Source of the DNA: Actinomycetota bacterium
GTDB lineage: Bacteria; Actinomycetota; JAHEXW01
DNA length: 64,000 nt
Reading direction: 5' to 3'
Assembly (NCBI GenBank): GCA_041658625.1
Contig: JBAZZW010000001.1
Coordinates: forward strand, 761,760-825,759
Shown here: positions 1 through 64,000 of the stretch, piece by piece
Layout: every line of letters begins with the position of its first letter
How positions within the stretch are numbered: the stretch's first letter is position 1
Translations under genes and position numbers: made by a program
The notes under the pieces: model-generated
Told to the model about the DNA's origin: nothing
Seen by the model: the letters and a program-made list of their open reading frames with translations, nothing else
Databases searched by the model: none

Positions 1-13
1 CAAAGGGCTTTTT

Positions 14-247
14 TTGTTTACGCTTAGCACGTGCATTTGGTGCCGCAAGACTAAAGCGCTTCTGCAAGAACTGGGCGTGGCTTATAAATATGTCGACCTC
101 GATTTGTTGGATGGCGACGACCGAAAAGAAGCGACGGAAGAGCTACGCAGGTACAATCCTCATACCTCATTTCCGACTGTTCTTGTGGACGGAGGCTCCA
201 CCGTGATCCTGGGATTCAACGAAACCAAGCTAAGGGAGCTGGTCTAG
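14..247 (+). CDS. glutaredoxin-like / small thioredoxin-fold redox protein
   Basis: 77-aa ORF with a CIWC (CxxC) motif near the N-terminus and glutaredoxin-like length. The frame stays open back to base 2, so the true 5' end may lie outside the window. TTG at 14 is the first start. Confidence 0.65.
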   Translation: MFTLSTCIWCRKTKALLQELGVAYKYVDLDLLDGDDRKEATEELRRYNPHTSFPTVLVDGGSTVILGFNETKLRELV

Positions 248-793
248 GTGGACCTTGATCAGCTGTTCGCCAAACTTACCGCTTATCAAAGGCGAGGCTA
301 TTACCTAAATCCCGACGTTGAATTCACCAGAGCCCTACTGGAAAGCCTGCTGGTCAACGAGGAGCGATATGGCTACCAGGCTTGTCCGTGCCGCCTGGCC
401 GCGAACAACCGCGCCGAAGACCTGGACATCATTTGCCCGTGCGACTACCGGGACGCCGATACCACCGAATACGGCGCGTGCTTCTGCGGGCTGTATGTCT
501 CCAAAAAGATCTACACGGAAAAGGGCGCCATCCAGTCAATCCCTGAACGGCGCCCACCCAAGGACGTCAGGGACAAAATCAGGGCCGGACAACTAGCCAA
601 GGAGAAAAACATAATGACAGACAAAAATAAACCGGCAGACAGCCCAGCCGGCGCCTCCGGCGCCGAATGTTGCGATCTGGATTACCCTGTCTGGCGCTGC
701 GACGTCTGCGGCTACATCTGCGCCCGCGACGACGCGCCGGACATCTGCCCCATCTGTGGTGTCACTAAAGACCGCTTCCACATTTTTATGTAG
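248..793 (+). CDS. ferredoxin:thioredoxin reductase catalytic-subunit-like protein fused to a C-terminal rubredoxin-type domain
   Basis: Carries the CPC...CPC...CxC cysteine pattern of the FTR catalytic chain (CPCRLAANN, ICPCDYRD, GACFCGLY). The C-terminus has two CxxC knuckles (CDVCGY, CPICGV). GTG start lies directly after the upstream stop. Confidence 0.75.
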   Translation: MDLDQLFAKLTAYQRRGYYLNPDVEFTRALLESLLVNEERYGYQACPCRLAANNRAEDLDIICPCDYRDADTTEYGACFCGLYVSKKIYTEKGAIQSIPERRPPKDVRDKIRAGQLAKEKNIMTDKNKPADSPAGASGAECCDLDYPVWRCDVCGYICARDDAPDICPICGVTKDRFHIFM

Positions 794-798
794 GTTAT

Positions 799-930
799 GT
801 CACTCCAGCACACCAAATCGCTGGAGTGGTTATCCACAGACCTATCTTGCTATTAACATAGATTCTTTGCTGCTGTTTTTGTCGCTTGGGTCACTCCAGC
901 ACTCCAAAGCGCTGGAGTGGTTTTCCACAG
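799..930. repeat. two 41-nt direct repeats (799-839 and 890-930) separated by 50 nt, each with an internal 9-bp stem
   Basis: gtcactccagcacaccaaatcgctggagtggttatccacag versus gtcactccagcactccaaagcgctggagtggttttccacag, with 3 mismatches. Inner stem is cactccagc/gctggagtg. Confidence 0.85.
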
Positions 931-1020
931 CCTGTTTGGTTGTGAAAACAACCACTATGGTGTAAATTATTAGTGCTATCAGTAGTTTTCCCGTCAAACA
1001 GTAGGGGGTAAAAGTCGCCT

Positions 1021-2757
1021 ATGGCCAAGAAAGTAGGCATCACCGAGACGATATTCAGGGACGCCCACCAATCGCTGGCGGCCACGCGCATGCGGACCGC
1101 CGACATGCTTCCTATCTGCGAAAAAGTCGACGGAATTGGTTACTTCTCGGTTGACGCCTGGGGCGGCGCCACGTTTGACACGATGATCAGGTTCTTAAAC
1201 GAGGACCCGTGGGCCCGCTTGCGCGACCTAAAAGCCAAGCTGCCGAACACCCAAGTGCAGATGTTGCTGCGCGGCCAGAACCTGGTCGGTTACCATAATT
1301 ATCCCGATGACGTAGCCATAGAATTTATCCGTTTAACAGCCAAGAACGGATTGGACCTTTTCCGGGTTTTTGACGCGCTAAACGATATTCGGAACATCGA
1401 CCTGCCGCTGCGTGAGGCCAAGAAAACCGGCAAGCATGTCCAGGGCTGCATCTGCTACACGACCAGCCCGGTGCACACCATCGAGAAATTTGTCGAATTC
1501 GCCGAAGAGCTGGCCGAGCGTGAGTGCGACAGTATCTGCATCAAGGACATGGCCGGTTTGATATCGCCGCAGGCGTGCTATGACCTGGTCAAAGGCATCA
1601 AGGCGAAGCTTAATCTGCCGGTCTGTGTGCACTCGCACTGCACCAGCGGGATGGCGCCAATCGCCTATTGGGCGGGCATCGAAGCCGGCGCCGATATCAT
1701 CGATACAGCTATTTCTCCCTGGGGCTGGGGCAGCTCTCAACCTCCGACGGAACCGATGGTCGCGAGCCTGCAAGGCAGCCCGTACGACTCGGGACTCGAT
1801 CTAGACCAGCTGGTCGATGTCGGCTTTTACTTTCTTGGCGTCCGTCAGAAGTACGAGGGCATCATCAGCCCGATCGCCGAGCGGCCGGACGTCAGCGTGC
1901 TGCTGCATCAAATTCCCGGCGGCATGTTATCCAACCTGCATTCCCAGTTGAAAGAACAGAACGCGCTCGACCGCTACCAGGAAGTTTTGGAGGAGCTGCC
2001 GCGCGTCCGCAAAGAGCTTGGCTATCCGCCACTGGTCACACCGTCCAGCCAGGTCGTCGGGACGCAAGCGGTTTTCAACGTCCTAATGGGCAAGCGGTAT
2101 GGCAAGGTCAGCCAGGAGGTCAAGGACTACTGTCTGGGCCTCTATGGCCGCCCCCCGGCGCCAATAGATCCGGAAATATTAAAGAAAGTCATCGGCAAAG
2201 AACAGCCGATTTCCGTCCGTCCGGCCGATTTGCTGGCGCCGGCTTTGGGGAAACTCAAGCAAGAAGCCGACGAGATCGGCTTGACTGATACGGAAGAAGA
2301 CCTGATGACTTACGCGCTCTTCCCCAACGTCGCGCCCCGTTTCCTAAAGGGCGAGGTCAAGGAGGAACCGCTGGCTCCGCCGAAGAAAGCCGAGGTCAAG
2401 GCGGGCTCGGCCGTCAGGGAGATTCCGACCGAGTTCCAGGTGGACGTCGACGGCGAGGAGTTCCGCGTGACCGTCAATCCGCTGGGGCTGGGCGTGGTCA
2501 TGGACGCGCCGGTTAAAGAAGGCGCCCGCCCCAAGGAGATTCCGCCGGGCGGCATCGTCGCTCCGCTTCAAGGTCTTGTCCTGGAGGTTAAGGTCAACGA
2601 GGGCGATAAGGTCAAGAAGGACGACATCCTCGTCGTCCTGGAAGCCATGAAAATGCAGACCGAGGTTCACGCCGACAAGGTCGGCAAGGTCGGCAAGGTA
2701 TATACTTTCAAAGGCGAGACGGTCGTCAACGGCGACCTCCTCCTCGTGGTGGAATAA
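1021..2757 (+). CDS. pycB: pyruvate carboxylase subunit B / oxaloacetate decarboxylase alpha-type carboxyltransferase with C-terminal biotinyl domain
   Basis: 578 aa. N-terminus ITETIFRDAHQSL... is HMGL-like carboxyltransferase. C-terminus has the biotin attachment motif EAMKMQTE. It sits immediately upstream of a biotin carboxylase gene. Confidence 0.85.
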   Translation: MAKKVGITETIFRDAHQSLAATRMRTADMLPICEKVDGIGYFSVDAWGGATFDTMIRFLNEDPWARLRDLKAKLPNTQVQMLLRGQNLVGYHNYPDDVAIEFIRLTAKNGLDLFRVFDALNDIRNIDLPLREAKKTGKHVQGCICYTTSPVHTIEKFVEFAEELAERECDSICIKDMAGLISPQACYDLVKGIKAKLNLPVCVHSHCTSGMAPIAYWAGIEAGADIIDTAISPWGWGSSQPPTEPMVASLQGSPYDSGLDLDQLVDVGFYFLGVRQKYEGIISPIAERPDVSVLLHQIPGGMLSNLHSQLKEQNALDRYQEVLEELPRVRKELGYPPLVTPSSQVVGTQAVFNVLMGKRYGKVSQEVKDYCLGLYGRPPAPIDPEILKKVIGKEQPISVRPADLLAPALGKLKQEADEIGLTDTEEDLMTYALFPNVAPRFLKGEVKEEPLAPPKKAEVKAGSAVREIPTEFQVDVDGEEFRVTVNPLGLGVVMDAPVKEGARPKEIPPGGIVAPLQGLVLEVKVNEGDKVKKDDILVVLEAMKMQTEVHADKVGKVGKVYTFKGETVVNGDLLLVVE

Positions 2758-2758
2758 C

Positions 2759-4240
2759 ATGCTAAAGAAAGTACTCGTCGCCAACCGGGGCGAGATCGCG
2801 ATCCGCGTCATGCGCGCCTGCCGGGAACTCAATATCGAATCCGTTGCCGTTTACTCCGACGTCGACAAGAACGCTCTTTTCGCCAAATATGCTGATGAGG
2901 CTTACGAGATCGGCGAAGGCCCGCCTCATAAAAGCTACCTGAATATGGACAAGATTATAGCTGTGGCTAAAGCCACCGGCTGCGACGGTCTTCACCCCGG
3001 GTACGGGTTTCTGGCCGAGAATGCTAAGTTTGCTCAAGCTTGCGCCGACAATGGAATCGCTTTTATCGGCCCGTCGCCCGACGCGATTGAAAAAATGGGC
3101 GATAAGATCGTCGCCCGGCGTTTGATGAAACAGGCCGGCGTGCCGGTCGTACCGGGCAGCATCGACGAGGTCACCGAGATAAAAGAGGCCAAGAAGATTG
3201 CCGACAAGATCGGTTACCCGGTCATCATCAAAGCGGCTGGCGGCGGCGGCGGCATAGGCATGCGCGTCGTTCGGGGCGAAAAAGAACTGGAACCGGCGCT
3301 GGAGATCACCCGGAATATGGCCAACTCCGCTTTCGGCAACCCGAGTATCTTCATTGAAAAATACCTGGAGCACCCCAGGCACATCGAGATCCAGATTCTG
3401 GCCGACGCCCACGGCAACACGGTTTATCTGGGCGAGCGCGAGTGCAGTATCCAGCGGCGCCACCAGAAGATCATCGAGGAATCGCCGTCTCCGGTAATGA
3501 CGCCGGAGCTTCGCAAAGCCATGGGCGAGGTCGCGGTTAAGGCGGCCCAGGCCATCAACTATGTCAATGCAGGCACCATTGAATTTATGTTCAGCCAGGG
3601 CAATTACTACTTTCTGGAAATGAACACCCGCGTCCAGGTCGAGCATCCGATTACCGAGATGGTCACCGATATAGACATTGTCAAAGAACAGATCAGAATC
3701 GCCGGCGGTTTGCCGCTGGACTTTACCCAGGACTACGTCAAAATGAACGGCTGGGCGATCGAGTGCCGCATCAACGCCGAGGACCCGCTGAATAATTTCG
3801 CGCCTATGTCCGGCAAGATCCGCGGTTACCGCTCGCCGGGCGGTGTGGGCGTCCGCGTCGACTCCGGCGTCCATTCCCAATACGTGATTCCGCCTTTCTA
3901 CGACAGTATGATTTCCAAGCTGGTCGTACACGGGCGCGACCGGGACGAAGCCATCCAGCGGATGAAACGTGCTCTATACGAATACATCATCCTTGGCGTC
4001 ACGACCAACATCCCGTTCCACAAAGCGGTTATGGATGACCCCGTCTTCATCAAGGGCGAGTTGTCCACCCATTATATTGAGGAGCAGGAGCACCTGGCCG
4101 AAGCGATGCGACACGTTATCGAGGACACGCAGTCTCTCCAGGAGAAACTGACCGAGATTTTCAAAGACGACCGCAAGTCGGCGGCGGTTACCGCCGCGGT
4201 CAGCGCCTATCTGGCGAACCTGACGGCGGTCGACGAATAA
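2759..4240 (+). CDS. pycA: biotin carboxylase (pyruvate carboxylase subunit A / AccC-type)
   Basis: N-terminus KVLVANRGEIAIRVMRA, ATP-grasp glycine loop KAAGGGGGIGMRVV, and MNTRVQVEHPITE. Start is 1 nt after the pycB stop. Confidence 0.9.
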   Translation: MLKKVLVANRGEIAIRVMRACRELNIESVAVYSDVDKNALFAKYADEAYEIGEGPPHKSYLNMDKIIAVAKATGCDGLHPGYGFLAENAKFAQACADNGIAFIGPSPDAIEKMGDKIVARRLMKQAGVPVVPGSIDEVTEIKEAKKIADKIGYPVIIKAAGGGGGIGMRVVRGEKELEPALEITRNMANSAFGNPSIFIEKYLEHPRHIEIQILADAHGNTVYLGERECSIQRRHQKIIEESPSPVMTPELRKAMGEVAVKAAQAINYVNAGTIEFMFSQGNYYFLEMNTRVQVEHPITEMVTDIDIVKEQIRIAGGLPLDFTQDYVKMNGWAIECRINAEDPLNNFAPMSGKIRGYRSPGGVGVRVDSGVHSQYVIPPFYDSMISKLVVHGRDRDEAIQRMKRALYEYIILGVTTNIPFHKAVMDDPVFIKGELSTHYIEEQEHLAEAMRHVIEDTQSLQEKLTEIFKDDRKSAAVTAAVSAYLANLTAVDE

Positions 4241-4244
4241 AAAT

Positions 4245-5597
4245 ATGAAAAAAATCTACGACGTTGTCATCATAGGAGCCGGCCCAGCCGGCGTCTTCGC
4301 CGCGGTCGAACTGACCAAGGACCTACCCAAAGCCAAATCACCCTCCATCCTTCTGGTCGAGCAGGGCCAGGACATAAGTTGCCGCAAACGCGACTCGCTA
4401 ATGGCGGGATGGGGCGGTTCGGGCGCCTATTCCGACGGCAAACTGATTCTATCGACCGAGGTCGGAGGCTGGCTATCCGAGTATATGCCGCATAAAGAGC
4501 TGACCGCCTTGATCGATTACGTGGACGGGCTTTATACGGAATTCGGGGGGGCGGCCGAGCGATACGGCGACAAACCGGCCAAGACCGCGCCGATCAAACG
4601 CGCCGCGACGATGGCGGAGCTCACGTTGTTGCCGGTCGTGGTCCGGCATCTTGGCACCGACATCTGCCTGACGGTTCTTAAAAACCTAAGGAAGTATCTG
4701 GATAAGAAAATCGACGTGATAACCGACATCGCGGTCGAGGAAATCTTACTGAAAGACCATCAGGCAACCGGCGTAAGACTGGCGGACGGCCGGGAGATTC
4801 ACGCCGGCACCGTCATCGCCGCTCCAGGGAGGGCGGGCGCCAAATGGTTGGCCGCCGAGGCCGCGCGGCTGGGCCTAACGGTAGGCATCAATCCCGTCGA
4901 CCTGGGCGTCCGGGTGGAGGTCCCCGCGCCGGTCATGGAGCCTTTAACAAACGACCTCTACGAAGCCAAACTTCTGTACCGCAGCAAGCAGTTCGAGGAC
5001 ATGGTCAGGACGTTCTGCGTAAATCCTTACGGTGAGGTTACAACCGAGCGTTACCAGGGCAACATCATCACCGTCAACGGACACAGCTATGCCGACCGCA
5101 GGACGGCCAACACAAATTTCGCCCTGCTGGTCAGCACAACGTTCACGACGCCGTTCAAGGAACCGATCGCCTATGGCGAGTATATCGCGCGTCTGGCGAA
5201 CCTTCTGGGCGAGGGGATTATCGTGCAGAGGCTGGGCGACCTGATGCGCGGCCGGCGTTCGACCGCCGATCGGATAGCCCGCAGTACGGTCCGTCCGACG
5301 CTGCCATCGGCCACGCCGGGCGACCTCAGTTTCGTCCTTCCGTACCGTTACATTTCTGATATACTGGAAATGCTCGCTGCTATGGACAAAATCGCGCCCG
5401 GGGTCAATTCCCGCAATACCCTTTTGTACGGCGTTGAAGTTAAGTTTTATTCGCAGCGTCTGAAGCTGGACGGCGGCATGCGGACCGAGGTCAAGAACCT
5501 CTACGCCATCGGCGACGGGGCGGGTATTACCAGGGGCTTGATTCAGGCCTCCGCGGCCGGAGTCATAGCCGCGCGAGCTATCACCGGGAACACATAA
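4245..5597 (+). CDS. FAD-dependent oxidoreductase (NAD(FAD)-utilizing dehydrogenase, COG2509-like)
   Basis: N-terminal dinucleotide-binding motif VVIIGAGPAGVFAA and C-terminal LYAIGDGAGITRG motif. 450 aa. Confidence 0.7.
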   Translation: MKKIYDVVIIGAGPAGVFAAVELTKDLPKAKSPSILLVEQGQDISCRKRDSLMAGWGGSGAYSDGKLILSTEVGGWLSEYMPHKELTALIDYVDGLYTEFGGAAERYGDKPAKTAPIKRAATMAELTLLPVVVRHLGTDICLTVLKNLRKYLDKKIDVITDIAVEEILLKDHQATGVRLADGREIHAGTVIAAPGRAGAKWLAAEAARLGLTVGINPVDLGVRVEVPAPVMEPLTNDLYEAKLLYRSKQFEDMVRTFCVNPYGEVTTERYQGNIITVNGHSYADRRTANTNFALLVSTTFTTPFKEPIAYGEYIARLANLLGEGIIVQRLGDLMRGRRSTADRIARSTVRPTLPSATPGDLSFVLPYRYISDILEMLAAMDKIAPGVNSRNTLLYGVEVKFYSQRLKLDGGMRTEVKNLYAIGDGAGITRGLIQASAAGVIAARAITGNT

Positions 5598-5606
5598 GGA
5601 GACGAT

Positions 5607-6878
5607 TTGCCGGGAACTATTCTTCTCGGATCGCAATGGGGCGACGAAGGTAAAGGTAAGATTTGCGACCTTCTCACCAAAGATATGGACATGGTCGTCC
5701 GCTTCCAAGGCGGCGATAATGCCGGCCATACTGTCGAGGTCGGGGACATTAAGCTTAAACTCCACCACATACCGTCGGGGATTCTGTACCCCAAGGTAAT
5801 TTGCGTAATCGGCGACGGCGCTTTGATCAACCCGAGCGTGCTTTTAGACGAGATGAAATACCTGGAAGACCAGGGCATAAGCTGCAAGAATCTTTTCATC
5901 AGTTCCAACGCGCACCTGATTATGCCCTACCATCTGGTTCTCGACCGGGAAGGCGAGATCCGTTTGGGTTCCTCGAAAATAGGCACGACGCGTAAGGGTA
6001 TCGGCCCGGCCTACGCCGACAAGACGACGCGAATCGGCATCCGGGTTCAAGATCTCTTAGACCCCAGCATTCTGGAGAAGAAGATCCAGGCGGCGCTGGA
6101 AGAGAAGAACCTCATGCTGACCAAGGTTTATAACGTCCAGCCGATGAGCGCCGACGAAATCATAAAAGAGTACGCCGGCTATACCAAACAGCTGAAATCT
6201 CATATCATCGACGGCTATCTGGCGATCAACGACGCCTTAGACGACTGCAAGAATGTGCTTTTTGAAGGGGCGCAGGGCACGCTGCTGGATATCGATCACG
6301 GCACTTACCCTTATGTCACCTCATCATCGACGGTCGCGGGCGGCGCGTGCGCCGGCGCGGGCGTCGGTCCGCTAAAGATAGACGACGTCATCGGCGTCGT
6401 TAAGGCTTATGTGACCAGAGTCGGGTCGGGTCCTTTCCCGACCGAAGATGTAAACGAGGACGGCAGCAGGATGCGCGAGCGCGGCGCCGAATACGGCACA
6501 ACAACCGGCCGGCCCCGCCGTTGCGGCTGGTTCGACGGCGTCCTCCTGAATTACTCCATTCGTTTAAACGGCTTTAACAGTCTGGCGATGACAAAGCTGG
6601 ACGTCTTGTCGGAATTCGAAAGCATAAAAATCTGCACCCGCTATGAAGCTGAAGGCAAAACATACACAGCGTTTCCGCCGCATCAGAGTATTATCCACAA
6701 GGCTGTCCCGGTCTATGAGGAAATGCCAGGCTGGAAAACGGATATCGGCGGCGCTAGGTCGATTGAGGAGTTGCCGGACACCTGCCGGGCCTATATCAGC
6801 CGGTTGCAGGAAATCGCCGGTATTCCTTTCTCGATGATTTCCGTCGGCCCGCAACGGGACCAGACGATTTTCGTATAA
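5607..6878 (+). CDS. purA: adenylosuccinate synthetase
   Basis: GSQWGDEGKGK P-loop, GGDNAGHTV and TTRKGIGPAY motifs. 423 aa. Confidence 0.95.
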   Translation: MPGTILLGSQWGDEGKGKICDLLTKDMDMVVRFQGGDNAGHTVEVGDIKLKLHHIPSGILYPKVICVIGDGALINPSVLLDEMKYLEDQGISCKNLFISSNAHLIMPYHLVLDREGEIRLGSSKIGTTRKGIGPAYADKTTRIGIRVQDLLDPSILEKKIQAALEEKNLMLTKVYNVQPMSADEIIKEYAGYTKQLKSHIIDGYLAINDALDDCKNVLFEGAQGTLLDIDHGTYPYVTSSSTVAGGACAGAGVGPLKIDDVIGVVKAYVTRVGSGPFPTEDVNEDGSRMRERGAEYGTTTGRPRRCGWFDGVLLNYSIRLNGFNSLAMTKLDVLSEFESIKICTRYEAEGKTYTAFPPHQSIIHKAVPVYEEMPGWKTDIGGARSIEELPDTCRAYISRLQEIAGIPFSMISVGPQRDQTIFV

Positions 6879-6897
6879 CCTGATTTGGGGTTGATAT

Positions 6898-6966
6898 GGG
6901 GTCAGGCCTGGGGTCAGGCCCCAAAACCAGAGTGTCGGAAAGGGGCCTGACCCCAGGCCTGACCCC
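6898..6966. repeat. perfect 25-bp inverted repeat with a 19-nt loop, built from GGGGTCAGGCC units
   Basis: Left arm ggggtcaggcctggggtcaggcccc (6898-6922). Right arm ggggcctgaccccaggcctgacccc (6942-6966) is its exact reverse complement. Located in the purA-purD intergenic region. Confidence 0.9.
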
Positions 6967-6992
6967 GTGATCAGAAGGGTGGTCGGATTGCT

Positions 6993-8261
6993 ATGCGAGT
7001 AATGGTAGTCGGCGGCGGCGGCCGGGAACACGCGCTTGTCTGGAAAATCAGCCGTAACTCAAGCATCAGTAAGATTTACGCCGTACCCGGTAACGCCGGC
7101 GTTTGCGGCATGGCCCATTGTCCATCTATTGATATAACCGACAACGCGGCGCTGGCCAGGTTCGCCGAGGATGAACAGGTCGATTTGACCGTTGTCGGCC
7201 CGGAAGCGCCTCTGACAAACGGAATCGTCGACGAGTTCGTCGCCCACGGCTTACGGGTGTTCGGCCCGAACAAAGAAGCCGCGCAGATGGAAGGCAGTAA
7301 GAAATTCGCCAAGTCCATCATGAAGAAAGCCGGCATTGTCACGGCGGCGTCGGATACGTTTACCGATTGCAATAAAGCGCTCGCCTATCTGGAAGAGGTG
7401 GGGGCGCCCATCGTCGTTAAAGCCGACGGCCTGGCGGCCGGCAAGGGCGTAACTGTCTGCGAGAACATTAAAACCGCGCAGGCGGCCGTGAAGGAATGCC
7501 TAATCGATAAGCGCTTCGGTGACGCCGGAGAGACGGTCATGATCGAGGAGTACCTACAAGGCCCCGAACTGACCGTGATGGCGTTGACCGATGGCGAAAC
7601 GGTGTTGCCGATGCTGCCGGCGCAAGACCACAAACCGGCCTTCGACGGAGACGCCGGCCCGAATACCGGGGGCATGGGCGCCTATTCGCCGGTGCCGAAG
7701 GTGTCCCAGAAGACGCTCGACTGGATTGAAGACAACGTTTTGAAAAAGACCGTCGCGGCGCTCCGAGGCGAAGGGGTGGATTACAAAGGCGTTCTCTACG
7801 CCGGGTTGATCCTGACCGACGACGGTCCGAAAGTCCTGGAGTTCAACGCCCGATTCGGCGATCCGGAAGCCCAAGTAGTTTTGCCTTTGCTTGAGTCCGA
7901 TCTGGTCGAGATAATGCTGGCTTTAACCGAGGGCAACCTGAAGGAATACAAACTTAACTGGTCGAAAAAGATATGCGTTTCAGTTGTCATGGCCAGCGGC
8001 GGTTATCCCGGCGATTATCCGACCGGCAAGGAGATAACCGGACTCACTAACCTGGGCGACATCGGAGGTTTGTTGGTCTTTCACGCCGGCACCAAACTAG
8101 TCGACGGCAAGACGGTGACCGCAGGCGGCCGCGTCTTGAACATAACCGGAATGGGGAAAGACGTCCACGAGGCGCGGGACAAGGCCTACGCCGCCATCGA
8201 ACGCATCAAATTCGACGGCGCTTTTTACAGAACCGATATTGCTCTAAAAGCTATTCAATAA
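6993..8261 (+). CDS. purD: phosphoribosylamine--glycine ligase
   Basis: MRVMVVGGGGREHAL N-terminus and ATP-grasp core (VVKADGLAAGKGV, EFNARFGDPE). 422 aa. Confidence 0.95.
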   Translation: MRVMVVGGGGREHALVWKISRNSSISKIYAVPGNAGVCGMAHCPSIDITDNAALARFAEDEQVDLTVVGPEAPLTNGIVDEFVAHGLRVFGPNKEAAQMEGSKKFAKSIMKKAGIVTAASDTFTDCNKALAYLEEVGAPIVVKADGLAAGKGVTVCENIKTAQAAVKECLIDKRFGDAGETVMIEEYLQGPELTVMALTDGETVLPMLPAQDHKPAFDGDAGPNTGGMGAYSPVPKVSQKTLDWIEDNVLKKTVAALRGEGVDYKGVLYAGLILTDDGPKVLEFNARFGDPEAQVVLPLLESDLVEIMLALTEGNLKEYKLNWSKKICVSVVMASGGYPGDYPTGKEITGLTNLGDIGGLLVFHAGTKLVDGKTVTAGGRVLNITGMGKDVHEARDKAYAAIERIKFDGAFYRTDIALKAIQ

Positions 8262-8289
8262 TGACTCCCCAATAGGGGAGCTTTCTAGA

Positions 8290-8749
8290 GACTTCCTCAC
8301 CGTGACCGGTTCGGGAGTCAGACAAAAGACTCCCTCTCCCTTAAGGGGAAAGGGTTGGGGTGAGGGTGCAAATTCCTTGACAACTAAACAACACAAGACC
8401 AGTCAAGCCAAACGTCTGCGAGACAATCAGACCGACGCGGAAATAAAAGTCTGGACGCATCTTCGTGACAAACGGCTCGATGACATGAAGTTTCGCCGGC
8501 AACAGCCTATCGGGCCATATATAGTAGACTTTGCGTGTTTAGACAAAAAGCTTATTGTTGAGATAGACGGCGGGCAACACAATCAAGAAACGGTTGACAC
8601 GGAACGAGATAAATGGCTAACCGAACAGGGCTATTTAATATTGAGGTTCTGGAACAACGATGTATTCCAGAACACCAACGGGGTATTAGAGACGATAAGG
8701 GAGGCAGACGCCACCCTCCCCTAAGTCCCCTCCCCTCAAGGGAGGGGGA
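8290..8749 (+). repeat. 460-bp repeat unit carrying a DUF559 gene (copy 1)
   Basis: Aligns end to end with 10566-11025 at roughly 90% identity by eye. Both begin gact(t/c)cc..ccgtgaccggttcgggagtcaga and end ccaccctcccctaagtcccctcccctcaagggaggggga. Confidence 0.85.
8302..8724 (+). CDS. DUF559 (Vsr-like endonuclease fold) domain protein
   Basis: AKRLRDNQTDAEIKVWTHLRDKRL..KFRRQQPIGPYIVDFAC...IVEIDGGQH...LRFWNNDV is the classic DUF559 pattern. The N-terminus is uncertain because it overlaps a hairpin/GGTGAGGG repeat and has no ATG. Confidence 0.75.
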   Translation: MTGSGVRQKTPSPLRGKGWGEGANSLTTKQHKTSQAKRLRDNQTDAEIKVWTHLRDKRLDDMKFRRQQPIGPYIVDFACLDKKLIVEIDGGQHNQETVDTERDKWLTEQGYLILRFWNNDVFQNTNGVLETIREADATLP

Positions 8750-8770
8750 TTGAAAGTTTTGGAGGTCAAG

Positions 8771-9232
8771 TTGTCAGAGACACTAGTTGGCATTGTGATG
8801 GGCAGCAAGTCGGATATGCCCGTTATGGAGACGGCGAAAGAGGTCCTTGACGAGTTGGGAGTCGCCAGCGAAGTTAAGGTCATGTCCGCCCACCGTCAGC
8901 CGGAAATGGTTCGTGAATACGCTTCGGCGGCTGAGAAGCGCGGACTTCTGGCTATTATTTGCGGCGCCGGTATGGCGGCGCACCTGGCCGGAGCCGTCGC
9001 CGCGGGCACAACCTTACCGGTCATCGGCGTCCCCATCAAAACGGGCGCCCTGGACGGTATGGACGCCCTGTTATCAACAGTCATGATGCCGACCGGCGTC
9101 CCGGTGGCGACCGTCGCCATCGACGGCGCCAAGAACGCGGCTTACCTGGCGGCGGAAATCGTCGCCAATAACCGTCCGGAGATCCGGGAGAATCTGAAAG
9201 CGATGCGAGAGAAACAAGCGGGAGGCGTATAG
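8771..9232 (+). CDS. purE: 5-(carboxyamino)imidazole ribonucleotide mutase
   Basis: [14 protein letters not shown] and [10 protein letters not shown] motifs. TTG at 8771 is preceded by GGAGG at 8761-8765. The ORF track's alternative start is 8750. Confidence 0.9.
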
Positions 9233-9235
9233 GCT

Positions 9236-10531
9236 ATGATCGACCGTTACTGTCTACCCGAAATGAAGGCGGTCTGGAGCGAGGAGAACAAGTACCGCAA
9301 ATGGCTTGACGTGGAGATCGCCGCCTGCGAAGCCCACGCCGAGCTGGGTGTAATCCCCCGCGACGCGCTGGCGGCTATTAAGAAGAACGCGGACTTCGAC
9401 GTGCCGAGGATTCTGGACATAGAAGACGAGGTCCAGCACGACGTTATCGCCTTCCTGACCTGCGTCAACGAATATGTCGGTTCGGCCGGCAAGTATATCC
9501 ACTACGGTATGACAAGTTCCGACGTGGTCGATACCGGGCTGTCGCTGACGATGCGCGAGGCCATGGACATAATCATCCAGAAAGCCGCGGCCTTCTCCGC
9601 GTTATTGCGGAAACAGGCTGAAAAATATAAGAACACCATCATGATCGGCCGTACCCACGGCGTCCACGCCGAGCCGATAACCTTCGGACTGAAGCTTCTT
9701 ATCTGGCATAACGAGATGGAGCGGAACTTGGATCGCTTGCGGGCGGCGCGTGAAGACATAAACGTCGGCATGATTTCAGGTGCCGTCGGCACCTACGCCA
9801 ATATCGACCCGCGTGTCGAGCAAATGGTCTGCAAGAAATTGGGACTTACACCTGAAGCTGCTTCCAACCAGGTGATTCAACGCGACCGGCACGCGGAGTA
9901 CATGGTGGCACTGGCCCTTACCGCCTCCAGCTTGGATAAATTCGCGACGGAGATTCGCGCTCTGCAGAAAACGGAAGTACGCGAGGTCGAAGAGCCGTTC
10001 GGCAAAGGCCAGAAAGGCAGCTCGGCCATGCCGCATAAGAAGAACCCGGTCATCTGCGAGCGCGTCTGTGGTTTGGCGCGGTTGGTGCGGACCAATTCCT
10101 TGGCGGCCATGGATAACGTGGCGCTGTGGCACGAGCGGGATATCTCGCACAGTTCGGTCGAGCGTGTAATCGTTCCCGACAGCACGCTGGCCTTAGACTA
10201 TATGCTGGAAAAATTCACCTTCGTCATCAGGGAACTGGCCGTATACCCGGAGAACATGCAAAATAATCTGGGCGCGACGCGAGGCTTGATTTTCTCCCAG
10301 CGTGTGCTGCTGGCCTTGATCGCCAAGGGTGTGTTGCGCGAGGACGCTTACCGGATCGTACAAAGGAACGCCATGGCGGTTTGGTCCGGCGATGACGATT
10401 TCAAAGCGTTTCTTATGAAAGACCAAGACGTTACCGACGTCTTGAAACCGGAAGAACTGGAACCGTTGTTCGACGCCGGCTACTATGTCCGCCACGTCGA
10501 CGAGATCTTTAATAGAAAAGTGACGCGGTAG
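9236..10531 (+). CDS. purB: adenylosuccinate lyase
   Basis: Fumarate-lyase signature GSSAMPHKKNP and N-terminus MIDRYCLPEM. 431 aa. Confidence 0.95.
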   Translation: MIDRYCLPEMKAVWSEENKYRKWLDVEIAACEAHAELGVIPRDALAAIKKNADFDVPRILDIEDEVQHDVIAFLTCVNEYVGSAGKYIHYGMTSSDVVDTGLSLTMREAMDIIIQKAAAFSALLRKQAEKYKNTIMIGRTHGVHAEPITFGLKLLIWHNEMERNLDRLRAAREDINVGMISGAVGTYANIDPRVEQMVCKKLGLTPEAASNQVIQRDRHAEYMVALALTASSLDKFATEIRALQKTEVREVEEPFGKGQKGSSAMPHKKNPVICERVCGLARLVRTNSLAAMDNVALWHERDISHSSVERVIVPDSTLALDYMLEKFTFVIRELAVYPENMQNNLGATRGLIFSQRVLLALIAKGVLREDAYRIVQRNAMAVWSGDDDFKAFLMKDQDVTDVLKPEELEPLFDAGYYVRHVDEIFNRKVTR

Positions 10532-10565
10532 ATATTAGTTAGAACCTAGACCGTGAGATTATTAC

Positions 10566-11025
10566 GACTCCCTCGCCGTGACCGGTTCGGGAGTCAGATA
10601 AAAGACTCCCTCTCTCTTGAGGGGAGAGGGTTGGGGTGAGGGTGCAAATTCCTTGACAACCAAGCAACACAAGACTAGTCAAGCCAAACGTCTCCGTGAC
10701 AACCAAGCAGACGCGGAAACAAAAGTCTGGACGCACCTTCGTGACAAACGGCTTGACGGTCTGAAGTTTCGCAGGCAACAGCCTATCGGGCCATATATAG
10801 TAGACTTTGCCTGTCTTGATAAAAGGCTCATTATTGAAATAGATGGCGGGCAACACAATCAAGAATCGGTTGACTTGGAGCGGGACAAATGGTTAACCGA
10901 ACAGGGCTATTTAATATTGAGGTTCTGGAACAACGATGTGTTCCAGAACACCAACGGGGTATTAGAAACGATTAGGGAGGCAAGCGCCACCCTCCCCTAA
11001 GTCCCCTCCCCTCAAGGGAGGGGGA
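10566..11025 (+). repeat. 460-bp repeat unit carrying a DUF559 gene (copy 2)
   Basis: Paralogous to 8290-8749. Sits in the purB-purC intergenic region. Confidence 0.85.
10617..11000 (+). CDS. DUF559 (Vsr-like endonuclease fold) domain protein, second copy
   Basis: Protein is near-identical to the 8302-8724 product (AKRLRDNQADAETKVWTHLRDKRL..., IIEIDGGQH, LRFWNNDV). Start uncertain. Confidence 0.75.
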   Translation: MRGEGWGEGANSLTTKQHKTSQAKRLRDNQADAETKVWTHLRDKRLDGLKFRRQQPIGPYIVDFACLDKRLIIEIDGGQHNQESVDLERDKWLTEQGYLILRFWNNDVFQNTNGVLETIREASATLP

Positions 11026-11042
11026 ATGATTAAGGAGCATGA

Positions 11043-11768
11043 ATGCAAGTTCAGGACGTTAAACAGGGCGAAATGATATATGAAGGCAAAGCGAAGATCG
11101 TTTACGCGACGGACAATCCGGCGCTCCTGATACAGCACTTCAAGGACAGCGCGACGGCCTTCGACGGCAAGAAAAAAGGCGAGATCAAGGATAAGGGCGT
11201 AGCTAACGCCGCGATTTCGACAAAGCTGTTCAGGATGCTGGAAGAAGAGGGCGTCGCGACGCATTTTGAGGGTATGTTGAACGATCGCGACATGTTGATC
11301 GACAACCTAGACATGATCAAGCTGGAGGCTATAACCAGGAATATCGCCGCCGGCAGCCTGGCCAAACGGCTTGGATACGAGGAAGGCACGCCGTTGAAGA
11401 AACCCGTCGTCGAGTTTTATTACAAGCGCGACGACCTGGGCGACCCCATCATCACCTGCCAGCACGTCATGGAGCTGGGCTTGATCGACGAGCCCGGATT
11501 CAAATATATCCGGGACCTGTCGTTCAGAATCAACGACATTTTGACCGGGTATTTCGACAGCATCGGACTAAAGCTGATCGACATGAAGATGGAATTCGGC
11601 TACGACCAGGAAGGCAACATCGTGTTGGGCGACGAGATCAGTCCGGACACCTGCCGCTTCTGGGACAAAGAGACGAATGAGAAATTGGACAAGGACCGTT
11701 TCCGCCGCGATCTTGGCGGCGTCGAAGAGGCCTACGAAGAGGTATTAAGGAGAGTAACAGGCTCATGA
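11043..11768 (+). CDS. purC: phosphoribosylaminoimidazole-succinocarboxamide (SAICAR) synthase
   Basis: YEGKAKIVY N-terminus and LIDMKMEFG, SPDTCRFWD motifs. 241 aa. Confidence 0.95.
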   Translation: MQVQDVKQGEMIYEGKAKIVYATDNPALLIQHFKDSATAFDGKKKGEIKDKGVANAAISTKLFRMLEEEGVATHFEGMLNDRDMLIDNLDMIKLEAITRNIAAGSLAKRLGYEEGTPLKKPVVEFYYKRDDLGDPIITCQHVMELGLIDEPGFKYIRDLSFRINDILTGYFDSIGLKLIDMKMEFGYDQEGNIVLGDEISPDTCRFWDKETNEKLDKDRFRRDLGGVEEAYEEVLRRVTGS

Positions 11769-12016
11769 CAATCGCGAAAGTGTACGTGACGCTGAAGGAA
11801 GGAATTCTGGACCCGCAAGGCCAGATCATCGGCAAGGCCCTCAAGACACAAGGGTACGATAATGTGTCCGAGGTCAAAGTCGGCAAGTTCATCGAGATGC
11901 GGCTGGAGGGCGGGGACGGGCCGGCGCTTAAGAAACAGATAGACAAGATTTCCCACGAGCTTTTATCCAACCCCGTGATCGAAAGTTATACCTTCGATAT
12001 CTTGGAGGAAGCGTAA
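11765..12016 (+). CDS. purS: FGAM synthase subunit PurS
   Basis: 83-aa protein VYVTLKEGILDPQG..., positioned between purC and purQ. ATGA overlap with purC. Confidence 0.9.
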   Translation: MTIAKVYVTLKEGILDPQGQIIGKALKTQGYDNVSEVKVGKFIEMRLEGGDGPALKKQIDKISHELLSNPVIESYTFDILEEA

Positions 12017-12712
12017 ATGCCGGCTAAGTTCGGCGTCGTCGTTTTTCCGGGTAGCAACTGCGATACGGATTGCTATTACGCCGCGGGGCTCGTCGGCGGT
12101 CAGACTTCATACATCTGGCACCAGGATAAAGACGTCTCCAAGTATGACTGCGTAATCCTGCCGGGAGGGTTTTCGTACGGCGATTATCTGCGTACGGGAG
12201 CCGTCGCCAAATTCAGCCCCGTCATGGACGCCATTCTTGATTACGCGGATAAAGGCGGCCATGTTATCGGTATCTGCAACGGTTTTCAGATTCTGCTGGA
12301 AGCGGGCTTGTTGCCTGGCGCGATGCTCCGAAACAGGGATCTCAAATTCATCTGCCGGTATGTGACGCTATCGGTCGGCAATAGCGACACCGCTTTTACC
12401 AACAAAGCCTTAAGCGGCGAGGTCATTAGGATGCCGATCGCCCACAACGAGGGCAACTATTACGCCGACGTGGCCACGCTGGCCGAGATGAACGCGAACG
12501 GCCAGATCGTCTTGCGCTACTGTGACAGCCACGGCGAAGCGACGGCCGAGGCCAACCCCAACGGCAGCCTGGAGAACATCGCCGGCATCGTCAACAAACA
12601 AGGCAACGTGTTCGGCCTGATGCCGCACCCGGAACGCGCGATTGAAGACATCCTGGGCAGCCACGACGGCCAACTGATATTCAAAAGCGTCATTTCGGCG
12701 GTGAGCAAATAG
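12017..12712 (+). CDS. purQ: FGAM synthase glutaminase subunit
   Basis: Class I glutamine amidotransferase: GICNGFQIL catalytic Cys and MPHPER His motif. 231 aa. Confidence 0.95.
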
Positions 12713-12752
12713 CCATGAGCCATGAGCCTTGAGCAGAAAAGGAAAAGAATAA

Positions 12753-14951
12753 GTGCCTGAACTATATAAAGAGTTAGGATTAACCACCGAAGAATACGAC
12801 AAGATCAAAAAGATTCTCGGGCGGGAGCCGACCGTGGTCGAACTGTCCATGTACTCGGTCATGTGGAGCGAGCACTGCAGCTACAAGAGCTCCAAGCCCG
12901 TATTGAAGATGTTCCCGACCAAGGGTCCCAGAATCCTGCAGGGACCGGGCGAGAACGCCGGCATCATCGACATCGGCGACGGCCTGGCCATTGCCATGAA
13001 GATCGAAAGCCACAACCACCCGTCGGCCATCGAGCCCTACCAGGGCGCTGCCACCGGCGTCGGCGGCATCCTGCGCGACATTTTCACCATGGGTGCGCGG
13101 CCGATCGCGCTGCTGGACCCGCTATATTTTGGGGAGCTCACCAACGACCGCACCAAGTATCTTTTCGAGGAGGTCGTGGCGGGCATCGCCGGTTACGGCA
13201 ACTGCACCGGCGTGCCGACGGTGGCGGGCAGTGTGAATTTTGAGGAATGCTACGAGGGCAATCCGCTGGTCAATGTCATGGCCGTCGGTCTGATGCGCCG
13301 CGACAAAATTACTAAGGGTATTGCTTCCGGCGAGGGCAACGTCGTCATCGTCTTTGGCAACAAGACCGGCCGGGATGGCATCGGCGGCGTTAGCGTCTTG
13401 GCCAGTCAGGAGTTCACCGAGGAATCGGCGGCCAAGCGGCCTAGCGTCCAGGTCGGCGACCCGTTTACGGAGAAACTTCTAATTGAAGCCTCACTGGAAC
13501 TAATAGATAACAAGTTGGTCGTCGGGTTACAGGATTTCGGCGGCGCCGGTTTGACCTGCGCCACCAGCGAAACGGCTTCCCGCGCCAGTACCGGTATGGA
13601 GATCGACGTCCGCCTGGTCGAACAGCGGGAACCGAACATGGAAGCATTTGAGATCATGGTTAGCGAAAGCCAGGAGCGGATGTTGGCCATTTGTACTCCT
13701 GAGAATAAGGATAAGGTTCTGGCGATTTGCCGCAGATGGGGACTGGACGCCGGTGTGATCGGCCACGTGACCGGCGACGGACAACTCCGCGTCAAAGACA
13801 ACGGCGAGGTCGTTGGGGACATGCCGGCGCGCTCGCTGGCGGACGAGGCGATCCAGTACGATCGCCCAGTCAAAAAGCCCGAGTATCTGGCCAAGGTTCA
13901 GGCCTTTGACGCCCGCAGCGTGAAGCATCCGGCTGATATCGCCAAGACGTTGTTGCAGCTTATCCAATCGCCCAATTTGTGCAGCCGGCACTGGGTTTAC
14001 GAGCAGTATGACCATATGGTCCAGACCAACACGGCGGTTTTGCCCGGCGGCGACGCTGCCGTTATCCGTTTGAAGGGCACAAACAAAGGCATCGCGCTAA
14101 CCGTCGACGGAAACGGCCGTTATTGTTATCTCGACCCCTACGTCGGAGCGGAGATCGCGGTCGCTGAAGCGGCGCGCAACGTCGTGGCCGCGGGCGCGAA
14201 ACCGCTGGCCGTCACCGATTGCTTAAACTTCGGCAACCCGGAGAAGCCGGAGAACTTCTGGCAGTTCCGCGAGGCCGTCATAGGGATGTCGGAGGCCTGC
14301 GCGAAGCTGGAGACGCCCGTTGTGGGCGGCAATGTCAGTTTCTATAACGAATGGCAAAAAGGCGCCATTTTCCCGACGCCGGTTGTCGGGATGCTGGGAT
14401 TGATCGAGGACATCGATAAACGTATGACGGCCGGATTCAAAAAGGAAGGCCACGTCATCGCAATAATCGGCGAAACCCTGCCCGAACTGGGCGGCAGTGA
14501 ATATCTTAAAGTCATCCACAAGAAAGTCGCCGGCCGGCCGCCGGCGCTGAACCTGGCCAAGGAACTTAGCTTGCACAAAGCGGTTTTAGAAGCAATCAAA
14601 CTCGGTTTGATTAAGAGCGCGCATGACCTCTCCGAAGGCGGTTTGGGATTCGCTTTGGCCGAATGTTGTATGCTCGGCGGCGTCGGCGCGTCCATCAACG
14701 CGGGCAAGGGCAAGATCCACCATCTGGAAATGAACGAGTGGTTGTGGAGTGAAACCCAGTCCCGGATGCTGGTTTCACTGCCTGAAAAGTCCATGTTTCT
14801 GCTGGACAGAGTAGCCCACACCAACCGGGTGCCGGTTATGTACATCGGCCGCGTCGGTGGCAATGACCTGGTCATTGATGATATACTGGACATACCGGTC
14901 GAAGAGATGAACCAAGCCTGGCGAGGTTCGCTAAATTGCCTGATGAGTTAG
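12753..14951 (+). CDS. purL: FGAM synthase subunit PurL
   Basis: SEHCSYKSSK, ESHNHPS and GGILRDIFTMGARP motifs. 732 aa. Confidence 0.95.
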   Translation: MPELYKELGLTTEEYDKIKKILGREPTVVELSMYSVMWSEHCSYKSSKPVLKMFPTKGPRILQGPGENAGIIDIGDGLAIAMKIESHNHPSAIEPYQGAATGVGGILRDIFTMGARPIALLDPLYFGELTNDRTKYLFEEVVAGIAGYGNCTGVPTVAGSVNFEECYEGNPLVNVMAVGLMRRDKITKGIASGEGNVVIVFGNKTGRDGIGGVSVLASQEFTEESAAKRPSVQVGDPFTEKLLIEASLELIDNKLVVGLQDFGGAGLTCATSETASRASTGMEIDVRLVEQREPNMEAFEIMVSESQERMLAICTPENKDKVLAICRRWGLDAGVIGHVTGDGQLRVKDNGEVVGDMPARSLADEAIQYDRPVKKPEYLAKVQAFDARSVKHPADIAKTLLQLIQSPNLCSRHWVYEQYDHMVQTNTAVLPGGDAAVIRLKGTNKGIALTVDGNGRYCYLDPYVGAEIAVAEAARNVVAAGAKPLAVTDCLNFGNPEKPENFWQFREAVIGMSEACAKLETPVVGGNVSFYNEWQKGAIFPTPVVGMLGLIEDIDKRMTAGFKKEGHVIAIIGETLPELGGSEYLKVIHKKVAGRPPALNLAKELSLHKAVLEAIKLGLIKSAHDLSEGGLGFALAECCMLGGVGASINAGKGKIHHLEMNEWLWSETQSRMLVSLPEKSMFLLDRVAHTNRVPVMYIGRVGGNDLVIDDILDIPVEEMNQAWRGSLNCLMS

Positions 14952-16381
14952 ACATAAGCACGGACACCGTCCACGACGAGTGCGGCGTCTTCGGTATTTT
15001 CGCCCCCGGAGAGTCGGTCGCCAAGCTTACGTACTACGGTTTATACGCCCTCCAGCACCGCGGCCAGGAAAGCGCCGGTATCGCCGTATCCGATGGGGAA
15101 AACACCATGGTCTTCAAGGACATGGGTCTGGTCAGCCAGGTATTTACCGAACGCGACTTAAACACCTTGCAGGGCTATATCGCCATCGGCCACGTCCGCT
15201 ATTCCACGACCGGCACGTCCAACTGGGAGAACTCTCAACCCATCCATAAGGCGTCGGACCATTTTTCTGTGTCGCTGGCCCACAACGGCAACCTGATCAA
15301 CACGCATGAGTTGCGTAGCCGGTTGCAGAAAAAGGGTGTTGAATTCCAGTCCACCTCTGATTCCGAGGTCATCGCGGAGCTGATCATCCAGGCGAACAAG
15401 AAGACCGTCGAGGCGTCCGTCCGCTCCGCGGTCAAACGGGTCCGAGGCGCTTATTCGCTGGTTATCATGACCGACAACAAGCTTATCGGCGTGCGCGACA
15501 TGTTCGGCATCCGTCCGCTCGCGCTGGGCCAGTTGCACGGCAACTATATTTTAAGCAGCGAGACCTGCGGCTTGGATGTTGTCGGCGCGGAGTTTCTGCG
15601 CGAGGTTCTACCGGGCGAGATGGTGGTCATCGACGATAAGGGCTTGAAGTCGTACCGGATATTCAAAGAACCGGTGCCCAGCCTATGTATTTTTGAATAT
15701 GTCTATCTGGCCAGGCCGGACAGCAATCTGTACGGGCATAACGTAGCCGGAGTCCGTAAGAATATGGGACGCGAGCTTGCCAAGGAAGCCCCGGTCGAAG
15801 CGGATCTCGTCATCCCGGTGCCGGACTCGGGCAACGCCGCCGCCCAGGGCTACGCGGAACAAAGCGGCATCCCCTACGGTGAAGGTTTCGTCAAGAACCG
15901 CTATATCGGCCGGACGTTCATCCAGCCGTCGCAAACCATCCGCCAGCAGGGCATCCGCCTGAAGCTAAATCCGCTCAAAGAGGTCATCGAAGGCAAGCGG
16001 CTGGTCGTGGTGGACGATTCGATCGTCCGCGGCAACACCTCGAAGAAAATCATCCAGGTCTTGCGGAAAGCTGGGGCCAAAGAGATCCACATGCGCGTCA
16101 GCAGCCCGAAGATTGAGTGGCCTTGCTTTTACGGCATCGACACCGCCGAACGAAAGGATCTGATCGCCGCCAACTTGTCAGTCGCTCAGATCCGAGACTT
16201 TCTAAACGCCGACTCGCTTAAGTACATCAGCCACGCCGGGCTGGTCCGGGCCGTCGGAGGACTGAAATCGGAATTCTGCATGGCCTGCTTCGACGGCAAA
16301 TATCCCATCCCCATCCCGCAACGCGTCAAGGTTACTAAGTTCTCCCTGGAAAAAGGCAAGAAAGCCGAAACCCTGTTTTAA
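14936..16381 (+). CDS. purF: amidophosphoribosyltransferase
   Basis: Ntn Cys in HDECGVFGI and PRTase motif VVVDDSIVRGNTS. Overlaps the purL end by 16 nt. Confidence 0.95.
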   Translation: MPDELDISTDTVHDECGVFGIFAPGESVAKLTYYGLYALQHRGQESAGIAVSDGENTMVFKDMGLVSQVFTERDLNTLQGYIAIGHVRYSTTGTSNWENSQPIHKASDHFSVSLAHNGNLINTHELRSRLQKKGVEFQSTSDSEVIAELIIQANKKTVEASVRSAVKRVRGAYSLVIMTDNKLIGVRDMFGIRPLALGQLHGNYILSSETCGLDVVGAEFLREVLPGEMVVIDDKGLKSYRIFKEPVPSLCIFEYVYLARPDSNLYGHNVAGVRKNMGRELAKEAPVEADLVIPVPDSGNAAAQGYAEQSGIPYGEGFVKNRYIGRTFIQPSQTIRQQGIRLKLNPLKEVIEGKRLVVVDDSIVRGNTSKKIIQVLRKAGAKEIHMRVSSPKIEWPCFYGIDTAERKDLIAANLSVAQIRDFLNADSLKYISHAGLVRAVGGLKSEFCMACFDGKYPIPIPQRVKVTKFSLEKGKKAETLF

Positions 16382-16382
16382 A

Positions 16383-16583
16383 AAGTGACTCGCATGCAGC
16401 TCGCGGCCTACCATCGTTAGGGCTTTGGGGTCAGGCCCTTTCTTCTTATGCGATAGGGCCTGACCCCGTGTTTCAAGTCGCAACGCCTTCGCGAACAATG
16501 CTCTCCGCTCGAACAGCGATTTGCCTACATGCTCGATCAATATTATCTCCTCGCCCCTACGGGGAGAGGGCAGGGTGAGGGTG
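16383..16583. repeat. composite intergenic repeat, copy A
   Basis: aagtgactcgcatgcagctcgcggcctaccatcgttagggctttggggtcaggccc...gggcctgaccccgtgtttcaagtcgcaacgcc...ggggagagggcagggtgagggtg recurs at 23352, 24077 and, diverged, at 27107. Begins 2 nt after the purF stop. Confidence 0.85.
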
Positions 16584-16680
16584 CTATTACTTAGGACACA
16601 TTCCCGGGAATGTGTCCGGGAGGACTTCATTTCTGCATTTGCACAAATACGGAATTTGCGCAAATGACTATACTGTTTCT

Positions 16681-17055
16681 ATGGGACCATATGTGCACCG
16701 CGACCTGACTATTAAGTGGGCGATCGAGGCCGGTTTCTCGCCGGAAGAGGCCGAACTGATCGGGCAGGCTGACCTCGATTTGGACAAGAAGCGATGGGTC
16801 AAACCCTGGGTACATTTCAGACTGTTCGGCGCCGGTCTTATCGGAAGTGTTTTAGCCTGGCGCGCCCGCCGCCGCCGCGACCTTAAGCTGCTTGGCTACA
16901 CCTTACACGCCGCCCAGGATGCCATTGGCCACGGTTGGATTCTGCCTTTCAGGCATGAACCGGCGCTTGACGATTGGGCGACAACTGCTGAGGATATCCG
17001 GCACCGCATCCAAACGGCGACGCTCGAAATATTAAACCGGTACAAAACTTCGTAA
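16681..17055 (+). CDS. hypothetical protein
   Basis: ORF with ATG at 16681 (MGPYVHRD...). The longer 16612 start would run into the upstream repeat. No family recognised. LHAAQDAIGHGW suggests a metal site. Confidence 0.4.
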   Translation: MGPYVHRDLTIKWAIEAGFSPEEAELIGQADLDLDKKRWVKPWVHFRLFGAGLIGSVLAWRARRRRDLKLLGYTLHAAQDAIGHGWILPFRHEPALDDWATTAEDIRHRIQTATLEILNRYKTS

Positions 17056-17111
17056 GCATTGTTACTATTGACAGGCTTGTCGGGTTCTGATATTTTGTAA
17101 GCAATTGAATA

Positions 17112-17235
17112 TACTCTCCGACCCCGATTCATCCCACGCGGATGATTGGGGCGACGAGCGCCAAAGTACTCTGGCGCTCAAAGGGTGTAGGAAGCAATTC
17201 CTGCGCCTCCCGTATTTGGAAAGGAGACGGATTGT
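17112..17235 (+). promoter_or_regulatory. Moco/Tuco (molybdenum or tungsten cofactor) riboswitch-like leader
   Basis: actCTCCGAcccc..., stem ccccgattcatcc/ggatgattgggg, stem gcgcc/ggcgc, stem aggaa/ttcct, then GCGCCUCCCG...GGAAAGGAGACGG. This matches my memory of the Moco RNA motif core (CUCCGAG.., GCCUCCC, GGAAAGGAG). Lies upstream of a tungstate/molybdate binding protein. Confidence 0.6.
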
Positions 17236-17247
17236 GCCTCTAGGTTG

Positions 17248-17288
17248 GCGCATACCTGTTGTCTTTTCATACGGTATGCGCTTTTTTA
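17248..17288 (+). terminator. intrinsic terminator (riboswitch expression platform)
   Basis: Stem gcgcatacc (17248-17256) / ggtatgcgc (17273-17281), followed by TTTTTT. Confidence 0.7.
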
Positions 17289-17334
17289 TATCAGTGAATC
17301 GCATGTCGGATGATTAGCTTAAGGAGGAAGATTT

Positions 17335-18201
17335 TTGGGTAGATCAAGAACAAGAATTATTGCGGCAACCGTCGCGCTCAGCTTGATTTTGTCAATCGGG
17401 CTGTTCGGATGTACCAAGACAGTGACCAAGACCGAAACAAAGCCAGCTGCGACTAACCTGATTTTGGCGACTACGACCAGCACCGCCGACACGGGGCTTC
17501 TCGACTATCTGTTACCGATGTTCGAGAAGAAGTACAACGTGAAGGTCAAACCGATTGCGGTCGGTACCGGTGAGGCCATTGCTATGGGCCAGCGGGGTGA
17601 AGCCGATGTCTTGCTTGTCCACTCAAGAACGAATGAAGATAAATTCATGGCTGAAGGATATGGCTCGATCCGCAAGGACGTAATGTACAACGATTTCGTC
17701 CTCATCGGTCCCAAGAGCGACCCGGCAAAGGCCAAAGGTCAGGGTCCCGCTAAGGCATTCGCGGCTATTGCTGCTGCGCAAGCCAATTTCGTCAGCAGAG
17801 GGGATAACTCCGGGACGCATAACAAGGAAAAATCTATCTGGACCAAAGCAGCCGTAACGCCGGCCGGCGCCTGGTACATCGTTACCGGCCAGGGCATGGG
17901 CGAGAGCACCAAGATCGCCGAGGAGAAGCAGGCCTATATCTTGATCGACCGGGGCACGTACCTGGCGCTCAAGAAAACGCTGACGCTGGAAATCATAGTT
18001 GAGGGGCAGAAAGAGCTCTTCAATCCCTACGGCGTTATTGTTGTAAACAAGGCCAAGTTCTCGAAAGTGAACGAAGTCGACGCCAAGAAATTCGTTGACT
18101 GGATTACCTCAGCCGATGTTCAGAAACTGATCGGCGAGTTCGGTGTAAAGAAATACGGCCAGGCATTGTTCACGCCTAGCGCCGCCACAGGCAATCCGTA
18201 A
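17335..18201 (+). CDS. tungstate/molybdate ABC-type substrate-binding lipoprotein (TupA-like)
   Basis: Lipobox LFGC. LILATTTSTADTGLLDYLLPMFEKKYNVKVKPIAVGTGEAIAMGQRGEADVLLVH is typical of TupA-type PBP. AAGGAGG precedes the TTG start. Confidence 0.8.
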   Translation: MGRSRTRIIAATVALSLILSIGLFGCTKTVTKTETKPAATNLILATTTSTADTGLLDYLLPMFEKKYNVKVKPIAVGTGEAIAMGQRGEADVLLVHSRTNEDKFMAEGYGSIRKDVMYNDFVLIGPKSDPAKAKGQGPAKAFAAIAAAQANFVSRGDNSGTHNKEKSIWTKAAVTPAGAWYIVTGQGMGESTKIAEEKQAYILIDRGTYLALKKTLTLEIIVEGQKELFNPYGVIVVNKAKFSKVNEVDAKKFVDWITSADVQKLIGEFGVKKYGQALFTPSAATGNP

Positions 18202-18218
18202 GATTTACTCTGAATAAA

Positions 18219-18256
18219 GGGCCAGGATTCGTGGAATGCGAGTCCTGGCCCTTTTG
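18219..18256 (+). terminator. intrinsic terminator
   Basis: Stem gggccagga / tcctggccc, followed by TTTT. Confidence 0.7.
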
Positions 18257-18329
18257 GCCCTCTCTTTTTTTGATGCCCAAGAAAGATAGCGGTACAGTCA
18301 AGAGAGACAACTTCGGAAAAGGGGTTCGC

Positions 18330-18536
18330 ATGCAACTGAGCGCGAGGAACCAGTTCCAAGGGAAAGTAGTTGACGTAAAGACTGGGGCAATCATGGGGGA
18401 AGTAACAATCGAGGTTAACGGCCCGATAACAGTGGTCGCGGAGATCACAAAGGCCTCGACCGAACGGCTGGGATTGGCGGCAGGCGATGACGTCACTGCC
18501 ATCATCAAAGCCACTGAGATTTTGGTCGGCAAGTAG
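18330..18536 (+). CDS. molybdopterin-binding (Mop/TOBE, molbindin) protein
   Basis: 68 aa. MQLSARNQFQGKVVDVKTGAIMGEVTIEV...VTAIIKATEILV is the canonical Mop domain. ATG at 18330 lies inside the longer tracked ORF. Confidence 0.8.
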   Translation: MQLSARNQFQGKVVDVKTGAIMGEVTIEVNGPITVVAEITKASTERLGLAAGDDVTAIIKATEILVGK

Positions 18537-18629
18537 TAAGCCACCGCAGAGTATTGCATCACAGAGCCTTCTTCCTGAAAGAGAGGGGGCTATTCTGCCG
18601 GGCAATCCCTAAACCTAAGAAATTCCAAG

Positions 18630-18664
18630 AAAGGCCGCCCGTCAAACGGGCGGCCTTTCTATTT
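18630..18664 (+). terminator. intrinsic terminator
   Basis: Stem aaaggccgccc / gggcggccttt with a gtcaaac loop and a T-rich tail. Confidence 0.75.
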
Positions 18665-18693
18665 AAAGACTCCACCGGCGGTATAATATTGTT

Positions 18694-19380
18694 ATGGATA
18701 CTAGATGGAAATACTGGGCAATCTTATTTCTTCTTCTGCTTGCCGCAGGAATTGTAGCTGGCTGCGCAACAGGCGGGACCAATCCATCTTCCGATATAAC
18801 CAAGTTAGCTAAAAAAGAAGTCCGCGAGTACAAAGGCCAGCGGCTCTCGTCAATCACCGATTTCAGGGAAAACTCCATCAAAGGTCCCCAGATCGTCGAA
18901 CAGGCGTCGTACCGTCTGCGTGTGGACGGCCTTGTCAACAAACCCAAAACCTACACCTATAGCGATGTTATCGACAAGCACAAGAAATATTCGAAGGTCC
19001 TGACGCTGTCTTGTGTTGAAGGCTGGGATGTAACCATCCTATGGGAAGGCATCCTTGTGCGCGACCTCTTGAAGGAAGCCGGCGTTAAATCAAACGCGAA
19101 GATTGTCATCTTCCACGCGCGTGATGGTTATACAACCTCGTTCCCTGTGAGCTATCTGACGAAGAACGATATCCTCATGGCCTACAAAATGAACGGCGTC
19201 ACCCTGCCGGCCGAGCGCGGCTTCCCGTTTGAACTTGTCGCCGAGCAGAAGTGGGGCTACAAGTGGATCAAGTGGATTGAGCGCATCGAGCTCTCCGACA
19301 ACCTGAACTACAAAGGTTACTGGGAGAGCCGCGGCTATAGCAATACCGGCGACAAAGACAAAGCCTTCTTCGGCAACTAA
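18694..19380 (+). CDS. molybdopterin-dependent oxidoreductase (sulfite-oxidase/YedY-fold) lipoprotein
   Basis: Lipobox VAGC. LSCVEGWDVTILWEGILVRDLL and GFPFELVAEQKWGYKWIKWI are typical of the Mo-co oxidoreductase domain. Confidence 0.8.
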   Translation: MDTRWKYWAILFLLLLAAGIVAGCATGGTNPSSDITKLAKKEVREYKGQRLSSITDFRENSIKGPQIVEQASYRLRVDGLVNKPKTYTYSDVIDKHKKYSKVLTLSCVEGWDVTILWEGILVRDLLKEAGVKSNAKIVIFHARDGYTTSFPVSYLTKNDILMAYKMNGVTLPAERGFPFELVAEQKWGYKWIKWIERIELSDNLNYKGYWESRGYSNTGDKDKAFFGN

Positions 19381-19491
19381 AGCAAAATAGTTTGCCTCGC
19401 GGCGTACCATCGTTTCCCCGCCTCCATAATACACACAAACCACTAGATAAATACACCATAGTTTGCTATATTAGGTGTAGAGGTGAGCGAA

Positions 19492-19698
19492 ATGAGAACT
19501 AATATTGTTTTGGACGACGACCTAGTAAAAGAGGCGTTTAGACTTACAGACGCTAAGACAAAGCGGGAACTTGTTGACATGGCGTTACAGGAGCTTGTGG
19601 CGCGGCGGAAACAAAAGAACATCTTAAGATGGGCCGGAAAAATTAATTGGGAAGGCGATCTTGACGAGATGAGGAGAGACCGATTTGATTTTAGTTGA
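19492..19698 (+). CDS. vapB: type II antitoxin, VapB family
   Basis: MRTNIVLDDDLVKEA... N-terminus. Overlaps the downstream PIN gene. GTG at 19483 is an alternative start. Confidence 0.75.
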   Translation: MRTNIVLDDDLVKEAFRLTDAKTKRELVDMALQELVARRKQKNILRWAGKINWEGDLDEMRRDRFDFS

Positions 19699-20104
19699 CA
19701 CATCGGTGTGGATTGATTTCGTAAGGGGCACGAACACTGTAGCGGCGGCTGCCCTCCATACCCTGGTAGCAGACGGAACGCCGATTTGTATTGCGGATAT
19801 CAATGTTAACGAATTCATGCGGGGCGTTGTCGATGATAACGATTATTACGGTTTTCTTGAGGATATCTTGCGATTTCCCGTTCTCTCACCACAGGGTCTT
19901 GAAACCCATCTGGCCGCCGCTCAAATATATAGGGATTGCCGGCGGCAGGGTAAAACGATTAGAAATAGCGGCGACTGCTTAATTGCGGCGATTGCGATAG
20001 AAAACGATAAAACAGTTCTGCACAATGATGCCGACTTTGATCAGATTGCCTCTGTTGTTAAAGATCTCCGAATCGTTAAGCCCGAGGGCCTGATAGCCGG
20101 TTAA
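19685..20104 (+). CDS. vapC: type II toxin, PIN-domain ribonuclease VapC
   Basis: ILVDTSVWIDF N-terminal acidic motif and later D residues (CLIAAIA, HNDADF). 139 aa. Confidence 0.85.
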   Translation: MILVDTSVWIDFVRGTNTVAAAALHTLVADGTPICIADINVNEFMRGVVDDNDYYGFLEDILRFPVLSPQGLETHLAAAQIYRDCRRQGKTIRNSGDCLIAAIAIENDKTVLHNDADFDQIASVVKDLRIVKPEGLIAG

Positions 20105-20105
20105 T

Positions 20106-20498
20106 CTAATCTTCGATGATTTCCTTTTCTTTCCCGGTCCACCGGGCGTCGAGCAGGAATAAAACCCCGATTGAGCAGATGAAAAGCACGATTGGGCTTA
20201 TGGTCAATAGAAGCTGAATGAATTGCGCCGTCCCCGATCTGGCCATCGGACTTGTCAGCAGCATCAAGGCCAGAAGTCCCAGCGCCAAACCTATATATAA
20301 CCACCCGCCCATCTTCGGCCGCGTATGCGCAAGAATGGCCAAAGTGACGGCAATGGCCGCGAGAATGGCGTGCGCGACTCCCGACTGCCAGCCAAAGGCC
20401 GGGTCGAAGCCCTCCAGGATAAAAACCGATAGCATACCGGCGAGGAGAATGGCCAGGGTGCGGGCCACATAGTGGATAACTTTGGCAAGGGCTTTCAT
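20106..20498 (-). CDS. hypothetical integral membrane protein
   Basis: 130-aa ORF with about 4 hydrophobic helices. No family recognised. Confidence 0.5.
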   Translation of the reverse strand: MKALAKVIHYVARTLAILLAGMLSVFILEGFDPAFGWQSGVAHAILAAIAVTLAILAHTRPKMGGWLYIGLALGLLALMLLTSPMARSGTAQFIQLLLTISPIVLFICSIGVLFLLDARWTGKEKEIIED

Positions 20499-20523
20499 GC
20501 TTTTATGGTACTACCACTTGGCC

Positions 20524-20955
20524 TCATGTGGGCTTCTCCCGAGTCAAATAGTGCGCGGCGGCGACGACCGCCAGCAGGGCCGCCAGCGACAACGCCCCAT
20601 ATAATCCATCGCTCTTGAACTCGTACAGGACGATCTTCCGGCCAACAGCGACAAAAGCCGCCTCAATGACGGTGGGCATAACACGTTCGCCGGTAATATA
20701 CGCGAGGGTAATCCGGAATAGCTCGATGATGATAAAGACGATCAGGGCGATGTCTAGGAGCTTGATTAGTCTGTCATGGTCGAAGACAAAGCCTTCACCG
20801 AAGCTTGCGACCAGCGAGACAACTAGATAAGCGACGCCCAGGATGATAAGTATCAGCATGATGCCGGCGATAAGGACCTCGGCGACGACAACCGCGTCCT
20901 CGATAAACCGTGTATAGCGTTCCGCCCATCCCTGTAATCTAGCATGTCCTGTCAT
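20524..20955 (-). CDS. hypothetical integral membrane protein (possibly PsiE-like)
   Basis: 143-aa ORF with 4 hydrophobic helices. Family call is tentative. Confidence 0.5.
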   Translation of the reverse strand: MTGHARLQGWAERYTRFIEDAVVVAEVLIAGIMLILIILGVAYLVVSLVASFGEGFVFDHDRLIKLLDIALIVFIIIELFRITLAYITGERVMPTVIEAAFVAVGRKIVLYEFKSDGLYGALSLAALLAVVAAAHYLTREKPT

Positions 20956-21024
20956 GGCACTAGTATAACCGAAAGAGAATCATCTAGCGTTGACACCGGG
21001 CGTTGCCTGTAGTACAAAGGAACA

Positions 21025-21165
21025 AACCGAATATACTGTCCGGCGCAGGGAAGCCCGTGAAAATCGGGCACGGTCGCGCCACTGTGAACAGGAATGATAT
21101 TCCTAAAGTCAGACACCAAACCGGACAAGCCGTAATCAGCTGATCTTCGCGGATTAAAGAGGCTG
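21025..21165 (+). promoter_or_regulatory. cobalamin (B12) riboswitch
   Basis: Core cagGGAAGCCCGTGAAAATCGGGCACGGTCGCGCCACTGtgaa includes the B12 box GCCACTG at 21078-21084. Candidate promoter is ttgaca (20990), 17 nt spacer, tacaaa (21013). Confidence 0.75.
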
Positions 21166-21177
21166 TTTTTTGCTTTT

Positions 21178-21211
21178 TGAATCCCCCGTCGAGACGCTGG
21201 GGGATTTTTTG
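21178..21211 (+). terminator. intrinsic terminator (B12 riboswitch expression platform)
   Basis: Stem atccccc / gggggat, followed by TTTTTT. Lies between the aptamer and the ATG at 21251. Confidence 0.7.
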
Positions 21212-21250
21212 ATTGGGAGTGATGGAAGTGATGGTAGAGATGGGAGTGAC

Positions 21251-22579
21251 ATGATGAGGCGCTTGTTATTGTTTTTGGCAATAGTTGCTCTTTTGTTGGC
21301 GCAGTCCGTAGGTATAGCCGGGGGAGTTACGGTTACGCCGGCCGTGGACAACGCTTTGACCAATTTAGCCGGTCAGCAGCAGGCTGACGGCAGTTTCATC
21401 GGCTTCGACGGGACCATCAACGCGACGATCGGAGTCGTCTTGGCTGTCTCGGCGGCCGATCGCGACCCGCGTCTAATGAAGGCCGGCGGTTCGTCGCCTC
21501 TGGATTACTTGGCCACGCAAACGGCGTTGTTGGGCGACCCGTCGACCGCGTCGGCCAACACCGCCAAAATCGCCCAATTAATATTAGCCCTGACCAGCAT
21601 CGGAGAGGACCCTCATTCCTTCGGCGGTGTCGACTGGATCACTCTGCTCAACTCAACCTATGATCCGGTGGCCGGCAAGTACGGTTCGTTCTACATTCAT
21701 CATCCCTGGGCGATTCTTGCCCTGGCGTCCGCCGGCGAGTCGCTGCCGGCCGAGGCAGTCACCTACCTTACATCCAGCCAGGAAGATAGTGGCGCCTTCG
21801 CATTCAACGGCAAGGGTACCGGCGGCGACACCAATGCGACGGCACTTTGTCTCCAGGCTTTGGCCGCGGTCGGACAATCGTCGTCCTCGGCGGGCGTCCA
21901 GAACGCCATTGCCTATCTGCATACGCAACAGAATACGGACGGTGGCTTTCCCTGGGCCAACCCATCCGCCTGGGGAACCGATTCCGACTCTTGTTCAACG
22001 TCCTGGGTGATTCAAGGATTGGTCTCCGCGGGCGAAGATCCGGCCGGGTCCGCCTGGACGACCGGCGGGAATACACCCTTTACCTTCCTCTCAGGAATGC
22101 AGAATCCGAGCGGCGCCTTCGGATTGATGAAGAGCTGGTCGGCAGATGACTTAATGAGCACTTACCAGGCCGTGCCGGCGCTCCTTAGCCGTCCGTTTCC
22201 ATTCTATGCTGACCTGAGCGGCGATGCCCCGGCGGCTCAGCCGGGTCCTGGCAGTCCGGGAACATCGCCGTCGTCCTCATCCGACGCCGCTTCCGTTCAG
22301 TCTACCGGTTCGTCTCCGCAAGGCAGATCGTCAGGTTCCGGCAAGGCGAGCGCATCAGGGGCAGGAACCGGCGCTTCCACAATAACCGGACAAAATACGG
22401 CGTTGAACTCCACTTCTTCCGGCGACGGCAACGGTAAAGGCAATATAGCGGCAGGAGCCAAAGGAGTCAGCGACACTTTAAAGAAGCTTCTCTACGGTGT
22501 CTTTGGATTCCTCGGCGGATCGGCCGCGTTTCTGGCTATCGCTTTTATTACCCGAAAGATAGGATTGAACAGGTCATGA
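21251..22579 (+). CDS. secreted, C-terminally membrane-anchored protein with prenyltransferase/terpene-cyclase-like alpha-alpha toroid repeats
   Basis: Signal peptide MMRRLLLFLAIVALLLAQS. Repeated Q..DG(S/G)F motifs (QQADGSF, SQEDSGAF, QQNTDGGF, MQNPSGAF). Ser/Gly-rich linker and terminal TM helix. The start is moved from the tracked 21170, which overlaps the terminator. Confidence 0.6.
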   Translation: MMRRLLLFLAIVALLLAQSVGIAGGVTVTPAVDNALTNLAGQQQADGSFIGFDGTINATIGVVLAVSAADRDPRLMKAGGSSPLDYLATQTALLGDPSTASANTAKIAQLILALTSIGEDPHSFGGVDWITLLNSTYDPVAGKYGSFYIHHPWAILALASAGESLPAEAVTYLTSSQEDSGAFAFNGKGTGGDTNATALCLQALAAVGQSSSSAGVQNAIAYLHTQQNTDGGFPWANPSAWGTDSDSCSTSWVIQGLVSAGEDPAGSAWTTGGNTPFTFLSGMQNPSGAFGLMKSWSADDLMSTYQAVPALLSRPFPFYADLSGDAPAAQPGPGSPGTSPSSSSDAASVQSTGSSPQGRSSGSGKASASGAGTGASTITGQNTALNSTSSGDGNGKGNIAAGAKGVSDTLKKLLYGVFGFLGGSAAFLAIAFITRKIGLNRS

Positions 22580-23352
22580 ACAGACTCGGATTGAAAACAA
22601 TATTAGTGGCCGGCCTGCTGTGGCTGGCCGCAGGCCCGGCCGCGCTGGCCACGAACTACGCCGGATTGGTTGTCATGCACGGCGACGGCTCTGTAGCCGT
22701 CCGCTGCGTCGGCTTTGAAGGGGACAGCATCTCGGCCATAGGGCTCCTACAGGAATCTGGCTTGTCCACCGACCTGAGCAACTCGGCGCTGGGTACTGTC
22801 GTTTACGGCATTGACGGGGAAGGTTCGGCCGACGACTGGAACAGCGGTCAGTACTTCTGGTCATACTGGCACGGAAGCGGCGGCGGTTGGTCATATTCGC
22901 AGACCGGCGCCGGCGGCTACCGGGTTCACCCGGGCGACGTTGAGGGGTGGCAATGGATGTCGCAGAACGGCAGCAGGAGCTGCGGCCTGCCTTCCATGAC
23001 CTTCGATGATATTTACAGGTCGGTTTACGGCGACCCCCAGCCAACCACTGTGCCGACGGGAGCGGACACCGCCGCTTCGGCCAACGGCCAAGCTAACGGA
23101 GGCGGAACGACCGGCAATAGCGCGACCGGCAATAATAATGCCGCCAACGGGGCCGGTGTCTCCACGAATGGCGGCGCCGGAACCGGCTCGGCTAAAAAAC
23201 AGACTGGGGCGAAGCAAAACGCCACCGGAACCGCCAAGAAACCGGATTCCGGCGACGGCACGGCCAACTATGCGTTTTTTGGCTTCATCGTCGGCGGATT
23301 GGCAACAATGGCGGCTTATCAGGGGATTAGTAAGAAAAGACAAGAAAAATAA
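22576..23352 (+). CDS. DUF4430-like (transcobalamin beta-domain-like) secreted protein with C-terminal TM anchor
   Basis: Signal peptide. LVVMHGDGSVAVRCVGF...YWSYWHGSGGGWSYSQTGAGGYRVHPGDVEGWQW resembles DUF4430. Asn/Gly/Ala-rich linker plus a TM helix. ATGA overlap with the upstream gene. Confidence 0.6.
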   Translation: MNRLGLKTILVAGLLWLAAGPAALATNYAGLVVMHGDGSVAVRCVGFEGDSISAIGLLQESGLSTDLSNSALGTVVYGIDGEGSADDWNSGQYFWSYWHGSGGGWSYSQTGAGGYRVHPGDVEGWQWMSQNGSRSCGLPSMTFDDIYRSVYGDPQPTTVPTGADTAASANGQANGGGTTGNSATGNNNAANGAGVSTNGGAGTGSAKKQTGAKQNATGTAKKPDSGDGTANYAFFGFIVGGLATMAAYQGISKKRQEK

Positions 23353-23601
23353 AGTGACTCGCAGGCAGCCTGCCTGCTGCAGGCAGGCTCGCGGCCTACC
23401 ATCATTAGGGCTTTGGGGTCAGGCCCTTTCTTCTTATGCGATAGGGCCTGACCCCGTGTTTCAAGTCGCAACGCTTTCGCGAACAATGCTTTCCGCTCGA
23501 CAAGCGATTCGTCCGCATGCTCGACCCTAATATTCTTCGACCAAGCGTAGTGCGTGGAGAAGTTCCCTCTCCCCGTCGGGGAGAGGATTTAGGTGAGGGG
23601 G
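23352..23601. repeat. composite intergenic repeat, copy B
   Basis: Same element as 16383-16583, with an extra palindromic insert (gcaggcagcctgcctgctgcaggcaggc) and the aatattcttcgaccaagcgtagtgcgtggagaagttccctctcccc module. Starts at the stop codon of the upstream gene. Confidence 0.85.
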
Positions 23602-23670
23602 CCAATGTTATTTTTTCAAAATATTGTAATAAATGTTTCATTCTCTGAATTTTCGTTTTATACTACCTAT

Positions 23671-24078
23671 ATGGATACGTTGAAGGACCGCGAGAAGAAA
23701 GATCAAGAATTAAAGAAGCGGTTGACCGCGGAGCAGTACCGTGTTACGCAGGAGAAGGTCACCGAACCGCCTTACTCCAATAAGTACTGGGACTGTAACG
23801 ACGGGGGTGTTTACCAGTGCATTTGCTGTGGCGCTGAACTGTTTGATTCGGAAGCCAAGTACGATTCAGGCTGCGGCTGGCCGAGCTTTACCCACCCGGT
23901 TGAAGGCGCGCCCATCGAAGAGAGCACAGACACCTCCCTTGGCACGGTACGGACGGAAGTCACCTGCGGAAACTGCGGCGCGCACCTCGGGCATGTTTTT
24001 CCTGAAGAAGATAAGCCCAGCGGCTTCCGTTACTGCATCAACTCAGCCTCACTGAACCTCGAACAGAGAGATAAATAG
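23671..24078 (+). CDS. msrB: peptide-methionine (R)-S-oxide reductase
   Basis: CICCGAELF...GCGWPSF...CGNCGAHLGHVF...RYCINS is the MsrB zinc and catalytic pattern. ATG at 23671 lies inside the longer ORF. Confidence 0.9.
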   Translation: MDTLKDREKKDQELKKRLTAEQYRVTQEKVTEPPYSNKYWDCNDGGVYQCICCGAELFDSEAKYDSGCGWPSFTHPVEGAPIEESTDTSLGTVRTEVTCGNCGAHLGHVFPEEDKPSGFRYCINSASLNLEQRDK

Positions 24079-24326
24079 ACTCGCATGCAGCTCGCGGCCT
24101 ACCATCGTTAGTGCTTTGGGGTCAGGCCCTTTCTTCTTATGCGATAGGGCCTGACCCCGTGTTTCAAGTCGCAACGCCTTCGCGAACAATGCTCTCCGCT
24201 CGATCGACGATTTGCCTGCATACTCGACCCTAATATTCTTCGACCAAGCGTAGTGCGTGGAGAAGTTCCCTCTCCCCCGCGGCCTGTGAGCCAAGTTCTT
24301 TGGCGTAGGAGAGGTTCGGTGAGGGG
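24077..24326. repeat. composite intergenic repeat, copy C
   Basis: agactcgcatgcagctcgcggcctaccatcgttagtgctttggggtcaggccc... is near-identical to copies A and B. Overlaps the msrB stop codon. Confidence 0.85.
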
Positions 24327-24539
24327 GCTATCTCTCCATAGAGAAGAGAGAAAAATGACCCCTTTGTTTGAATGCCCCCACCCACACCTCAGTCTAGACT
24401 CACACAAAATAGCGCTCGACCTCTTTATGATAAACAAACGTTGGAAATATCCTTGGAATGAAAACACCACTAATGGATTAGACGTAAGAATATATGCTAT
24501 ACTAACAGCATAAAGGCGTAAGCATAGTAAATATAGGCG

Positions 24540-25697
24540 TTGGAAGAACAATTGGAAACGGAATTGGAAGAAGGGCGTGTGTCGAAAAATAATAATTGGG
24601 ATGTCAGGTTTGAAATAAAGTTGAACCTTAAGTCTCTCGAGGCCAGATTGGCGGCCATAGACGGGATGACTGAGACTTTAGAAGACCTGCCGCTGCCACC
24701 GGTTGCCCGGGCAAGGATGGAACGTCTAAACATAATCAGGGCTGTGCGCGGCACAACGGGCATCGAAGGCAACCGGATGACGGAGGATGAGGTCGCGTCG
24801 ATTGTCGATGGTTCCGGGGTGGCTTCGCAAAATGTTGATGAGCAGGAAAACATTAACGCCAGGGACGCGATGCGGTTTCTTAAGGAACAGAAGACGACTA
24901 AGACGCCCAAGGTTGATGAAATATTCATCAAAAAGGCTCACGCTATCACGACCCGGAATATCCGCAACGACCTGAACATTCCCGGAGAATACCGAAGGGA
25001 CTTCGTCTACGCGGGCATCTATGAGTTTCCCGACCCCAAGGCTGTTCCTGGACTGATGAAAGAATTCACGGCCTTTATCAACTCAAAGGATTGCGTCACC
25101 CTTCATCCCATCGTGAGGGCGGTTCTAGGCCACTTCTATTTTGTGAGCGTGCACCCTTTCGGAGACGGTAACGGCCGTGTTGCCAGGGCGGTCGAAGCGT
25201 TTCTGTTATATCATGGCGGATATGCCGCGGCCGGTTTTTATTCCCTCGCAAACTTTTATTACAAGAACAGAAAGGCATATATCAATGCGCTTGAAGACGC
25301 CAGATTAAAGTACGACGGTGATTTGACTAAGTTCGTTGAGTTCGCCTTAGACGGCTTCCTTATTGACCTTGCGGACTTGAACGCGCAAGGAGTCCCCTAT
25401 CTGAAAGTAATAAAATACTCCCAGTACGTTGATGCGCTTGTGGACTTAGGGGAGATCAGCCAGCGTCTGGCCGCCGTCTTGAAGGCGATTGCCAACACCG
25501 AAGAGGGGATAACGCCCCGAGAGTTCGTCGCCGCGATTCCGGATTGGGCGAAAAAGCTGTATCGCGGAAAAGGCGAGTGGACCTTGCGTGGCGACTTAAC
25601 TTTAATACGCCAAAGCGGTTTAATCAAAGAAACAGATGGTCGGATATACCCCAATCTAAGCGTTATTGAAACGCAAACCCAAAGGAGGCTTTCTTGA
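24540..25697 (+). CDS. Fic family protein (AMPylase-type)
   Basis: Fic motif HPFGDGNGRVARAV. N-terminal inhibitory-helix-like TTGIEGN. TTG start. Confidence 0.85.
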   Translation: MEEQLETELEEGRVSKNNNWDVRFEIKLNLKSLEARLAAIDGMTETLEDLPLPPVARARMERLNIIRAVRGTTGIEGNRMTEDEVASIVDGSGVASQNVDEQENINARDAMRFLKEQKTTKTPKVDEIFIKKAHAITTRNIRNDLNIPGEYRRDFVYAGIYEFPDPKAVPGLMKEFTAFINSKDCVTLHPIVRAVLGHFYFVSVHPFGDGNGRVARAVEAFLLYHGGYAAAGFYSLANFYYKNRKAYINALEDARLKYDGDLTKFVEFALDGFLIDLADLNAQGVPYLKVIKYSQYVDALVDLGEISQRLAAVLKAIANTEEGITPREFVAAIPDWAKKLYRGKGEWTLRGDLTLIRQSGLIKETDGRIYPNLSVIETQTQRRLS

Positions 25698-27106
25698 ATA
25701 AAACGCGGCGGATTCTAATAATAGCGGCGGCAGTTGTCGGAATCCTTCTAATCGCCGGAGGGGTGCTGGCCAAGGTCCTTGTTTACGACCGGACGGTAGA
25801 CGCGCCGACCGCGGCTGTGGCGATATCCGCCGACGATAGAGTCATGATCATCGCACCTCACCCCGACGACGAAACGCTGGGACCGGGGCTTTTGGCCAAA
25901 CAGGCCGTCAAGATCGGAGCCAAGGTCAAAGTGGTCATTGTTACGGAAGGCGACGCCGGGACGAACGCCGCGAAAGCGGAAAGCCTGAAGCTTAACCTGT
26001 CGCCGGCCGACTATCTTGAGCTGGGAAAAACCAGACATTTGGAGAGTCTGGCCGCTATGAAAGGCCTGGGCGTAACCGACCTGGTCTTTATGGGATTCGG
26101 CGACGGCAGCACGAATTCCCTGTGGCGCGCCAATTGGGACGACAATAATCCCCGTCTGGCCATGAACGGTAAAACCGCCGTGCCATACGATTTTGCTTAT
26201 TGTTTCGGCGAACTGTATTCGGGCAACAGCCTGGCCAAGAACCTTTCCGCCGTGGTAACCGACTTCAATCCGACAGTTATTTTCTACCCTACGCCCGAAG
26301 ACCTGCATCACGATCATTGGGCGGTCAACGCTTTCACCCAATATGTTCTAGCCGAGAACAACATGAAACCTCGGGAGTACACCTATCTGGTCCATCGCGG
26401 GATCCTCTGGCCCAGCCCGCCGCTCTACCGGCCGCAAAATGCTTTGCAGCCGCCCTCCGGTTTGGCTGAGATTGACGCCTCGTGGATCCGGTATAAGGTC
26501 GATGAGGCCGCGGCGGCGGATAAGCTTACGGCGGTCAACAAATATAGGAGTCAGACAAGGGTAAACGGCGTCTGGCTCAGGTCTTTCATCAGAACAAACG
26601 AACTCTTCGCGCTTTATCCGAGCCAAAAAACATCGCAAGCTTCAACGGTTCCGTCGTTCGAAGAGGGCAAGAAACTGCCCGGCCTCGTCATAAACGATTA
26701 CGAGTCGTTCGCGTTGTCTCAGCAGCTCGGCGGCAAAGGCGACATCAGCCGGTTCGCGTTCGCCTACGACAAGGATTTCGCCTTCGTGGCCGTGGAGTTT
26801 AAGAAACCGCAGGCCGCGGATGTCGTAACGATGATGAACATGAGGTTCTTCACCTCGTTAGGTGTGAACCGGTTGGACGTCAAGGTGTTGAACGGAGAAG
26901 CCAAGGCGGTGAAGGCGGCCGAGAACTCGGTAATGCCGATGGTTGAGCTGGTCAAGAACACCTCGGTGGTTGTCATCAAGGTCCCGGTAGCGGTTATGGG
27001 CGGGGCGAAGACGATGATGCTCAATGTGGATACGTTTAGGGACAATGAGAGTGAAGATAACTGGCTGGACCGCACAGTCTGGCGCCGGATAGAACTCTCA
27101 AACTAG
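25694..27106 (+). CDS. PIG-L/LmbE family deacetylase with N-terminal TM helix and an extra C-terminal domain
   Basis: IIAPHPDDETLG and LHHDHW motifs. 470 aa. 4-nt overlap with the Fic gene. Confidence 0.8.
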   Translation: MNKTRRILIIAAAVVGILLIAGGVLAKVLVYDRTVDAPTAAVAISADDRVMIIAPHPDDETLGPGLLAKQAVKIGAKVKVVIVTEGDAGTNAAKAESLKLNLSPADYLELGKTRHLESLAAMKGLGVTDLVFMGFGDGSTNSLWRANWDDNNPRLAMNGKTAVPYDFAYCFGELYSGNSLAKNLSAVVTDFNPTVIFYPTPEDLHHDHWAVNAFTQYVLAENNMKPREYTYLVHRGILWPSPPLYRPQNALQPPSGLAEIDASWIRYKVDEAAAADKLTAVNKYRSQTRVNGVWLRSFIRTNELFALYPSQKTSQASTVPSFEEGKKLPGLVINDYESFALSQQLGGKGDISRFAFAYDKDFAFVAVEFKKPQAADVVTMMNMRFFTSLGVNRLDVKVLNGEAKAVKAAENSVMPMVELVKNTSVVVIKVPVAVMGGAKTMMLNVDTFRDNESEDNWLDRTVWRRIELSN

Positions 27107-27300
27107 TGCGCGCGGGTCCTGTCATCGTTAGTGCTTTGGGGTCAGGACTCTCGCATAAGAAGAAAGTCCTGACCCCGGTTCGTATACGGCGAGCGAACCA
27201 TGCTCTCCGCTCGTTCTGTGACTTCCCTGCATGCTCGATCTTAAATATTCTTCGACTGAGCCCTTCGACTTCGCTCAGTCTAAACTCGCGGAAGCTGGCG
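27107..27300. repeat. composite intergenic repeat, diverged copy D
   Basis: catcgttagtgctttggggtcaggac...gtcctgaccccggtt...atgctctccgctcg...aatattcttcgac shares its modules with copies A-C. Begins 1 nt after the upstream stop. Confidence 0.6.
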
Positions 27301-27385
27301 CTCGAATTCTTAGGGCAGTCTTGTTTGCGGTAACTAGCCTTACGATGTATAATAAGGTAAGGTATATCACAAGGAGGTAAGGCTG

Positions 27386-27631
27386 ATGTTTACAGCGGTG
27401 GCGACAATATCATCAAAACGCCAGATAACAGTCCCCAAGAAACTATGGGAAGACTTAAAAGTTAAGACAGGAGACAAGTTGATCTTCACAAAACGGGGTG
27501 ACGAAATAGTCGTAAAATCCGTGAAAGGAACACCGGAAGAGATGATCAAGTATCTGGGACGGGATCTTAAAAAGGGTGCGGATGTAATGGCGATCCATTA
27601 CGAGTTTGAGGTGGACGACGAATACAGATGA
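27386..27631 (+). CDS. AbrB/MazE/SpoVT-family antitoxin
   Basis: ISSKRQITVPKKLWEDLKVKTGDKLIF looped-hinge-helix motif. ATGA overlap with the PIN gene. Confidence 0.8.
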   Translation: MFTAVATISSKRQITVPKKLWEDLKVKTGDKLIFTKRGDEIVVKSVKGTPEEMIKYLGRDLKKGADVMAIHYEFEVDDEYR

Positions 27632-28131
27632 TTTGTCTCGACGCCTGCATACTTGGCCATGTACTTGTTCCTGAAAACAGCCGCGTAGCGGCAGCGGAAA
27701 AGGCAGCTTCACGAAAGCTCATCGACAGGATTATAAAAGGACAAACCAAGGGCTGTTCACCGACAATCATGATTTCAGAGACTAAGTGGCTTATTTCGCG
27801 TTATGTTAACGCGACGATGCCGGCCGAGGTTCTTTCCCGCGCAGACGAGGTGGAGGAACTCCTGCCGCAGGTACTGGGGACGTATTTCAGGTTTATAGAC
27901 GTCGATTTCGCTATCGCGGCGCTGGCGGCCGATTTTCGCGTGGAACACTATTCAAAGAAGAATGCGTTCTCTTATAATGACGGCTTATATCTGGCAACCG
28001 CGTCGATAACCGGCTGCGAGGCACTGGTCACTACAGACAAACACCTGCTGGCGACCCAGGAGGTTCCGGTCTTTACGCCATCCGCTCTCCTCGCCAAAAA
28101 CAAAATCCCAGCAGACAAAACCGCCATCTGA
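27628..28131 (+). CDS. PIN-domain toxin
   Basis: MICLDACIL N-terminal acidic motif, NDGLYLATA and LVTTDKHL. 167 aa. Confidence 0.7.
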   Translation: MICLDACILGHVLVPENSRVAAAEKAASRKLIDRIIKGQTKGCSPTIMISETKWLISRYVNATMPAEVLSRADEVEELLPQVLGTYFRFIDVDFAIAALAADFRVEHYSKKNAFSYNDGLYLATASITGCEALVTTDKHLLATQEVPVFTPSALLAKNKIPADKTAI

Positions 28132-28290
28132 CCTTATTTCCATGAATCAGTGTTATACTTAAGCAGTAGGTTTTTTGATTGAGCTATTGGTTACCACTTC
28201 TAGGATTTTCCTTCGTCCTTTAAACCCCTGGTTCCTTTGACGAGCCTCCGCCTTCAACCGAAGGCAATGATTGTGAGGGGAGGAGAGAAT

Positions 28291-28599
28291 ATGGGAACCA
28301 GACTCTATGTAGGAAATCTATCCTACGACACCACATCCGATCAGCTCAAAGAGCTGTTCGCAACCAGTGGCGTAGTCGCGTCAGCGGACGTGGTTATGGA
28401 TCGTCAGACCGGCCGCAGCAAGGGCTTCGCGTTCATTGAAATGGGCAGCGAAGAAGCGGCGACAACGGCTATCACGGCGATGAACGAGAAAGAGCTCGAC
28501 GGTCGTAAGCTCAACGTGAACGAGGCTAAGCCTCGCGAAGAGCGCACATCCGGCGGCGGCAGCTACGGAAGCGGCAATTACAGCAGCAAACGCTTCTAG
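28291..28599 (+). CDS. RRM-type RNA-binding protein with Gly/Ser-rich tail
   Basis: RNP2 LYVGNL and RNP1 KGFAFIEM. ATG at 28291 is preceded by GGAGGAG. Paralog of 50232-50540. Confidence 0.9.
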   Translation: MGTRLYVGNLSYDTTSDQLKELFATSGVVASADVVMDRQTGRSKGFAFIEMGSEEAATTAITAMNEKELDGRKLNVNEAKPREERTSGGGSYGSGNYSSKRF

Positions 28600-28623
28600 C
28601 ATCTGCTGATTTTGTAGAACACA

Positions 28624-28670
28624 AACAGCCCCGAGGCGAGATTCACTCCCCCGGGGCTGTTTCTATTTTC
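28624..28670 (+). terminator. intrinsic terminator
   Basis: Stem aacagccccg / cggggctgtt, followed by a T-rich tract. Confidence 0.6.
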
Positions 28671-28901
28671 TAAAGAGACGAGCATACTGCTCGCGTATTC
28701 TACATAGTGCGGACAAACCCGCCCCAATATTCTTCGACCAATCTCGAGCTTGTCGAGAGGGCGTGGAGAAGTCCCCCTCCCCTGCGCGTTAGCGCTCTTC
28801 CCTAGCCGCCGGTCTTTCTTCCCTTTCACGTAGTGATCTCCCCCGACAAAGAAGGAAAAAGAACCCCTCGGATTGATTGTTCCCACCCAATTAGCTGGGT
28901 A

Positions 28902-30053
28902 CTAACCAAACAATTCTAAAAGCGCATCATATGAATAACGTCTATTTCGGCGGGCACCTGTCGTCTCCCGCACGATACCGATCTTTTCCAGCTTATCGAT
29001 GATTTTGGTCGCCGCCTGCTTGCTGATATGAAGTTTATCTACTACGTCCGGCACGGTAATTATCGGCCTCGCCAACAAGTTGTCCAATATCTCAAACGCG
29101 TAAACGCTTTCGATGCCCGCAGCCCTAATTTTTTCACGGTCAGTCTTTTGCAGTTGAATGACACGTTTCGCTGTATCGGCGGCTTGCCCGGCTGTCTCCG
29201 CGACCCCTCGTAAGAAGAATGCCACCCACTGCTCATAGTCATCTCGTACACGGACAGCCGTAAGCCGGTCATAGTACTCCTGCTGGTTATCGTTAAGAAA
29301 AGCGCTTAGATATAGCATTGGCTCGCTTAAGACTCCGCTCCAACACAGAAAAAAGGTGACCAACAGCCTGCCCACGCGGCCGTTTCCGTCCAGGAACGGA
29401 TGGATAGCCTCAAATTGGTAGTGGATGAGCGCGCATTTAACCAGTATAGGCAGGGCAATGTCCGCGTGGATGAACTTCTCCAGATCGCCCATCATTTGGA
29501 CAATATCCGTAGCCGGCGGCGGCACGTATGCTGCTTCCCGTAAGCTGGCTCCGACCGACCCGATCCAGTTCTGCGTTTTCCTAAATTCGCCGGGGATTTT
29601 ATTTTGCCCCCTGACTCCGGTCATAAGTATCTTATGAATCTCACGTAACAAACGCGAGGATAGGGGCAGCTTTTCTAATCGCTTTATTCCATGCCCCAGC
29701 GCTGCCAGATAGTTCATTACTTCTTTGGTGTCCGAGTTCTTTCTGCTTGCCCTAGCCCCGGCCTCATAATCAAGAACATCGGCTAGACTTGATTGAGTAC
29801 CCTCGATTTGCGAACTCAAGACCGCTTCTTTTTTCTCATACATCAAGATGAATAAGTCCGGATTCGGTAAGACGTAGGAGATACCGTCTAATCTGGCGAG
29901 CGCCATATCAGCATTAGATAACAGGACAAGTGATTCGTCATCTAAATGAAGTGATGGATCCGGGGGCAAGGGTGCGGGAATGAACGCCTTGTACCCGGCT
30001 GGTTGTTGAATGAGTCTTCCGCTCCGCCCGTTCATATTATCCTCCATAGTCAA
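28902..30053 (-). CDS. Fic family protein with N-terminal Fic_N region and C-terminal winged-helix
   Basis: Fic motif HPFLDGNGRVGRLL, inhibitory-helix-like SSQIEGT, and C-terminal HISKQAATKIIDKLEKIGIV. Confidence 0.9.
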   Translation of the reverse strand: MTMEDNMNGRSGRLIQQPAGYKAFIPAPLPPDPSLHLDDESLVLLSNADMALARLDGISYVLPNPDLFILMYEKKEAVLSSQIEGTQSSLADVLDYEAGARASRKNSDTKEVMNYLAALGHGIKRLEKLPLSSRLLREIHKILMTGVRGQNKIPGEFRKTQNWIGSVGASLREAAYVPPPATDIVQMMGDLEKFIHADIALPILVKCALIHYQFEAIHPFLDGNGRVGRLLVTFFLCWSGVLSEPMLYLSAFLNDNQQEYYDRLTAVRVRDDYEQWVAFFLRGVAETAGQAADTAKRVIQLQKTDREKIRAAGIESVYAFEILDNLLARPIITVPDVVDKLHISKQAATKIIDKLEKIGIVRETTGARRNRRYSYDALLELFG

Positions 30054-30126
30054 GCGCTAGTGACTAAGACGCGGCCCTTTAATGACATGGTCAACTTATA
30101 TTGACTATGATAGCAACGTTAAGAGA

Positions 30127-30150
30127 TATAGTCAACGTTGGTTGACTATA
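30127..30150. promoter_or_regulatory. 10-bp inverted repeat upstream of the Fic gene (candidate operator)
   Basis: tatagtcaac gttg gttgactata. A related gtcaa..ttgac element lies at about 30090-30106. About 75 nt upstream of the minus-strand Fic start. Confidence 0.4.
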
Positions 30151-30376
30151 GTAAGACAACAGACTCGCAAGTCGTGTAGATCCTACAATAGTGCGGGCAA
30201 CCCCGCCCCAATAATTTCCCTCCCTTGGAATCTCGCCAATTATTCTTCGAGCGAGGAGCTTCAGCGACTAGTCGAGAAGCGAGGGTGCCGCTTGCCAACT
30301 CTTCCCATTGACATACGAACATGTGTTTGGTAGTGTTGTGGCATAATAGAAACATTGGAGAATACGGGACGCTTTA

Positions 30377-30907
30377 ATGAATAAAGAAATCACATCAGTC
30401 GAACTAAAGAGCATTGCGGGTATGGTTCATTTTATCCGCGACCAACGTGTTATGTTGAGCATGGATTTAGCAGAACTCTACGGCGTCGAAACTAAAGTCT
30501 TAATGCAAGCGGTCAAAAGAAATATTGACCGATTCCCACCCGATTTTATGTTTCAACTGAATGATGAAGAATATTCAATCTTGAAGTCACAATTTGTGAC
30601 TTCAAGTTGGGGAGGGGCTCGGCGAGCGAACCCATATGCATTCACTGAGCAAGGCATAGCGATGCTTTCTGGCATATTGAACAGCCCACGTGCCGTTGCT
30701 GTAAATATTGCGATAATGCGCGCTTTTGTTCAAATGCGAAGAGTGCTTGAACAAAACGCTGAGCTTCTCAGCAAGATTGATGATCTGGAGCATAAGTACT
30801 CAGACCACGATGAGAAAATCCATGTGATATTTGCTGCAATCCGAGAGCTTATGACTCCTCCGGAGACGCCCAGACGTCCGATTGGATTTGGCGAAAACGC
30901 GCAATAG
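30377..30907 (+). CDS. ORF6N-domain DNA-binding protein
   Basis: IRDQRVMLSMDLAELYGVETKVLMQAVKRNIDRFPPDFMFQL...NPYAFTEQGIAMLSGILNS is the ORF6N pattern. Confidence 0.8.
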   Translation: MNKEITSVELKSIAGMVHFIRDQRVMLSMDLAELYGVETKVLMQAVKRNIDRFPPDFMFQLNDEEYSILKSQFVTSSWGGARRANPYAFTEQGIAMLSGILNSPRAVAVNIAIMRAFVQMRRVLEQNAELLSKIDDLEHKYSDHDEKIHVIFAAIRELMTPPETPRRPIGFGENAQ

Positions 30908-31335
30908 CGCGGACAATCCCGCCCCCATATTTCCCTCCTATGAATTCCTTCTACAAATATTCTTCGAGCGAGCGTAGCGAGTGGAGAAGTTCCCTCTCCC
31001 CCGCGGGCCTGCCTGCCGGTAGGCAGGGAACTGACACGCTACTTTCTTTACCAACTAATTCACGTGCGTGGTGGATCAAGAACCAAGAACAGAAACAAAA
31101 ACAGGAACAAAATCCCCTCAGATTGATTGTCCCCACCCACCCAATTGATTGGCGACCCCGGTCACGTTCATTACCGTTGAAAAACGTAGTACTTGAGCTT
31201 GACAAATATAGGCAATGACATCGTAACGTAATTGTTGTTAAACAATAATGACATTACGAGGATATATGATTGTCCCCACCCACCCCTATTAAGAGACTCG
31301 CCGAATAAAATGCTCGAATTCTCATAAGACAAGGT

Positions 31336-31374
31336 CACAGTTTTAAGGTCACAATTTGTGACCTTAAAACTGTG
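31336..31374. repeat. 39-nt perfect palindrome (19-nt arms, 1-nt centre)
   Basis: cacagttttaaggtcacaa t ttgtgaccttaaaactgtg. Same core as the palindrome inside the ORF6N genes at 30580-30606 and about 31655-31683. Confidence 0.9.
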
Positions 31375-31557
31375 AACAGCAGAGAAAGTCATGATTGAGG
31401 TACCAATTTGGCACCTCAAAGACTGTGAACTGCGAGAAGAAAAGGTGGTCGCAAAATGCGACCACGTATAAACTCACATGCCGCTAGCAGAAACAGAAAC
31501 CAAACCCTAGGCAGCCAGAGAACTCAGACGAAAATCGTCATCCTAAGGAGGCGCGCA

Positions 31558-31954
31558 GGCGTTGACACAAAAGTCCTTATGCAGGCGGTCAGGCGCAACA
31601 TAGAAAGGTTCCCGAATGATTTCATGTTCCAGCTTACTGAGCAGGAGATTAAAGATTTAAGATCACAAATTGTGACTTTAAATCTTGCTACAACGAGATG
31701 ATCAAACCCATACGCGTTTACAGAGCAGGGTGTCGCAACCGAAGCAGAAACCAAAACCAGAAGCAGGCAGAGAAGCGTCATCCCGAGCGACCCCACAAAT
31801 GCTGCGAGGGAACTGACACGCCACCCACTATCCAGGAAGAATCGTGTATGGTGGATCAGACCACGACGAAAAGATCCAAGTGATATTCGCGGCAATCCGC
31901 GAACTAATGACTCCGCCGGAACCATCCAGGCCACCGATTGGATTTGGTGATTAA
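31558..31954 (+). pseudogene. degraded ORF6N-domain gene
   Basis: Encodes GVDTKVLMQAVRRNIERFPNDFMFQL...LRSQIVT, then a stop and frameshift, then NPYAFTEQGVA (other frame), then about 120 nt of unrelated repeat, then HDEKIQVIFAAIRELMTPPEPSRPPIGFGD-stop. Collinear with 30377-30907. Confidence 0.7.
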
Positions 31955-31965
31955 TGAATAACGTA

Positions 31966-32037
31966 GGGGAGAATGAAAAAGGCGGGGAGAAAAGGGAGAA
32001 TGTTTGAAGATGGGGAGAAAGAAGAAAGAAGGGAGAA
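31966..32037 (+). repeat. array of five GGGAGAA heptamers
   Basis: GGGAGAA begins at 31967, 31985, 31994, 32013 and 32031. Confidence 0.8.
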
Positions 32038-32113
32038 AGTTTGCGGCCTGGCCAATTGAGGCATAGAATGATAATTGGAAGACTAGATAGAATGACGATT
32101 AAGGACATAGCAA

Positions 32114-32323
32114 ATGACTAAGAGCGAAGTTGCAGAACTCAGAAAGCTTGATAGAAAGATTCTCAAAGAATTCCGCGGTAAATGGGTCGCGAGAGACGGA
32201 TTAAAGATTGTGGCCGTCGCCGACTCTCTGCAAGACGTGCTCAAGACCGCGCGCGCCAAGGGTGTCAAGAAACCTATAGTCAGGCAAGTTCCCGAAGAAA
32301 CGCGCCGCTACTCGTTCTACTAA
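32114..32323 (+). CDS. small protein, possible partner/antitoxin of the downstream aspartic protease (DUF5678-like, tentative)
   Basis: 69-aa ORF. FRGKWVARDGLKIVAVADSLQDVLKTARAKG resembles small proteins I recall paired with retropepsin-like genes. TAATG overlap with the next gene. Confidence 0.5.
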   Translation: MTKSEVAELRKLDRKILKEFRGKWVARDGLKIVAVADSLQDVLKTARAKGVKKPIVRQVPEETRRYSFY

Positions 32324-32769
32324 TGCCCGTTCAGCCACAGGACAAGCCGTTCATCAGACAGTCTTATCGTCCGCTCTTCGGACCGACGCTTGTTCCGACG
32401 ATTACTCTGTCTTTACGCCTTTCCCGCCGGCCCTCCAAGATCATCACTGTCGACTGTCTGTTGGATTCAGGCGCGGACCAATCAATTATGAGTTTTGAAA
32501 TCGCCGAAGCATTGGGTTTGCGGCGAAACCAAGCCTCAGTAGAACGCGGTGAGGGATTCGGTGGCCAGTTCAGGATGATGACTTTTCAGGGAGAAGACTT
32601 CATTGGTTCTGTGTCTGATGACGGATCGGAACATCGCTTTGGTATGAGTCCAAGATTTCATGAACCGGGGATGAAGTCGATGCAGGTCCTAGGCCGTTTG
32701 GATTTCTTTAAGGCTTTCTCGCATATCGAAATCCACGAGCGCGGGAAGTATCTAGATTTATATCCATAA
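32323..32769 (+). CDS. retropepsin-like aspartic protease
   Basis: LLDSGADQSIM is the D(S/T)GA active-site motif of the retroviral-type aspartyl protease fold. ATG at 32323 is used rather than the tracked 32182, which would overlap the whole upstream gene. Confidence 0.7.
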   Translation: MPVQPQDKPFIRQSYRPLFGPTLVPTITLSLRLSRRPSKIITVDCLLDSGADQSIMSFEIAEALGLRRNQASVERGEGFGGQFRMMTFQGEDFIGSVSDDGSEHRFGMSPRFHEPGMKSMQVLGRLDFFKAFSHIEIHERGKYLDLYP

Positions 32770-32803
32770 ACATATATTTTTCCTCCCTCGACCTCCAATC
32801 CGC

Positions 32804-32977
32804 TTCTCCATGGTTCTTGTTCTTTCACCCTGCCGTTAATCATTTCTCCCTAGTTGCCAATCTTCTTCTCCCCGACCCCCGACTTGTCTCCCTGTCTCCA
32901 GATCATTCTCCCCTGAATCTCTGATTCTTCTCCCCATCCACTAAGTTCTTTCTCCCTAACCCCCGAAACATTCTCCC
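32804..32977 (+). repeat. phased array of TTCTCCC heptamers (reverse complement of GGGAGAA), period about 21 bp
   Basis: TTCTCCC or a 1-mismatch variant at 32804, 32844, 32866, 32886, 32906, 32928, 32950 and 32971. Spacings from 32844 onward are 22, 20, 20, 22, 22 and 21 bp. Confidence 0.85.
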
Positions 32978-33422
32978 TTGTTTAACGACTGGCGCAAGCG
33001 GATGCTACTTATAGTCCGTGGTAATATATTCCTCTTTTCCATGATTATGTGGGCGGAGGGGATATGCCAAATTACACGGATGAACAGAAACAAGAGGCAG
33101 ACAGAGAAACGTCACCCTGGGGCGAAGGCAGCCAGAGAATCGTCATCCCGAGTGACCCCGCAGATGCTGCGAGGGAACTCAGACGGAGCTTTCACTCCAG
33201 CTAAAATCGTGCCCTGAAGATCAAACATGAATCCAGGAAGAATCTTGCGTGGTGGAGCAGAAACAAGAACATCAAATGATTCGTGTTTGGTGGATCGGAA
33301 ACAAGAACCAGTAGGTTGAAAGGCAAGACTTGACGCCTTTAATAGAAGTAATTCGGCGACGCAATAAAGACAGAATGAACTTTTCTTGTTAGTATTTGCA
33401 TTAATACGGCGCGTGTCTTGGT

Positions 33423-33446
33423 TTGATCAAATATATGTTTGATCAA
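33423..33446 (+). promoter_or_regulatory. two TTGATCAA palindromes 16 bp apart upstream of the five-gene operon (candidate operator/promoter region)
   Basis: ttgatcaa at 33423-33430 and 33439-33446, in AT-rich DNA about 60-80 nt upstream of the ATG at 33504. Confidence 0.3.
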
Positions 33447-33503
33447 TTTAGACAAAGAAGACAAGTTGGCTAAAGCTTGTTAGTTTAAGAATATTGGAGT
33501 TGC

Positions 33504-35615
33504 ATGAGTCTTCGAGATATTGAGTTTAAGCCTTCATACTCGTCTGATTCAGATGATATTCTCAATGAGTTTTATATTCCCGCGCTTCAAGAATCAGTTC
33601 TATATAGAAGATTGGCCGGCTACTATTCCTCGACAAGTCTAGCTATTGCGGCAAAAGGAATTCTCGGGCTTCTTAAGAGTGGCGGGTCAATGCAGATGGT
33701 GATCTCTGCAGAGCTAAATCAGCAGGATATGGATGCAATACGATCGGCTACGGAGACGCCAGAACAAATATTTGCACAAGTAATTATTGATGACCTAAAT
33801 AATCTTAAAGACTTACTAGTGTATGAACATATAAAGGCACTTGGGTGGCTTCTCGCAAATAATAGACTCGAAATAAAAGTCGCTGTACCCCGCGCCGATG
33901 GCATTTTTCATCCAAAAATAGGTGTTTTCAACGACCGGCAAGACAATATAGTAACTTTTAGCGGCTCAATAAATGAGAGTGCCATGGGCTGGAAAGGGAA
34001 TGATGAGTTTTTTAAATCGTTTGTAAGTTGGAAACCAGAGGATTCATCAAGACTTCATGCAGACATTGATGAGTTTAATAAGTACTGGAACAACACAGCA
34101 AAGCGAAGTCAAATTGTTGATGCTCCAATTGCCTTAAGGAACAAGATTGTTTCTTTGGCGCCATCTAGTTCAAACGCCAAAGACCTTGAAGTCCTATACA
34201 AATCACTCCAAGAAGAAGAACATATAGATTTACAAAAAGATGAGGAAAAACCGCCAATAAAACTTCGTGATTATCAGAAAGATGCAGTGCTTAGTTGGCA
34301 AAATAACAAGAATATTGGAATATTTGAAATGGCTACTGGAACAGGAAAGACACGGGCCGCCTTAGCTTGCATGGATAGCTTGATCCGAAAAGACAAGACA
34401 CAGAATTTATTCATTGTTGTATGTCCATCGAATCAACTAATCGTCCAATGGATTGACCAGGTAGATGAATTGGTCGCGATTGACGGACCTGTAATTATTG
34501 CAGATAGCACAAATCCAAAATGGAAAGATGATGTAGCTGATAGGCTTGTCGACTTCAACCAAACGCGATATAGAAATATCTTGATTGTGACAACATACAG
34601 TACTTTCTCATCAAGCCGATTCCACAAAATGGTTCAAGAGGCTAGTGGAGAATCAGTCTTCCTAATTGCAGATGAAGTCCATAATCTAGGGGCTCCAAAG
34701 TTTAAAAAGGGAATCGACGAGTATTATAAGAAAAGGCTCGGCTTAAGCGCAACACCTAAGCGCTGGTTCGACGATACTGGCACAAGTGAGATTTATGATT
34801 ACTTTGGCGGCGAAGTCTTTTCCTTTAGCTTGGGCGATGCTGTTACACAGATAAATCCAGAAACCGAAAGAACATATCTTACCCCATATAGATATTTCCC
34901 TTCTTTCATATATCTAACAGACCAAGAGACTAGCGAATACCTAGAGCTGTCAAAAACGATTGCTCGACTTCAGGGCATTAAATCAGATTCAGGGGACGAG
35001 CAAGTAACCTCAATTGAAAGATTGCTCTTCAAAAGAGCCAATATAATAAAAAACGCGGTTAACAAACTCCAAGCGCTCGATGAAATAATCAGAAATATCA
35101 ATCCAGATCTTACAGGCACCCTTATTTATGTAAGTCCCCAACAGATTCAAGAGGTAATGCAGATGCTTGGCGCCTCATCGATTCGTGCGCAAAGATTCAC
35201 GATGGAGAAAGGCACAAAGAAAGAGAAAAAGTATGGTGGCAAATCAGAAAGAAGCTATCTTTTGGAAAACTTCTCGAAAGGTAAATTTCAGGTCTTGGTT
35301 GCTATGAAATGCTTAGATGAGGGAGTTGATATTGCCGAAGCAAGAACTGCAATCTTTCTATCAAGCTCAGGTAACCCAAGAGAATACATTCAAAGAATAG
35401 GAAGAGTACTAAGAAGGTGCTCGGGAAAAGAAAGCGCATCTATTTATGACATTATTGCTTTGCCCAAGAAAGGGCAAGTACCAAAAGAAATGAAAGATAT
35501 TGAAGAAAAGATGATTAGGAGAGAGCTGAAAAGGTATATTGAAATTGCGAGGACCGCACTAAACAACGGCGAGGCAATTGCGGCAATTTCAAAGATATAT
35601 GAACAGTATAAGTAG
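33504..35615 (+). CDS. HKD (PLD-family) nuclease domain fused to an SF2 DEAD/DEAH-type (type III Res-like) helicase
   Basis: N-terminus: YRRLAGYYSSTS, then a single HKD-like motif FHPKIGVFND...FSGSINES (H at 33909). Helicase: LRDYQKDAV, Walker A MATGTGKT, motif II IADEVHNLG, motif III LSATPKR, motif VI QRIGRVLRR. Confidence 0.85.
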   Translation: MSLRDIEFKPSYSSDSDDILNEFYIPALQESVLYRRLAGYYSSTSLAIAAKGILGLLKSGGSMQMVISAELNQQDMDAIRSATETPEQIFAQVIIDDLNNLKDLLVYEHIKALGWLLANNRLEIKVAVPRADGIFHPKIGVFNDRQDNIVTFSGSINESAMGWKGNDEFFKSFVSWKPEDSSRLHADIDEFNKYWNNTAKRSQIVDAPIALRNKIVSLAPSSSNAKDLEVLYKSLQEEEHIDLQKDEEKPPIKLRDYQKDAVLSWQNNKNIGIFEMATGTGKTRAALACMDSLIRKDKTQNLFIVVCPSNQLIVQWIDQVDELVAIDGPVIIADSTNPKWKDDVADRLVDFNQTRYRNILIVTTYSTFSSSRFHKMVQEASGESVFLIADEVHNLGAPKFKKGIDEYYKKRLGLSATPKRWFDDTGTSEIYDYFGGEVFSFSLGDAVTQINPETERTYLTPYRYFPSFIYLTDQETSEYLELSKTIARLQGIKSDSGDEQVTSIERLLFKRANIIKNAVNKLQALDEIIRNINPDLTGTLIYVSPQQIQEVMQMLGASSIRAQRFTMEKGTKKEKKYGGKSERSYLLENFSKGKFQVLVAMKCLDEGVDIAEARTAIFLSSSGNPREYIQRIGRVLRRCSGKESASIYDIIALPKKGQVPKEMKDIEEKMIRRELKRYIEIARTALNNGEAIAAISKIYEQYK

Positions 35616-35624
35616 GGGGCGTTC

Positions 35625-35822
35625 GTGGATAATGAAGGTATGTACGAAAAGATAATTAATGAATTGCAGAAGCAATGCAAAGACGAGCCAGAGATTGGAT
35701 TCCTGCTGATCAAATTGCTTGCAGAAGAAGCTGACCGTCCGAGAACGGCGCAGTGGAAAGCCTCATATGAGAAATTAATTAGGAGCACCAGGGATCGATT
35801 GGAAAAAGCCAATGAGAATTGA
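35625..35822 (+). CDS. small helical hypothetical protein (operon member)
   Basis: Starts 10 nt after the helicase stop (GTG 35625, or ATG 35640). Overlaps the start of the next gene by 11 nt. Shares the AT-rich composition of its neighbours. Confidence 0.5.
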   Translation: MDNEGMYEKIINELQKQCKDEPEIGFLLIKLLAEEADRPRTAQWKASYEKLIRSTRDRLEKANEN

Positions 35823-37809
35823 AAAACTAATAATGAAGAATTATCGTCAATACAGAGATGAAATATTGCACTTTAGGAGCACTTCAGAGTGCGATCTTAC
35901 TGTGTTTATTGGACGAAATGGCACTGGAAAATCTAATATTCTTAATGCCATCAACTGGTGTCTTTATAAAGAAGAGCCTCATTTGAATGATGAGTCAGTA
36001 AGTATGCCTCCAGTAACAATGGACAGTGTACTGCAGAGCCCAGATGGATCTGAGCACAGTGTATCTGTTGAGCTTTATATCGATTCTGGTGAAGGAGGGA
36101 AAATAGTTTTTAATCGGACGGCAAGGTATAAAGTCTTTAAAGAAACAGCGATGGCAAAAATTGAAATGGGTGAGCTATATAGATACGTTTCAACCTATAT
36201 GGACCTAGAAGTCCAGCATATAAAGAAGAACGGCGAGACTGACTATTTTAGCGAAGATGAAGACGTAGAGTTTTTTATTGATACATTTATCCCAAAGAAT
36301 ATTCGTGGGTTTTTTATTTTTGATGGGGAACGGCTAAGTTCGTATTTTAAAGTAGCCGTTCAGAAAAATATTAGAAGCGCCATTCTTAGCCTATCAAGAA
36401 TCGAAGTTTTAGAAACAATAAAAGATCGCCTTGGAACAATATTAACAGAATACAACCGTGAAGCTGGAAGGTATAGCCCTGAGCTTGAGGAGATAGAAAA
36501 ACAGCTTAATCAAGCTATAGAAAGAGAAAATGAAGCATCAAATATGCTTAATGAAGCGCAGGTTCAAATTGACAGCGCAAAAACTCAAATCGAAGAACAC
36601 AAGGGCGAAATTGAAGGTTGTCCTGATGCTATGAAACTTAATACTGAGCGGGATGAGTTGAAGGATAAAGTGCAATTAACAAATAAGAGGCGTGAGAAAA
36701 ACCATATTGAATATCTAAACAGTCTATTTGAGTTAGGGAAAACAGCAAATTCAAAAGCAGCGCTTACTAGCCTATTAGATATAATCAACAAGAAAATACA
36801 GAACCACGAGTTGCCACCGCCGATTGAAAATAGAAATCTTGAACAATCGCTAAAAGATGGTAAATGTGTTTTATGTGGGGTAGCAATATCTAAAGAAACA
36901 GAAAATCACATTAAGGAGACAATGAAGCAAATTTCGACATCTTCCTTTGCTGCAAGGCGACTAAGCGAATTAGAAAATCCGCTTCACAGGGTATTAGAAA
37001 AAGAGCGTGCTCTAAAAATTAATATCGCTAGTGCAATTGAAAAGATTCAGGACTGCGATAAACAGATCCAAAAAGCACAGACAAGAATCGAAGAAATTGA
37101 CCATACACTATTAGGCCATAATAAAGATTCCATCAGAGAACACCAAGAACAAATCCTGATCCTAGAGGATGTCTATATGACAAACTTGATAGCACTGGGC
37201 ACATGGAAAACAAGGCGAGACGAAATTCGAAAAGGAATACCAGACATAAAAAGAAGACGAGACGATGAAATGGAGAAACGGAAGGACATAGAAGAACTAA
37301 AAGGTCGTATCTGCGTATGCGAAACTGCTTTTGCTAAAGCTAGTGATGCAAGAGAAAGTATTTTATCCAAGACAAGGGAATACGTAGAAGAAGAAACCAA
37401 CAAAGCGTTCTCGAAACTTATGTGGAAGAAAAAGACCTATAAACGAATAAAGATAAAAGAAGACTACTCGCTGAGTGTAATCCATGTTTCAGGACAAGAA
37501 TGGTTTCCACACATGAGTGCAGCCGAAAGACAACTTCTCGTTCTTTCTTTTACGATTGCTCTCCATACGCTTGCAGGATTTGACTCACCACTCATTATTG
37601 ATACGCCGGTAGCAAGAGTTGACGACGAAAACCGGGAAAACTTTGCGGAAGCTTTTGCTAAGATTTCTCAAGCAAAGCAAGTCGTTCTAATCTTGAGCCC
37701 CACAGAGTGGTCTTCAGAGATCTCTGGTGTTCTCGATAGGTATGTTGGAGGCAAATATAGGTTAGATCTAAATGAGGAAGAAACCGAAACACGCGTTAAG
37801 GAGGCATAG
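35812..37809 (+). CDS. SMC/Rad50/DndD-like ABC ATPase with central CxxC hook
   Basis: Walker A GRNGTGKSNILNAI. About 350 aa of heptad-rich E/K/L/Q sequence. CVLCG at residues 352-355 of 665. Signature-like MSAAERQLL. Walker B/D-loop LIIDTPVARVDDENRE. Confidence 0.85.
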   Translation: MRIEKLIMKNYRQYRDEILHFRSTSECDLTVFIGRNGTGKSNILNAINWCLYKEEPHLNDESVSMPPVTMDSVLQSPDGSEHSVSVELYIDSGEGGKIVFNRTARYKVFKETAMAKIEMGELYRYVSTYMDLEVQHIKKNGETDYFSEDEDVEFFIDTFIPKNIRGFFIFDGERLSSYFKVAVQKNIRSAILSLSRIEVLETIKDRLGTILTEYNREAGRYSPELEEIEKQLNQAIERENEASNMLNEAQVQIDSAKTQIEEHKGEIEGCPDAMKLNTERDELKDKVQLTNKRREKNHIEYLNSLFELGKTANSKAALTSLLDIINKKIQNHELPPPIENRNLEQSLKDGKCVLCGVAISKETENHIKETMKQISTSSFAARRLSELENPLHRVLEKERALKINIASAIEKIQDCDKQIQKAQTRIEEIDHTLLGHNKDSIREHQEQILILEDVYMTNLIALGTWKTRRDEIRKGIPDIKRRRDDEMEKRKDIEELKGRICVCETAFAKASDARESILSKTREYVEEETNKAFSKLMWKKKTYKRIKIKEDYSLSVIHVSGQEWFPHMSAAERQLLVLSFTIALHTLAGFDSPLIIDTPVARVDDENRENFAEAFAKISQAKQVVLILSPTEWSSEISGVLDRYVGGKYRLDLNEEETETRVKEA

Positions 37810-37813
37810 GACA

Positions 37814-38224
37814 ATGACAATGATTACAAGCCCAGATAGGCTCAATATAGATAAAACTGACCGCCGACTCTACGAGCAGCTTGACAAAGAGCCGGTATTG
37901 CTGGGGAAAACCCGAGGACGAAAAGATCAGTTTCTTCTCGCTATGTCTATCGGTTATAAAAGCGGGATGAGATTGCCCATAAAGTCTAAGGAAGGTTTCG
38001 TACTTACGAAAGACCTTAATGCGGAGGACTATGCGTTAATATTTGCAGTAGCTGCAAGTGACAGTAAAAATATTGACATAATTGCCGACGACGTAGAAGT
38101 TGTTTCCATCGCGGAAGAATATGCACATGCAGGAATTAAGACATTGATTGAAAAATTAAAAGAAGTTGGTTTTGGTAGTTTTGAAAAGCAATTCGAGAAG
38201 GAGATATTTAATATCCTCGGCTAG
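37814..38224 (+). CDS. small hypothetical protein, possibly DndE-like
   Basis: ATG at 37814 is preceded by AAGGAGG (37798-37804). The tracked alternative start 37772 overlaps the ATPase gene. The DndE-like idea rests only on size, position after a DndD-like ATPase, and a loose C-terminal resemblance (EEYAHAGIKTL). Confidence 0.55.
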   Translation: MTMITSPDRLNIDKTDRRLYEQLDKEPVLLGKTRGRKDQFLLAMSIGYKSGMRLPIKSKEGFVLTKDLNAEDYALIFAVAASDSKNIDIIADDVEVVSIAEEYAHAGIKTLIEKLKEVGFGSFEKQFEKEIFNILG

Positions 38225-39557
38225 ATCGCATTTTACCCGAAAAACAATAAGAATTCTGCTCGTAGAGCCATCTTTTCCGATTCCTGCGAAAAGCAAGAAT
38301 CATAAGAACTTTCTTCCGGTTGGCTTACTTAAGATTGCTTCTTATCAAAGAACTCTAGGCAACGAAGCGCAACTTTACAGGGGCGTCCCTATTGGTTTTT
38401 TTGAGACAAGTCGTCTTGTGGCGTTTAAACCTGATGAGATTTGGATTACGTCTCTTTTTACTTATTGGTCTCCCTATGTGAAAGAAACCGTCGAGTTCTA
38501 TAAAGACCTATTTCCGAACGCAAAGATTACTGTTGGAGGTATCTATGCGTCACTAAGGCCAATTGAAGAGGTAAAACAATACACCGGTTGTGATGAAGTA
38601 TTTCAAGGTGTGATGGGAGCAGCCGAGAGTCATGAGCCCGCTTATGACTTGCTGGAATACAAAAATGGCAGCCCAATTGATTACCAGATTTTACACGCTT
38701 CTAGGGGTTGCATAAGAAACTGCGAGTTTTGTGGGACTTGGAAGATTGAGCCAGAATACAAGCCAAAGAAATCAATAGTTGATGAGATCTTTCCCGGAAT
38801 CAGAAAACTGGTTTTCTACGACAACAACCTTCTTGCTAATCCCCATATTGAAGATATTCTCAAAGAGCTTGCGGAATTAAAAAGGACTCATCGAATTCTA
38901 TGGTGCGAAAGCCAGTCTGGCTTCGATGGAAGAATCTTGAAAGAGAAACCACATCTGGCAAGAATGCTGAAGAAGGCCGGATTTCAAAATCCCCGTATTG
39001 CCTGGGACTGGGGTTATAAACAGCACGAGAGTATAAAAAAACAAATTGACATACTACTCGATGCTGGTTATAAGTCGAACCAGATATATGTTTTCGTAAT
39101 ATATAACTGGGACACGGTGTTCGAAGAAATGGAACAAAAGCGAATTAAAAGTTTCGAATGGAAGGTTCAAATTGCCGACTGTCGCTATCGACCCCTAGAT
39201 CAGATGTATGACCACTATAAAGGGAGCACCAAGGGCCAAACGAACAAGGACTATTACATTCACGAATCAGCTGGTTGGACGGACGCGTTAGTTAAACAGT
39301 ATCGGCGCAATATACGCGAACAAAACATCTGCGTCCGTTATGGGTTTGACCTGTATTCAAGAGCGTTTGAGCACAAAACTCAAGGTCAGAGTGTTCGTCG
39401 TCAGATGAAGCTATTGCCTACGCTAGACGAAAAAAAGGACTTTATGGAATCTCGCGGATACGATTTTTGGGTTCCAGATAAAATTAGGTACCCCGTTGAT
39501 GACTCGATTCAATCTGACCAAATCTCACTTGCTGTTAGTGAAAAGGTCAGGGCGTAA
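38166..39557 (+). CDS. radical SAM enzyme with N-terminal B12-binding-like (class B type) domain
   Basis: CxxxCxxC cluster motif CIRNCEFC at 38709-38732. N-terminus IRILLVEPSF...FLPVGLLKIASY resembles the Rossmann-like B12-binding domain of class B radical SAM enzymes. Exact start is uncertain (TTG codons at 38166-38181, no ATG). Confidence 0.8.
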   Translation: MVLVVLKSNSRRRYLISSARSHFTRKTIRILLVEPSFPIPAKSKNHKNFLPVGLLKIASYQRTLGNEAQLYRGVPIGFFETSRLVAFKPDEIWITSLFTYWSPYVKETVEFYKDLFPNAKITVGGIYASLRPIEEVKQYTGCDEVFQGVMGAAESHEPAYDLLEYKNGSPIDYQILHASRGCIRNCEFCGTWKIEPEYKPKKSIVDEIFPGIRKLVFYDNNLLANPHIEDILKELAELKRTHRILWCESQSGFDGRILKEKPHLARMLKKAGFQNPRIAWDWGYKQHESIKKQIDILLDAGYKSNQIYVFVIYNWDTVFEEMEQKRIKSFEWKVQIADCRYRPLDQMYDHYKGSTKGQTNKDYYIHESAGWTDALVKQYRRNIREQNICVRYGFDLYSRAFEHKTQGQSVRRQMKLLPTLDEKKDFMESRGYDFWVPDKIRYPVDDSIQSDQISLAVSEKVRA

Positions 39558-39562
39558 ATCAT

Positions 39563-39655
39563 ATGTTTAGAGTATGTATACAAAACAACCAGCTCGTTTA
39601 TGAGCTATACGGCCTAACCGACGAAGCAATAACGGGGTCAAGTCTTTACTTTTAA
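39563..39655 (+). pseudogene. remnant of the C-terminal end of a type IIG / PglX-like DNA methyltransferase
   Basis: The frame encodes ...NQLVYELYGLTDEAIT... then a stop. (L)VYELYGLT(E/D)EEI is the characteristic extreme C-terminus of Eco57I/PglX-type N6-adenine methyltransferases. No upstream body remains. Confidence 0.45.
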
Positions 39656-39739
39656 CATTCTCTTAAAACCTGGTTTCTAGGTCTCGTCTTCTAAAAGTCA
39701 AGTCTGTTTTTAGTCATTTGATTCTGCTAGTCTGGCGAC

Positions 39740-39934
39740 ATGGTAAGAGCACTGCGCATCGAATACCCCGGGGCTGTCTATCACGTAATGAGCCGCGGTA
39801 ACGAAAGAAAAGCAATTGTCCGATCAAAAGAGGACCGAGAACGGTTCACTGAAGTCTTAAGAGAAGGCGCGAGTCGATTCAACATCCTGATCCACGCCTA
39901 TTCAAAGTCAAAGGGGTCAGGTCGTGCTATGTAA
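39740..39934 (+). pseudogene. 5' fragment of a RAYT/IS200-like Y1 transposase gene
   Basis: MVRALRIEYPGAVYHVMSRGNERKAIVRSKEDRERFTEVLREGASRFNILIHAY parallels the first ~56 aa of the full-length gene at 40002-40880, then diverges into a REP-like sequence and stops. Confidence 0.7.
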
Positions 39935-40965
39935 CCTTTTAAGTTGGTGAAGTTGATGCACTACCAACTTATGAATCTGAACAGGCACGGCAACCTTGCA
40001 ATTACCCTTCATTGAGATATTTTTCTGTTTCTGAGATCACTCGGCTTAAATAGGCGCGGTGAAGACCTAGATGGTTTGCGACTTCTCGCTGCTTGTATCC
40101 GAAATCGTAGATTGCGCTATGTGCCTTTAGGTTTCTATCTGATATTGACAATCCGGCCGGGAGCAAGGCCGAAAGTGGGGGCCGGTCAGCGTATCTGTGT
40201 GATCGAGCGAGTTCTTTTATCTCGTCTGCTTCCCAAAAGACGTTTGAGAGCTTATCGATGAAGGTGTCGCTCCCTAAGACACAGCCACCGCGGATATTCT
40301 CGAACGGCTTGTCGGAGCCGGCCTCAGGGGTCAAGACGAATTCCTGGTACCGCTTTTTGGCCAGCCTCTTCTTGCCCGCGAACTGGGAGAGGACCCAATC
40401 AGTCGCGAGAAAACCGCCATCGTTATCTGACAGGCCGGCAATCGCGCGGTAGCTACTCCATCTGTAATCGGCCGGATGCTCGACGAGGCCCGCCCGGATC
40501 GGATTCAAAACGATATATCGGCAAAGACACAAGAGATACTCGTCGCGTTCGACGAGGATAGCCTTGTATCGACCCTGATAGACATGACCGACTGTTTTGT
40601 TTCGGGCGTTATAACGAGTTGTATAGACCCCGTTGATGTAATGCATGACCTCAGCGAGGTTGCCGTCAGGAGTCTCAACGAGAAGGTGGTAATGGTTTGT
40701 CATTAGGCAGTAGCCGTGGATGAGAACGTTAAAGCGTTTTGCGGCTTCTTCCAGAATTACCAGAAAAGCCTCACGGTCCTTATTTGTTCTGACGATAGAC
40801 TTCCGGCCGTCGCCGCGGCTCATAACGTGGTAGACGGCGCCGGGGTACTCGATGCGTAGAGGTCGTGCCATGACGAACACGCTATCAAATTATGGATGAA
40901 AGAAAAAGACTTGACTTATAACGGACGGAGTCAATAATTAACCTTACAAAGCACGACCTGACCCC
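39913..40965 (-). mobile_element. RAYT-type unit: Y1 transposase gene bracketed by inverted 15-nt REP-like sequences
   Basis: ggggtcaggtcgtgc at 39913-39927 and its exact reverse complement gcacgacctgacccc at 40951-40965 flank the transposase CDS. Confidence 0.7.
40002..40880 (-). CDS. IS200/REP-associated tyrosine (Y1, HUH) transposase-like protein with C-terminal DnaA-C-like HTH
   Basis: YHVMSRG, HUH-type MTNHYHLLVETP and catalytic-Tyr region VYQGRYKAILV. C-terminus GYKQREVANHLGLHRAYLSRVI is HTH-like. Confidence 0.8.
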   Translation of the reverse strand: MFVMARPLRIEYPGAVYHVMSRGDGRKSIVRTNKDREAFLVILEEAAKRFNVLIHGYCLMTNHYHLLVETPDGNLAEVMHYINGVYTTRYNARNKTVGHVYQGRYKAILVERDEYLLCLCRYIVLNPIRAGLVEHPADYRWSSYRAIAGLSDNDGGFLATDWVLSQFAGKKRLAKKRYQEFVLTPEAGSDKPFENIRGGCVLGSDTFIDKLSNVFWEADEIKELARSHRYADRPPLSALLPAGLSISDRNLKAHSAIYDFGYKQREVANHLGLHRAYLSRVISETEKYLNEG

Positions 40966-41032
40966 TAAGCCGACCCCGGTCAGATAGTACATAAAGAAAA
41001 ATAGAATTACTCTATTGAAGGGGAGGAGCATT

Positions 41033-41704
41033 ATGACACAGACGATTGATTTAAAGAAAGAACAGCAAGCTTCGATTGCCAGGCCGCGGTACAAATATTC
41101 TATAATGGCGCGGAGTTTTTTTATAACCATGGATATCCTGACGGGCCGTAAGGTGACTTTGTCAAAGGCCAAGTTGCTGGAGACTCTGGCCTGCATTCCT
41201 TACCGTGAATGGGAGATCCGGCAGTATATCCGGCTGACCCGACGGTATCGAAAGTGGGAATTCGTCGATTGGGCCAACGGCATAAAACAATGGAGCCGAA
41301 ACGCCCAGGACAATGAATACACCCACCTTCTGATCGTCAACGAGAAGATGAAAGAAGACGGGATGAAAGACGCCTGGTACCTGTTCCCGTTAATCCCATT
41401 TATCATGGTCATGGTCTATGTCCCCTTCGCGAAGACGTTAGCATTATTCCGTACTCGGCGAGCCTTTCTTTTTAACGCCGAATTCGAGGACCACGCCGAG
41501 CACGTATACGCCCAGTTCGTTGGGGAGCATCCGGAGTGGGACGAACAAAAAGTAGATAACGATCTGGTGAAAGCTTACGCGGATGTCGAAACCTGGGGCG
41601 ATGTTTTCCGCCGCGTTGGTTTGGACGAACGCGACCACAGGAACGCAAGCTTTGTCGCTTGCGGCAAACCGGAGTTTGTCGTTGAATACGAAGGGATGCC
41701 TTAA
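41033..41704 (+). CDS. alternative-oxidase-like di-iron carboxylate protein (AOX/PTOX family, tentative)
   Basis: LLETLACIPY, NEKMKE, AEFEDHAEHVY and DERDHRN are spaced like the four AOX iron-binding helices (LET, NE.MH, E.EE..H, DE..HR). ATG at 41033 follows GGGGAGGAG. Confidence 0.55.
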   Translation: MTQTIDLKKEQQASIARPRYKYSIMARSFFITMDILTGRKVTLSKAKLLETLACIPYREWEIRQYIRLTRRYRKWEFVDWANGIKQWSRNAQDNEYTHLLIVNEKMKEDGMKDAWYLFPLIPFIMVMVYVPFAKTLALFRTRRAFLFNAEFEDHAEHVYAQFVGEHPEWDEQKVDNDLVKAYADVETWGDVFRRVGLDERDHRNASFVACGKPEFVVEYEGMP

Positions 41705-41751
41705 AAGGGTCAAGTCTGTTTCTAGTCCTTTGGTTCTGCTAGTCTAGCGCT

Positions 41752-42258
41752 ATGGATAAGTCACAAAAACGAGAGGAACACCGGGCCACTCGGGAAGTCA
41801 AGAGGCAGGCGCACGAAGATGAAATGGTTAAGCTGCGCGGCAAGCGGGAGGGCAAGAAATGGGCCTTCTCTCTCGGCCTGATGATTCCATTTCTGCTAAT
41901 CGTCGTATCTTTCGCCGCTGTCGCGTACGTTTTGTTAGTACTCCCCGGACGCTCCATTAACCAAACAGACACTATGGCCGCCAAGGCGATACTTAAAGCC
42001 GCCGCTGTTGCCGCCGACCAATTCGCTTCGGACCATAACAATTCTTATGGAGGCATGACAGCGGGCGATCTGAAAGCCATCGACTCTAAGATTAACTGGG
42101 CTGACGGCGCTCCTAATCCCGGCCAGGTCGGTATCGTCTCGGCCGAAGAAACTACGTTCAAATTGGTCTATAAGGATTCGACCGGCGGCGAATTCCAAGC
42201 GGCGCGCGATAAACCGGGGGCGCCATCTTTCACAGACGTCAGCGGCAACCCGATATAG
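41752..42258 (+). CDS. hypothetical membrane-anchored protein, pilin-like architecture
   Basis: Basic N-terminus, one TM helix, then AAKAILKAAAVAADQFASDHNNSYGGMTAGDLKAID. Similar layout to 52304-52672. Confidence 0.45.
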   Translation: MDKSQKREEHRATREVKRQAHEDEMVKLRGKREGKKWAFSLGLMIPFLLIVVSFAAVAYVLLVLPGRSINQTDTMAAKAILKAAAVAADQFASDHNNSYGGMTAGDLKAIDSKINWADGAPNPGQVGIVSAEETTFKLVYKDSTGGEFQAARDKPGAPSFTDVSGNPI

Positions 42259-42271
42259 AGCTTTGGTGTTT

Positions 42272-42673
42272 CTACTGTACTTTGATTTTGTACTTTAGGG
42301 TGTTGGCGGGAGCAACGGGTTTGTCCCAGGTCCGGAGATAATTGAGCGTTATCGTCGTTTCGCCGGCCGCGATTGCCTTATAGGACCAAACATGATCGCC
42401 GCCTGAGCCCACTCGCCCCGTATTATCGGCCGTGTATTTGTCGCTTATCTTTTTAACGACTTTACTGTCTGTACCCTTGGCCATCTGCCATACATATCCC
42501 GTAGTCGCGTTGCCTCTGAGAGTAATCGTGAATTGCTGGCCTACAGACGCTTCAATGGTCTTGCCCGAATCGGCCTCGGTATAATTAGCCGTTCTAAGGC
42601 TGCAACCTACATAAATCAGGACCGCGACAATACCCAGAACAAAGACTAATGAAATTACTAAGGTTCTTCTCAT
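42272..42673 (-). CDS. chagasin/ICP-family (I42) cysteine-protease inhibitor, lipoprotein or secreted
   Basis: GNATTGYVWQ motif (NPTTGY.W type). Start at 42673 is preceded by GGAGG. The tracked ORF extends to 42724. Confidence 0.8.
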   Translation of the reverse strand: MRRTLVISLVFVLGIVAVLIYVGCSLRTANYTEADSGKTIEASVGQQFTITLRGNATTGYVWQMAKGTDSKVVKKISDKYTADNTGRVGSGGDHVWSYKAIAAGETTITLNYLRTWDKPVAPANTLKYKIKVQ

Positions 42674-42809
42674 TTGGCGCCTCCATGGCCTAGCGCTAAC
42701 CCCGCTGCCAGCTGATTTAATCATATACGCACAGCCAGTTAATTAAAAGGGTTCAATATGTAAATGGGGCCAGGGGTTGAATAATAAGGTTTCGGTTATT
42801 GCTTACGCG

Positions 42810-42873
42810 GTTAACATGTGTTAACTTAAATTTATTTGGTTAACATATGTTAACTAGGTTGGTTAAGGTTAAC
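42810..42873. promoter_or_regulatory. three GTTAAC-containing palindromic operator-like sites upstream of the HTH-Doc pair
   Basis: gttaacatgtgttaac (42810-42825), the perfect palindrome gttaacatatgttaac (42839-42854), and ggttaaggttaac (to 42873). Confidence 0.5.
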
Positions 42874-42896
42874 AACGGTAATAAAGTGGGGCACAC

Positions 42897-43148
42897 ATGG
42901 ACAAGAATATGATTAGCACAACGGAAGCGGCAAAGATAATGGGCATAAGCCGTATAGCTGTCTGGAAGAAGATAAGTCAAGGGAAACTTAAGGCTGTAAA
43001 AATCGGTCGGAACTATGTTATCGATAGGCAAGATCTTGGGGATATCTATTCGGAGACGACACCCGAAACTGAAAAGATTATCGACGAAACGGTCGACCGG
43101 GTCATAAAGGAATATGGAGACGCGCTTAACAGGTTGGGCAAAGAATGA
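42897..43148 (+). CDS. excisionase/MerR-type HTH DNA-binding protein (antitoxin of Doc)
   Basis: ISTTEAAKIMGISRIAVWKKISQGKLKAVKIGRNYVI. ATGA overlap with the Doc gene. Confidence 0.8.
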   Translation: MDKNMISTTEAAKIMGISRIAVWKKISQGKLKAVKIGRNYVIDRQDLGDIYSETTPETEKIIDETVDRVIKEYGDALNRLGKE

Positions 43149-43564
43149 AGCCGGTTTCGATTAATGAGGTTGAGCGTGTCACCCATCGACTGGCGCAAGA
43201 GAAACTGGCCTTTGACGAGCCGATTCCGGATTTATCAACGCGGTATCCCGGTATCTTGGAGAGTTGTCTAAAGACAACATTCGAGACAGTTGCCGGGGGC
43301 AAAGACCCATATCGTGGTTTGCCTAAGAAAGCGGCGATTATGTTCTATCTGATGATTAAGAATCATCCGTTTTTCAACGGGAATAAACGAGTCGCTGTGA
43401 CGACAAGGTTGACCTTCCTCGTGCTAAACGACAAATGGCTAAGGGTTACGAATGAACAGCTCTATCAACAAGCGGTTGAAGTCGCGCAAAGTAATCCCAA
43501 ATACATGGATAGTGTAGTAAAGGATACCCAAAGGTTTATCTCAGACCATCTTGCAGGTGTATGA
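43145..43564 (+). CDS. doc: death-on-curing (Doc) family Fic-fold toxin
   Basis: Doc-type motif HPFFNGNKRVAV. 139 aa. Confidence 0.85.
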   Translation: MKPVSINEVERVTHRLAQEKLAFDEPIPDLSTRYPGILESCLKTTFETVAGGKDPYRGLPKKAAIMFYLMIKNHPFFNGNKRVAVTTRLTFLVLNDKWLRVTNEQLYQQAVEVAQSNPKYMDSVVKDTQRFISDHLAGV

Positions 43565-43827
43565 GGACGGGGGCTGGATGTTTGCCTCGCAATGACGGAA
43601 ACACCCCCTCACCTTTAATCCTCTCCCTGTAGGGTAGAGGAGATTGTTTAGCACCCACCCTTTAATTCCCTCCTTGCCTGCCGGCAGTCAGGCTGCGGCA
43701 GATTTGCGGGGCGCCCCAGGATGACGCACCTCTGTATGCCTCCTGTTCTGATTTCTGTATCTGCGCAGAAACAAATACAGTGACTACCGTATTCTTGAAT
43801 ACTTGCGAATACGAGTATACTGGCGGT

Positions 43828-44745
43828 ATGGCGATTATCATTGTCTCTGATTTGCATATCGATACCTGGGACAACGGGGAAAAAACACAGGGCAAGACCA
43901 AGGCCCGGCACTTTCTGGATTTCCTGGAAGCCAAGACTCCGGAAATCGAGGCGCTATATATAGCCGGGGATCTGATGGATATGCCGCCGGTGCGAAACCA
44001 CGATGTCGTGCCTAAGGGCAGCGTCGCGGAACAAGTGATGAGCGGTCTGGTTGCCTTTGCCTCCAAGCCCGATAAAGACCTGGTCTACCTGGTCGGCAAC
44101 CACGACATCGGGATTTCCGGTTTGCGGATTAATCTTGACTTTCAGGTTCCCTGGTTGGGCAGGATGGCCATAACATATCCGCGCGTCTATATAGAAACAC
44201 CGGCCGGCGGGGTCCTGGTCGAGCACGGACATTTCTACGATCCCTCGCTAATGTTGTTCGCCGGCGACCTGATTCTCGGCACATATTACGGAGATGTTCG
44301 CGGCTTGCCGGCTTCGGACGTCTCCAGCGGTGTCATAAGGGCTCTTCAGCGCCGAGACCCTGTTACGGCCGAGAGGGTTGTAGAAGCGGGAGCGATGGAA
44401 CCGGTCGCGAAACAGCGGCCGGGATGCCGGAGCATCGGTAGAAATATGATCAACTCGGTTCAGCACTGGTTCGGTTCGACGGTCGATGTTGTTTCTCCGG
44501 AATTGTGGCGGAAAGCGGCGCCGACGGCTTTGGCTGAATATAACGATTCGGCTGACGCCGACCACCAGGCGAACACGATTATCTTCGGCCATACTCACAC
44601 GCCGGATAGCATGACCTGGGACGACATGCAGTATTTTAATAGTGGTTCATGGTCAAGCAATGGTCCGCAATCGACCTACCTGGAAATTTCCGCCGACGGC
44701 CGGATATCATCCCACGAATGGATAGAAAGTCTACAAATCCAATAA
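43828..44745 (+). CDS. calcineurin-like metallophosphoesterase
   Basis: IIVSDLHID, GDLMD, GNHD, EHGH and GHTH motifs. ATG at 43828 lies inside the tracked ORF. Confidence 0.8.
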   Translation: MAIIIVSDLHIDTWDNGEKTQGKTKARHFLDFLEAKTPEIEALYIAGDLMDMPPVRNHDVVPKGSVAEQVMSGLVAFASKPDKDLVYLVGNHDIGISGLRINLDFQVPWLGRMAITYPRVYIETPAGGVLVEHGHFYDPSLMLFAGDLILGTYYGDVRGLPASDVSSGVIRALQRRDPVTAERVVEAGAMEPVAKQRPGCRSIGRNMINSVQHWFGSTVDVVSPELWRKAAPTALAEYNDSADADHQANTIIFGHTHTPDSMTWDDMQYFNSGSWSSNGPQSTYLEISADGRISSHEWIESLQIQ

Positions 44746-44762
44746 CCGGTTTGAGTCCTCTT

Positions 44763-45140
44763 TTAGGCTTTGAGTTTTCTGGCGGAGAGAAGGTGGTCCG
44801 CTTCTCGCTCGAGGAAGAAGTTCAAGGTAACCCGGATGGCAACAGTGGCGCCAAGCAGCGAAATCTCCGTTATGGACGGAGCAATCAGGGTCCTTAGAAT
44901 GTCCGCGCCTACCAAAAACTCCAAGGCAAAGGAAAGAGATCTGCCCAAACGTAACCGGATTTCGTCGGTGGAAACCGGATCCTTCAGGTATCTTCCAAAG
45001 CCACCGACATACCGGATGGCGCTATCAATAGCGGAAATGGCGATAACCAAACCCGCGAAGATATTTAGAGCGAAAGAAATAATATGAAATATATTTTTTA
45101 CTTGCTGTTCCACAGTAAGCTCCCAAATATCAAATCTCAA
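44763..45140 (-). CDS. DUF1622-like membrane protein
   Basis: 125 aa and 3 TM. LGRSLSFALEFLVGADILRT is typical of DUF1622. Confidence 0.6.
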   Translation of the reverse strand: MRFDIWELTVEQQVKNIFHIISFALNIFAGLVIAISAIDSAIRYVGGFGRYLKDPVSTDEIRLRLGRSLSFALEFLVGADILRTLIAPSITEISLLGATVAIRVTLNFFLEREADHLLSARKLKA

Positions 45141-45186
45141 ATAGTATATCAGTCATAAAGGAACTTACGCGACCCATATAGGAACA

Positions 45187-45669
45187 CTAAGGAAACGCAG
45201 CTTCTACTTCTTGCTCGGTCGCCCCGCCGGCGATGACGTATACAAGTATCTTGCCCCTGGACCAGAAGTATTGAGTCTGCCCTCCAGGTGCGACGACATA
45301 CGCGGTCCTTCCGGCCAGCTTGATTACGCGAACACTTCCGAAGTCGCCGCCGATGCGCTGCATGGCCTTAACCATACGGTCGGTTTCGCTCCTCGCCTCT
45401 TTCGCTGTGGCGTATTCACTGAGCCAAACGGATATATCAGTTCCATAGCTTCCAATGGCCATTTCTTTAGCGTTTCGGAGCCGTCTCTGATGCAGCCTTG
45501 TACTCATTTCGGCCGCGGCTTCACCGGTTATTGTTTCCGTGAGCTCGACTGAGCCTATATTCGGCGGCAGGCTGTCGCTAAGGGCTGGGGGAGGCGGGCT
45601 TTCCGCCTTGCCACAACCGGTGATAAAGATTAATGCAAGAAAGAAGATTATCGGGAATCGTTTATTCAA
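45187..45669 (-). CDS. hypothetical lipoprotein
   Basis: Lipobox FITGC after a hydrophobic signal. No family recognised. Confidence 0.5.
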   Translation of the reverse strand: MNKRFPIIFFLALIFITGCGKAESPPPPALSDSLPPNIGSVELTETITGEAAAEMSTRLHQRRLRNAKEMAIGSYGTDISVWLSEYATAKEARSETDRMVKAMQRIGGDFGSVRVIKLAGRTAYVVAPGGQTQYFWSRGKILVYVIAGGATEQEVEAAFP

Positions 45670-45789
45670 CCTATTTACTCCTTGTTTAACCAGCGTATTA
45701 ATTGAAGTATACCCGAGCTAGTATGGCTTGGGGAATGACAGTATACTGGCGATAGTAAAATGTTGGTTGTCTAAGGAGGGGTTGGGGCT

Positions 45790-46227
45790 ATGAAAGTTTA
45801 CGCGGTGGTCGTAACTGTGGTTCTGCTCGTTTGTTTGGCGGCGGGCGGCTTGGTGATCGTTAAGCAAGGCGGCGATTTGCAGGCGATAGAGAAAAATCTT
45901 CAGACAGAACGCAGAAGGACCGGCGACGCGCAACGACAATTGAAAGATCTACAGGACGGAGTCGTCGCTATTAAGGTAACCAGCTTGGCGCTTCAAGCAG
46001 CTGTCAACGCCCCGATAATCCCCGGCGACGTAAAGATCGACCGGATTGAAGACGCCGCCGCCACCGACGCGCGGCAGAAACTGGGGGATATTACCGACCA
46101 GAAAGATAGAGAGATGGCGCTCGCGGATTGGGACGCGCTGCGTAACGGCGGCCGGGTCGTTGATTACCAATCAGTCTTGCGTTCGCTGTCCCAGAACATC
46201 ACCCGCAACCTCGAACCGAAGAAGTAA
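45790..46227 (+). CDS. hypothetical membrane-anchored protein
   Basis: N-terminal TM helix and a helical remainder. RBS-like GGAGGGG upstream. Confidence 0.45.
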   Translation: MKVYAVVVTVVLLVCLAAGGLVIVKQGGDLQAIEKNLQTERRRTGDAQRQLKDLQDGVVAIKVTSLALQAAVNAPIIPGDVKIDRIEDAAATDARQKLGDITDQKDREMALADWDALRNGGRVVDYQSVLRSLSQNITRNLEPKK

Positions 46228-46265
46228 ATATTCTAAACAGATGGGCTGTCTTTAGGAGTTGAATT

Positions 46266-46703
46266 ATGAGACAGAAGTTGATTGTTTGGTTGCTGGCTTT
46301 TTATATGGTGTTGATCGGTGGCGTAGCGTGGGCTAGCGCGCCTGTTGTCGCCACCGTCTTCTATATTCTGCTGGTGGCGCAGATACTTATTCACACCTTT
46401 TGGCTATGCCCGCGATGCGGCAACGATGAGTGCGCGATTAATCCGAAGAGTCCCTATTTTATTTTCATGGGGCGCCGGAAAGCGGCGCCGGTTGAAAAGC
46501 TGCCTGCCAGAAACATGACCTTGCCGGTCACAATGCTGGGTTTGACAATGCTCGTCGGCCTATACGCGATTTGGCTGTTAAGCCCGATCGTCAGCTATTC
46601 GTTGGCTTGGGCCGGCGCGATGTTGGTTTATGCCTATTCCAGGGTAGCCTGCAGCACCTGTCAAAACATCTGCATTATGAGTCGGCGGAAGCAGGCCGGC
46701 TAG
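46266..46703 (+). CDS. hypothetical membrane protein with Cys motifs
   Basis: 4 TM segments plus CPRCGNDEC and CSTCQNIC motifs. Confidence 0.5.
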   Translation: MRQKLIVWLLAFYMVLIGGVAWASAPVVATVFYILLVAQILIHTFWLCPRCGNDECAINPKSPYFIFMGRRKAAPVEKLPARNMTLPVTMLGLTMLVGLYAIWLLSPIVSYSLAWAGAMLVYAYSRVACSTCQNICIMSRRKQAG

Positions 46704-46806
46704 TGTTATACCAGCCTCTACATTGCACAAAACTATGTTTTGACCTAGTTTAAGAATGGTTCATTACGTGCTATAACATTGTCGAAGCTATCGATGAGGA
46801 GGAGCC

Positions 46807-47004
46807 ATGAAGTGCAAGAAGACCCCTGTTGCCAAGAAGATAAAGCCCTGTCCGCCCGAGGAGGGGCATAAATCAAAGGTTGAGAAACCCAAATCTCAAG
46901 AACGTCTTAAGTATGACCCGGGTCACAGGATGAGGGTTCGCGACCAGGACGGGCGCACTACGCACCGCGACTACGAAGACCAAGACAACCACAAACCTCA
47001 CTAA
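46807..47004 (+). CDS. small basic hypothetical protein
   Basis: 65-aa ORF with a strong GAGGAGGAG RBS 2-3 nt before the ATG. No family recognised. Confidence 0.4.
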   Translation: MKCKKTPVAKKIKPCPPEEGHKSKVEKPKSQERLKYDPGHRMRVRDQDGRTTHRDYEDQDNHKPH

Positions 47005-47012
47005 GGCAGCTG

Positions 47013-47455
47013 TCAGTCTGCCGATAGGGCGAAACGGTATTCGTCGGTGAAGTCTTGGGACTTGTTCGGGCCGTCTTTTAGATAGAACTTAACGCGCACG
47101 CTTTTATCGTCCAAGTCGATCACCAGCGGCCAGAGGGTTCTTAGCGGTAGGTCGAGCGACGGGCCTTCGGAGCTGTCCTGGCAAAAACCTCGAACCAAGT
47201 CCATTGCCTGAAATCCGTCGGCGGCTGAATACTTCCGGTCGGTATTCTCAACTAGATAAGCATTCAGCTTCCTGTAGCGATTGAATGAGTTATAAGCCTG
47301 TTCCGGACGATTCCGGCCAACGCTTCGCCGATTTCTTCATTGGTCCCCTTAACCGAGATGTGCCTGACTTCCATATAATTGTCGCCGCTTTTGGGTAGGA
47401 TGACTTCGTTCTTTAGAACGACGTTTCGGTTCGATGAATTATTGCTATCTGGCAT
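47013..47455 (-). pseudogene. possible remnant of an Ntn-hydrolase (C45/choloylglycine-hydrolase-like) gene, frameshifted
   Basis: Two short ORFs in different frames. The N-terminal piece [16 protein letters not shown] and the C-terminal piece TLWPLVIDLDDKSVRVKFYLKDGP resemble the ends of that family. The middle of the gene is missing. Confidence 0.25.
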
Positions 47456-47584
47456 GAGACTCCTTTTCTGGATAGGTTTCCTCCTAGATTACATATATAC
47501 CACTGCAAAGGAGAGAGCCCATTGTATGGAATCGGAAAAGTAAGTATAATGTAAGTAAATACGGATTTTGATGGAGGTCATAAT

Positions 47585-47866
47585 ATGAAAAGAGAAAGCG
47601 CGGTTTTGTCTTCCCGGGGCCAGCTTACCCTGCCGGCGTCGGTGCGGAAGAGCGTCAATATCAAACAGGGCGATGTTTTGAGCGTTTATGAGGTCGACGA
47701 GCGGTTCATAATTATCGAGAAGGCGCAAGCGACACCGTTGGAAGAAATCCTGACTCGCTTTGAGGAAAGCGCGCGAAAGAATAATTTGAAAGCTGACGAC
47801 GTAGTGGAGATTGTACGCGCCGCGCGCCGCACCGTCTATCGCGAGATATATGGCGCCGATTCTTAG
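47585..47866 (+). CDS. AbrB/MazE/SpoVT-family antitoxin
   Basis: LSSRGQLTLPASVRKSVNIKQGDVL motif. 93 aa. Confidence 0.8.
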   Translation: MKRESAVLSSRGQLTLPASVRKSVNIKQGDVLSVYEVDERFIIIEKAQATPLEEILTRFEESARKNNLKADDVVEIVRAARRTVYREIYGADS

Positions 47867-48293
47867 GGTTTTTGCCGATACAAATATCCTGGTTTCGGCA
47901 TTTTGGTTTAATGGACCGCAGCGTCGGCTTGTTATAGCAGCGGTTGAGGAAAGACTGACTCTTATGCTTGGACAAGTCGTAGTTCGTGAGACGCAAAGTG
48001 TTATTAAGAAGAAAACACCTGATAGGGAAGATGATCTCAGGGCTTTCCTGGAGGCTATTCCTTTCGAAACAGTCCCCCTGCCATCCAAAGCGATGGTATT
48101 GCGTCACCGGAAATATGTTACGCACGACGAGGACGCGCCGGTATTAGCGTCGGCCGTTCTAGCGGACGTAGATTATGTAGTATCCGGAGACAAGAAGTTC
48201 TCGAACAGGGCGACAAGAGAAATGGTTGAGTTGATTTCATGCTCGGAGTTGTTGCTTAGACTGCCCCCGAAGAAGAAATCGCAAAAAACCTAG
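47850..48293 (+). CDS. PIN-domain toxin (PF13470-like)
   Basis: ILRVFADTNILVSAF N-terminus and later DEDAPVLASAV, VVSGDKKF. ATG at 47850 overlaps the antitoxin by 17 nt. Confidence 0.75.
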   Translation: MAPILRVFADTNILVSAFWFNGPQRRLVIAAVEERLTLMLGQVVVRETQSVIKKKTPDREDDLRAFLEAIPFETVPLPSKAMVLRHRKYVTHDEDAPVLASAVLADVDYVVSGDKKFSNRATREMVELISCSELLLRLPPKKKSQKT

Positions 48294-50101
48294 TCTCTGT
48301 CTTTGCGGTTTTGTTTTTGGTCCAGATACAGTTTCCGGAGGCGGAGATTATGCGGGGTGACCTCTAGGAGCTCGTCGTCTTCCAGGAAGTCTAAGCATTG
48401 TTCCAGGGTCAGGATAGTCGGCGGCGTCAGCAGGATGGAGTCGTCGGAGCCGGCGGCCCGCATGTTGGTCAGCTTCTTTTCCTTGGCCACGTTGACCCAA
48501 AGGTCGTTCGTCTTTGCGTGCAGGCCGACGATCATACCCTTATAAATAGGAGTCTGCGGATTGATGAACAGGACGCCGCGTTCTTGCGTGTTGCCCAGGC
48601 CGTAAGTTACAGCTTTGCCGCTTTCCGAGGCAACCAACGCGCCGTTTCTTAACTGAACAAGGGCTGAACCTAACTTCTGATAGCGGAGGAACATTGAATT
48701 CATGACCGCGGTTCCCCTGGATTGAGTCAGCAGTTCACTACGCAAACCCAATAGCCCCCGCGTCGTAATCTCAAAAACCAAGCGGACGGTAGAGTCGGAG
48801 TTGTCTTCCTGGGATTGCAGGACACCCTTGCGGCGGCCGATTTCGCTGATGACGGCACCCGTATAGGCCGTGTCGACGTCAACGGTAAGCTCTTCAACCG
48901 GTTCGTTTTCCTGTCCGTCGATCATCTTCGTTATGACTTGGGGCTTGCCGACCTGGAACTCATATCCCTCGCGCCGAAGCGTTTCCAAAAAAACCGACAG
49001 GTGCAGCTCGCCCCGCCCGGAAACGATGAAGTTCCCAGACTCACCCATCTCCAACTTGAGAGAGACGTTGGTATCCAGTTCCCGTTCGATTCTCTGAAGG
49101 ATCTGGCGGCTGGTAACGAACTTGCCGTCCTGGCCGGCGAAAGGCGAGGTGTTGGCGGAGATGCTGATCTTTAGCGTCGGTTCCTCGATCTCGATGACCG
49201 GCAGCGCTTCGGGTTGGTTAACACAGGCCAGCGTCTCCCCGATATTGGCGTTCTTCACACCGGTCAACGAGACGATATCACCAGCCTGGGCTTTGTCTAC
49301 CGCCAACCGGTTCAAACCTTGGCTGACGTAGACCGCATCAACGCACGCTTGCTCTTCCGTGCCGTCCTTTTTCATCAGCGTTATAGTTGTGCCCGGACTG
49401 ATGCTGCCCCGAGTAATCCGGCCGATGGCGTATTTCCCCTGGTAGCTATCGCTATCCAGCGCGGCGACCAGCATCTGGAAATGTTTGTCGACCTCCGCTT
49501 GAGGCGCCGGGACATATTTCACGATCGCCTCGAAAATAGGCGTCAGATCGGCGGGCGCACTCATGTCGGCCGGCATGGTTGCCCAAGCTTTGCCCTCGCG
49601 GGCGATGGCGTAATAGACGGGGAAATCAAGGTGGTCGGGGTCGGTCGCCAGGTCGAGGAAAAGGTCGTGCGTCTTCTCGATGACCTCGTCAACCCGAGCG
49701 TCGCGCTTGTCTATCTTGTTGATGACCACGATCAACTGCAGCCCGATTTCCATGGCCTTTTTCAGCACGAACTTAGTCTGGGGCATCGGGCCTTCCTGGG
49801 CGTCGATGACCAAAATGGCGCCGTCCGCCATGTTCAGAGTGCGCTCAACCTCCCCGCCGAAGTCGGCGTGGCCGGGAGTGTCGATGATATTGATCTTAGT
49901 GTCCTTATAGATAACGGCAGTGTTTTTGGCAAGGATGGTTATACCGCGCTCCTTTTCCTGGTCATTAGAGTCCATGATCAGGGTTTGCGTGAACGCGGCT
50001 TCGTTTTCCCGGAATGTTTTTGATTGCTTCAGAAGACCGTCTACGAGAGTAGTCTTACCGTGGTCGACGTGGGCGATAATGGCAACATTGCGAAGATTCA
50101 T
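48290..50101 (-). CDS. typA: translational GTPase TypA/BipA
   Basis: AIIAHVDHGKTTLVD, DTPGHADFGGEV and NKID motifs. 603 aa with the EF-G-like domain order. Confidence 0.95.
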   Translation of the reverse strand: MNLRNVAIIAHVDHGKTTLVDGLLKQSKTFRENEAAFTQTLIMDSNDQEKERGITILAKNTAVIYKDTKINIIDTPGHADFGGEVERTLNMADGAILVIDAQEGPMPQTKFVLKKAMEIGLQLIVVINKIDKRDARVDEVIEKTHDLFLDLATDPDHLDFPVYYAIAREGKAWATMPADMSAPADLTPIFEAIVKYVPAPQAEVDKHFQMLVAALDSDSYQGKYAIGRITRGSISPGTTITLMKKDGTEEQACVDAVYVSQGLNRLAVDKAQAGDIVSLTGVKNANIGETLACVNQPEALPVIEIEEPTLKISISANTSPFAGQDGKFVTSRQILQRIERELDTNVSLKLEMGESGNFIVSGRGELHLSVFLETLRREGYEFQVGKPQVITKMIDGQENEPVEELTVDVDTAYTGAVISEIGRRKGVLQSQEDNSDSTVRLVFEITTRGLLGLRSELLTQSRGTAVMNSMFLRYQKLGSALVQLRNGALVASESGKAVTYGLGNTQERGVLFINPQTPIYKGMIVGLHAKTNDLWVNVAKEKKLTNMRAAGSDDSILLTPPTILTLEQCLDFLEDDELLEVTPHNLRLRKLYLDQKQNRKDRD

Positions 50102-50231
50102 AGATGTTTGATGCTACGGGAGATTCGCCGAAATAGCAAATCAGACTGGATGTCCGGCACAAAAAGAAAACAGCCCCGGGAGGGATGAACCTCTCCAGGG
50201 GCCGTTTGTCTTTAACAGATAAAGCTAACGC

Positions 50232-50540
50232 TTAGTAGCGCTTGCTGCCGTATCCGCCGCCGTAGCTACGGTTATTGGACGACGTACGCTCTTCGCGAGG
50301 CTTGGCCTCGTTAACGTTGAGCTTACGACCGTCAAGCTCCGTCTCGTTCAACGCCGAGATAGCCGCTGCCGCCGCCTCTTCGCTGCCCATTTCAATGAAC
50401 GCGAAGCCCTTGCTGCGACCGGTCTGACGGTCCATTACCAGGTCCGCCGACGCGACTACACCGCTGGCCGAGAAAAGCTCTTTAAGCTGATCGGCAGTTG
50501 TGTCGTAGGAAAGGTTTCCCACATACAGTCTAGTTCCCAT
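50232..50540 (-). CDS. RRM-type RNA-binding protein
   Basis: MGTRLYVGNLSYDTT..., KGFAFIEM. About 85% identical by eye to the 28291-28599 product. Confidence 0.9.
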   Translation of the reverse strand: MGTRLYVGNLSYDTTADQLKELFSASGVVASADLVMDRQTGRSKGFAFIEMGSEEAAAAAISALNETELDGRKLNVNEAKPREERTSSNNRSYGGGYGSKRY

Positions 50541-50764
50541 ACTCTTTTCCTCCCTTCACAGTCATTGCCTTCGGATGAAGGCGGAGGCTAGTCAAAGGAA
50601 CCAGGGGTCTGCGGACGAGGAAAAATCTCTGCGTGCTCAACCAAAAGCTCAATCGAAAAACCTACTATTTAAGTATAACACACAATGCACATGATAGTTA
50701 CAAGTCAATCCAGGCGTCTTCGTAAAAGTGGCTTAGGGCCGACCGGCCCTCAGGAAAGCTACAT

Positions 50765-50968
50765 TCAGCAACCGGGTTCGCCGGGGTGGTCACAGCAATT
50801 TTGACGCAACCGGATTCTGCGCCATAGGTTCGAGAATATAAGCTTTAATTTCTTACCGAGCGACATTGGCTGGCGAATATTACGCCAAAAGGCGCCAGGA
50901 TCGGGATTAGCATGCTGGTGCAAGGCCGGCTCCCTTCTCTCCTCTATGATAATCAATGTTGCCGGCAA
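50765..50968 (-). CDS. small Cys-rich hypothetical protein
   Basis: 67-aa ORF ending NCCDHPGEPGC. Coding status uncertain. Confidence 0.3.
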   Translation of the reverse strand: MPATLIIIEERREPALHQHANPDPGAFWRNIRQPMSLGKKLKLIFSNLWRRIRLRQNCCDHPGEPGC

Positions 50969-50985
50969 AGGGCTATACTGACGAT

Positions 50986-51666
50986 ATGGGCAATATGACG
51001 TTTGAAGAAGCCATGGACAGATTGAAGGCGAAAGCCAGGCCCGACCAGCTGGAGGGCATGGCTAGGTTCGGGATAACCGGCGCCGGCCGGCTGGGCTTGT
51101 CCATGCCCGACATTCGCCAGCTGGCCAAGGAGATCCGCAAGAATCATGATCTGGCGCTCAAACTTTGGGTTACGAAGGTCCCGGACGCAATGATTCTGGC
51201 GGCAATCGCGGACGACCCCGCTCAAATGACCAAAGAGCAACTGGAATCGTGGGTCGTAGATATTAATGCCTGGGACGTTTGCGACCAATTATGTATGACA
51301 ATGGATAAACTCCCCTTCGCTCCTGAGCTGGTCAGGGAATGGTCGACCAGAGACGAAGAGTTCGTCAAGCGAGCCGCCTTTGCTTTGATCGCCTGCCTGG
51401 CCTGGCACGCCAAACAAGCCCCCGACAAAGACTTCATAGGTTACCTGAAGATTATCAAGGCTGGGGCGACCGACGAGAGAAACTTCGTTAAGAAGGCTGT
51501 TAACTGGGCGCTGAGAAACATCGGCAAGAGGAACGCCGCTCTCAATAAAGAGGCCTTGAAAGCGGCCAGGGAAATTCAGAAGATAGATTCAAAAGCAGCG
51601 CGGTGGATTGCCGCGGACGCGATTCGGGAACTGGAAAGCGATAAGATTCAAGTCAGACTGGCTTAA
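50986..51666 (+). CDS. DNA alkylation repair (AlkD-like HEAT-repeat) protein
   Basis: MARFGITG..LGLSMPDIRQLAKEI..NHDLALKLW...WVVDINAWDVCDQ...VKKAVNWALRNIGKR is typical of the DNA_alkylation family. Confidence 0.8.
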   Translation: MGNMTFEEAMDRLKAKARPDQLEGMARFGITGAGRLGLSMPDIRQLAKEIRKNHDLALKLWVTKVPDAMILAAIADDPAQMTKEQLESWVVDINAWDVCDQLCMTMDKLPFAPELVREWSTRDEEFVKRAAFALIACLAWHAKQAPDKDFIGYLKIIKAGATDERNFVKKAVNWALRNIGKRNAALNKEALKAAREIQKIDSKAARWIAADAIRELESDKIQVRLA

Positions 51667-51694
51667 AGCGGCGCGGCCGCGAAAGGTGTTAGTT

Positions 51695-52294
51695 ATGAAA
51701 AAGGCGATGATGGCGTTATGCGTTCTTATGGTCGGGGTCGTTGTTCTGTTCGGCTGCTCGAAGCAGACCGGTAGCGAGGAGACGACCGGAACAACCGAAA
51801 AGGGGGCTGAGAAGACGATGTTTGAGTTAAAGAGCGAGGCTTTTACCAACAGGTCCGCCTTGCCCATCAAATACGCCAAGTCCAACGTGACGGGCGGACA
51901 GAATGTGAGCGTTCCGCTGTCTTGGTCCGGCGCTCCGAGCGGCACCAAGGCGTTCGCTTTGGTTATGGTGGACCGCAATCCCATGGCCGACAACTGGATT
52001 CACTGGGCGGTCGTCAGCATACCGGCAACCGCAACATCGATTCCGGAAGGAGCATCCGGAACGGAGAAGATGCCGACAGGCGCACAGGAGCTTAACAACA
52101 CTTTCGGAGACAAGGGCTATGGAGGGCCTACGCCGCCGGCGGGGACCGGAACTCATGAATATGAGTTCATTCTGTATGCCTTAATCAACGATAATATTGA
52201 GGTGCCGGCGACACCTTCTCTAGCCGTGTTCGAGGCGGCTGTAGACCCAGCCGCGATCGCCAGCGCCAAAATCTCAGGAATGATGGAACGGTAA
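51695..52294 (+). CDS. YbhB/YbcL (PEBP/Raf-kinase-inhibitor-like) lipoprotein
   Basis: Lipobox LFGC. VMVDRNP..WIHW and YGGPTPPAGTGTHEYEFILYAL motifs. Confidence 0.85.
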   Translation: MKKAMMALCVLMVGVVVLFGCSKQTGSEETTGTTEKGAEKTMFELKSEAFTNRSALPIKYAKSNVTGGQNVSVPLSWSGAPSGTKAFALVMVDRNPMADNWIHWAVVSIPATATSIPEGASGTEKMPTGAQELNNTFGDKGYGGPTPPAGTGTHEYEFILYALINDNIEVPATPSLAVFEAAVDPAAIASAKISGMMER

Positions 52295-52303
52295 GGAGGC
52301 GAA

Positions 52304-52672
52304 ATGGTGAAAAAGACCTTGGCGGTTATCGGTCTGCTGGCAATCGTCGGAACGATTATCGCGGTTGCCGCGATAATGTTCTGGCCTAGCGGCGGCAACG
52401 CGGCCGAGAAGGCGCTGGCGCAGTCGTCACTGCGAAATGTCATCTCCGCGGCCGAGATATACCGGGAGGAGCATGACAACGTCTACGAGGGTCTGACCGC
52501 AGCGAAGATACAGAATACGGTCAGTGAGAAGGTCGTTGACGGGATGCCTAAAGCCGGGCAAGTGGGCATAATGGATTATAATTCGGACCAGCTGGTTCTT
52601 TTATTTGTAGGGCAAAGCGGCAGCGAGTACAAGGTGACAGTGAAATCAGGCTCTATTGAATGGGATTTCTAG
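52304..52672 (+). CDS. hypothetical membrane-anchored protein, pilin-like architecture
   Basis: N-terminal TM, then AEKALAQSSLRNVISAAEIYREEHDNVYEGLTAAKI. Resembles 41752-42258. Confidence 0.45.
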   Translation: MVKKTLAVIGLLAIVGTIIAVAAIMFWPSGGNAAEKALAQSSLRNVISAAEIYREEHDNVYEGLTAAKIQNTVSEKVVDGMPKAGQVGIMDYNSDQLVLLFVGQSGSEYKVTVKSGSIEWDF

Positions 52673-52713
52673 CCATTAAAAGTATACGTGCGATATTGTA
52701 GAAAGGAGGCCGG

Positions 52714-53451
52714 ATGGCTGACAAGCCGGTAGGGGAAACTCCTGTTAAGAAAGTTGAACGGAAACGAAATATTTGGATGGCGTTGGCAATCGCGGCCGGT
52801 GTAATTGTTTTCTTCATGGTGATTGTCGGCCTGGTCGCTGTCAGGTTGAATTCTAAGTCGACGGACCAGAGCCAAACGGCCACGACGACCACGAAAAAAA
52901 GCACCACAACCACGGATGATACCAACATTAATCAGAAATCGACGCCTAGCATCACCCAATCCGCGGAGGATGCGGAGAAGTATAAGGGTTGGCAGACTTA
53001 TGAAAATCAGTCATGGAGGGTGTTCGTTCGGTTCCCGGCCGGGTGGACAAAAACAGAGACTTCCGGAAGCTTAAACGTCGTTTTCCTAGGTCCGCCGACG
53101 GCCGGAGGCGTTATTCTGAACGAGTGCGTTTTCGGCATCTTTGTCAAGGAAGTCCCGGCCGGTACGACGCTGGACTCATATGTCCACACAGCCCAGACGC
53201 AGCCTATGGGTGGCGGAACCGTTGCGGAGCAAATGGAGACCTCGGTTGGCGAAAGCCCGGCGGTAAAAATCATGGATACGTATTCCGATGTGGGCGCTCC
53301 CTGGAAGAGGCTAAGAATTTGGACCATAAAGAACGGGCGGGCTTACACTTTTTCTTATACCGCCAGCATCAACTATGGCGGAACGGATTATTACACTCTG
53401 CATTCGGCGACCGCCGATATGATTCTGGCCTCGGTGATTATTCCCGATTAG
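52714..53451 (+). CDS. hypothetical membrane-anchored extracytoplasmic protein
   Basis: TM helix, Thr-rich linker (TATTTTKKSTTTTDD), then a globular domain. No family recognised. Confidence 0.5.
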   Translation: MADKPVGETPVKKVERKRNIWMALAIAAGVIVFFMVIVGLVAVRLNSKSTDQSQTATTTTKKSTTTTDDTNINQKSTPSITQSAEDAEKYKGWQTYENQSWRVFVRFPAGWTKTETSGSLNVVFLGPPTAGGVILNECVFGIFVKEVPAGTTLDSYVHTAQTQPMGGGTVAEQMETSVGESPAVKIMDTYSDVGAPWKRLRIWTIKNGRAYTFSYTASINYGGTDYYTLHSATADMILASVIIPD

Positions 53452-54038
53452 TGGTGCGGCGGCAGATCCTTGGCCGCGTGACTAACGGTCTCACTTATCC
53501 GCTTGGCCCGGGTATCCTCGCGTTTTGCGGTGTCTATCCACCGAAGTATCATCTTCTTAGTCGAATCGGTAAAGCCGTCGAAATTCTCTCGCGCGGCCGG
53601 ATTAGCGTTTAAAGCCTCGTTTAGATCGTCCGGGATGTCCAGGTTATCGATAGGGACGAGCGACGTCCAAGCCCCGTTTGCCTGGGCGATTTTGACTGCT
53701 TTCTGTCCGGCCGGTGCCATCAATCCCTGGCGCTCCAGCCTGGCAACGCGGTTACGGTTGTTCTGCGACCAGATACTGGTCGGTTTGCGGCCGGAGAACC
53801 AGAGCTTAAATCTTTCCTTATCAATCGGGTGAAGCCGGCTATCTATCCAGCCGAAACATATCGCCTCTTCAACCGCGTCTTCCAAAAGAAGACGGGGTGA
53901 GCGGCTCTCTTTTTTGTGTATTACGACCCACGTGCCCAATGACGAGGCGTGGTTTTTGTCCAGCCACGCACGCCAGGTAGCACGGTCCTTGGGGTCTAGG
54001 GGTTCCTCGGTGTCTTTAGAAAAAGAACTAACAATCAT
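53448..54038 (-). CDS. YdeI/OmdA family protein
   Basis: WRAWLDKNHASSLGTWVVIHKK, EEAICFGWIDS, and C-terminal ILRWIDTAKREDTRAKRI. Confidence 0.8.
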   Translation of the reverse strand: MIVSSFSKDTEEPLDPKDRATWRAWLDKNHASSLGTWVVIHKKESRSPRLLLEDAVEEAICFGWIDSRLHPIDKERFKLWFSGRKPTSIWSQNNRNRVARLERQGLMAPAGQKAVKIAQANGAWTSLVPIDNLDIPDDLNEALNANPAARENFDGFTDSTKKMILRWIDTAKREDTRAKRISETVSHAAKDLPPHH

Positions 54039-54075
54039 ATTAGTATTCTAGCATCTTCAAGTAACAACATGGCGG

Positions 54076-54903
54076 TTAAGTCGAAATTAATTCAGTGTTC
54101 TCGGTCAGTTTGTAGACCGCCGCCATAGACAACAGGCCGTAAGCACCCAGCCACATCGCGATGATGATCTGGGTGGGCAAGTTGACCGGATCGTAGATGC
54201 CGGCCGGTTTAAACAGGCTGTAACTTAAGTCGGCGATTGTGAAGACCGACAAACCGAGCACGAGCAGTGCTTCCCATAGTCTATTGAAGTGGGTTCTGTG
54301 GACCAGGATTATCACCGATAGCCCGGCCACAACACACACGTCGAGGGCCGTGTACAAGTAATTTACAAACAAGGAAAAGTCTACGCCCGGCGTTCGCACT
54401 ATGCTGGCGGCGACGCCGTGCGGTAGGAATATGGCCATAACTACGCTGATTATAATAGACACGACTATAACCGCAAACGGGTAGAATTTTACCCACTTGA
54501 ATCTCAGGCCCGGTTTCTCGGTGGCGCGGCCGAGTGAAACCACGAGAGCGACCAGGAACACATAAGAGGTTAGGTAGAAGATATCCGGGACGCAAAAAAC
54601 TCTTTTAGGTCCGAACATGCCGGTAAGCTCGCAGATACGGAGAGACAAGTCGCCGATTGCCCACAACGCGCCCGCTGATGCTATCAGAATCCAGACTTTC
54701 TTGTCGTGACCACGGGATTTGACAGCGGCGACGATTAAGACGGTAACCGTTACAACACCCATTATAAAATAGAAAACATCCCGTACAGGTTCAGCATAGG
54801 CTGTGTTTACGAAAGCGGAAGTCAGCAGGAAGATTGTGATGAAAAAAAACAGACCGAGCCAGGCGGCGAGAACGATTCGCTGATTCCGCTTTTTGCTGTT
54901 CAT
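54076..54903 (-). CDS. hypothetical polytopic membrane protein
   Basis: About 8 TM helices. ATG at 54903 or 54921 is preferred over the tracked 55050, which would overlap the divergent gene. Confidence 0.5.
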   Translation of the reverse strand: MNSKKRNQRIVLAAWLGLFFFITIFLLTSAFVNTAYAEPVRDVFYFIMGVVTVTVLIVAAVKSRGHDKKVWILIASAGALWAIGDLSLRICELTGMFGPKRVFCVPDIFYLTSYVFLVALVVSLGRATEKPGLRFKWVKFYPFAVIVVSIIISVVMAIFLPHGVAASIVRTPGVDFSLFVNYLYTALDVCVVAGLSVIILVHRTHFNRLWEALLVLGLSVFTIADLSYSLFKPAGIYDPVNLPTQIIIAMWLGAYGLLSMAAVYKLTENTELIST

Positions 54904-54943
54904 ATCATGAACAGTATACATTTTTATATCATATAATAGAACG

Positions 54944-56341
54944 ATGTCTAGAAAACCATACCTGAGATGGACCTTAACCTTGGCCGGGGTGGCCGCGCCG
55001 ATTGTGTTGGTGACATATCTGTCCAGCCAGCACGGCATGATGGATGTCATCAGGGATTACCTGCCGCTCAAACGCAATATGTACATTTTGCTGGGTACCA
55101 GCTTGCTCGCGTTAATCGCGCTGTGCGCGGACATTCTTGAAAGACGCAGCCGGGGGCTGGCGGCCGCGATATCGGGCTCGTTGACCTGGGCCATGATAGT
55201 TGTCTCTTTCACGCTGTGCGCCGCTTTCGCCGCTTATATTTTTACCCCCGCGTTCAACGGCTCTGGTGATACGCCGCCTCAATTAATGATGATAGAGTCC
55301 CAAGCGCCTAAAGGGATGCCGGGATTGGCCGTGGTGTTTTACACTGACAAACCGACCGGGAATACGATTGTCTGGGGCGAGGTCGGGGGCAAGTTGTTTT
55401 CGACCAGGGAAAAAATCGCGTCAAATAAGCACTGGTTTCGCTTAGACGGTTTACAGCCGGATAATGAATATATGTACGCGGTGAACAGCCAGAAACCGGT
55501 CTGGTTCAGAACGCCCCCAAACGACGGACAACCGATCTGGTTTGCCGCGGGCGGCGATGTTCATTTCGGGAACAAAACAAGTAATCCGGCCGCCACCAAG
55601 GCGCTCTTGGCGCAAATTGCCAAACCGACCAACGGGTACGACGCTTTTTTCCTTCTCGGTGATATGGTTCAACTTGGTATCAACGACTCCATCTGGCGGG
55701 AAACCGCGCGGCAGTTCGCGCCGTACACCCGGTCTATTCCGACGGTCGTACTACCGGGTAATCACGATACGATGCTGGGCGGATTGCCGTTGTTTGAGAA
55801 ATATCAGAAACCGCCAGGCCAAAGCGGCCAAGATTTATGGCAACGGATTGATATAGGAAACACCCATTTCCTGCTGCTGGACCTGGAATGGGAGCTGCAG
55901 ACGTATACCGTCGAGGAAAAGACTTGGCTAATTGACGAACTGGAGACCATCCCGAAAGATGACTGGACAATCGTTATGAGCCACACGTTCTACTATTCCT
56001 CCGGCGCCATTGAGGACGGCTGGCCTTGGTATGACAACAAATCGGTTATCAAGGAGTTGACGCCGGTCTTTGAAAAATACGGCGTCGATATCGTGATGTC
56101 AGGCCACAAACACGACAACGAGCTGTTGAAAAAGAACGGTGTGACTTATGTTGTCTCGGGCGCGTTGGGGGGCGAGCCGCATAAACTGCTGACCTATAGG
56201 TCGCTGGCCAGCGTATGGCTGAAAACCGGCGCTTACGCTTTTGCCGACGTCACGATCAACGGCAATCTGGCGACGATATCTTTCATCGACCAAAACGGAA
56301 AGTCGTTGTACCGGACAACGATAAAAAAGCAGACGCCATAA
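54944..56341 (+). CDS. membrane-anchored metallophosphoesterase (purple-acid-phosphatase-like)
   Basis: N-terminal TM helices. GGDVHFGN, LLGDMV, LPGNHD, MSHTFYY and SGHKHDNE motifs. Confidence 0.8.
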   Translation: MSRKPYLRWTLTLAGVAAPIVLVTYLSSQHGMMDVIRDYLPLKRNMYILLGTSLLALIALCADILERRSRGLAAAISGSLTWAMIVVSFTLCAAFAAYIFTPAFNGSGDTPPQLMMIESQAPKGMPGLAVVFYTDKPTGNTIVWGEVGGKLFSTREKIASNKHWFRLDGLQPDNEYMYAVNSQKPVWFRTPPNDGQPIWFAAGGDVHFGNKTSNPAATKALLAQIAKPTNGYDAFFLLGDMVQLGINDSIWRETARQFAPYTRSIPTVVLPGNHDTMLGGLPLFEKYQKPPGQSGQDLWQRIDIGNTHFLLLDLEWELQTYTVEEKTWLIDELETIPKDDWTIVMSHTFYYSSGAIEDGWPWYDNKSVIKELTPVFEKYGVDIVMSGHKHDNELLKKNGVTYVVSGALGGEPHKLLTYRSLASVWLKTGAYAFADVTINGNLATISFIDQNGKSLYRTTIKKQTP

Positions 56342-56400
56342 TATTCCATCTAGCGGCGTGGGCTCCGTATAAGGTAAAATGTCGGCGGGGGTAGCGAATA

Positions 56401-57801
56401 ATGGAGATGCCGGCGGCCCAGCCGCAAACGCAAGTCCAAACTCAAACACAACCGGCGCCGGTCAAACCGCAGGCGCCGAAAAGCCGCCGGGGTTGCGTAA
56501 CCTGTCTGATAATCACCCTTGTCATCCTTCTTCTCTTGACGTGTTGCTGTTCCTGCAGCCTGTTCGGCATGCTCAGCTTGGCCGGCGCCAAAGGCCAACC
56601 GGGAACTATCCTCAAACCTTCCGGCGGCAGCTCCGGGACCAAGATGGAAGCCAGCAGTCTGGCCATTCCGACCGGACTTAAAGCGGCCGCGACCGACGCG
56701 GCCATCAAGCTTGACTGGGATTCGATCAGCGACGCCAAGAACATTCGCATCTACCGGAGCGAAAAGCCGGGCCAGGGTTTTACCAAGCTTGATAAGGTCG
56801 AGAGCCCCGCTTCCAACTATAAAGACGGAACCGCGAAAAAGGGCACGACATATTACTACGTAATTACGGCTCTCGCGTCATCCGGAGCGGAAAGCGCCAA
56901 CTCGGCTCAAGTCGCCGCCGTTATAGATGTCGCGCCGTTGGTGCCCAAGGGCATTTACTCCTGGAAGGACGTCAAAGCCAAAGCCGACGCCGACGCGGAA
57001 TATCTGCGGGTGTTGACCAAAGTAACCGGGATGACTATGAGTGATGTCAATCGCGAGGTGGAGCGGGAGAAGGCCGGCCAGTCGATCAAGGTCACACTGC
57101 TAAAGGGAACAATTATCACCAACACGATGGAAGACTACCGCATCGTGCCGAATTTCACTCTGACCTATGACCGCGAAGCATTATGCGACGCTAACGAGAT
57201 CCCGCGCGTCTTGACGAAGTGCGGCAACCCGATGAAGACGCAGGCGCCGGTAACCCCGACCGCCGTTTTGATTCAACAGGTCCAGATCTTCATCACGAAT
57301 GTCGTGATGATTTTCCCGCCGAATGTAACCAACGTCTTGATTAACACCGGTCAGTCAGCCAATAACGTGATGGTAGCTGTTATCCCGACAGTCATCCTCG
57401 TCGATTTCGGCCCGGATTTCAGTCCGCCGCCGCCGACTGTGTTCGTCGACCCGGCCACGTTCGGGGATGACCTGTATGATCCGGAGACGGACATCAATCT
57501 AGAAGAAGGCCAGCAGTGGATAAACGAAGGCAAACTGCTGATTACGGCCAATCCGCCCGATCCCGCCCCGAGTCAAAGCGTCACCATGACGGTTAGAATA
57601 TTTCCAGCTGAAGCCGGCGTTATGATGGATTACAGCATGGTCGGAACCGACGGTTACAGCACGTCAGGAACGGGGACAACCGATAAGAACGGAGAGTTTT
57701 CGTTTACCATCCCGGGCGGCGGAGCCGAGGTTCACGATACGGTTACGGTAACTGTTCCGTCCAAGAGCAACCTTGGCGGGACGGTCGAATACACCTTCTG
57801 A
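56401..57801 (+). CDS. membrane-anchored surface protein with FN3-like domain
   Basis: Cys-rich TM segment (LLLLTCCCSCSLFG). IKLDWDSISDAKNIRIYRSEKPG...GTTYYYVITAL is FN3-like. Confidence 0.5.
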   Translation: MEMPAAQPQTQVQTQTQPAPVKPQAPKSRRGCVTCLIITLVILLLLTCCCSCSLFGMLSLAGAKGQPGTILKPSGGSSGTKMEASSLAIPTGLKAAATDAAIKLDWDSISDAKNIRIYRSEKPGQGFTKLDKVESPASNYKDGTAKKGTTYYYVITALASSGAESANSAQVAAVIDVAPLVPKGIYSWKDVKAKADADAEYLRVLTKVTGMTMSDVNREVEREKAGQSIKVTLLKGTIITNTMEDYRIVPNFTLTYDREALCDANEIPRVLTKCGNPMKTQAPVTPTAVLIQQVQIFITNVVMIFPPNVTNVLINTGQSANNVMVAVIPTVILVDFGPDFSPPPPTVFVDPATFGDDLYDPETDINLEEGQQWINEGKLLITANPPDPAPSQSVTMTVRIFPAEAGVMMDYSMVGTDGYSTSGTGTTDKNGEFSFTIPGGGAEVHDTVTVTVPSKSNLGGTVEYTF

Positions 57802-57874
57802 TTTATCCATTCTTCTCACCAAGCCGATATCAATCATGGGCTGTTCTATATTCGACACGAGGGGGCGGGACACT

Positions 57875-58267
57875 ATGAGAATCCACAGACTTTTTATCGT
57901 TCTGGTTTGCGTAGGGCTACTGGCTTTCCTCGGATTGGCTTGTTGCTGCCCGACGGCTTTTCCGGTCGGGCCTTGGTCCGAATCGGTGGGCTCCAACTCT
58001 ACGTCGGTCGCGGTGCCCAAGCTTGATATCACCTATCCCGTCCAGGGAGACGTCACGGATTCGTCACAAATGGAAGTCAGCGGTCTTACCGATTCTGACG
58101 CGAGCCTCTCCGTAAACGGCAAGAGTCTCACGGTTTACTCCGACGGAAGTTTCAAAGGTGTAGTCGAACTGCAGCCGGGAGAGAACAGCCTTATCTTCAC
58201 GGCGATCCGGCCGGGAGGCGATCCCGCCATACGAGAAATAACTGTCACTTCAAACTGTTCCACCTGA
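57875..58267 (+). CDS. hypothetical secreted/anchored protein with Ig-like domain
   Basis: ATG at 57875 follows GAGGGGG. Signal/TM with a CCC motif. LSVNGKSLTVYSDGSFKGVVELQPGENSLIFTA is beta-sandwich-like. Confidence 0.5.
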   Translation: MRIHRLFIVLVCVGLLAFLGLACCCPTAFPVGPWSESVGSNSTSVAVPKLDITYPVQGDVTDSSQMEVSGLTDSDASLSVNGKSLTVYSDGSFKGVVELQPGENSLIFTAIRPGGDPAIREITVTSNCST

Positions 58268-58329
58268 GGCTAGCCGCTGGCTGCCGGTCGGCAGCAAAAT
58301 ATGATAGAATTGACCAATGGTGATTAATA

Positions 58330-58770
58330 TTGACTAAAGACATAATGGACGTCAAAGAAGTAGCGGCTTATATGGGTTTCAGCCCGACCAAGATATACCG
58401 CATGTTAACCTCAGGCGAGATTCCACACATCAAAGTCGGCGGTCAGTATAGATTCCCCAAGGCGGTGATCGACGATTGGCTGGCCGGGAAGCTTGAGGTA
58501 CCGGCAGTCGGTAAGGCTACCAGGGCAACGAAGACTACGAGGACTACACAGTCCGTTGCGGGGAAGGAAGTGCGGGTGGAGGATGAGATTGTCGCCCATT
58601 TAGCCGCCTTTAACAAGACCGGCGCCGCGGCCGAGCGCAAGCAGGCGAAAAAAGTAATGACGCTTAATATGGACAAATTGGACTGGCAATATCTCGCGGG
58701 CAGAGCTCAAGAGGCCGGGGCGTTGGACGAAGCAATCACGGTTGAGAAAGAGATCAACCAAGGCGGCTAA
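58330..58770 (+). CDS. excisionase-family HTH DNA-binding protein
   Basis: MDVKEVAAYMGFSPTKIYRMLTSGEIPHIKVGGQYRFPKAVIDDWL. Start is 58330 (TTG) or 58345 (ATG). Confidence 0.7.
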   Translation: MTKDIMDVKEVAAYMGFSPTKIYRMLTSGEIPHIKVGGQYRFPKAVIDDWLAGKLEVPAVGKATRATKTTRTTQSVAGKEVRVEDEIVAHLAAFNKTGAAAERKQAKKVMTLNMDKLDWQYLAGRAQEAGALDEAITVEKEINQGG

Positions 58771-58782
58771 GCCCGAAGGCCG

Positions 58783-59538
58783 CTAAGAGATTTGACCGCC
58801 AGCCTGACCTGTGTTGCTGACAGTACCGGTGGAAACAAGAAGTACCCAGGCCAGACAGAAAAATGCAATCCCCAAGACGGTTAACGCAATCCCCGCGATA
58901 GCCCACTTTCTTTGGACTTCCTGGAATTCCTGGATGCTGTCCCAGCGTTTGTTTTTCCACGCCCATTCGTTCCCTTTTATCAGGAGTACCCAGGGCATGA
59001 CATAGTAGCCGCCGGGAACGAAGACAAGAAACGAAAGCCAGACGCGGTTACCGATACCCCAAATCCAGGTCATTAAGAACGCGCCCCAGTTGACGCCCTC
59101 CAATTCTGCCGGTAGGGATGACATCGAGCCCTGCCCTGAGTTGTCGGCGAACATACCCTCCACAGGAATGTCTCCGGGATAGGTGCCGGAGGGCACAGAA
59201 CGCTCCAAGGTTCGGCCGCTTCGCGCGGCCTGATCCGGCATTTGGGAGCCGCGCGCGGCCATAGAAGAGACAGGATGCCCCCGGTCGCAGCGTCCGTTGG
59301 CGTCCAGATAGACGAATTTCTTACACTCTGTGCAGAAGGCGGCGCCCTCCTTGGAGGCTTTGGTTTTGTCAACGGGCGCCGAGGCCGCGGCTTGATCCGG
59401 TGCGGACGGCTGTTCAGAGGGGGCGGCAGGAAGCTCGGCCGGCTCGGCGGGCGAGTCCGGAACCTTAGCCAGTTTGCCGCATAAGGTGCAGATTTCTTCG
59501 CGGTCCGATAGCTCGGCGCCGCAGTGCACGCAATTCAA
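58783..59538 (-). CDS. zinc-ribbon protein with C-terminal membrane domain
   Basis: TTG at 59538 is preceded by AAGGAGG. N-terminus NCVHCGAEL...CTLCG, second knuckle CTECKK...CDRGH. C-terminal TM helices ([14 protein letters not shown]...). The tracked ORF extends antisense into purM. Confidence 0.55.
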
Positions 59539-59610
59539 ATATGCCTCCTTAATGTACAGTGCTCTGATGTGTATAATACAGGTATCCAGTCTGCCCCTCA
59601 AGGAGGCAAC

Positions 59611-60618
59611 GTGCCTGAAGATTCCTGGGCCTACAAGGATGCGGGCGTCGATATCGAAGCCGGCGCCGCTGCCGTTGACGTCATCAAAGAACTGGTCAAG
59701 AAAACAAGCCGACCTGGCGTCGTTGGCGGCATAGGCGGATTCGGCGGACTTTTCAGGTTGGAACCGGACCGTTACGACGACCCCCTGCTCGTATCCTCGA
59801 CCGACGGAGTCGGGACTAAGGTCAAAATCGCCCAGGAAGCCGGCGTGCATGACACTATCGGCATCGACTTGGTGGCGATGTGCGTCAACGATATCGTGGT
59901 CATGGGGGCGGAGCCATTGTTCTTCCTCGACTACATAGCTTGCGGCAAGCTTGAAGTTTCCCTGGTAACGGCGTTGGTCAAAGGAATCAGTGACGGATGC
60001 GTCGAAGCCGGCTGCGCGCTTCTGGGCGGCGAGACGGCCGAGATGCCCGACATGTATAAAGTAGGCGAGTATGATCTGGCAGGATTTACGGTCGGCGTGG
60101 TTGAGAAAAGTAAGGTCATTGACGGATCGGCTATCACCGATGGCGACGTAATCATAGGGTTGCCCTCATCCGGTATTCATAGTAACGGATATTCGCTGGT
60201 CAGAAAGTTGCTGCCAGAACCCGACCCGGCGCTTCAGAAACAGTTGTTAACCCCGACCAGAATTTACGTCAAACAGATTCTGGAATTAGTAAGAGAAACG
60301 ACAGTCCATGGTATCGCCCATATAACAGGCGGCGGCTTAGTCGACAACGTAGCCAGGCTTCTACCGGAAGGAACCGCGGCGGTTTTAAACACAGATGCCT
60401 GGAAGACGCCGGAACTCTTTGCTATGCTCCAAAGACAGGGCAACGTCAAACGGACAGAGATGTTCACGGTCTTTAACATGGGCATCGGTATGGCCATAAT
60501 ACTGCCAGTTCAAGAGGCAGAAAAGGCGGGAAGGTTACTGCAAGCCCTGGGCGAGGAATATTTTGTGATCGGACAAATTGCCAAAGGCCGCGGAAACGTA
60601 GTTCTGGGGGGTTCTTAA
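59611..60618 (+). CDS. purM: phosphoribosylformylglycinamidine cyclo-ligase (AIR synthetase)
   Basis: [17 protein letters not shown] and GGETAEMP motifs. GTG at 59611 follows AAGGAGG. Confidence 0.95.
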
Positions 60619-60619
60619 G

Positions 60620-61585
60620 GTGTTCGATTTCATCGGTTTCGGCGCTTTGAACGTAGACCTGATTTATGTAGTCGACGACCTAAGCAACATAAAGGTCTGC
60701 GGCCGTGACTGCGAACCGGGGGGCGAGGTCTTCTGCAACATAGGTGAATTCAACGACGTTCAGCAGCTCTTGAAAACCCACGGCAAGTTTGTGAGCCGCA
60801 GCCCCGGCGGAAGCGCCGCCAACACCGCCGTTGCCATGAGCCGGCTCGGCTATAAAGCCGGTTATATCGGCCAGGTGGGCGAGGATGAAAACGGTGACTT
60901 CCTCCTGGAAAACATGGCCGGCGTCGACACTTCGCGGATTAAACGGGGCGGTGAGGCGGGCGTAACGATCGTTTTATTGGACCCGAACGGCGAGCGGACA
61001 ATCATCGTTCTACCAAACGCCAACGACGATTTCTCTTACGCCGATATCGATACGAACTATGCGGCGGACACAAAATTTCTTCACTTGACCTCGTTTGCGG
61101 GTGAGACGCCGACGGAAGCTCAGATTAAGTTGGCTCAAGCGCTTGGCAACGGCGTCAAAATAAGCTTTGACCCGGGCGAGATCCACACCCAAAAGGGTTT
61201 AGTGAAGATGATGCCTGTCTTTAAGAAAAGCCACACCGTGTTTATCACGGACCGTGAGGTAAGGTTGTTGACCGGCGAGGACTATGTCGACGGGACTCAC
61301 GAGATCCTGAATTACGGACCCGAGGTTGTTGTCTGCAAGCTGGGGAAAATCGGCTCATATGTTCTTACGCGCAAAGAGGAATTCGGGGTGCCCGCCGAAG
61401 AGGTTAAGGCGATTGACAAGACCGGCGCGGGTGACGTCTACGCGGCCGGCTTCATCGGCGGGATGATCAAGAAATTGCCGCTGATGCAGTGCGCTCAACT
61501 GGGCAATAAGGCCGCGGCTACAAGTATAACCGGTTGGGGTCGTGAGAACTATCCCGATCAGTCGCTTTTCTCCGGAGTCGGGTGA
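60620..61585 (+). CDS. PfkB-family carbohydrate/nucleoside kinase
   Basis: GGSAANTAVA N-terminal motif and DKTGAGDVYAAGF C-terminal PfkB signature. Confidence 0.85.
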   Translation: MFDFIGFGALNVDLIYVVDDLSNIKVCGRDCEPGGEVFCNIGEFNDVQQLLKTHGKFVSRSPGGSAANTAVAMSRLGYKAGYIGQVGEDENGDFLLENMAGVDTSRIKRGGEAGVTIVLLDPNGERTIIVLPNANDDFSYADIDTNYAADTKFLHLTSFAGETPTEAQIKLAQALGNGVKISFDPGEIHTQKGLVKMMPVFKKSHTVFITDREVRLLTGEDYVDGTHEILNYGPEVVVCKLGKIGSYVLTRKEEFGVPAEEVKAIDKTGAGDVYAAGFIGGMIKKLPLMQCAQLGNKAAATSITGWGRENYPDQSLFSGVG

Positions 61586-62331
61586 TGACGCTTAAACTGG
61601 GTTGGTTTTCCACCGGTCGGGACCGGGTGGCGCTCGACCTTTTTGAAATCGTCTACGAGGCCATAGCGGATGGGACTATCGATGCCGAGATGGCCTTTTG
61701 CTTTTGCAATCGCGACAACGGCGAAGCCCCGGAAAGCGACGAGTTTATCGCGACGGGCCTGGGCCACGGTGTTCCGGTAATCGCGATGAGTTCGGACGCG
61801 TTTGAGCCGGCGCGCCGCATGGAGGGCAGGCAAGACGTGGCTACACTAGAGGCCTGGCGGCTGGATTACGACCGCGCTGTTATGCACGCGATAGACGGAC
61901 GGTCGGCCGACATCGTCGTCTTGGCCGGATATATGCTGATTGTCGGTCCTGAGATGTGCGTCCGCTACAACATGGTCAACCTACATCCGGCCTTGCCGGA
62001 CGGGCCGACAGGCACTTGGCAGCAGGTAATAAACCAGTTACTGGAGACCGGAGCCCGGGAAACCGGAGCAATGATGCACCTGGTGACGACGGAGCTGGAC
62101 CGAGGACCGGCGATCGCGTATTTCAAAATACCGGTCCGCGGCGGGTTCGACCAGATCCGCCACGACGGCGTAATCAGGGAGTTGCCATTGCTCCTGCTAA
62201 CCCTCAAGGAATTCGCGGACGGCCATCTACAGATAAGGGAAGGAAAGATTTATGCCGGCGGACAAGAACTCAAGACAGGCTATGACCTGACCGGCAAGGT
62301 AGAGGCTTGGCTTGAAAGTGAGACGAAATGA
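61582..62331 (+). CDS. formyltransferase-family protein (atypical PurN-like GAR transformylase)
   Basis: DIVVLAGYMLIV...NLHPALPDGPTG...HLVTTELDRGP matches the formyl_trans_N catalytic N..H..D layout. Sits in the pur operon. Longer than classical PurN. Confidence 0.65.
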   Translation: MMTLKLGWFSTGRDRVALDLFEIVYEAIADGTIDAEMAFCFCNRDNGEAPESDEFIATGLGHGVPVIAMSSDAFEPARRMEGRQDVATLEAWRLDYDRAVMHAIDGRSADIVVLAGYMLIVGPEMCVRYNMVNLHPALPDGPTGTWQQVINQLLETGARETGAMMHLVTTELDRGPAIAYFKIPVRGGFDQIRHDGVIRELPLLLLTLKEFADGHLQIREGKIYAGGQELKTGYDLTGKVEAWLESETK

Positions 62332-63359
62332 GCAGGCAATTTGTCACCGATTGTGAAGGACCTGTTTCATTAAACGATAACGCCATGGAGATGGCCGCGG
62401 AATTCATCCCGAACGGTGCCAAGTTTTTCACCAAAATCAGCCGTTACGACGATTATCTGGTAGATATCGTCCACAAGCCCGGGTATAAAGCCGGCGACAC
62501 CTTACGGCTGATTATCCCGTTCTTTAAGGCCTACGGGGTTACCAAAGCGATGATGGAGGATTATTCACGGCAGAATATTATGTTCGTACCGGGCGCGCAA
62601 GCGACTTTGCACCGGGTGCTACAGGAGATGGAAGCCTTTATCATTTCCACGAGCTATCACCCTTACATCCAGGCCTTATGTGAAGTGGCGGCATTCCCGA
62701 TCGAGAACACTTACTCCACGGAGATAAATATTGACCATTATGTCTTATCGAAAACCGACGAGAAGCGGATCAAGGAGATAAAAGAAGAGATCGACGAGAT
62801 GCCGGAATACGACCTTCCGCCGGAGGCCAAGCATTTTGACGAGCTGCCGGAAGAAAGCCGGAAAACGATTGCTCTACTGCAGCACGTATTCTGGGAAGAG
62901 CTGCCGAAAATGCACGCCGGGGCGCTTCTGACAAGCATAAATCCAATCGGCGGCCCGGAAAAAGCGCGGGCTTTGGACGATAGCTTGCTCCGAACCGGCA
63001 ATGAAATTTCCGAAGTCATGTACGTCGGCGACAGCATTACCGATGTCCAGGTTTTTCAAGAGGTGAAAAACGGCGGCGGCTTGGCCGTCTCGTTTAACGG
63101 GAACCGGTACGCGATCGACGCCGCGGAAATTGCCTTATACGGGGCGGGTACGCAGATAATCACGCTGGTGGCGGACGCTTTCACGGCGGGCGGAAAAGCC
63201 GAAGTAGGTCTATTGTTGAACAAAATGGATACCCACATGATGGGGAAAATCAACGCGCGCGGCGCTGTCATTATCAGTGAATCTGACAAGGAAAAAACGG
63301 TTCGAGAGAGCCAGGCTATGCGCAAAGAGATAAGAGGAATCGCGGGACAGCTCGGCTAG
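62328..63359 (+). CDS. HAD-superfamily-like protein of unknown role (EhaR-like, tentative)
   Basis: N-terminus FVTDCEGPVSLNDNA (DxE.. HAD motif I-like) and late YVGDSITDV (motif IV-like). Translationally coupled between the purN-like gene and purH. Confidence 0.45.
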   Translation: MSRQFVTDCEGPVSLNDNAMEMAAEFIPNGAKFFTKISRYDDYLVDIVHKPGYKAGDTLRLIIPFFKAYGVTKAMMEDYSRQNIMFVPGAQATLHRVLQEMEAFIISTSYHPYIQALCEVAAFPIENTYSTEINIDHYVLSKTDEKRIKEIKEEIDEMPEYDLPPEAKHFDELPEESRKTIALLQHVFWEELPKMHAGALLTSINPIGGPEKARALDDSLLRTGNEISEVMYVGDSITDVQVFQEVKNGGGLAVSFNGNRYAIDAAEIALYGAGTQIITLVADAFTAGGKAEVGLLLNKMDTHMMGKINARGAVIISESDKEKTVRESQAMRKEIRGIAGQLG

Positions 63360-63408
63360 TCGGAAGTGAATAGTGAGAAGTTGTAGTGACAGGTGAAGTG
63401 GAGGACAA

Positions 63409-64000
63409 GTGGATAAGGTAAAGATTAAGAGAGCACTGATAAGTGTTTCGGACAAGACGGGCTTGGTAGACCTGGCCAAGGTCTTAGCCAAATTCGGCGC
63501 CGAGATTATTTCAACCGGCGGCACAGCCAAAGCCTTGGAGGCTGAAGGAATTAAGACAATCAACATCTCGGACGTGACCAAATTCCCGGAAATGCTGGAC
63601 GGACGCGTAAAAACCCTTCACCCGGCCGTTCACGGAGGCTTGCTGGCCAGGCGCGACCTGCCGGAGCATATGAAGACGATCGAGGAGCATGGGATTATCC
63701 CGATTGACATGGTCGTCGTCAATTTGTATCCGTTTGAGGCCACGGTTGCCAAACCCGACGTGAAAAGGGAAGAGGCAATCGAGAACATCGATATCGGCGG
63801 ACCGAGCATGTTGCGAAGCGCCGCTAAGAACGCAGACGCCGTCGCAGTCGTCGTTAATCCGGAGAGATACGCGCCATTGATAGAAGAGCTGGAAGCCAAC
63901 GATGGAGCGCTTGGCCTGGCCACCAGGATGGAGCTTCAGAAAGAGGTCTTCAAAACGACGGCGTCTTACGACGCGGCGATTTCCCAGTATCTTGGCGACG
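63409..64000 (+). CDS. purH: bifunctional AICAR transformylase / IMP cyclohydrolase (5' part, runs off the window)
   Basis: [50 protein letters not shown] and [15 protein letters not shown]. Not in the ORF track because there is no stop within the window. Confidence 0.9.

Follow-up and report, generated by a model that had tools for sequence, protein, structure and literature searches.

A PbeABCD-type defence cassette ending in a radical SAM enzyme, a putative DNA-marking partner

The window analysed here, a stretch of 64 kb of DNA, carries a five-gene operon of which the first four genes are PbeABCD, the already described CxC ABC-ATPase/DndE system, and the fifth encodes a radical SAM enzyme that takes the position of the modification partner, held by dnd genes or a methyltransferase in described Pbe systems. 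We favour, with somewhat better than even confidence, the reading that the operon is a horizontally acquired PbeABCD-type restriction-like defence system that relies on B12/radical-SAM chemistry to place its self-mark on DNA. Gene 5 probably writes this mark on the DNA of its host, a function that we infer, as we do its substrate and the nature of its product, from genomic context. As far as the literature was searched, only gene 5 and the family-wide link of its product to restriction-type modules are undescribed; no paper connecting this enzyme with Pbe or restriction-type modules was found.

Genes 1-4 and their operon

The features of the locus, in positions of the window, are as follows.

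33504..35615, + strand: pbeA, HKD (PLD-type) nuclease and SF2 helicase, 703 aa (profiles, motifs)
33909..33935, + strand: HKD motif HPKIGVFND of PbeA, followed by GSIN (translation)
35625..35822, + strand: pbeB, small fast-evolving protein, 65 aa, GTG start (position, size)
35812..37809, + strand: pbeC, CxC/DndD-like ABC ATPase with a long coiled coil, 665 aa (profiles, motifs)
36865..36876, + strand: CVLC hook, residue 352, halfway along the PbeC coiled coil (translation)
37814..38224, + strand: pbeD, putative DndE-cognate DNA-binding protein, 136 aa (profiles, AF2 model)
38166..39557, + strand: predicted cobalamin-type radical SAM enzyme, ORF of 463 aa, TTG start (Pfam, AF2, Foldseek, synteny)
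38709..38732, + strand: CX3CX2C motif CIRNCEFC of the radical SAM cluster (fully conserved in alignments A1 and A2)
40002-40880: Y1 (IS200-like) transposase gene

Re-reading of the ORFs at these coordinates confirmed that the operon (33504-39557, + strand) is real, and the original prediction of five packed genes on one strand held in positions and in spacing, the junctions being a 9-nt gap (genes 1/2), an 11-nt overlap (2/3), a 4-nt gap (3/4) and a 59-nt ORF overlap (4/5). The AT-richness claimed for the operon relative to its flanks was likewise found, with a G+C content of 0.401 versus 0.535 for the remaining window.

Searches against PADLOC profiles matched gene 1 to PbeA (5.2e-224, residues 2-691, full-length coverage) and gene 3 to PbeC (3.3e-114, full-length coverage) as well as to DndD (7.6e-46). 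Gene 1 also matched ResIII, Helicase_C and, weakly, PLDc_2 of Pfam and reached 405 bits with NCBIfam TIGR04095 (dnd_restrict_1), under the cutoff of 600; gene 3 matched AAA_23 and SMC_N of Pfam and reached 134 bits with NCBIfam DndD, under cutoff. In translation, PbeA carries a single HKD motif with H136-x-K and the helicase motifs GTGKT and DEVH, and PbeC carries Walker A (GRNGTGKS, residue 34), the signature SAAE (569) and Walker B LIIDT (594, within LIIDTPVARVD), so that HKD His136, Walker A, the central CVLC and the DTP of the Walker B region were all found again as first read. PbeB had no match among PADLOC, Pfam and NCBIfam profiles and tblastn detected similarity at one locus only, while its slot in related loci is filled by an ORF of 60-79 aa. 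PbeD, whose ORF can be extended upstream to 37772, matched NCBIfam TIGR04062 (dnd_assoc_4) at 3.3e-7, under cutoff, and is assigned PF27807 (DNA_S_mod_dnd_assoc_4) in precomputed Pfam. Its AF2 model (pLDDT 83) shows two strand-helix-helix units and its best Foldseek matches are DndE structures (4lrv, 7x4e) at a non-significant E of ~0.8 and TMt of 0.54-0.66, suggesting that gene 4 encodes a DndE-like protein with two ribbon-helix-helix units. PADLOC, Pfam and NCBIfam thus bear out the domain calls made earlier for these genes: an HKD nuclease with an SF2 helicase, a zinc-hook DndD-like ATPase and two small proteins. Given that PADLOC models match genes 1 and 3, the locus is in part an existing named system, and the claim that its composition is unlike known systems did not hold for PbeABCD, four of the five genes, and, as far as the literature was searched, stands for gene 5.

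CxC systems were reportedly first described by Krishnan et al. in 2020. Haloterrigena jeotgali A29 (DndCDEA-PbeABCD; PMC6459918) has these four genes in identical order and of nearly equal size, its PbeB having 66 aa (65 in the window) and its PbeD 152 aa (136-150 in the window). Unlike H. jeotgali, the window lacks dndCDEA and adds the radical SAM gene after pbeD; its host is bacterial-like and its cassette AT-rich and acquired. Genes 1-4 also equal the core anchored by CxC/DndE (HKD nuclease with SF2 helicase, small protein, Cys-hook ABC ATPase and clade-2 DndE), which was proposed to recruit different DNA-modifying enzymes; the partners described for it are PT enzymes, cytosine methylases of the C5 or N4 type, and MTaX1, and neither the text nor the supplement of that paper (PMC10853773) names a radical SAM partner. 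DISARM shares with the window operon a PLD nuclease, a helicase and a modification gene, but DrmA, DrmB (DUF1998) and DrmE are absent and the operon is therefore not DISARM.

Neither dnd genes nor a DNA methyltransferase were found in the 64-kb window. The defence-island context noted before was found for three Fic genes and a Y1_Tnp transposase, joined by PIN and ORF6N genes, and failed for the methyltransferase C-terminal remnant thought to lie just downstream: positions 39736-39840 are a transposase fragment, an inverted 75% copy of the 5' end of the Y1 transposase gene. The island around the operon is decaying, with fragments of transposase and ORF6N genes.

Gene 5 and its predicted fold

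The start codon of gene 5 is uncertain. The conserved part of the protein (about 435 aa) starts at 38250 (IRILLVEP) and no ATG, GTG or TTG lies between the stop of pbeD (38224) and this point; in-frame TTGs occur further upstream at 38166, 38172 and 38181. The protein retains all invariant residues of its family, and its predicted pI is 8.7 versus 5.1-6.1 for the four Pbe proteins. Its scores for Pfam B12-binding and Radical_SAM lay under the gathering thresholds and no PDB entry matched at the sequence level. The AF2 model (pLDDT 90.7) gave Foldseek matches to the class B (cobalamin-dependent) enzymes TokK (4e-9) and CysS (1e-8), which are C-methylases, and OxsB (5ul2; 4e-7), the matches to this group ranging from 4e-9 to 2e-6 at TMq ~0.5. 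Gene 5 shares with them an N-terminal Rossmann cobalamin-type domain and a CX3CX2C partial TIM barrel, in agreement with the first call of a B12-domain radical SAM enzyme with a CxxxCxxC motif; it is only 11-15% identical, shorter (about 415 versus 620-730 aa) and without their C-terminal domains, and its context is DNA restriction whereas theirs is antibiotic biosynthesis. Gene 5 is thus probably a compact cobalamin-type radical SAM enzyme, cobalamin binding being suggested by fold similarity only.

Restriction-type modules around the radical SAM family

Among anaerobic bacteria and archaea the family numbers over 2,400 members. Homologues are 57-80% identical across bacterial and archaeal phyla, and the family's gene is usually the last one in Pbe, DISARM, GHKL-ATPase, ParB/SNF2, HerA-type and DGQHR modules. 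The whole five-gene cassette was found in at least 24 species-level genomes of many phyla, the radical SAM gene directly following pbeD and often overlapping it; co-occurrence of the five genes, proposed as a check, was thereby confirmed, among others in Koleobacter methoxysyntrophicus (CP059066.1) and at a locus (L093) chosen independently of the radical SAM gene. In a survey of 80 loci, 73 had informative flanks, and in all 73 the gene lies within a recurrent restriction-type module:

Pbe: 26 of 73
GHKL ATPase with a 330-aa partner: 26 of 73
DISARM DrmA-B-C-E, radical SAM gene in the drmMII position: 7, plus 2 at contig edges
ParB-like/SNF2: 4 of 73
PglZ-like/HerA: 3 of 73
NurA/HerA: 3 of 73
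DGQHR (DndB/DpdB-like) alone: 1 of 73
MutH-type REase with C5 methylase (type II R-M), radical SAM gene after the methylase gene: 1 of 73

DISARM class 2 has the composition DrmE-DrmA-DrmB-DrmC-DrmMII, and in the DISARM loci surveyed the homologue ends the operon in the place normally taken by the C5 methylase DrmMII. One tight clade (at least 58% identity) is common to the Pbe, DISARM, ParB/SNF2, PglZ/HerA and DGQHR modules, and at four loci (L031, L044, L073 and L074) one radical SAM gene serves two restriction modules. A DNA methylase (Dam-like or N4/N6) lies within 6 kb at only 5 of the 30 Pbe or DISARM loci where the gene occurs. Given that some loci carry ordinary methylases, type I HsdM among them, the enzyme is not always a methylase replacement. 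Three of six close PbeA relatives are without any radical SAM gene and have a PbeD-AlbA_2 fusion instead, indicating that Pbe can exist without it.

Fusions were found in a sister clade that keeps the same motif order. One member (P0274), which is a real ORF of an NCBI genome, carries a complete C5-cytosine DNA methylase (PF00145, 5e-57) as its fusion partner, three (P0271, P0272 and P0279) are fused to Dcm halves and one (P0244) to a ParB-like domain. Identity between this clade and the window enzyme is only about 27-31%, and the clade's substrate may differ. Viral copies were also found: one contig (L082) carries PbeD and the radical SAM gene only, another (L083) carries the latter by itself, directly upstream of the terminase large subunit, and further copies lie within phage replication modules.

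Self-marking and its alternatives

The conserved synteny, the fusions and the empty modifier slot favour the idea, raised in the original prediction, of a restriction-like system self-marked by radical chemistry. A PbeC dimer (zinc-hook ABC ATPase) together with PbeD (double-RHH DndE cognate) would scan DNA and define target sites, as in the published model of DndD/DndE and CxC/DndE pairs, and would recruit the radical SAM enzyme, which would place a covalent mark on host DNA by means of a 5'-deoxyadenosyl radical and cobalamin. The mark would most likely be a C-methylation or other C-H bond functionalisation; the enzyme might, for instance, lengthen the 5-methyl group of a pyrimidine, either thymine or, at loci with a fused or neighbouring Dcm, 5mC. 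PbeB may be a small regulator, and PbeA would cleave unmarked DNA or block its replication; published Pbe activity requires a DNA mark, PT, and viral DNA was not cleaved by archaeal Pbe (PMC6459918). Phage M6 gp53 isomerase and spore photoproduct lyase, radical SAM enzymes with reported activity on thymine or modified thymine in DNA (PMC8989533), offer a precedent for radical chemistry at the bases of DNA, but they are not cobalamin-dependent, belong to other families than gene 5 and serve phage hypermodification or repair, neither giving a cellular self-mark for restriction.

Since defence islands mix unrelated genes, adjacency alone cannot tell a modifier from an effector or sensor. Synthesis of a small antiviral molecule, a modified nucleotide or nucleoside, is an unlikely role for the enzyme. 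OxsB, one of its best structural matches, acts on deoxyadenosine phosphates (sugar contraction), some established defence effectors are radical SAM enzymes producing chain terminators (e.g. pViperins, which make ddhNTPs) and Ophion OpnA was proposed to work in this way; yet the partner modules already own nuclease/helicase effectors and would otherwise be without a self/non-self mark, no conserved OxsA-type nucleotide kinase or phosphatase partner was found near the radical SAM loci, and DNA rather than free nucleotides is suggested as the substrate by the fused C5 DNA methylase and ParB-like DNA-binding domains, as well as by the viral pairing with DNA-binding PbeD alone.

Action on invading DNA, by damaging it or by stripping or altering phage base modifications that block nucleases, is improbable. 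It would agree with the DNA-linked defence role indicated by context and with the activity of spore photoproduct lyase and gp53 on thymine derivatives, whereas the viral copies by the terminase gene and in phage replication modules are hard to square with an anti-phage weapon and are characteristic of genes for protective modification, and in DISARM and beside the type II R-M pair the enzyme holds a methylase position.

We consider it very improbable that the enzyme post-translationally modifies one of the system's own proteins or peptides, e.g. PbeB, C-methylated as by the RiPP maturase PoyC. Peptide C-methylases are common among cobalamin radical SAM enzymes and PbeB is a small fast-evolving ORF of the same operon, but the enzyme is 50-65% identical across phyla versus no detectable conservation of PbeB, the DISARM, GHKL, ParB/SNF2 and type II R-M modules have the enzyme and no PbeB, and its fusions are to DNA-acting domains.

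Finally, we give hardly any credence to an inert orphan Pbe remnant without a PT partner and with an unrelated radical SAM neighbour, as might be suspected from the missing dnd genes, the decaying island and the suggestion of Xiong et al. (PMC6459918) that solitary pbe clusters may lack activity, given that all five ORFs look intact and keep their catalytic motifs, that a second sample contains an identical copy of the operon, and that the five-gene order is kept in many phyla at 33-65% protein identity, which calls for selection on the whole cassette.

The five-gene operon and the PbeABCD assignment

The operon (33504-39557) consists of five closely packed ORFs on the forward strand:

33504-35615, +, gene 1, pbeA
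35625-35822, +, gene 2, putative pbeB
35812-37809, +, gene 3, pbeC, encoding 665 aa
37772/37814-38224, +, gene 4, pbeD, with two candidate starts
38166-39557, +, gene 5, rSAM (cobalamin-type radical SAM)

Genes 1 and 2 are 9 nt apart, genes 2 and 3 overlap by 11 nt, genes 3 and 4 are 4 nt apart, and the ORFs of genes 4 and 5 overlap by 59 nt. The G+C content of the operon is 0.401, compared with 0.535 in the remaining window and 0.49-0.50 in the adjoining island segments, and an identical copy of the cassette is found on a 7.9-kb contig from a different sequencing run. No ATG, GTG or TTG occurs from the pbeD stop (38224) to the conserved protein start of gene 5 (38250), and in-frame TTGs for gene 5 lie within pbeD at 38166, 38172 and 38181; translation of gene 5 must begin at a TTG within pbeD or be coupled in some other way. 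Scanning 32700-40100 for sigma-70 promoters and terminators gave fewer sites than shuffled sequences, and none convincing for the operon.

Translation confirmed the motifs read in the original prediction, i.e. H136-P-K followed by GSIN, GTGKT and DEVH in PbeA, GRNGTGKS, CVLC at residue 352 of 665 aa and LIIDTPVARVD in the ATPase, and CIRNCEFC in the last protein. Its further claim, that the composition of the operon fits no known system, fails for four of the five genes because genes 1-4 are the already described PbeABCD system, as seen from the PbeABCD profiles and the published cassette. PbeA matches the PADLOC PbeA profile over its entire length (5.2e-224) and carries the Pfam domains ResIII, Helicase_C and PLDc_2 of an HKD (PLD) nuclease joined to an SF2 helicase; it also matches NCBIfam TIGR04095 ("DNA phosphorothioation system restriction enzyme"), under the cutoff. 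The 65-aa ORF of gene 2 has the size and position of PbeB and, as expected for PbeB, no sequence or profile similarity. PbeC matches PADLOC PbeC (3.3e-114) better than DndD (7.6e-46) and scores 134 bits against NCBIfam DndD, below the cutoff of 246; its Walker A (residue 34), CVLC (352), signature (569) and Walker B (594) are as in the DndD-related ABC ATPases of this system, whose coiled coil spans ~400 residues and has an apical Cys hook. PbeD has a weak match to TIGR04062 dnd_assoc_4 (3e-7, below cutoff) and carries PF27807 in precomputed Pfam tables. Its AlphaFold model (pLDDT 83) has two strand-helix-helix units and a terminal (C-terminal) helix, and its top Foldseek matches are the DndE structures 4lrv and 7x4e, with E-values that are non-significant for so small a fold; together, these data point to a DndE cognate with two tandem ribbon-helix-helix units. 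PADLOC returned no match for genes 2, 4 and 5.

In Xiong et al. 2019 (PMC6459918), pbeABCD is defined as a four-gene cassette, with PbeB of 66 aa and PbeD of 152 aa, that stops virus replication only if the DndCDEA phosphorothioate (PT) mark is present; dndCDEA is the linked DNA modification module of the experimentally validated Pbe system. PMC10853773 (Aravind laboratory) lists as parts an HKD nuclease with SF2 helicase, a disordered protein of small size, a zinc-hook ABC ATPase of the "CxC" type and a clade-2 DndE, and proposes that the ATPase-DndE pair forms a core that scans DNA and to which PT enzymes or cytosine methylases are recruited. Within the window, no dnd genes and no DNA methylase genes were found by ORF inspection, by Pfam searches of the island ORFs or by tblastn with methylase queries (Dam-like, N4/N6, HsdM and Dcm), for which no match was better than E = 0.14, and a linked dndCDEA or cytosine methylase module is thus missing from the window. 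The island ORFs encode Fic (three), PIN, ORF6N, PIG-L, Y1_Tnp, AOX-like and metallophosphatase proteins, and outside the island lie housekeeping genes, including those of purine biosynthesis. The methyltransferase remnant that the original prediction placed 3' of the operon was rejected, as the stretch at 39736-39840 is a transposase fragment: it repeats, inverted and at 75% over 105 nt, the 5' end of the Y1 (IS200-like/RAYT-like) transposase gene at 40002-40880 (minus strand). Gene 5 is left as the sole candidate modifying enzyme in the window, and we infer that it holds the modification role.

Membership in other systems was rejected. A DndC/SspD PAPS-reductase-like enzyme and a cysteine desulfurase are absent from operon and window, and Dnd or Ssp is excluded by the absence of these defining genes. 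For DISARM, the set of DrmA, DrmB (DUF1998) and DrmC with DrmE or DrmD and a methylase is lacking, and no Drm profile is among the best 25 PADLOC matches listed for PbeA and PbeC of the window; Drm genes accompany rSAM homologues only in other genomes.

Fold and family of the gene 5 protein

The cluster motif CIRNCEFC (CX3CX2C) of gene 5 is invariant. Pfam Radical_SAM and B12-binding match at 24 and 24.5 bits, below their gathering scores of 29.5 and 32.1, respectively. The AlphaFold model is confident (pLDDT 90.7, pTM 0.87), and its best Foldseek matches, which reveal a partial TIM barrel, belong to the cobalamin-dependent radical SAM enzymes: TokK (E 4e-9) and CysS (1e-8), which are C-methylases, and OxsB (4e-7). 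These three are much larger than the gene 5 protein (~415 aa). The N-terminal domain alone matches the corrinoid-binding domains of 1y80, 4jgi, CarH and MetH and the B12 domains of TokK and OxsB, so that it is predicted to be a Rossmann-type domain that binds cobalamin. An alignment profile of the gene 5 family found nothing real among all PDB sequences. Viperin membership was also rejected, given that the rSAM has no PADLOC match and that it is structurally close to cobalamin rSAMs rather than to viperin. The rSAM of Ophion (bioRxiv 2025.09.30.679545) is viperin-related and belongs to a different system.

A word-indexed search returned 2,483 homologues, and clustering at 90% identity divides the family into more than 2,400 groups. 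The best 120 of the 2,483 are 57-80% identical to gene 5, come from lineages that include Thermoplasmata, Methanophagales, Odinarchaeia, Stahlbacteria, Nitrospirota, Tissierellaceae and Koleobacter, and are named only "cobalamin-dependent protein" or "Fe-S oxidoreductase". An exhaustive profile search yielded 154 clusters at 50% identity with E <= 1e-30 and 907 with E <= 1e-10, the family ranging over methanogens, Asgard, Bathyarchaeia, Chloroflexota, Clostridia, Omnitrophota, CPR and DPANN. Alignment of 20 diverse members showed ~130 invariant columns. One family member of 797 aa (P0238) is split by an intein that carries a homing-endonuclease domain of the LAGLIDADG type.

Neighbourhoods, fusions and viral copies of the rSAM family

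We fetched 80 rSAM loci from species-representative genomes, clustered all neighbouring ORFs and annotated the clusters. At seven of the 80 loci the rSAM gene lies at a contig end; at all 73 others it lies within one of a few recurrent modules.

Table. Modules containing the rSAM gene
PbeA-(B)-C-D-rSAM: 26 loci, two of these cut at PbeD
GHKL (HATPase_c_3) ATPase, conserved ~330-aa protein and rSAM: 26 loci
DISARM DrmA (7e-112)-DrmB-DrmC-DrmE-rSAM, or a variant with a 1,100-aa protein: 7 loci, and 2 at contig edges
ParB-like/SNF2 operon: 4 loci
PglZ-like/HerA-type operon: 3 loci
NurA/HerA-type operon: 3 loci
DGQHR (DndB/DpdB-like) protein alone: 1 locus
MutH-type endonuclease, C5 cytosine methylase (3e-64) and rSAM: 1 locus

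The rSAM is mostly the terminal gene, at -35 to +90 nt from the previous gene on the same strand; in Methanobrevibacter it is upstream of pbeA or divergent from it. In canonical class 2 DISARM, the slot after drmC is occupied by the methylase drmMII. A simple identity tree places the GHKL-linked rSAMs in a separate, shorter clade, and the window clade (close relatives of gene 5, at least 58% identity) occurs in Pbe, DISARM, ParB/SNF2, PglZ/HerA and DGQHR contexts alike. A single rSAM may be present for two restriction modules, either a GHKL pair and Pbe (L044, L074) or two Pbe cassettes placed around it (L031, L073). We inspected 72 ORFs flanking the 24 complete Pbe loci (leaving out the two truncated at PbeD) and 6 of the DISARM-type loci; families of DNA methylases were present at only 5 of these 30 loci, and no Dnd family was among the families seen at least twice in these ORFs. 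One locus (L024, ~8700-11290) carries two tandem rSAM paralogues of 396 and 459 aa. The ~330-aa protein between GHKL ATPase and rSAM (L040 9011-10000; L071 2499-3494; clusters c5 and c9) has only a weak match, to NCBIfam NF047698 'PP_RS20740 family', and could be a nuclease or a specificity factor.

The association was also viewed from the Pbe side, in six close PbeA relatives (44-47% identity) picked by long contigs and not by rSAM presence. One (L093) has PbeABCD with a window-clade rSAM, and in two (L096, L097) PbeABCD adjoins an rSAM of the sister clade, ~27-31% identical to the window clade, with a GHKL ATPase. The remaining three have no rSAM and encode a PbeD-AlbA_2 fusion of ~300 aa with a SLFN_AlbA_2 domain (L092 11224-12135, L094 11238-12203, L095 11247-12140), the PF27807 region being recognisable beside it in L092 and L095 only. 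These loci are another Pbe variant, of which no description was found in the available text of PMC6459918 and PMC10853773. The five-gene cassette is also present in the cultured Koleobacter methoxysyntrophicus (CP059066.1, ~2.73 Mb; 708, 75, 657, 145 and 418 aa), where it is flanked by fragments of integrase and transposase genes and no methylase lies within 10 kb. The NCBI name of its rSAM (L086 10001-11257), '2-hydroxyethylphosphonate methyltransferase', is probably an over-annotation from general class-B rSAM similarity, since phosphonate genes are absent nearby.

Fusions to DNA-acting domains were detected in the sister clade, which has the motif order LLVEP, TSLFTY, GGIxASL, RGCxxxCxFC, DNN, GxDxR, RxAWD/RFAFD, YN and RYxPL in common with the window clade. 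In P0274 (GCA_054640675.1), a single 777-aa ORF located among small same-strand genes including a ParM-like gene, the rSAM is joined to an entire C5-cytosine DNA methylase (PF00145, 5e-57). The N-terminus of P0272 is Dcm-like, C-terminal Dcm motifs follow the rSAM in P0271 and P0279, and P0244 combines the rSAM with a ParB-like domain. Among IMG/VR sequences, L083 carries a lone rSAM, 73% identical to a Pbe-linked archaeal rSAM, directly upstream of the gene for the large terminase subunit (phrog_38, 2e-93). L082 carries PbeD and rSAM with neither PbeA nor PbeC, and is viral by its IMG/VR label only, because the ORFs flanking this pair have no match in PHROGs. In GenBank, distant relatives adjoin HerA and a NurA-like gene in Marinitoga camini virus 1, lie two genes after a cytosine methylase in Dulem virus 39, and occur in a Methanofastidiosa virus and Clostridium phage phiCT453B. 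The homologues of phiCT453B, Dulem virus 39 and vir520 were dropped as strong evidence and lend weak support, because they are only 22-30% identical.

A proposed DNA-marking role and other features of the window

Taken together, the rSAM resembles a restriction-modification methylase in its behaviour: as a conserved catalytic module it is exchanged among otherwise unrelated nuclease/helicase machines, at their methylase slot and sometimes shared between them, it is fused to or adjoins C5 DNA methylases and DNA-binding domains, and it has been picked up alone by viruses. For the window, the most economical model is that PbeC and PbeD would scan DNA and position the rSAM, which would mark host DNA, and that PbeA would act on DNA without the mark. 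On this genomic context we somewhat favour gene 5 as the DNA self-marking enzyme of the Pbe system. Two observations weigh against this reading, namely that methylases co-occur with the rSAM in some loci and that the DNA-domain fusions belong to the sister clade; the rest of the probability falls to gene 5 being a maker of nucleotide analogues, an editor or damager of invader DNA or a modifier of proteins, or to the cassette being an inert remnant.

As for the chemistry of self-marking, TokK and CysS lengthen alkyl groups through methylation of sp3 carbons, and OxsB removes a hydrogen from the deoxyribose of dAMP, dADP or dATP. Judging from the Dcm fusions, the pyrimidine 5-methyl group could be the substrate in the sister clade. 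We tentatively propose that this compact cobalamin rSAM family installs a new, radical-derived covalent DNA mark, which would serve several unrelated restriction machines (Pbe, DISARM, GHKL/MORC-like, ParB-SNF2, HerA-type and type II) as an interchangeable self-mark, and whose gene would have been captured by phages for protection of their own DNA. The mark might be an alkylation or other functionalisation of the pyrimidine 5-methyl group or of a sugar C-H bond.

Only a handful of self/non-self marks are known in prokaryotic restriction, among them base methylation, phosphorothioation and 7-deazaguanines. If true, cobalamin/radical-SAM marking of cellular DNA would add a chemically new class and an anaerobe's route to 'hypermodified' DNA. 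It would also explain how "solitary" Pbe and methylase-less DISARM-like systems discriminate self from invader, and would supply a third kind of modifier for the model in which the CxC/DndE scanning core recruits different modifiers. In anaerobic microbiomes, such a mark could alter sequencing signals, barriers to transformation and the dynamics between viruses and hosts. Should the inference fail, what remains in the window is a standard, already described PbeABCD system. PbeABCD is known, and as far as searched the new part is the link of the rSAM family to Pbe, DISARM and other restriction modules: no report of a cobalamin rSAM linked to Pbe, DISARM or restriction was found in the literature or in the supplements of two key Pbe papers, a coverage outside which lies the first CxC account (Krishnan et al. 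2020, NAR 48:10045). According to Lee et al. 2021 (PMC8989533), gp53 of phage M6 was the earliest rSAM discovered to introduce a modification into DNA.

Several further features were observed in the window. A 56-nt direct repeat, 82% identical (39688-39743 and 41700-41755), brackets the Y1 transposase gene, and the inserted island may have one of its edges in the region 39688-41755. A second, degenerate copy of the ORF6N-domain gene (30377-30907) lies ~1 kb downstream (30800-30894 / 31856-31950, 81%), with several related palindromes nearby, including a perfect 20+20-nt one at 31335-31375. Two ~90%-identical ORFs of 127-140 aa (8302-8724 and 10617-11000) bracket purE-purB and by eye resemble proteins with a DUF559/Vsr-like endonuclease domain. 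A pair of closely similar small genes for glycine-rich RNA-binding proteins (RNP-1-like by eye) lies at 28237-28599 (+) and 50232-50540 (-), one in the island and one in the housekeeping part. Finally, the ORF at 41015-41704 has a weak Pfam match to alternative oxidase (AOX; 4e-5), and adjoins genes of a genome that otherwise looks like that of an anaerobe.

Follow-up and report, generated by a model that had tools for sequence, protein, structure and literature searches.

The closest described counterparts of the locus considered here are the DndCDEA-PbeABCD system (Xiong et al. 2019, PMC6459918) and the systems anchored by a CxC ABC ATPase and DndE (Aravind lab 2024, PMC10853773). Partners described for Pbe and CxC systems are phosphorothioation (PT) genes or C5/N4 methylases, with alternative modifications also proposed (PMC6459918, PMC10853773); DndCDEA-PbeABCD is reported to stop the replication of viral DNA and to leave that DNA undegraded (PMC6459918). 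Within the window, the 64,000-nucleotide stretch of Actinomycetota DNA analysed here, we identified an operon with all four Pbe parts in the same order as in these systems. Like known PbeABCD, the cassette is housed in a mobile island, and its distribution points to inter-domain transfer; unlike known PbeABCD, it is found without dndCDEA and without a C5/N4 methylase, and carries a fifth, tightly coupled gene encoding a radical SAM enzyme. Such a partner was found neither in the texts of PMC6459918 and PMC10853773 nor in one supplementary file of the latter, which mentions neither radical SAM nor B12. A literature search likewise returned no paper linking a radical SAM enzyme to Pbe, CxC, DISARM or restriction, with Krishnan et al. 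2020 (NAR 48:10045, PMC7544218) outside the scope of that search.

At the head of the operon, pbeA (33504..35615, forward strand, as are all genes of the operon) encodes a 703-aa fusion of an HKD (PLD-like) nuclease and an SF2 helicase that is predicted to be the component responsible for restriction. The protein matched the PADLOC PbeA model at 5.2e-224 and TIGR04095 (dnd_restrict_1) at 3.7e-121, and Pfam searches identified ResIII (5e-25), Helicase_C (1.5e-14) and a sub-cut-off PLDc_2 match (25 bits). Alignment of orthologues located an HKD-type active-site motif, HPKIGVFND...FSGSIN (33909..33974, +), whose HxK...GSxN signature is kept in 17/17 radical-SAM-linked PbeA orthologues, with H136, K138 and N157 invariant (alignment A4). 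The second gene, supported as an ORF and by independent gene callers, encodes a small acidic PbeB-like protein of 65 aa with a GTG start (35625..35822, +) and overlaps the start of pbeC by 11 nt. A family scan gave no match, as expected for PbeB; ORFs of 67-76 aa occupy the corresponding position in four other loci (L001, L003, L007 and L012), and tblastn detected 37% identity to the counterpart ORF in a further one (L019). Both genes had been passed over in the first-pass annotation.

The third gene (35812..37809, +) encodes an ABC ATPase with a coiled coil and zinc hook, which PADLOC places in the CxC clade, sister to DndD: the PbeC model scored 3.3e-114 versus 7.6e-46 for the best DndD model. 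Walker A (GRNGTGKS, 35911-35934) and Walker B (LIIDTP, 37591-37608) motifs are present, and a CVLC zinc-hook motif (36865..36876, +; residues 352-355 of 665) sits at the coiled coil's apex, a central CxxC being found in 13/17 PbeC orthologues. The fourth gene, pbeD (37814..38224, +; longest ORF from 37772), encodes a DndE cognate with two ribbon-helix-helix (RHH) units, the predicted DNA-targeting subunit. This assignment draws on a sub-cut-off match to TIGR04062 (dnd_assoc_4, 3.3e-7), a precomputed PF27807 annotation of the exact protein, and an AlphaFold2 (AF2) model (pLDDT 83) with two copies of a strand-helix-helix unit, whose top Foldseek matches in the PDB were DndE structures (4lrv and 7x4e) with TM 0.5-0.65 at a non-significant E of ~0.75. 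Judged by sequence, the operon is a complete PbeABCD cassette with a radical SAM gene added. Promoter and terminator scans found fewer sites than in shuffles and so carry no information on where the operon begins and ends.

These identities bear on how the locus had been read. The first-pass annotation had placed the radical SAM gene behind a DndD-like ATPase and a small DndE-like protein, here identified as PbeC and PbeD, and had likened the whole to a Dnd/Ssp-type cluster, which we correct to a restriction-type PbeABCD with a radical SAM gene. A Dnd/Ssp modification cluster was rejected because the ATPase scores 133.8 bits against the DndD equivalog TIGR03185, below the cut-off of 245.85, and because DndC and DndA are absent. 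The first-pass remark that the operon holds no cysteine desulfurase, DndC or methyltransferase was upheld and extends to the longer flank ORFs, where, as in the operon, Pfam detected none of dndCDEA, cysteine desulfurase, DndC, or C5/N4 cytosine or other methyltransferase. Gene-caller annotations of the upstream flank contained no cysteine desulfurase, DndC or methyltransferase either; the rest of the 64-kb window was only sampled. What the locus has in common with Dpd (7-deazaguanine) and Dnd/Ssp (phosphorothioate) would be the concept of a complex, non-methyl self-mark combined with helicase and nuclease restriction modules, and ParB/DndB/DpdB-like and SNF2 (DpdE-like) partners recur beside the radical SAM family. 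Unlike those systems, the locus has no TGT/DpdA, QueC, DndC, DndA or SspABCD, and its chemistry must differ from theirs.

The fifth gene, an ORF at 38166..39557 (+) with a TTG start and a product of 463 aa, codes for a class-B-like radical SAM enzyme that we predict to be the module modifying DNA. Its CX3CX2C motif, CIRNCEFC (38709..38732, +; residues 182-189), provides the predicted [4Fe-4S]-cluster ligands, and C182, C186 and C189 are invariant in 25/25 and 75/75 aligned homologues. Upstream of the motif, an N-terminal Rossmann-type, cobalamin-binding-like domain (38241..38615, +) includes the segments ILLVEP..., LPVGLLKIASY, TSLFTYW and GGIYAS. Pfam matches to the window protein fell below cut-off for both B12-binding (PF02310, E 2.6e-5, 24.5 bits against 32.1) and Radical_SAM (PF04055, E 3.9e-5, 24.3 bits against 29.5), while precomputed annotations with one or both are present for most homologues; no SPASM, twitch or UPF0004 three-cysteine motif was detected at E up to 0.1. 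Of the further conserved features, LPxGLxxxA, FxDNN and ESxSG are what we take to be class B hallmarks.

An AF2 model of the protein (pLDDT 90.7, pTM 0.87) had as its top Foldseek matches in the PDB the enzymes CysS (E 1.8e-9), TokK (5e-9) and OxsB (7e-8), over ~400 columns at a TM of only ~0.5 and 12-14% identity. The modelled radical SAM barrel superposes on those of all three, and the N-terminal domain alone matched, with probability 1.0, the corrinoid proteins 1y80 and 4jgi as well as the Cbl domains of the same enzymes. Consistent with these models, the window protein is a class-B-like radical SAM enzyme with a B12-type Rossmann domain and a CX3CX2C barrel, and its use of cobalamin is likely, in a class that has no diagnostic sequence motif. 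The first-pass annotation had located the cysteine motif at exactly these coordinates, and its proposal of a cobalamin-type Rossmann domain is borne out by the sub-cut-off PF02310 profile and the modelled likeness to corrinoid proteins and B12-dependent enzymes. It had also pointed to B12 capture elsewhere in the window, an argument of which only part stands: the AdoCbl riboswitch (21025-21168) is real, and the genes behind it, coding for an alpha/alpha-toroid protein and an unassigned protein, include no recognisable B12 transporter.

The two-domain plan, a Cbl-type Rossmann fold followed by a CX3CX2C partial TIM barrel, is thus common to the window protein and to CysS, TokK and OxsB, whereas these are 620-730 aa long versus ~420 aa for the family of the window protein, which has an Arg/Lys-rich C-terminal helical domain of its own, and come from natural-product or cofactor biosynthesis rather than from a DNA defence context. 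NCBIfam and a PDB profile search place the window protein in no characterised class B subfamily (BchE, BzaD, HpnR, Fom3/PhpK, CysS/TokK or OxsB). No NCBIfam match came near its cut-off; BchE scored best, with 32 bits versus 481, and BzaD and HpnR were likewise far sub-threshold; searching PDB sequences with a profile of the family alignment returned nothing relevant, and PADLOC, including its pVip viperin models, gave no match at E up to 0.1. Against viral BFVD structures, Foldseek retrieved only generic B12-like radical SAM and methylthiotransferase-like models with similar scores and 10-14% identity, and thus did not discriminate between them.

All of the >130 invariant columns of the family (alignment A1) are kept in the window protein. 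Beyond the cluster ligands, C142, C339 and C389 are invariant and C247 and C329 nearly so; these extra cysteines are spread over different secondary-structure elements, one invariant cysteine lying in the N-terminal domain. Homologues are 410-425 aa long and align from about nt 38241-38253, a stretch with no ATG, GTG or TTG. In-frame TTG candidates lie at 38166, 38172 and 38181, and automatic gene callers predict products of 379 or 461 aa. From the sequence, the start would be non-canonical, with the choice among the TTG codons uncertain. A pseudogene was considered and rejected because every invariant residue of the family is present and the protein is full-length.

The cassette sits in a low-GC island (30001..40000, unstranded), delimited by composition profile and Pfam analysis of the flanks, in which GC is 39-42% across the cassette compared with 50-58% in the distant flanks. 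An ORF6N gene is also part of the island, whose immediate neighbours include PIN and Fic genes on the upstream side (27.6-30.1 kb) and, downstream, a Y1 transposase (40002-40880). By these sequence features the island is horizontally acquired.

By homology, the radical SAM protein belongs to a large unnamed family, which is ~60% identical across bacteria and archaea and whose members are labelled 'Fe-S oxidoreductase' or '2-hydroxyethylphosphonate methyltransferase' in source records. A survey of 81 genome loci of this family revealed the gene at the end of at least seven operon types, namely PbeABCD, DISARM-like DrmABC, GHKL ATPase, ParB/SNF2, DndB-HEPN, HerA and MADS-like. A recognisable restriction-like operon surrounds it in 72/81 loci, and seven of the nine exceptions are cut by a contig end. 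The collinear five-gene PbeABCD and radical SAM cassette, with gene ends overlapping or abutting, was found in 21/81 loci, from Bacillota, Chloroflexota, Phycisphaerae and candidate-phylum bacteria to Thermoplasmatota, Methanobrevibacter, Nanoarchaeota and Asgard archaea, and no conserved dnd family was detected near these 21 loci. A GHKL ATPase with a 330-aa protein is the sole context at 26 loci (29 with mixed loci), and further partner operons are of ParB-like/SNF2, DndB/DpdB-HEPN, HerA-type and MADS-like constitution. Conventional N6/N4 or N6 methylases are also present in 10/81 loci, where the radical SAM enzyme therefore need not be the sole marker.

Twelve loci possess a DISARM-like arrangement, DrmA-DrmB-DrmC-X followed by the radical SAM gene, a likeness that concerns these sister loci and not the window's own operon. 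Class 2 DISARM is organized as DrmE-DrmA-DrmB-DrmC-DrmMII; the sister loci encode matches to DrmA (1e-110), DrmB (2.5e-19) and DrmC (5e-14) together with a large fourth protein (870-1100 aa) that matched neither the DrmE nor the DrmD model. In them the radical SAM gene takes the position of the DrmMII methylase, and no methyltransferase is found in those operons. Scans of this and other partner protein clusters (c6/c12, ~330 aa; c10/c11, 870-1100 aa; c21, c23, c51 and c16) with Pfam, PADLOC and NCBIfam were uninformative: c6 matched nothing beyond the uncharacterised PP_RS20740 family, and the sole match of c23, to PspA, was at chance level.

A paralogous radical SAM subfamily lies beside Mrr_cat nucleases and GHKL ATPases within restriction-modification islands. 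In one member of this subfamily (P0238) a C5 DNA methylase (PF00145, 5e-57) is fused to the radical SAM domain with CX3CX2C kept, and in another relative (P0262) a methylase/radical SAM fusion has the reverse domain order. A virus-like IMG/VR contig (L083) pairs PbeD (45% identity) with the radical SAM gene (57%), and neither PbeA nor PbeC occurs within 8 kb; PHROG matched the neighbouring genes to a single family, of unassigned function. The pair is reminiscent of an orphan modification module carried by a mobile element, and PbeD with the radical SAM enzyme appears, from this gene content, to be the minimal unit. Conversely, we examined relatives of PbeA that share 47% identity or more with the radical-SAM-linked panel and have sufficient flank: a radical-SAM-superfamily gene lay beside the cassette in 10/11 metagenome loci, drawn from at least three radical SAM subfamilies. 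A neighbour-joining tree of the family intermixes the context types, which, with the low-GC island that holds the cassette, indicates module swapping.

Building on the identities of the genes, their folds, the conserved operons and this modular exchange, we infer a DNA substrate, the use of cobalamin and a methyl mark. We think it somewhat more probable than otherwise that the radical SAM enzyme is the module for self-marking of DNA, with PbeC and PbeD targeting it and PbeA restricting unmarked DNA. The five genes, PbeA-PbeB-PbeC-PbeD and the radical SAM gene, would form one horizontally mobile defence cassette in which the radical SAM enzyme stands in for the DndCDEA phosphorothioation genes or cytosine methylases of other PbeABCD systems. 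PbeD, with its double RHH, and the zinc-hook ATPase PbeC would scan DNA and choose sites, then recruit the radical SAM enzyme, which would cleave SAM at its [4Fe-4S] cluster and place a covalent mark on host DNA, cobalamin probably serving as methyl carrier. Invading DNA without the mark would be attacked by PbeA, with PbeB acting as regulator. That the mark is on host DNA is probable because the radical SAM gene occupies the methyltransferase or sulfur-modification slot in PbeABCD and in other restriction-like systems. B12-mediated C-methylation is our leading guess for the chemistry, the most likely mark being a C-methyl group on a carbon beyond the reach of ordinary SN2 methyltransferases, either in a base or in a methyl group already there. 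Candidates may include cobalamin-dependent methylation at an SN2-closed carbon such as purine C8 or C2, or conversion of a 5-methyl to a 5-ethyl pyrimidine, the latter considered because the Dcm fusions hint at extension of a 5-methyl group. Radical hydrogen abstraction on DNA carries a risk of strand damage, and we know of no B12-dependent radical SAM enzyme acting on DNA.

The case for DNA marking is one of association. The first-pass annotation had suggested that the radical SAM enzyme is the DNA-modifying step, a suggestion that finds strong comparative support in the slot taken by the gene in PbeABCD, DISARM-like, GHKL, Mrr and HerA/MADS-like operons, in the C5 methylase fusion and in the pair on L083. 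More tentatively, at a little under an even chance, the superfamily as a whole may be an unrecognised DNA-modifying class, whose radical-chemistry mark would serve as an interchangeable self-label of Pbe, DISARM-like, GHKL, Mrr, HerA/MADS-like and ParB/SNF2 systems in anaerobic bacteria and archaea. The host lineages named in record titles (methanogens, ANME, Asgard, DPANN, CPR, Omnitrophota, Bacillota and others) are presumably anaerobes, and such a host range fits an oxygen-labile enzyme.

The enzyme could instead be an effector that makes a replication-blocking nucleotide analogue upon infection, with Pbe, DISARM and GHKL components as sensors, a scheme we consider unlikely. Precedents for such chemistry exist, as viperins make ddhCTP and OxsB makes an oxetanocin precursor from deoxyadenosine phosphates. 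The presence of OxsB, a B12-dependent enzyme of deoxyadenosine nucleotides, among the top structural matches accords with it, as does the reported arrest of viral replication without DNA degradation by DndCDEA-PbeABCD (PMC6459918). However, the radical SAM gene takes the position of a methylase or of Dnd genes in otherwise complete, nuclease-bearing systems, and an RHH or ParB/DndB-like protein that binds DNA is its immediate partner; moreover, one relative forms a fusion with a C5 DNA methylase, and on a mobile or viral-like contig the gene is paired with PbeD without other Pbe genes. Neither viperin similarity, nor a PADLOC match, nor an OxsA-like HD partner was found.

Sulfur chemistry directed at the backbone or a base of DNA, giving a PT independent of DndC and DndA or a thio-adduct that a PT-sensing Pbe would recognise, is in our estimate improbable. 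It would agree with the PT dependence of the sole characterised PbeABCD (PMC6459918), with the SAM radical chemistry claimed for DndC in the literature, and with the BFVD search, in which a viral methylthiotransferase model scores like viral B12-type radical SAM models; C142, C339, C389, C247 and C329 could, in principle, bind an auxiliary cluster. These cysteines are, however, dispersed over different secondary-structure elements, and the SPASM, twitch and UPF0004 three-cysteine motifs are lacking. B12-dependent methylases and OxsB, rather than sulfur-inserting enzymes, head the PDB matches, no sulfur-donor gene is linked, and the family also accompanies systems of methylation type (DISARM-like, MADS-like and Mrr, along with the Dcm fusion).

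We attach very little weight to modification of a protein or peptide of the system, such as PbeB, that would regulate the nuclease and leave DNA untouched. PbeB is small, fast-evolving and without an assigned role, several class B enzymes have peptides or proteins as their methylation substrates, and many B12-dependent radical SAM enzymes take part in RiPP maturation. Yet the family is equally linked to operons without PbeB (DISARM-like, GHKL, ParB/SNF2 and Mrr) and, on L083, to PbeD alone; Pfam detected no RRE or SPASM domain, and the Dcm fusion points to DNA. Finally, incidental carriage of a metabolic cobalamin radical SAM enzyme, in keeping with the record names of homologues and with the accumulation of cargo genes in defence islands, is scarcely credible against a collinear order whose gene ends overlap in loci from two domains of life, a restriction-like operon in 72/81 loci, and NCBIfam matches so far below cut-off.

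If the DNA-marking reading is right, the cassette would bring to light a natural modification of DNA that is new, together with a new radical, probably cobalamin-dependent, enzymology on DNA. It would also explain self/non-self discrimination in some "solitary" PbeABCD and in methylase-less DISARM-like systems, and would mean that anaerobes (methanogens, ANME, Asgard, DPANN and CPR) use a modification module that defence catalogues overlook because PADLOC has no model for it. Cultured hosts include Koleobacter methoxysyntrophicus (CP059066) and Methanobrevibacter curvatus DSM 11111, both bearing the cassette, as well as Methanococcoides sp. FTZ1 and Ca. Velamenicoccus archaeovorus, and a sequence-specific C-alkylating DNA enzyme, should it exist, would be of value as a tool. 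Were the wider reading of the superfamily also true, a further kind of self-marking would stand beside methylation, phosphorothioation and 7-deazaguanine, and the family would contain the first known B12-dependent radical SAM enzyme to act on DNA.

The first-pass annotation had compared the position of the radical SAM gene with that of DndC/DndA in Dnd/Ssp-type clusters. The upstream genes are not such a modification cluster; they constitute a complete PbeABCD cassette that matches the published description of the system (Xiong 2019; PMC6459918) and agrees with its re-annotation as HKD-SF2 protein, small protein, CxC ABC ATPase and DndE cognate (PMC10853773). PbeA (33504-35615, +) is a fusion of an HKD nuclease and an SF2 helicase (PADLOC, 5e-224; TIGR04095, 3.7e-121), with an HxK...GSxN motif kept in 17/17 orthologues, and is followed by a PbeB-like ORF of 65 aa (35625-35822, +). 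PbeC (35812-37809, +) is an ABC ATPase of the CxC clade (PADLOC, 3e-114) with Walker A and Walker B motifs and, at its centre, a CVLC zinc hook; it fails the DndD equivalog model (133.8 bits against a cut-off of 245.85). PbeD (37814-38224, +) matches PF27807/TIGR04062; its AF2 model contains a strand-helix-helix unit twice, and DndE structures (4lrv, 7x4e) are its top-ranked PDB matches, at a non-significant E-value. The four genes and the radical SAM gene (38166-39557, +) abut or overlap. DndA, DndC and a methyltransferase, already reported missing in the first-pass annotation, were not found in the operon or in the scanned flanking ORFs, the rest of the 64-kb window having only been sampled.

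The cassette occupies an island of 39-42% GC on a contig otherwise of 50-58% GC, with GC content dropping from ~55% to 39-46% across 30-40 kb, and has PIN, Fic and ORF6N genes and a Y1 transposase as island neighbours. Toxin-like and mobile genes are clustered upstream (24540-32800), among them two Fic/DOC proteins (24540-25697, +; and 28902-30053, -, the latter with Fic_N and HTH), PIN (27628-28131), ORF6N/KilAC (30377-30907) and a DUF5678 gene. Directly downstream, a 292-aa IS200-like Y1 transposase with a C-terminal HTH (40002-40880, -) may mark the island boundary. The five-gene cassette also adjoins integrase remnants in Koleobacter methoxysyntrophicus and Ca. Odinarchaeum yellowstonii, and is present on the contig of the closest homologue (locus L086; radical SAM enzyme 80% identical). 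In L086, a 290-aa gene (4360-5232) with a faint match to EVE, a PUA-like domain that reads modified bases, lies directly upstream of pbeA.

Translated from a TTG start, the radical SAM gene encodes the 463 aa originally described, with the CIRNCEFC motif at residues 182-189 (nt 38709-38732). Homologues align from nt ~38241-38253, where the window has no ATG, GTG or TTG; in-frame TTG codons occur upstream at 38166, 38172 and 38181, and automatic gene callers give products of 379 or 461 aa. A non-canonical codon, or an upstream TTG that would overlap pbeD, may serve as the start. A strong AAGGAG is located at 38198-38203, 7 nt ahead of an in-frame ATA at 38211.

In Pfam, the protein matched the B12-binding (PF02310, E 2.6e-5) and Radical_SAM (PF04055, E 3.9e-5) models, both under the gathering score, and no SPASM domain was found. 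A database search identified >2,500 homologues from bacteria and archaea, most with precomputed PF02310 and/or PF04055, which among the matches listed comprise 410-450 aa and are typically 57-65% identical. Their source names are generic ("cobalamin-dependent protein", "Fe-S oxidoreductase"), apart from one evident misnaming as phosphonate methyltransferase. Inteins carrying LAGLIDADG homing-endonuclease domains split the sequence of two family members (P0220, P0265). Alignment revealed >130 invariant columns, all kept in the window protein, and the invariant cysteines include C142, C339 and C389 in addition to C182, C186 and C189. For a confident AF2 model, computed from 75 homologues (pLDDT 90.7, pTM 0.87), the best PDB matches were the cobalamin-dependent radical SAM enzymes CysS, TokK and OxsB (E 1.8e-9 to 7e-8; ~400 aligned columns, TM ~0.5, 12-14% identity), and its N-domain alone matched corrinoid-binding proteins, consistent with the cobalamin-type domain first proposed there. 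Since sequence searches with the family match no PDB chain, and NCBIfam models do not score near their cut-offs, we assign the protein, on sequence and predicted fold, to a class-B-like radical SAM family that is distinct and as yet without a name.

Scanning one genome per species, we identified the family in 162 species, all of which we take from record titles to belong to anaerobe lineages; hosts include methanogens, ANME, Asgard, DPANN, CPR, Omnitrophota, Elusimicrobia, Bacillota and Chloroflexota. In a set of 81 non-redundant loci, operons typically end with the radical SAM gene. The most frequent context was a GHKL ATPase with a 330-aa protein (26 loci; 29 with mixed loci), followed by PbeABCD (19; 21 including two with GHKL genes as well), a DISARM-like arrangement of DrmA-DrmB-DrmC and an 870-1100-aa protein (12), two ParB-like proteins with an SNF2 helicase (5), HerA-type operons (3), a DndB/DpdB-HEPN fusion (2; 3 including one mixed) and a MADS-like system with N6 methylase and specificity subunit (2); nine loci had no recognised context, seven of them ending at a contig edge. 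Cultured carriers include Koleobacter methoxysyntrophicus (CP059066) and Methanobrevibacter curvatus DSM 11111 (L081) with the PbeABCD context, Methanococcoides sp. FTZ1 (NZ_CP195121) with the DISARM-like one and Ca. Velamenicoccus archaeovorus LiM (NZ_CP019384) with the GHKL one. These context types are intermingled in a neighbour-joining tree of the family, indicating that modules have been exchanged repeatedly.

Conversely, searching metagenomes with PbeA as the start, a radical SAM superfamily gene adjoined the cassette at 10 of the 11 loci that had enough flank and a PbeA sharing at least 47% identity with the radical-SAM-linked panel. These genes include both members of the same family (52-68% identity) and paralogues (28-37%). 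Where PbeA is more distant, a radical SAM superfamily gene is present at only a minority of loci. Two composite loci (L047, L072) comprise a GHKL ATPase, 330-aa protein, PbeA, PbeC, PbeD and one radical SAM gene, which may be common to two restriction-like modules, and an N6/N4 DNA methylase adjoins each system. At another locus (L029, ~10001-12500), a tandem pair of radical SAM genes (396 and 459 aa) adjoins an operon on the opposite strand that encodes HerA and the neighbour-protein clusters c23 and c24.

Several associations point to DNA as the substrate. The gene adjoining the radical SAM gene is repeatedly DNA-binding, being either an RHH PbeD or a ParB/DndB/DpdB-like protein. Among 1,376 representatives from a 50%-cluster search, P0238 fuses a C5 cytosine DNA methylase (PF00145, 5e-57) to a radical SAM domain (31% identical, CX3CX2C intact), and P0262 contains the same two domains in reversed order. 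P0238 lies at 8001-10334 of L085, a locus that resembles a mobile element and is probably a plasmid or virus; its neighbours are a segregation ATPase of the ParM/ALP type, a gene of the PAPS-reductase family and small unknown ORFs. Stand-alone kin of this fusion form another large subfamily, located in dense R-M islands next to Mrr_cat nucleases and GHKL ATPases. Furthermore, on a putatively viral IMG/VR contig (L083), PbeD (45% identity) is followed directly by the radical SAM gene (57%), with PbeA and PbeC absent within 8 kb of the pair, a pattern that would be expected of an orphan modification module.

The analysis establishes the gene identities, folds and linkage; from these we infer that the enzyme acts on DNA and uses cobalamin, and consider it rather probable that it performs DNA self-marking guided by PbeC and PbeD, with PbeA in restriction and PbeB in regulation. 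PbeC and PbeD would scan DNA, choose sites and recruit the radical SAM enzyme, which would place a covalent self-mark; PbeA would attack DNA without the mark, and PbeB would act as regulator. Because its closest structural relatives CysS and TokK methylate unactivated carbons, our leading guess as to the chemistry is B12-mediated C-methylation. In some subfamilies the substrate could be a 5-methyl group, a possibility hinted at by the Dcm fusions. Production of a nucleotide effector, as by viperin or OxsB, is an unlikely reading, and sulfur or phosphorothioate chemistry, for which the extra cysteines C142, C247, C339 and C389 could provide an auxiliary cluster, is slightly less likely still. 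Modification of a protein or peptide is distinctly improbable, and carriage of the gene as incidental cargo the least credible of all.

Cobalamin capture at 21025-23352 had been cited in favour of a B12-dependent enzyme. An AdoCbl riboswitch is indeed present (21025-21168, +; RF01482, 54.6 bits), but the genes behind it are not recognisable B12 transporters: the first product (469 aa) has an alpha/alpha toroid domain of the squalene-hopene-cyclase type, and the second (258 aa) has no Pfam match. The riboswitch shows that the host senses cobalamin, and no more than that. A Moco/tungsten-cofactor riboswitch (17104-17242, +; RF01055, 60.5 bits, E 4.8e-12) was also identified upstream of ORF 17335-18201. 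Family members occur in CPR bacteria and DPANN archaea (L032, L040, L047, L048, L053, L070), lineages in which cobalamin synthesis is, to our knowledge, generally missing; should the enzyme indeed depend on B12, these hosts must scavenge it.

As partners of Pbe/CxC systems, the literature describes dndCDEA and C5 or N4 methylases. In the literature searched, comprising papers and supplements, no link of Pbe/CxC or DISARM to a radical SAM enzyme was found, and PADLOC has no model for the enzyme. We regard the window cassette as a modification-dependent defence system whose modification module had not been described; the enzymology of that module would be new in category if its chemistry is confirmed.

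Follow-up and report, generated by a model that had tools for sequence, protein, structure and literature searches.

A RAYT-like transposase gene between terminal inverted repeats: a probable TIRtron amid decayed TIRtron ends in the genome of an Actinomycetota bacterium

To what kind of element does a RAYT-like transposase gene belong when it is bracketed by short inverted repeats that resemble, in part, repeats dispersed over the rest of the genome? The locus that raises this question lies in a window of 64,000 nt from an Actinomycetota bacterium (contig JBAZZW010000001.1, positions 761,760 to 825,759), and coordinates without a contig or locus name refer to this whole stretch. A preliminary description, made from the window sequence, had read the locus as a REP-RAYT arrangement. 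We find that the gene is indeed bracketed by inverted repeats that are functionally linked to it, but that these flanks are single, non-self-folding arms and represent the canonical terminal inverted repeats (TIRs) of the TIRYT/TIRtron class. TIRtrons were described as a RAYT-like Y1 gene, the TIRYT, with long TIRs bearing the sequence GGGGWSAS (Di Nocera, De Gregorio & Rocco 2013, BMC Genomics 14:522, PMC3733652). The best overall explanation, which we hold to be highly probable, is that 39912-40966 is a 1055-nt TIRtron in which a TIRYT of putative TnpA-Y1 subclass 2.1 lies between TIRs. The locus is a good new example of the kind described in 2013, and it represents no new kind of system and no new principle.

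The 15-mer GGGGTCAGGTCGTGC at 39913-39927 and its exact reverse complement at 40951-40965 were both confirmed in place, and the inverted repeat of which they are part is really 23 nt long with one mismatch (AGGGGTCAGGTCGTGCT[A/T]TGTAA). One arm, AGGGGTCAGGTCGTGCTATGTAA, with its GGGGWSAS head, lies on the 3′ side of the intact gene (39912-39934, plus strand; inverted repeat I2), and the other, on the 5′ side, closes the unit (40944-40966, minus strand). The arms are 96% complementary with 1009 nt between them, and both bear GGGGTCAG, the GGGGWSAS hallmark of the class, at the outer end. The intact TIRYT gene (40002-40880, minus strand) encodes 289 aa from an ATG at 40871 or 292 aa from a GTG at 40880, and an inner, decayed TIR copy, TAAGTCAAGTCTTTTTCTTTCAT, is found 47 nt before this ATG (40896-40918, minus strand). 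Such a two-tiered left end, in which the outer TIR is followed by a partial inner copy at about −45, is also present at locus L003 and in weaker form at L009 and L002, and it is a feature in which the unit departs from the TIRtrons of the 2013 description. Folded as single-stranded DNA, the arm regions gave z-scores of −1.9 and −2.5 with the arm not placed in a stem of its own, compared with −6.6 and −6.8 for true hairpins. The arms are therefore not REP hairpins and, not being palindromic, can be called REP-like only with respect to the 9-nt head GGGGTCAGG that they share with dispersed hairpins. No copy of the 15-mer other than these two exists in the 1.77-Mb genome, and related arms of this type (T1) were found at three other sites. 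Folding of the unit ends as single strands revealed no significant subterminal hairpins, no target-site duplication was visible at the T1, T2 or G002 copies, and an Rfam search of the region returned no known RNA.

The 292-aa ORF had been described as an HUH/Y1 transposase-like gene, which is supported by its match to Pfam Y1_Tnp (53.8 bits). The encoded protein belongs with the RAYT-like Y1 enzymes and not with the IS200 TnpA proteins, scoring 75.8 bits with NCBIfam REP_Tyr_transpos, below the equivalog cut-off of 80, and 19 bits with transpos_IS200 against a cut-off of 55. Its AF2 model (pLDDT 85.8) has E. coli TnpA_REP (4ER8) as the best Foldseek match and closest solved fold (E 2e-7), with the IS608 and ISDra2 TnpA structures behind it, and phmmer found no match among PDB sequences at E ≤ 1. 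The protein contains the HUH motif (as HYH), the catalytic Tyr in RYIVLNP, a WSS motif and a C-terminal helix-turn-helix (HTH). In a family alignment of 30 sequences H60, Y61, H62 and Y119 are invariant, as are W138 and S139 of the serine motif after the catalytic Tyr, with S140 present in at least 90% of the sequences. HTH_23 was detected in 28 of the 30 aligned relatives and HTH_28 in 12; the matches of the window protein itself are weak (E 0.056-0.19, residues 252-282), and its model has confident helices at residues 243-288. The closest relatives are 87% and 81% identical, and a metagenome scan yielded no relative closer than 50% identity. An HUH/Y1 core, a serine motif (WSS) after the catalytic Tyr and a C-terminal HTH of the Bac_DnaA_C, HTH_23 or HTH_28 type are also features of TnpA-Y1 subclass 2.1, to which 20 of 26 published TIRYTs belong (Quentin, Siguier, Chandler & Fichant 2018, PMC6006769). 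Our placing of the window protein in this subclass is based on domain content and should be taken as putative.

The surroundings of the unit preserve relics of one or more older TIRtron lineages, namely an outer TIR standing alone, two left ends that are nearly identical, and the stump of a gene. The solo TIR (39634-39660, plus strand), GGGGTCAAGTCTTTACTTTTAACATTC, forms the outer left end of a decayed copy and matches TIR variants of public TIRtrons, e.g., GGGGTCAAGTCTTTACTCTTGA at L064, as well as a site at C1:~15965 in this genome. It is abutted by the orphan C-terminal tail of a type IIG/PglX-like methyltransferase (39583-39633, plus strand; reading LVYELYGLTDEAIT), which is mentioned for context only; at C2:297500-297583 a full gene with the identical terminal peptide is followed by a TIR of like kind. 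Further in, leader A (39694-39739, plus strand) comprises a decayed inner left TIR, AAAGTCAAGTCTGTTTTTAGTC, and a promoter-like TAGTCT 6 nt before an ATG; it begins 46 nt before this ATG and is homologous to the upstream region of the intact copy. The 64-aa ORF that follows (39740-39934) was rightly recognized as a 5′ fragment of a second copy, since DNA homology to the intact copy extends over 39685-39912. The fragment proper (39740-39912, plus strand) spans about 57 codons, ends just before the HUH motif and aligns with residues 4-62 of the intact protein at 63% amino-acid identity. Homology stops at 39912, the first base of the left TIR arm, and the ORF continues into the TIR to 39934; the stump is thus cut at the tip of the TIR of the intact unit. 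On the other side, leader B (41706-41751, plus strand) is a solo TIRtron left end, GGGTCAAGTCTGTTTCTAGTCC ... TAGTCT, now fused to the ATG of an unrelated, membrane-anchored ORF of 168 aa with no Pfam or NCBIfam match (41752-42258, plus strand).

The two leaders, of 37-46 nt, are 92% identical (39697-39733 and 41709-41745) and occur nowhere else in the genome, and their homology continues to about 41760. The motif GTCAAGTCT is found at 39637, 39697 and 41709 on the plus strand and at 40907 and 33326 on the minus strand, five occurrences where 0.32 are expected, and three of these sit 34-35 nt before an ATG. The recurrence of this motif had been pointed out before, with one position (39641) a few bases away from the actual 39637, and had been explained by a reused leader sequence. 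That explanation has to be replaced, as what recurs is the left end, TIR and promoter region, of further, decayed TIRtron copies, and the GTCAAGTCT leaders represent left TIRs, either decayed or solo, that keep the usual spacing to an ATG. Here, at the edge of a defence island, TIRtron ends have piled up, and the locus differs from the published TIRtrons in that the unit stands amid decayed left ends and one of these has become joined to an unrelated ORF. Read by eye, the promoters appear as TAGNNT 6-7 nt before the ATG, without a Shine-Dalgarno sequence; in a sigma-70 consensus scan, sites were no more numerous than in shuffles.

Beyond this genome, TIRtrons are very common. TIRYT homologs at E ≤ 1e-10 number more than 7,700 among the matches listed, and flanking inverted repeats were present at 101 of 131 usable public homolog loci, with the class-hallmark head in 72 of the 101. 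Where public loci carry the strict motif, their head GGGGTCAGGTCTT hardly varies and the units have a median length of 928 nt. The left TIR of public loci usually ends 20-35 nt before the ATG. TIRs stand at both sides of every long paralog or ortholog examined (the L001, L009, L002, L003, G019 and G004 loci), and the gene-plus-TIR unit is conserved across many phyla. The agreement with the 2013 description (PMC3733652) extends to the occurrence of several TIRYT genes in one genome, each with its own TIR, and to the overlap of the TIR with the 3′-end of the ORF in some copies, the last codons and stop of the T2 and G002 copies lying within the arm. It also includes TIR-derived repeats in moderately abundant families, among which self-complementary ones as well as dimers or clusters occur.

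Dispersed repeats of this sort are prominent here. The window has 14 copies of the head GGGGTCAGG, where 0.39 would be expected, and the genome has 133, where the expectation is about 13; in agreement with the proposal that the flanking repeat shares its core with dispersed palindromes, these 9 nt head 53 hairpins genome-wide. The hairpin stems depart from the window TIR after 9-10 nt, and none of the dispersed hairpins carries the GGTCGTGC variant of the TIR of the window unit. Strict hairpin matches number 49 in G000 and 0 in its three nearest relatives (0 with a reversed-pattern control), and the spacer between purA and purD measures 99 nt with a double hairpin here versus 18-21 nt in G002 and G001; by these comparisons, the hairpins are lineage-specific insertions. 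Integron attC sites were considered as an identity for the hairpins and dropped, as the AAC/GTT boxes are at the inner and not the outer stem ends. As family-A hairpins lie within a larger repeat of ~170 nt, the hairpin may not be the mobile unit.

We suggest that the enzyme could act on single-stranded DNA, which it would nick and rejoin at the foot of a stem that begins with the pairs GGGGTCAGG/CCTGACCCC. Pairing of the two TIRs would create this stem in the TIRtron, with the gene in the loop, and in the 53 dispersed hairpins the same stem would close a loop of 5-31 nt. Because they share the stem, the hairpins could be gene-less substrates of one of the three Y1 enzymes, the only ones encoded in the genome, and the window enzyme is a plausible candidate for the mobiliser of the dispersed palindromes. 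The C-terminal HTH probably binds the body of the TIR or the inner TIR copy beside the promoter. We know of no characterised transposition mechanism that explains a single-strand HUH/Y1 enzyme together with inverted-repeat ends.

Does the TIRtron move as a unit, or has the gene been domesticated and become immobile? In the latter case the repeats and the inner GTCAAGTCT could be autoregulatory operators for the HTH, or the protein could have a host role, e.g., in ssDNA processing at replication forks, and the hairpins would be unrelated structural or terminator elements that share a G-rich stem. We consider this rather unlikely. The genome has one copy per TIRtron type and its paralogs share no more than about 60% identity; this gives no hint here of recent autonomous transposition and suits a domesticated gene, as do the HTH domain, the inner TIR copy at the −35 region of the promoter-like TAGNNT (read partly by eye) and the non-transposition roles suggested by Quentin et al. 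(PMC6006769). However, a paralog in this genome and its relative in another genus (L009 and L002) have 81% DNA identity exactly from TIR to TIR (1467-2447 and 1482-2463, respectively) between unrelated flanks, which argues that the unit moves or is transferred; since homology between genera stops at the TIR tips, the unit behaves as a discrete entity. The element is furthermore present in G002 and not found in G001 of the same genus, gene-less TIR doublets occur at C1:338233, L004 and G019, for many public homologs the assembly is a stand-alone contig of ~1 kb, as is usual for multi-copy elements, and the lineage-specific insertion of the hairpins also speaks against domestication. The left-flank gene is conserved in G001 and G002 with no element adjoining it there, and the right flank of the T2 copy of G000 has no counterpart in either genome. 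Our search for an empty TIRtron site gave no exact insertion junction, G001 being without DNA that matches the G002 locus, and in the literature searched we found no experiment showing transposition, cleavage or binding for any TIRYT.

Two other readings place the gene in a better known class. The enzyme superfamily and closest solved fold are the same as in the REP-RAYT and REPIN-RAYT systems (Nunvar 2010; Bertels & Rainey 2011), where a gene likewise lies between inverted copies of a short repeat with dispersed intergenic relatives, and the gene-less inverted doublets found here form long hairpins as REPINs do. The window gene could accordingly be read as part of a REPtron, a domesticated RAYT that is flanked by two REP hairpins of its own and disperses that REP genome-wide. 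The score close to the REP_Tyr_transpos cut-off, the structural match to TnpA_REP and the head common to the 53 hairpins would all fit, and the paralog at C1:180519-181058 really has two such hairpins as flanks. We nevertheless regard a REPtron as improbable, as its defining feature fails with arms that are not palindromes, the 15-mer has no further copy in the genome and so the flank does not belong to the dispersed high-copy family, and the head is GGGG and not GTAG. The window protein is also longer than RAYTs and has an HTH, and the TIRtron unit appears to move between genomes, whereas RAYTs are vertically inherited. The same arms flank homologs in many phyla, which marks them as element ends and not as a lineage-specific REP. 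It is far less credible still that the unit is an insertion sequence of the IS200/IS605 type with subterminal hairpins and incidental 15-mers, in spite of the common HUH/Y1 fold, the presumably common single-strand cleavage chemistry (as in the TnpA of IS608 and ISDra2) and the name IS200 of the Pfam family. IS200/IS605 elements are without terminal inverted repeats and use subterminal hairpins, and their TnpA is about 130-150 aa long with no HTH. The window protein has twice that length, an HTH tail and a score far below the NCBIfam IS200 cut-off, and the unit has no tnpB, no significant subterminal hairpins, and ends that are family-conserved inverted repeats.

Returning to the TIRtron that we favor, its value as a specimen is that an intact unit is inserted against the stump of an older one, that an element end has been captured ahead of an unrelated gene, and that a truncated paralog with TIR-head hairpins on both sides exists in the same small genome. 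This paralog (T3, C1:180519-181058) has 185 aa, is 55% identical over 181 aa, is without the HTH tail and is flanked by two 37-nt hairpins of the dispersed family, which makes it a concrete and testable link between TIR-bounded elements and REP-type repeats. In a maximum-likelihood tree T3 lies on a long unresolved branch, and it is at most a candidate descendant of a long form in this lineage. We speculate, as a possibility only, that a transition from TIRtron to REP/RAYT may have been captured in this genome: the TIR head GGGGTCAGG would have been folded into hairpins and spread to ~50 intergenic sites in this lineage only, and one TIRYT paralog would have lost its HTH tail, shrunk to RAYT size and come to be bracketed by two hairpins nested in decayed TIRs. 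If true, this would reveal a route from autonomous, TIR-bounded elements to REP/RAYT systems. The published statement that there are no REP-like sequences near subclass 2.1 genes would then be contradicted as well (PMC6006769); T3, with dispersed-family hairpins at both flanks, differs in this respect.

The gene next to the unit and outside it (41033-41704, plus strand) codes for an AOX-like di-iron protein. This call from the preliminary description stands by a narrow margin, with 23.8 bits against the Pfam AOX cut-off of 22.7, and a 74%-identical AOX-like homolog is encoded in G003, a genome of the same order.

The 292-aa HUH/Y1 transposase-like gene of the preliminary description lies between inverted copies of the 15-mer GGGGTCAGGTCGTGC, found at 39913-39927 and as the exact reverse complement at 40951-40965, with no further copies in the 1.77-Mb genome. 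This observation holds up and well exceeds chance expectation. Complementarity of the two arms extends to 23 nt with one mismatch (AGGGGTCAGGTCGTGCT[A/T]TGTAA, 39912-39934 / 40944-40966), and the sole ORF between them (40002-40880, minus strand; Pfam Y1_Tnp, 53.8 bits) encodes 292 aa from a GTG, or 289 aa from an ATG that aligns with all relatives. The arrangement had been taken for REP-RAYT. As single strands, however, the arm regions fold no better than shuffles (z -1.9 and -2.5), unlike the dispersed palindromes, which give very strong folds in the same test (z -6.6 and -6.8), and for this reason the arms are not REPs. Given this and the GGGG-headed terminal inverted repeats (TIRs) found family-wide, the locus (T1) is instead a TIRtron, that is, a gene for a TIR-associated tyrosine transposase (TIRYT) between TIRs sharing GGGGWSAS (Di Nocera, De Gregorio and Rocco, 2013; PMC3733652).

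Inverted repeats starting with GGGGTCA bracket every long paralog and ortholog examined. The arms are perfect over 23 nt (GGGGTCACGTCTTGTATCTTAAC) in the second copy of this genome (T2, C1:33972-34948) and over 33 nt in a relative of T2 from another genus (genome G002), and a copy from another family of the phylum (G036) has arms GGGTCAGGTCTTTACATTTTAA; several copies in G019 and G004 likewise have such repeats, the variant differing copy by copy. In T2 and its G002 relative the arm itself encodes the final codons and the stop (…K-T-stop), and KT is the C-terminal end of many family members in a 30-sequence alignment. We also surveyed 160 public loci from two collections; a full-length match with usable flanks was available for 131. 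A flanking inverted repeat was present in 101 of these, with the strict GGGGWSAS motif in 72, and where the arm could be read over 24 nt (55 of the 72) the head GGGGTCAGGTCTT is almost invariant; the T1 15-mer differs from the public TIR consensus at one position. The public units have a median length of 928 nt, and their left TIR usually ends 20-35 nt upstream of the ATG. Most TIRYT examples fall in subclass 2.1 of the TnpA-Y1 proteins, whose C-termini are Bac_DnaA_C, HTH_23 or HTH_28 (Quentin et al., 2018; PMC6006769). In the literature searched, only these two papers use the terms TIRtron or TIRYT and no experiments on the class were found; the class is already known but little studied, and T1 adds another member.

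NCBIfam scores put the T1 protein beside the REP-associated tyrosine transposases (75.8 bits against a cut-off of 80) and a long way from IS200 TnpA, which the preliminary description had named as the grouping to check against (19 bits, cut-off 55). H-Y-H (residues 60-62) and Y119 of R-Y-I-x-x-N-P are invariant in the 30-sequence alignment, which also shows a W-S-S motif (138-140), its last residue conserved in at least 90% of sequences. The AlphaFold2 model (mean pLDDT 85.8) has as its closest structure 4ER8, E. coli TnpA_REP with a REP hairpin (E 2e-7, target TM 0.76), followed by the IS608 and ISDra2 transposases. A helix-turn-helix (HTH) ends the C-terminal 100 residues; the T1 protein's own HTH matches are weak, but HTH_23 is found in 28/30 relatives and HTH_28 in 12/30. 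The family is very large: of 8,000 candidates scored, at least 7,761 proteins reached E <= 1e-10. Many of these are encoded on contigs about 1 kb long, the pattern expected when multi-copy elements break assemblies.

The truncated second copy described beside T1 was borne out: at 39740-39934 a 64-aa ORF shares 63% identity with T1 residues 4-62 and is a genuine homolog of the N-terminus. Homology starts at 39685, 12 nt upstream of the inner motif, and stops at 39912, the first base of the T1 TIR, just before the HUH codons; the rest of the older gene was not found beyond T1's other TIR. The sequence GTCAAGTCT occurs 5 times in the window against 0.32 expected, and three copies lie 34-35 nt 5' of an ATG, namely those of the fragment, the intact gene and an unrelated 168-aa ORF (41752-42258, plus strand). 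A reused leader had been proposed here, and the motif does recur upstream of these ATGs, but the regulatory reading fails, as the three motifs begin 46-47 nt upstream of the ATG, at the left-TIR position of public loci. We read them as TIRs whose GGGG head is decayed (AAAGTCAAGTCT, TAAGTCAAGTCT) or nearly intact (GGGTCAAGTCT, 41706). Leader regions 39697-39733 and 41709-41745 are 92% identical, with no further copy in the genome, and the latter continues directly into the ATG of the 168-aa ORF. At 39634 there is a solo full TIR, GGGGTCAAGTCTTTACTTTTAAC, a variant known from public elements as well (L064). Because the leaders sit at the left-TIR position and fragment homology stops at the T1 TIR, the locus is an intact TIRtron adjoining the stump of an older one, accompanied by a lone outer TIR and by a further left end of the old type, now 5' of a different gene.

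Inspection by eye places a TAGNNT hexamer 6-7 nt 5' of each ATG and shows no Shine-Dalgarno sequence, which suggests leaderless transcription; a scan with the promoter consensus did not exceed chance. At 40911-40938 (plus strand) an outward promoter-like site, TTGACT-16-AATAAT, is the reverse complement of the inner GTCAAGTCT and faces the AOX-like gene (41033-41704), although the scan that includes it was overall not above chance. The locus directly follows an orphan methyltransferase tail (39583-39633), and this region finds hardly any counterpart in the nearest relatives. Just downstream are genes for a chagasin-family peptidase inhibitor (42272-42724, minus strand; I42, 93 bits) and an excisionase-like HTH_17 protein (42897-43148, plus strand), neighbours consistent with a variable island.

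Between T2 and its G002 relative, DNA identity is 81% over a span that coincides exactly with the two TIR-bounded units (1467-2447 / 1482-2463), with no match outside it. Both G001 and G002 have a conserved counterpart of T2's left-neighbour gene (75-76% identity) without an adjoining element, and G001, of the same genus as G002, gave a weak match to the protein only and no match to the G002 locus. Homology that ends at the TIR tips, together with these presence differences, indicates that the unit has been gained, lost or moved as a block. Neither a target-site duplication nor a clean empty site was found for the TIRtron loci compared among the three genomes. Each TIRtron type is single-copy in the window's genome and its paralogs are only about 60% identical, so that recent autonomous transposition there is not indicated.

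The sequence GGGGTCAGG occurs 14 times in the window (0.39 expected) and 133 times in the genome (about 13 expected for uniform sequence). Counted and clustered genome-wide, hairpins of the form GGGGTCAGG…CCTGACCCC number 53, positioned after unrelated housekeeping genes: family A (41 nt, 32 copies, 12 identical), A' (39 nt, 6 copies), B (37 nt, 6 copies), C (45 nt, 8 copies) and one 77-nt doublet whose arms are full TIRs. A strict hairpin pattern was found 49 times in this genome, never in its three nearest relatives, and 3 and 5 times in two more distant relatives with several TIRYT genes; a reversed-pattern control gave 0 everywhere. This contrast is no more than suggestive, as the compared relatives are not independent of one another. 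The purA-purD spacer measures 99 nt here versus 18-21 nt in the two nearest relatives (G002 and G001), and is filled by a nested double hairpin (6898-6966) with two GGGGTCAGG heads and two CCTGACCCC tails, a clean filled-versus-empty site for hairpin insertion. The T1 enzyme had been put forward as mobiliser of these palindromes. This is possible but unsupported, because none of the 53 carries T1's own TIR variant and family A is embedded in a larger repeat of about 170 nt.

That repeat (about 140-170 nt) has the 41-nt hairpin GGGGTCAGGCCCTTTCTTCTTATGCGATAGGGCCTGACCCC as its core, with conserved flanks …CGGCCTACCATCGTTAGTGCTTT / GTGTTTCAAGTCGC…GAACAATGCTCTCCGCTCG. It occurs at 16390-16510, 23380-23500, 24080-24200 and 27100-27220 and at about 30 more genome sites, 3' of unrelated housekeeping genes (purF-like, msrB, a PIG-L family gene), and has no match in Rfam.

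A better candidate than the T1 enzyme, at least for family B, is the product of the last of only three Y1 genes in the genome (T3, C1:180519-181058, outside the window). The 185-aa protein has intact HUH, Tyr and WSS motifs, is without the HTH tail, and is 55% identical to the T1 TIRYT over 181 aa; the tree could not place it, and an origin by truncation is unproven. At this locus (C1:180464-181164; L014 1446-2146) the gene is bracketed by two 37-nt family-B palindromes GGGGTCAGGCACGGGGYCWGGCCCCRTGCCTGACCCC, also present at C1:92273, 130661 and 308159. Its stop codon directly adjoins the downstream hairpin, and decayed TIR-like arms lie outside both hairpins. A TIRYT relative between hairpins of a dispersed family is REPtron-like, an arrangement that Quentin et al. 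did not observe in subclass 2.1 (PMC6006769). The most interesting residue of this analysis, in our view, is that one small genome combines TIRtrons with TIR-headed hairpins and with a truncated paralog that lies between hairpins.

Y1 enzymes use single-stranded DNA substrates and recognise stems. The comparisons establish the class of the T1 enzyme and its catalytic residues, the conservation of the ends, inheritance as a unit, and hairpin insertions specific to this lineage. We suggest that two TIRs on one strand could base-pair over 23 bp and leave the gene as the loop, and that the dispersed hairpins would close a short loop with an identical stem base, GGGGTCAGG/CCTGACCCC. An enzyme that cleaves and rejoins DNA at this base could then excise or copy either type of substrate, and the HTH might contact the body of the TIR, or else its inner copy beside the promoter. 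Alternatively, the gene may be domesticated, with the repeats serving as operators; this explanation and the proposed mobility are not mutually exclusive.

Two other dispersed repeats occur in the window. One, unrelated and of about 40 nt (GCGTAGYGMGTGGAGAAGTTCCCTCTCCCC(GTC)GGGGAGAGG…GTGAGGGGG), is a short G/C hairpin whose 5' flank is conserved; it lies at 23564-23604 and 30962-31000 and at about 40 sites in the genome, with 27 matches in the relative G004. The other, of about 60 nt (…CTGATCCACCANGCACGAGATTAGTTGGTAAAG…GCGYGTCAG; about 20 copies), includes sites at 31040-31100 and 33281-33340 (both minus strand), C2:297531-297900 and C1:15830-16035, and in at least five places follows immediately on a lone TIR-like arm (GGGGTMAGGTCGTGCTTTTTAACC); possibly it represents a composite, non-autonomous element with one T1-type TIR. 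The window also contains a Moco/tungsten riboswitch (17104-17242, 60.5 bits) and an AdoCbl riboswitch (21025-21168, 54.6 bits), both above the Rfam gathering score.
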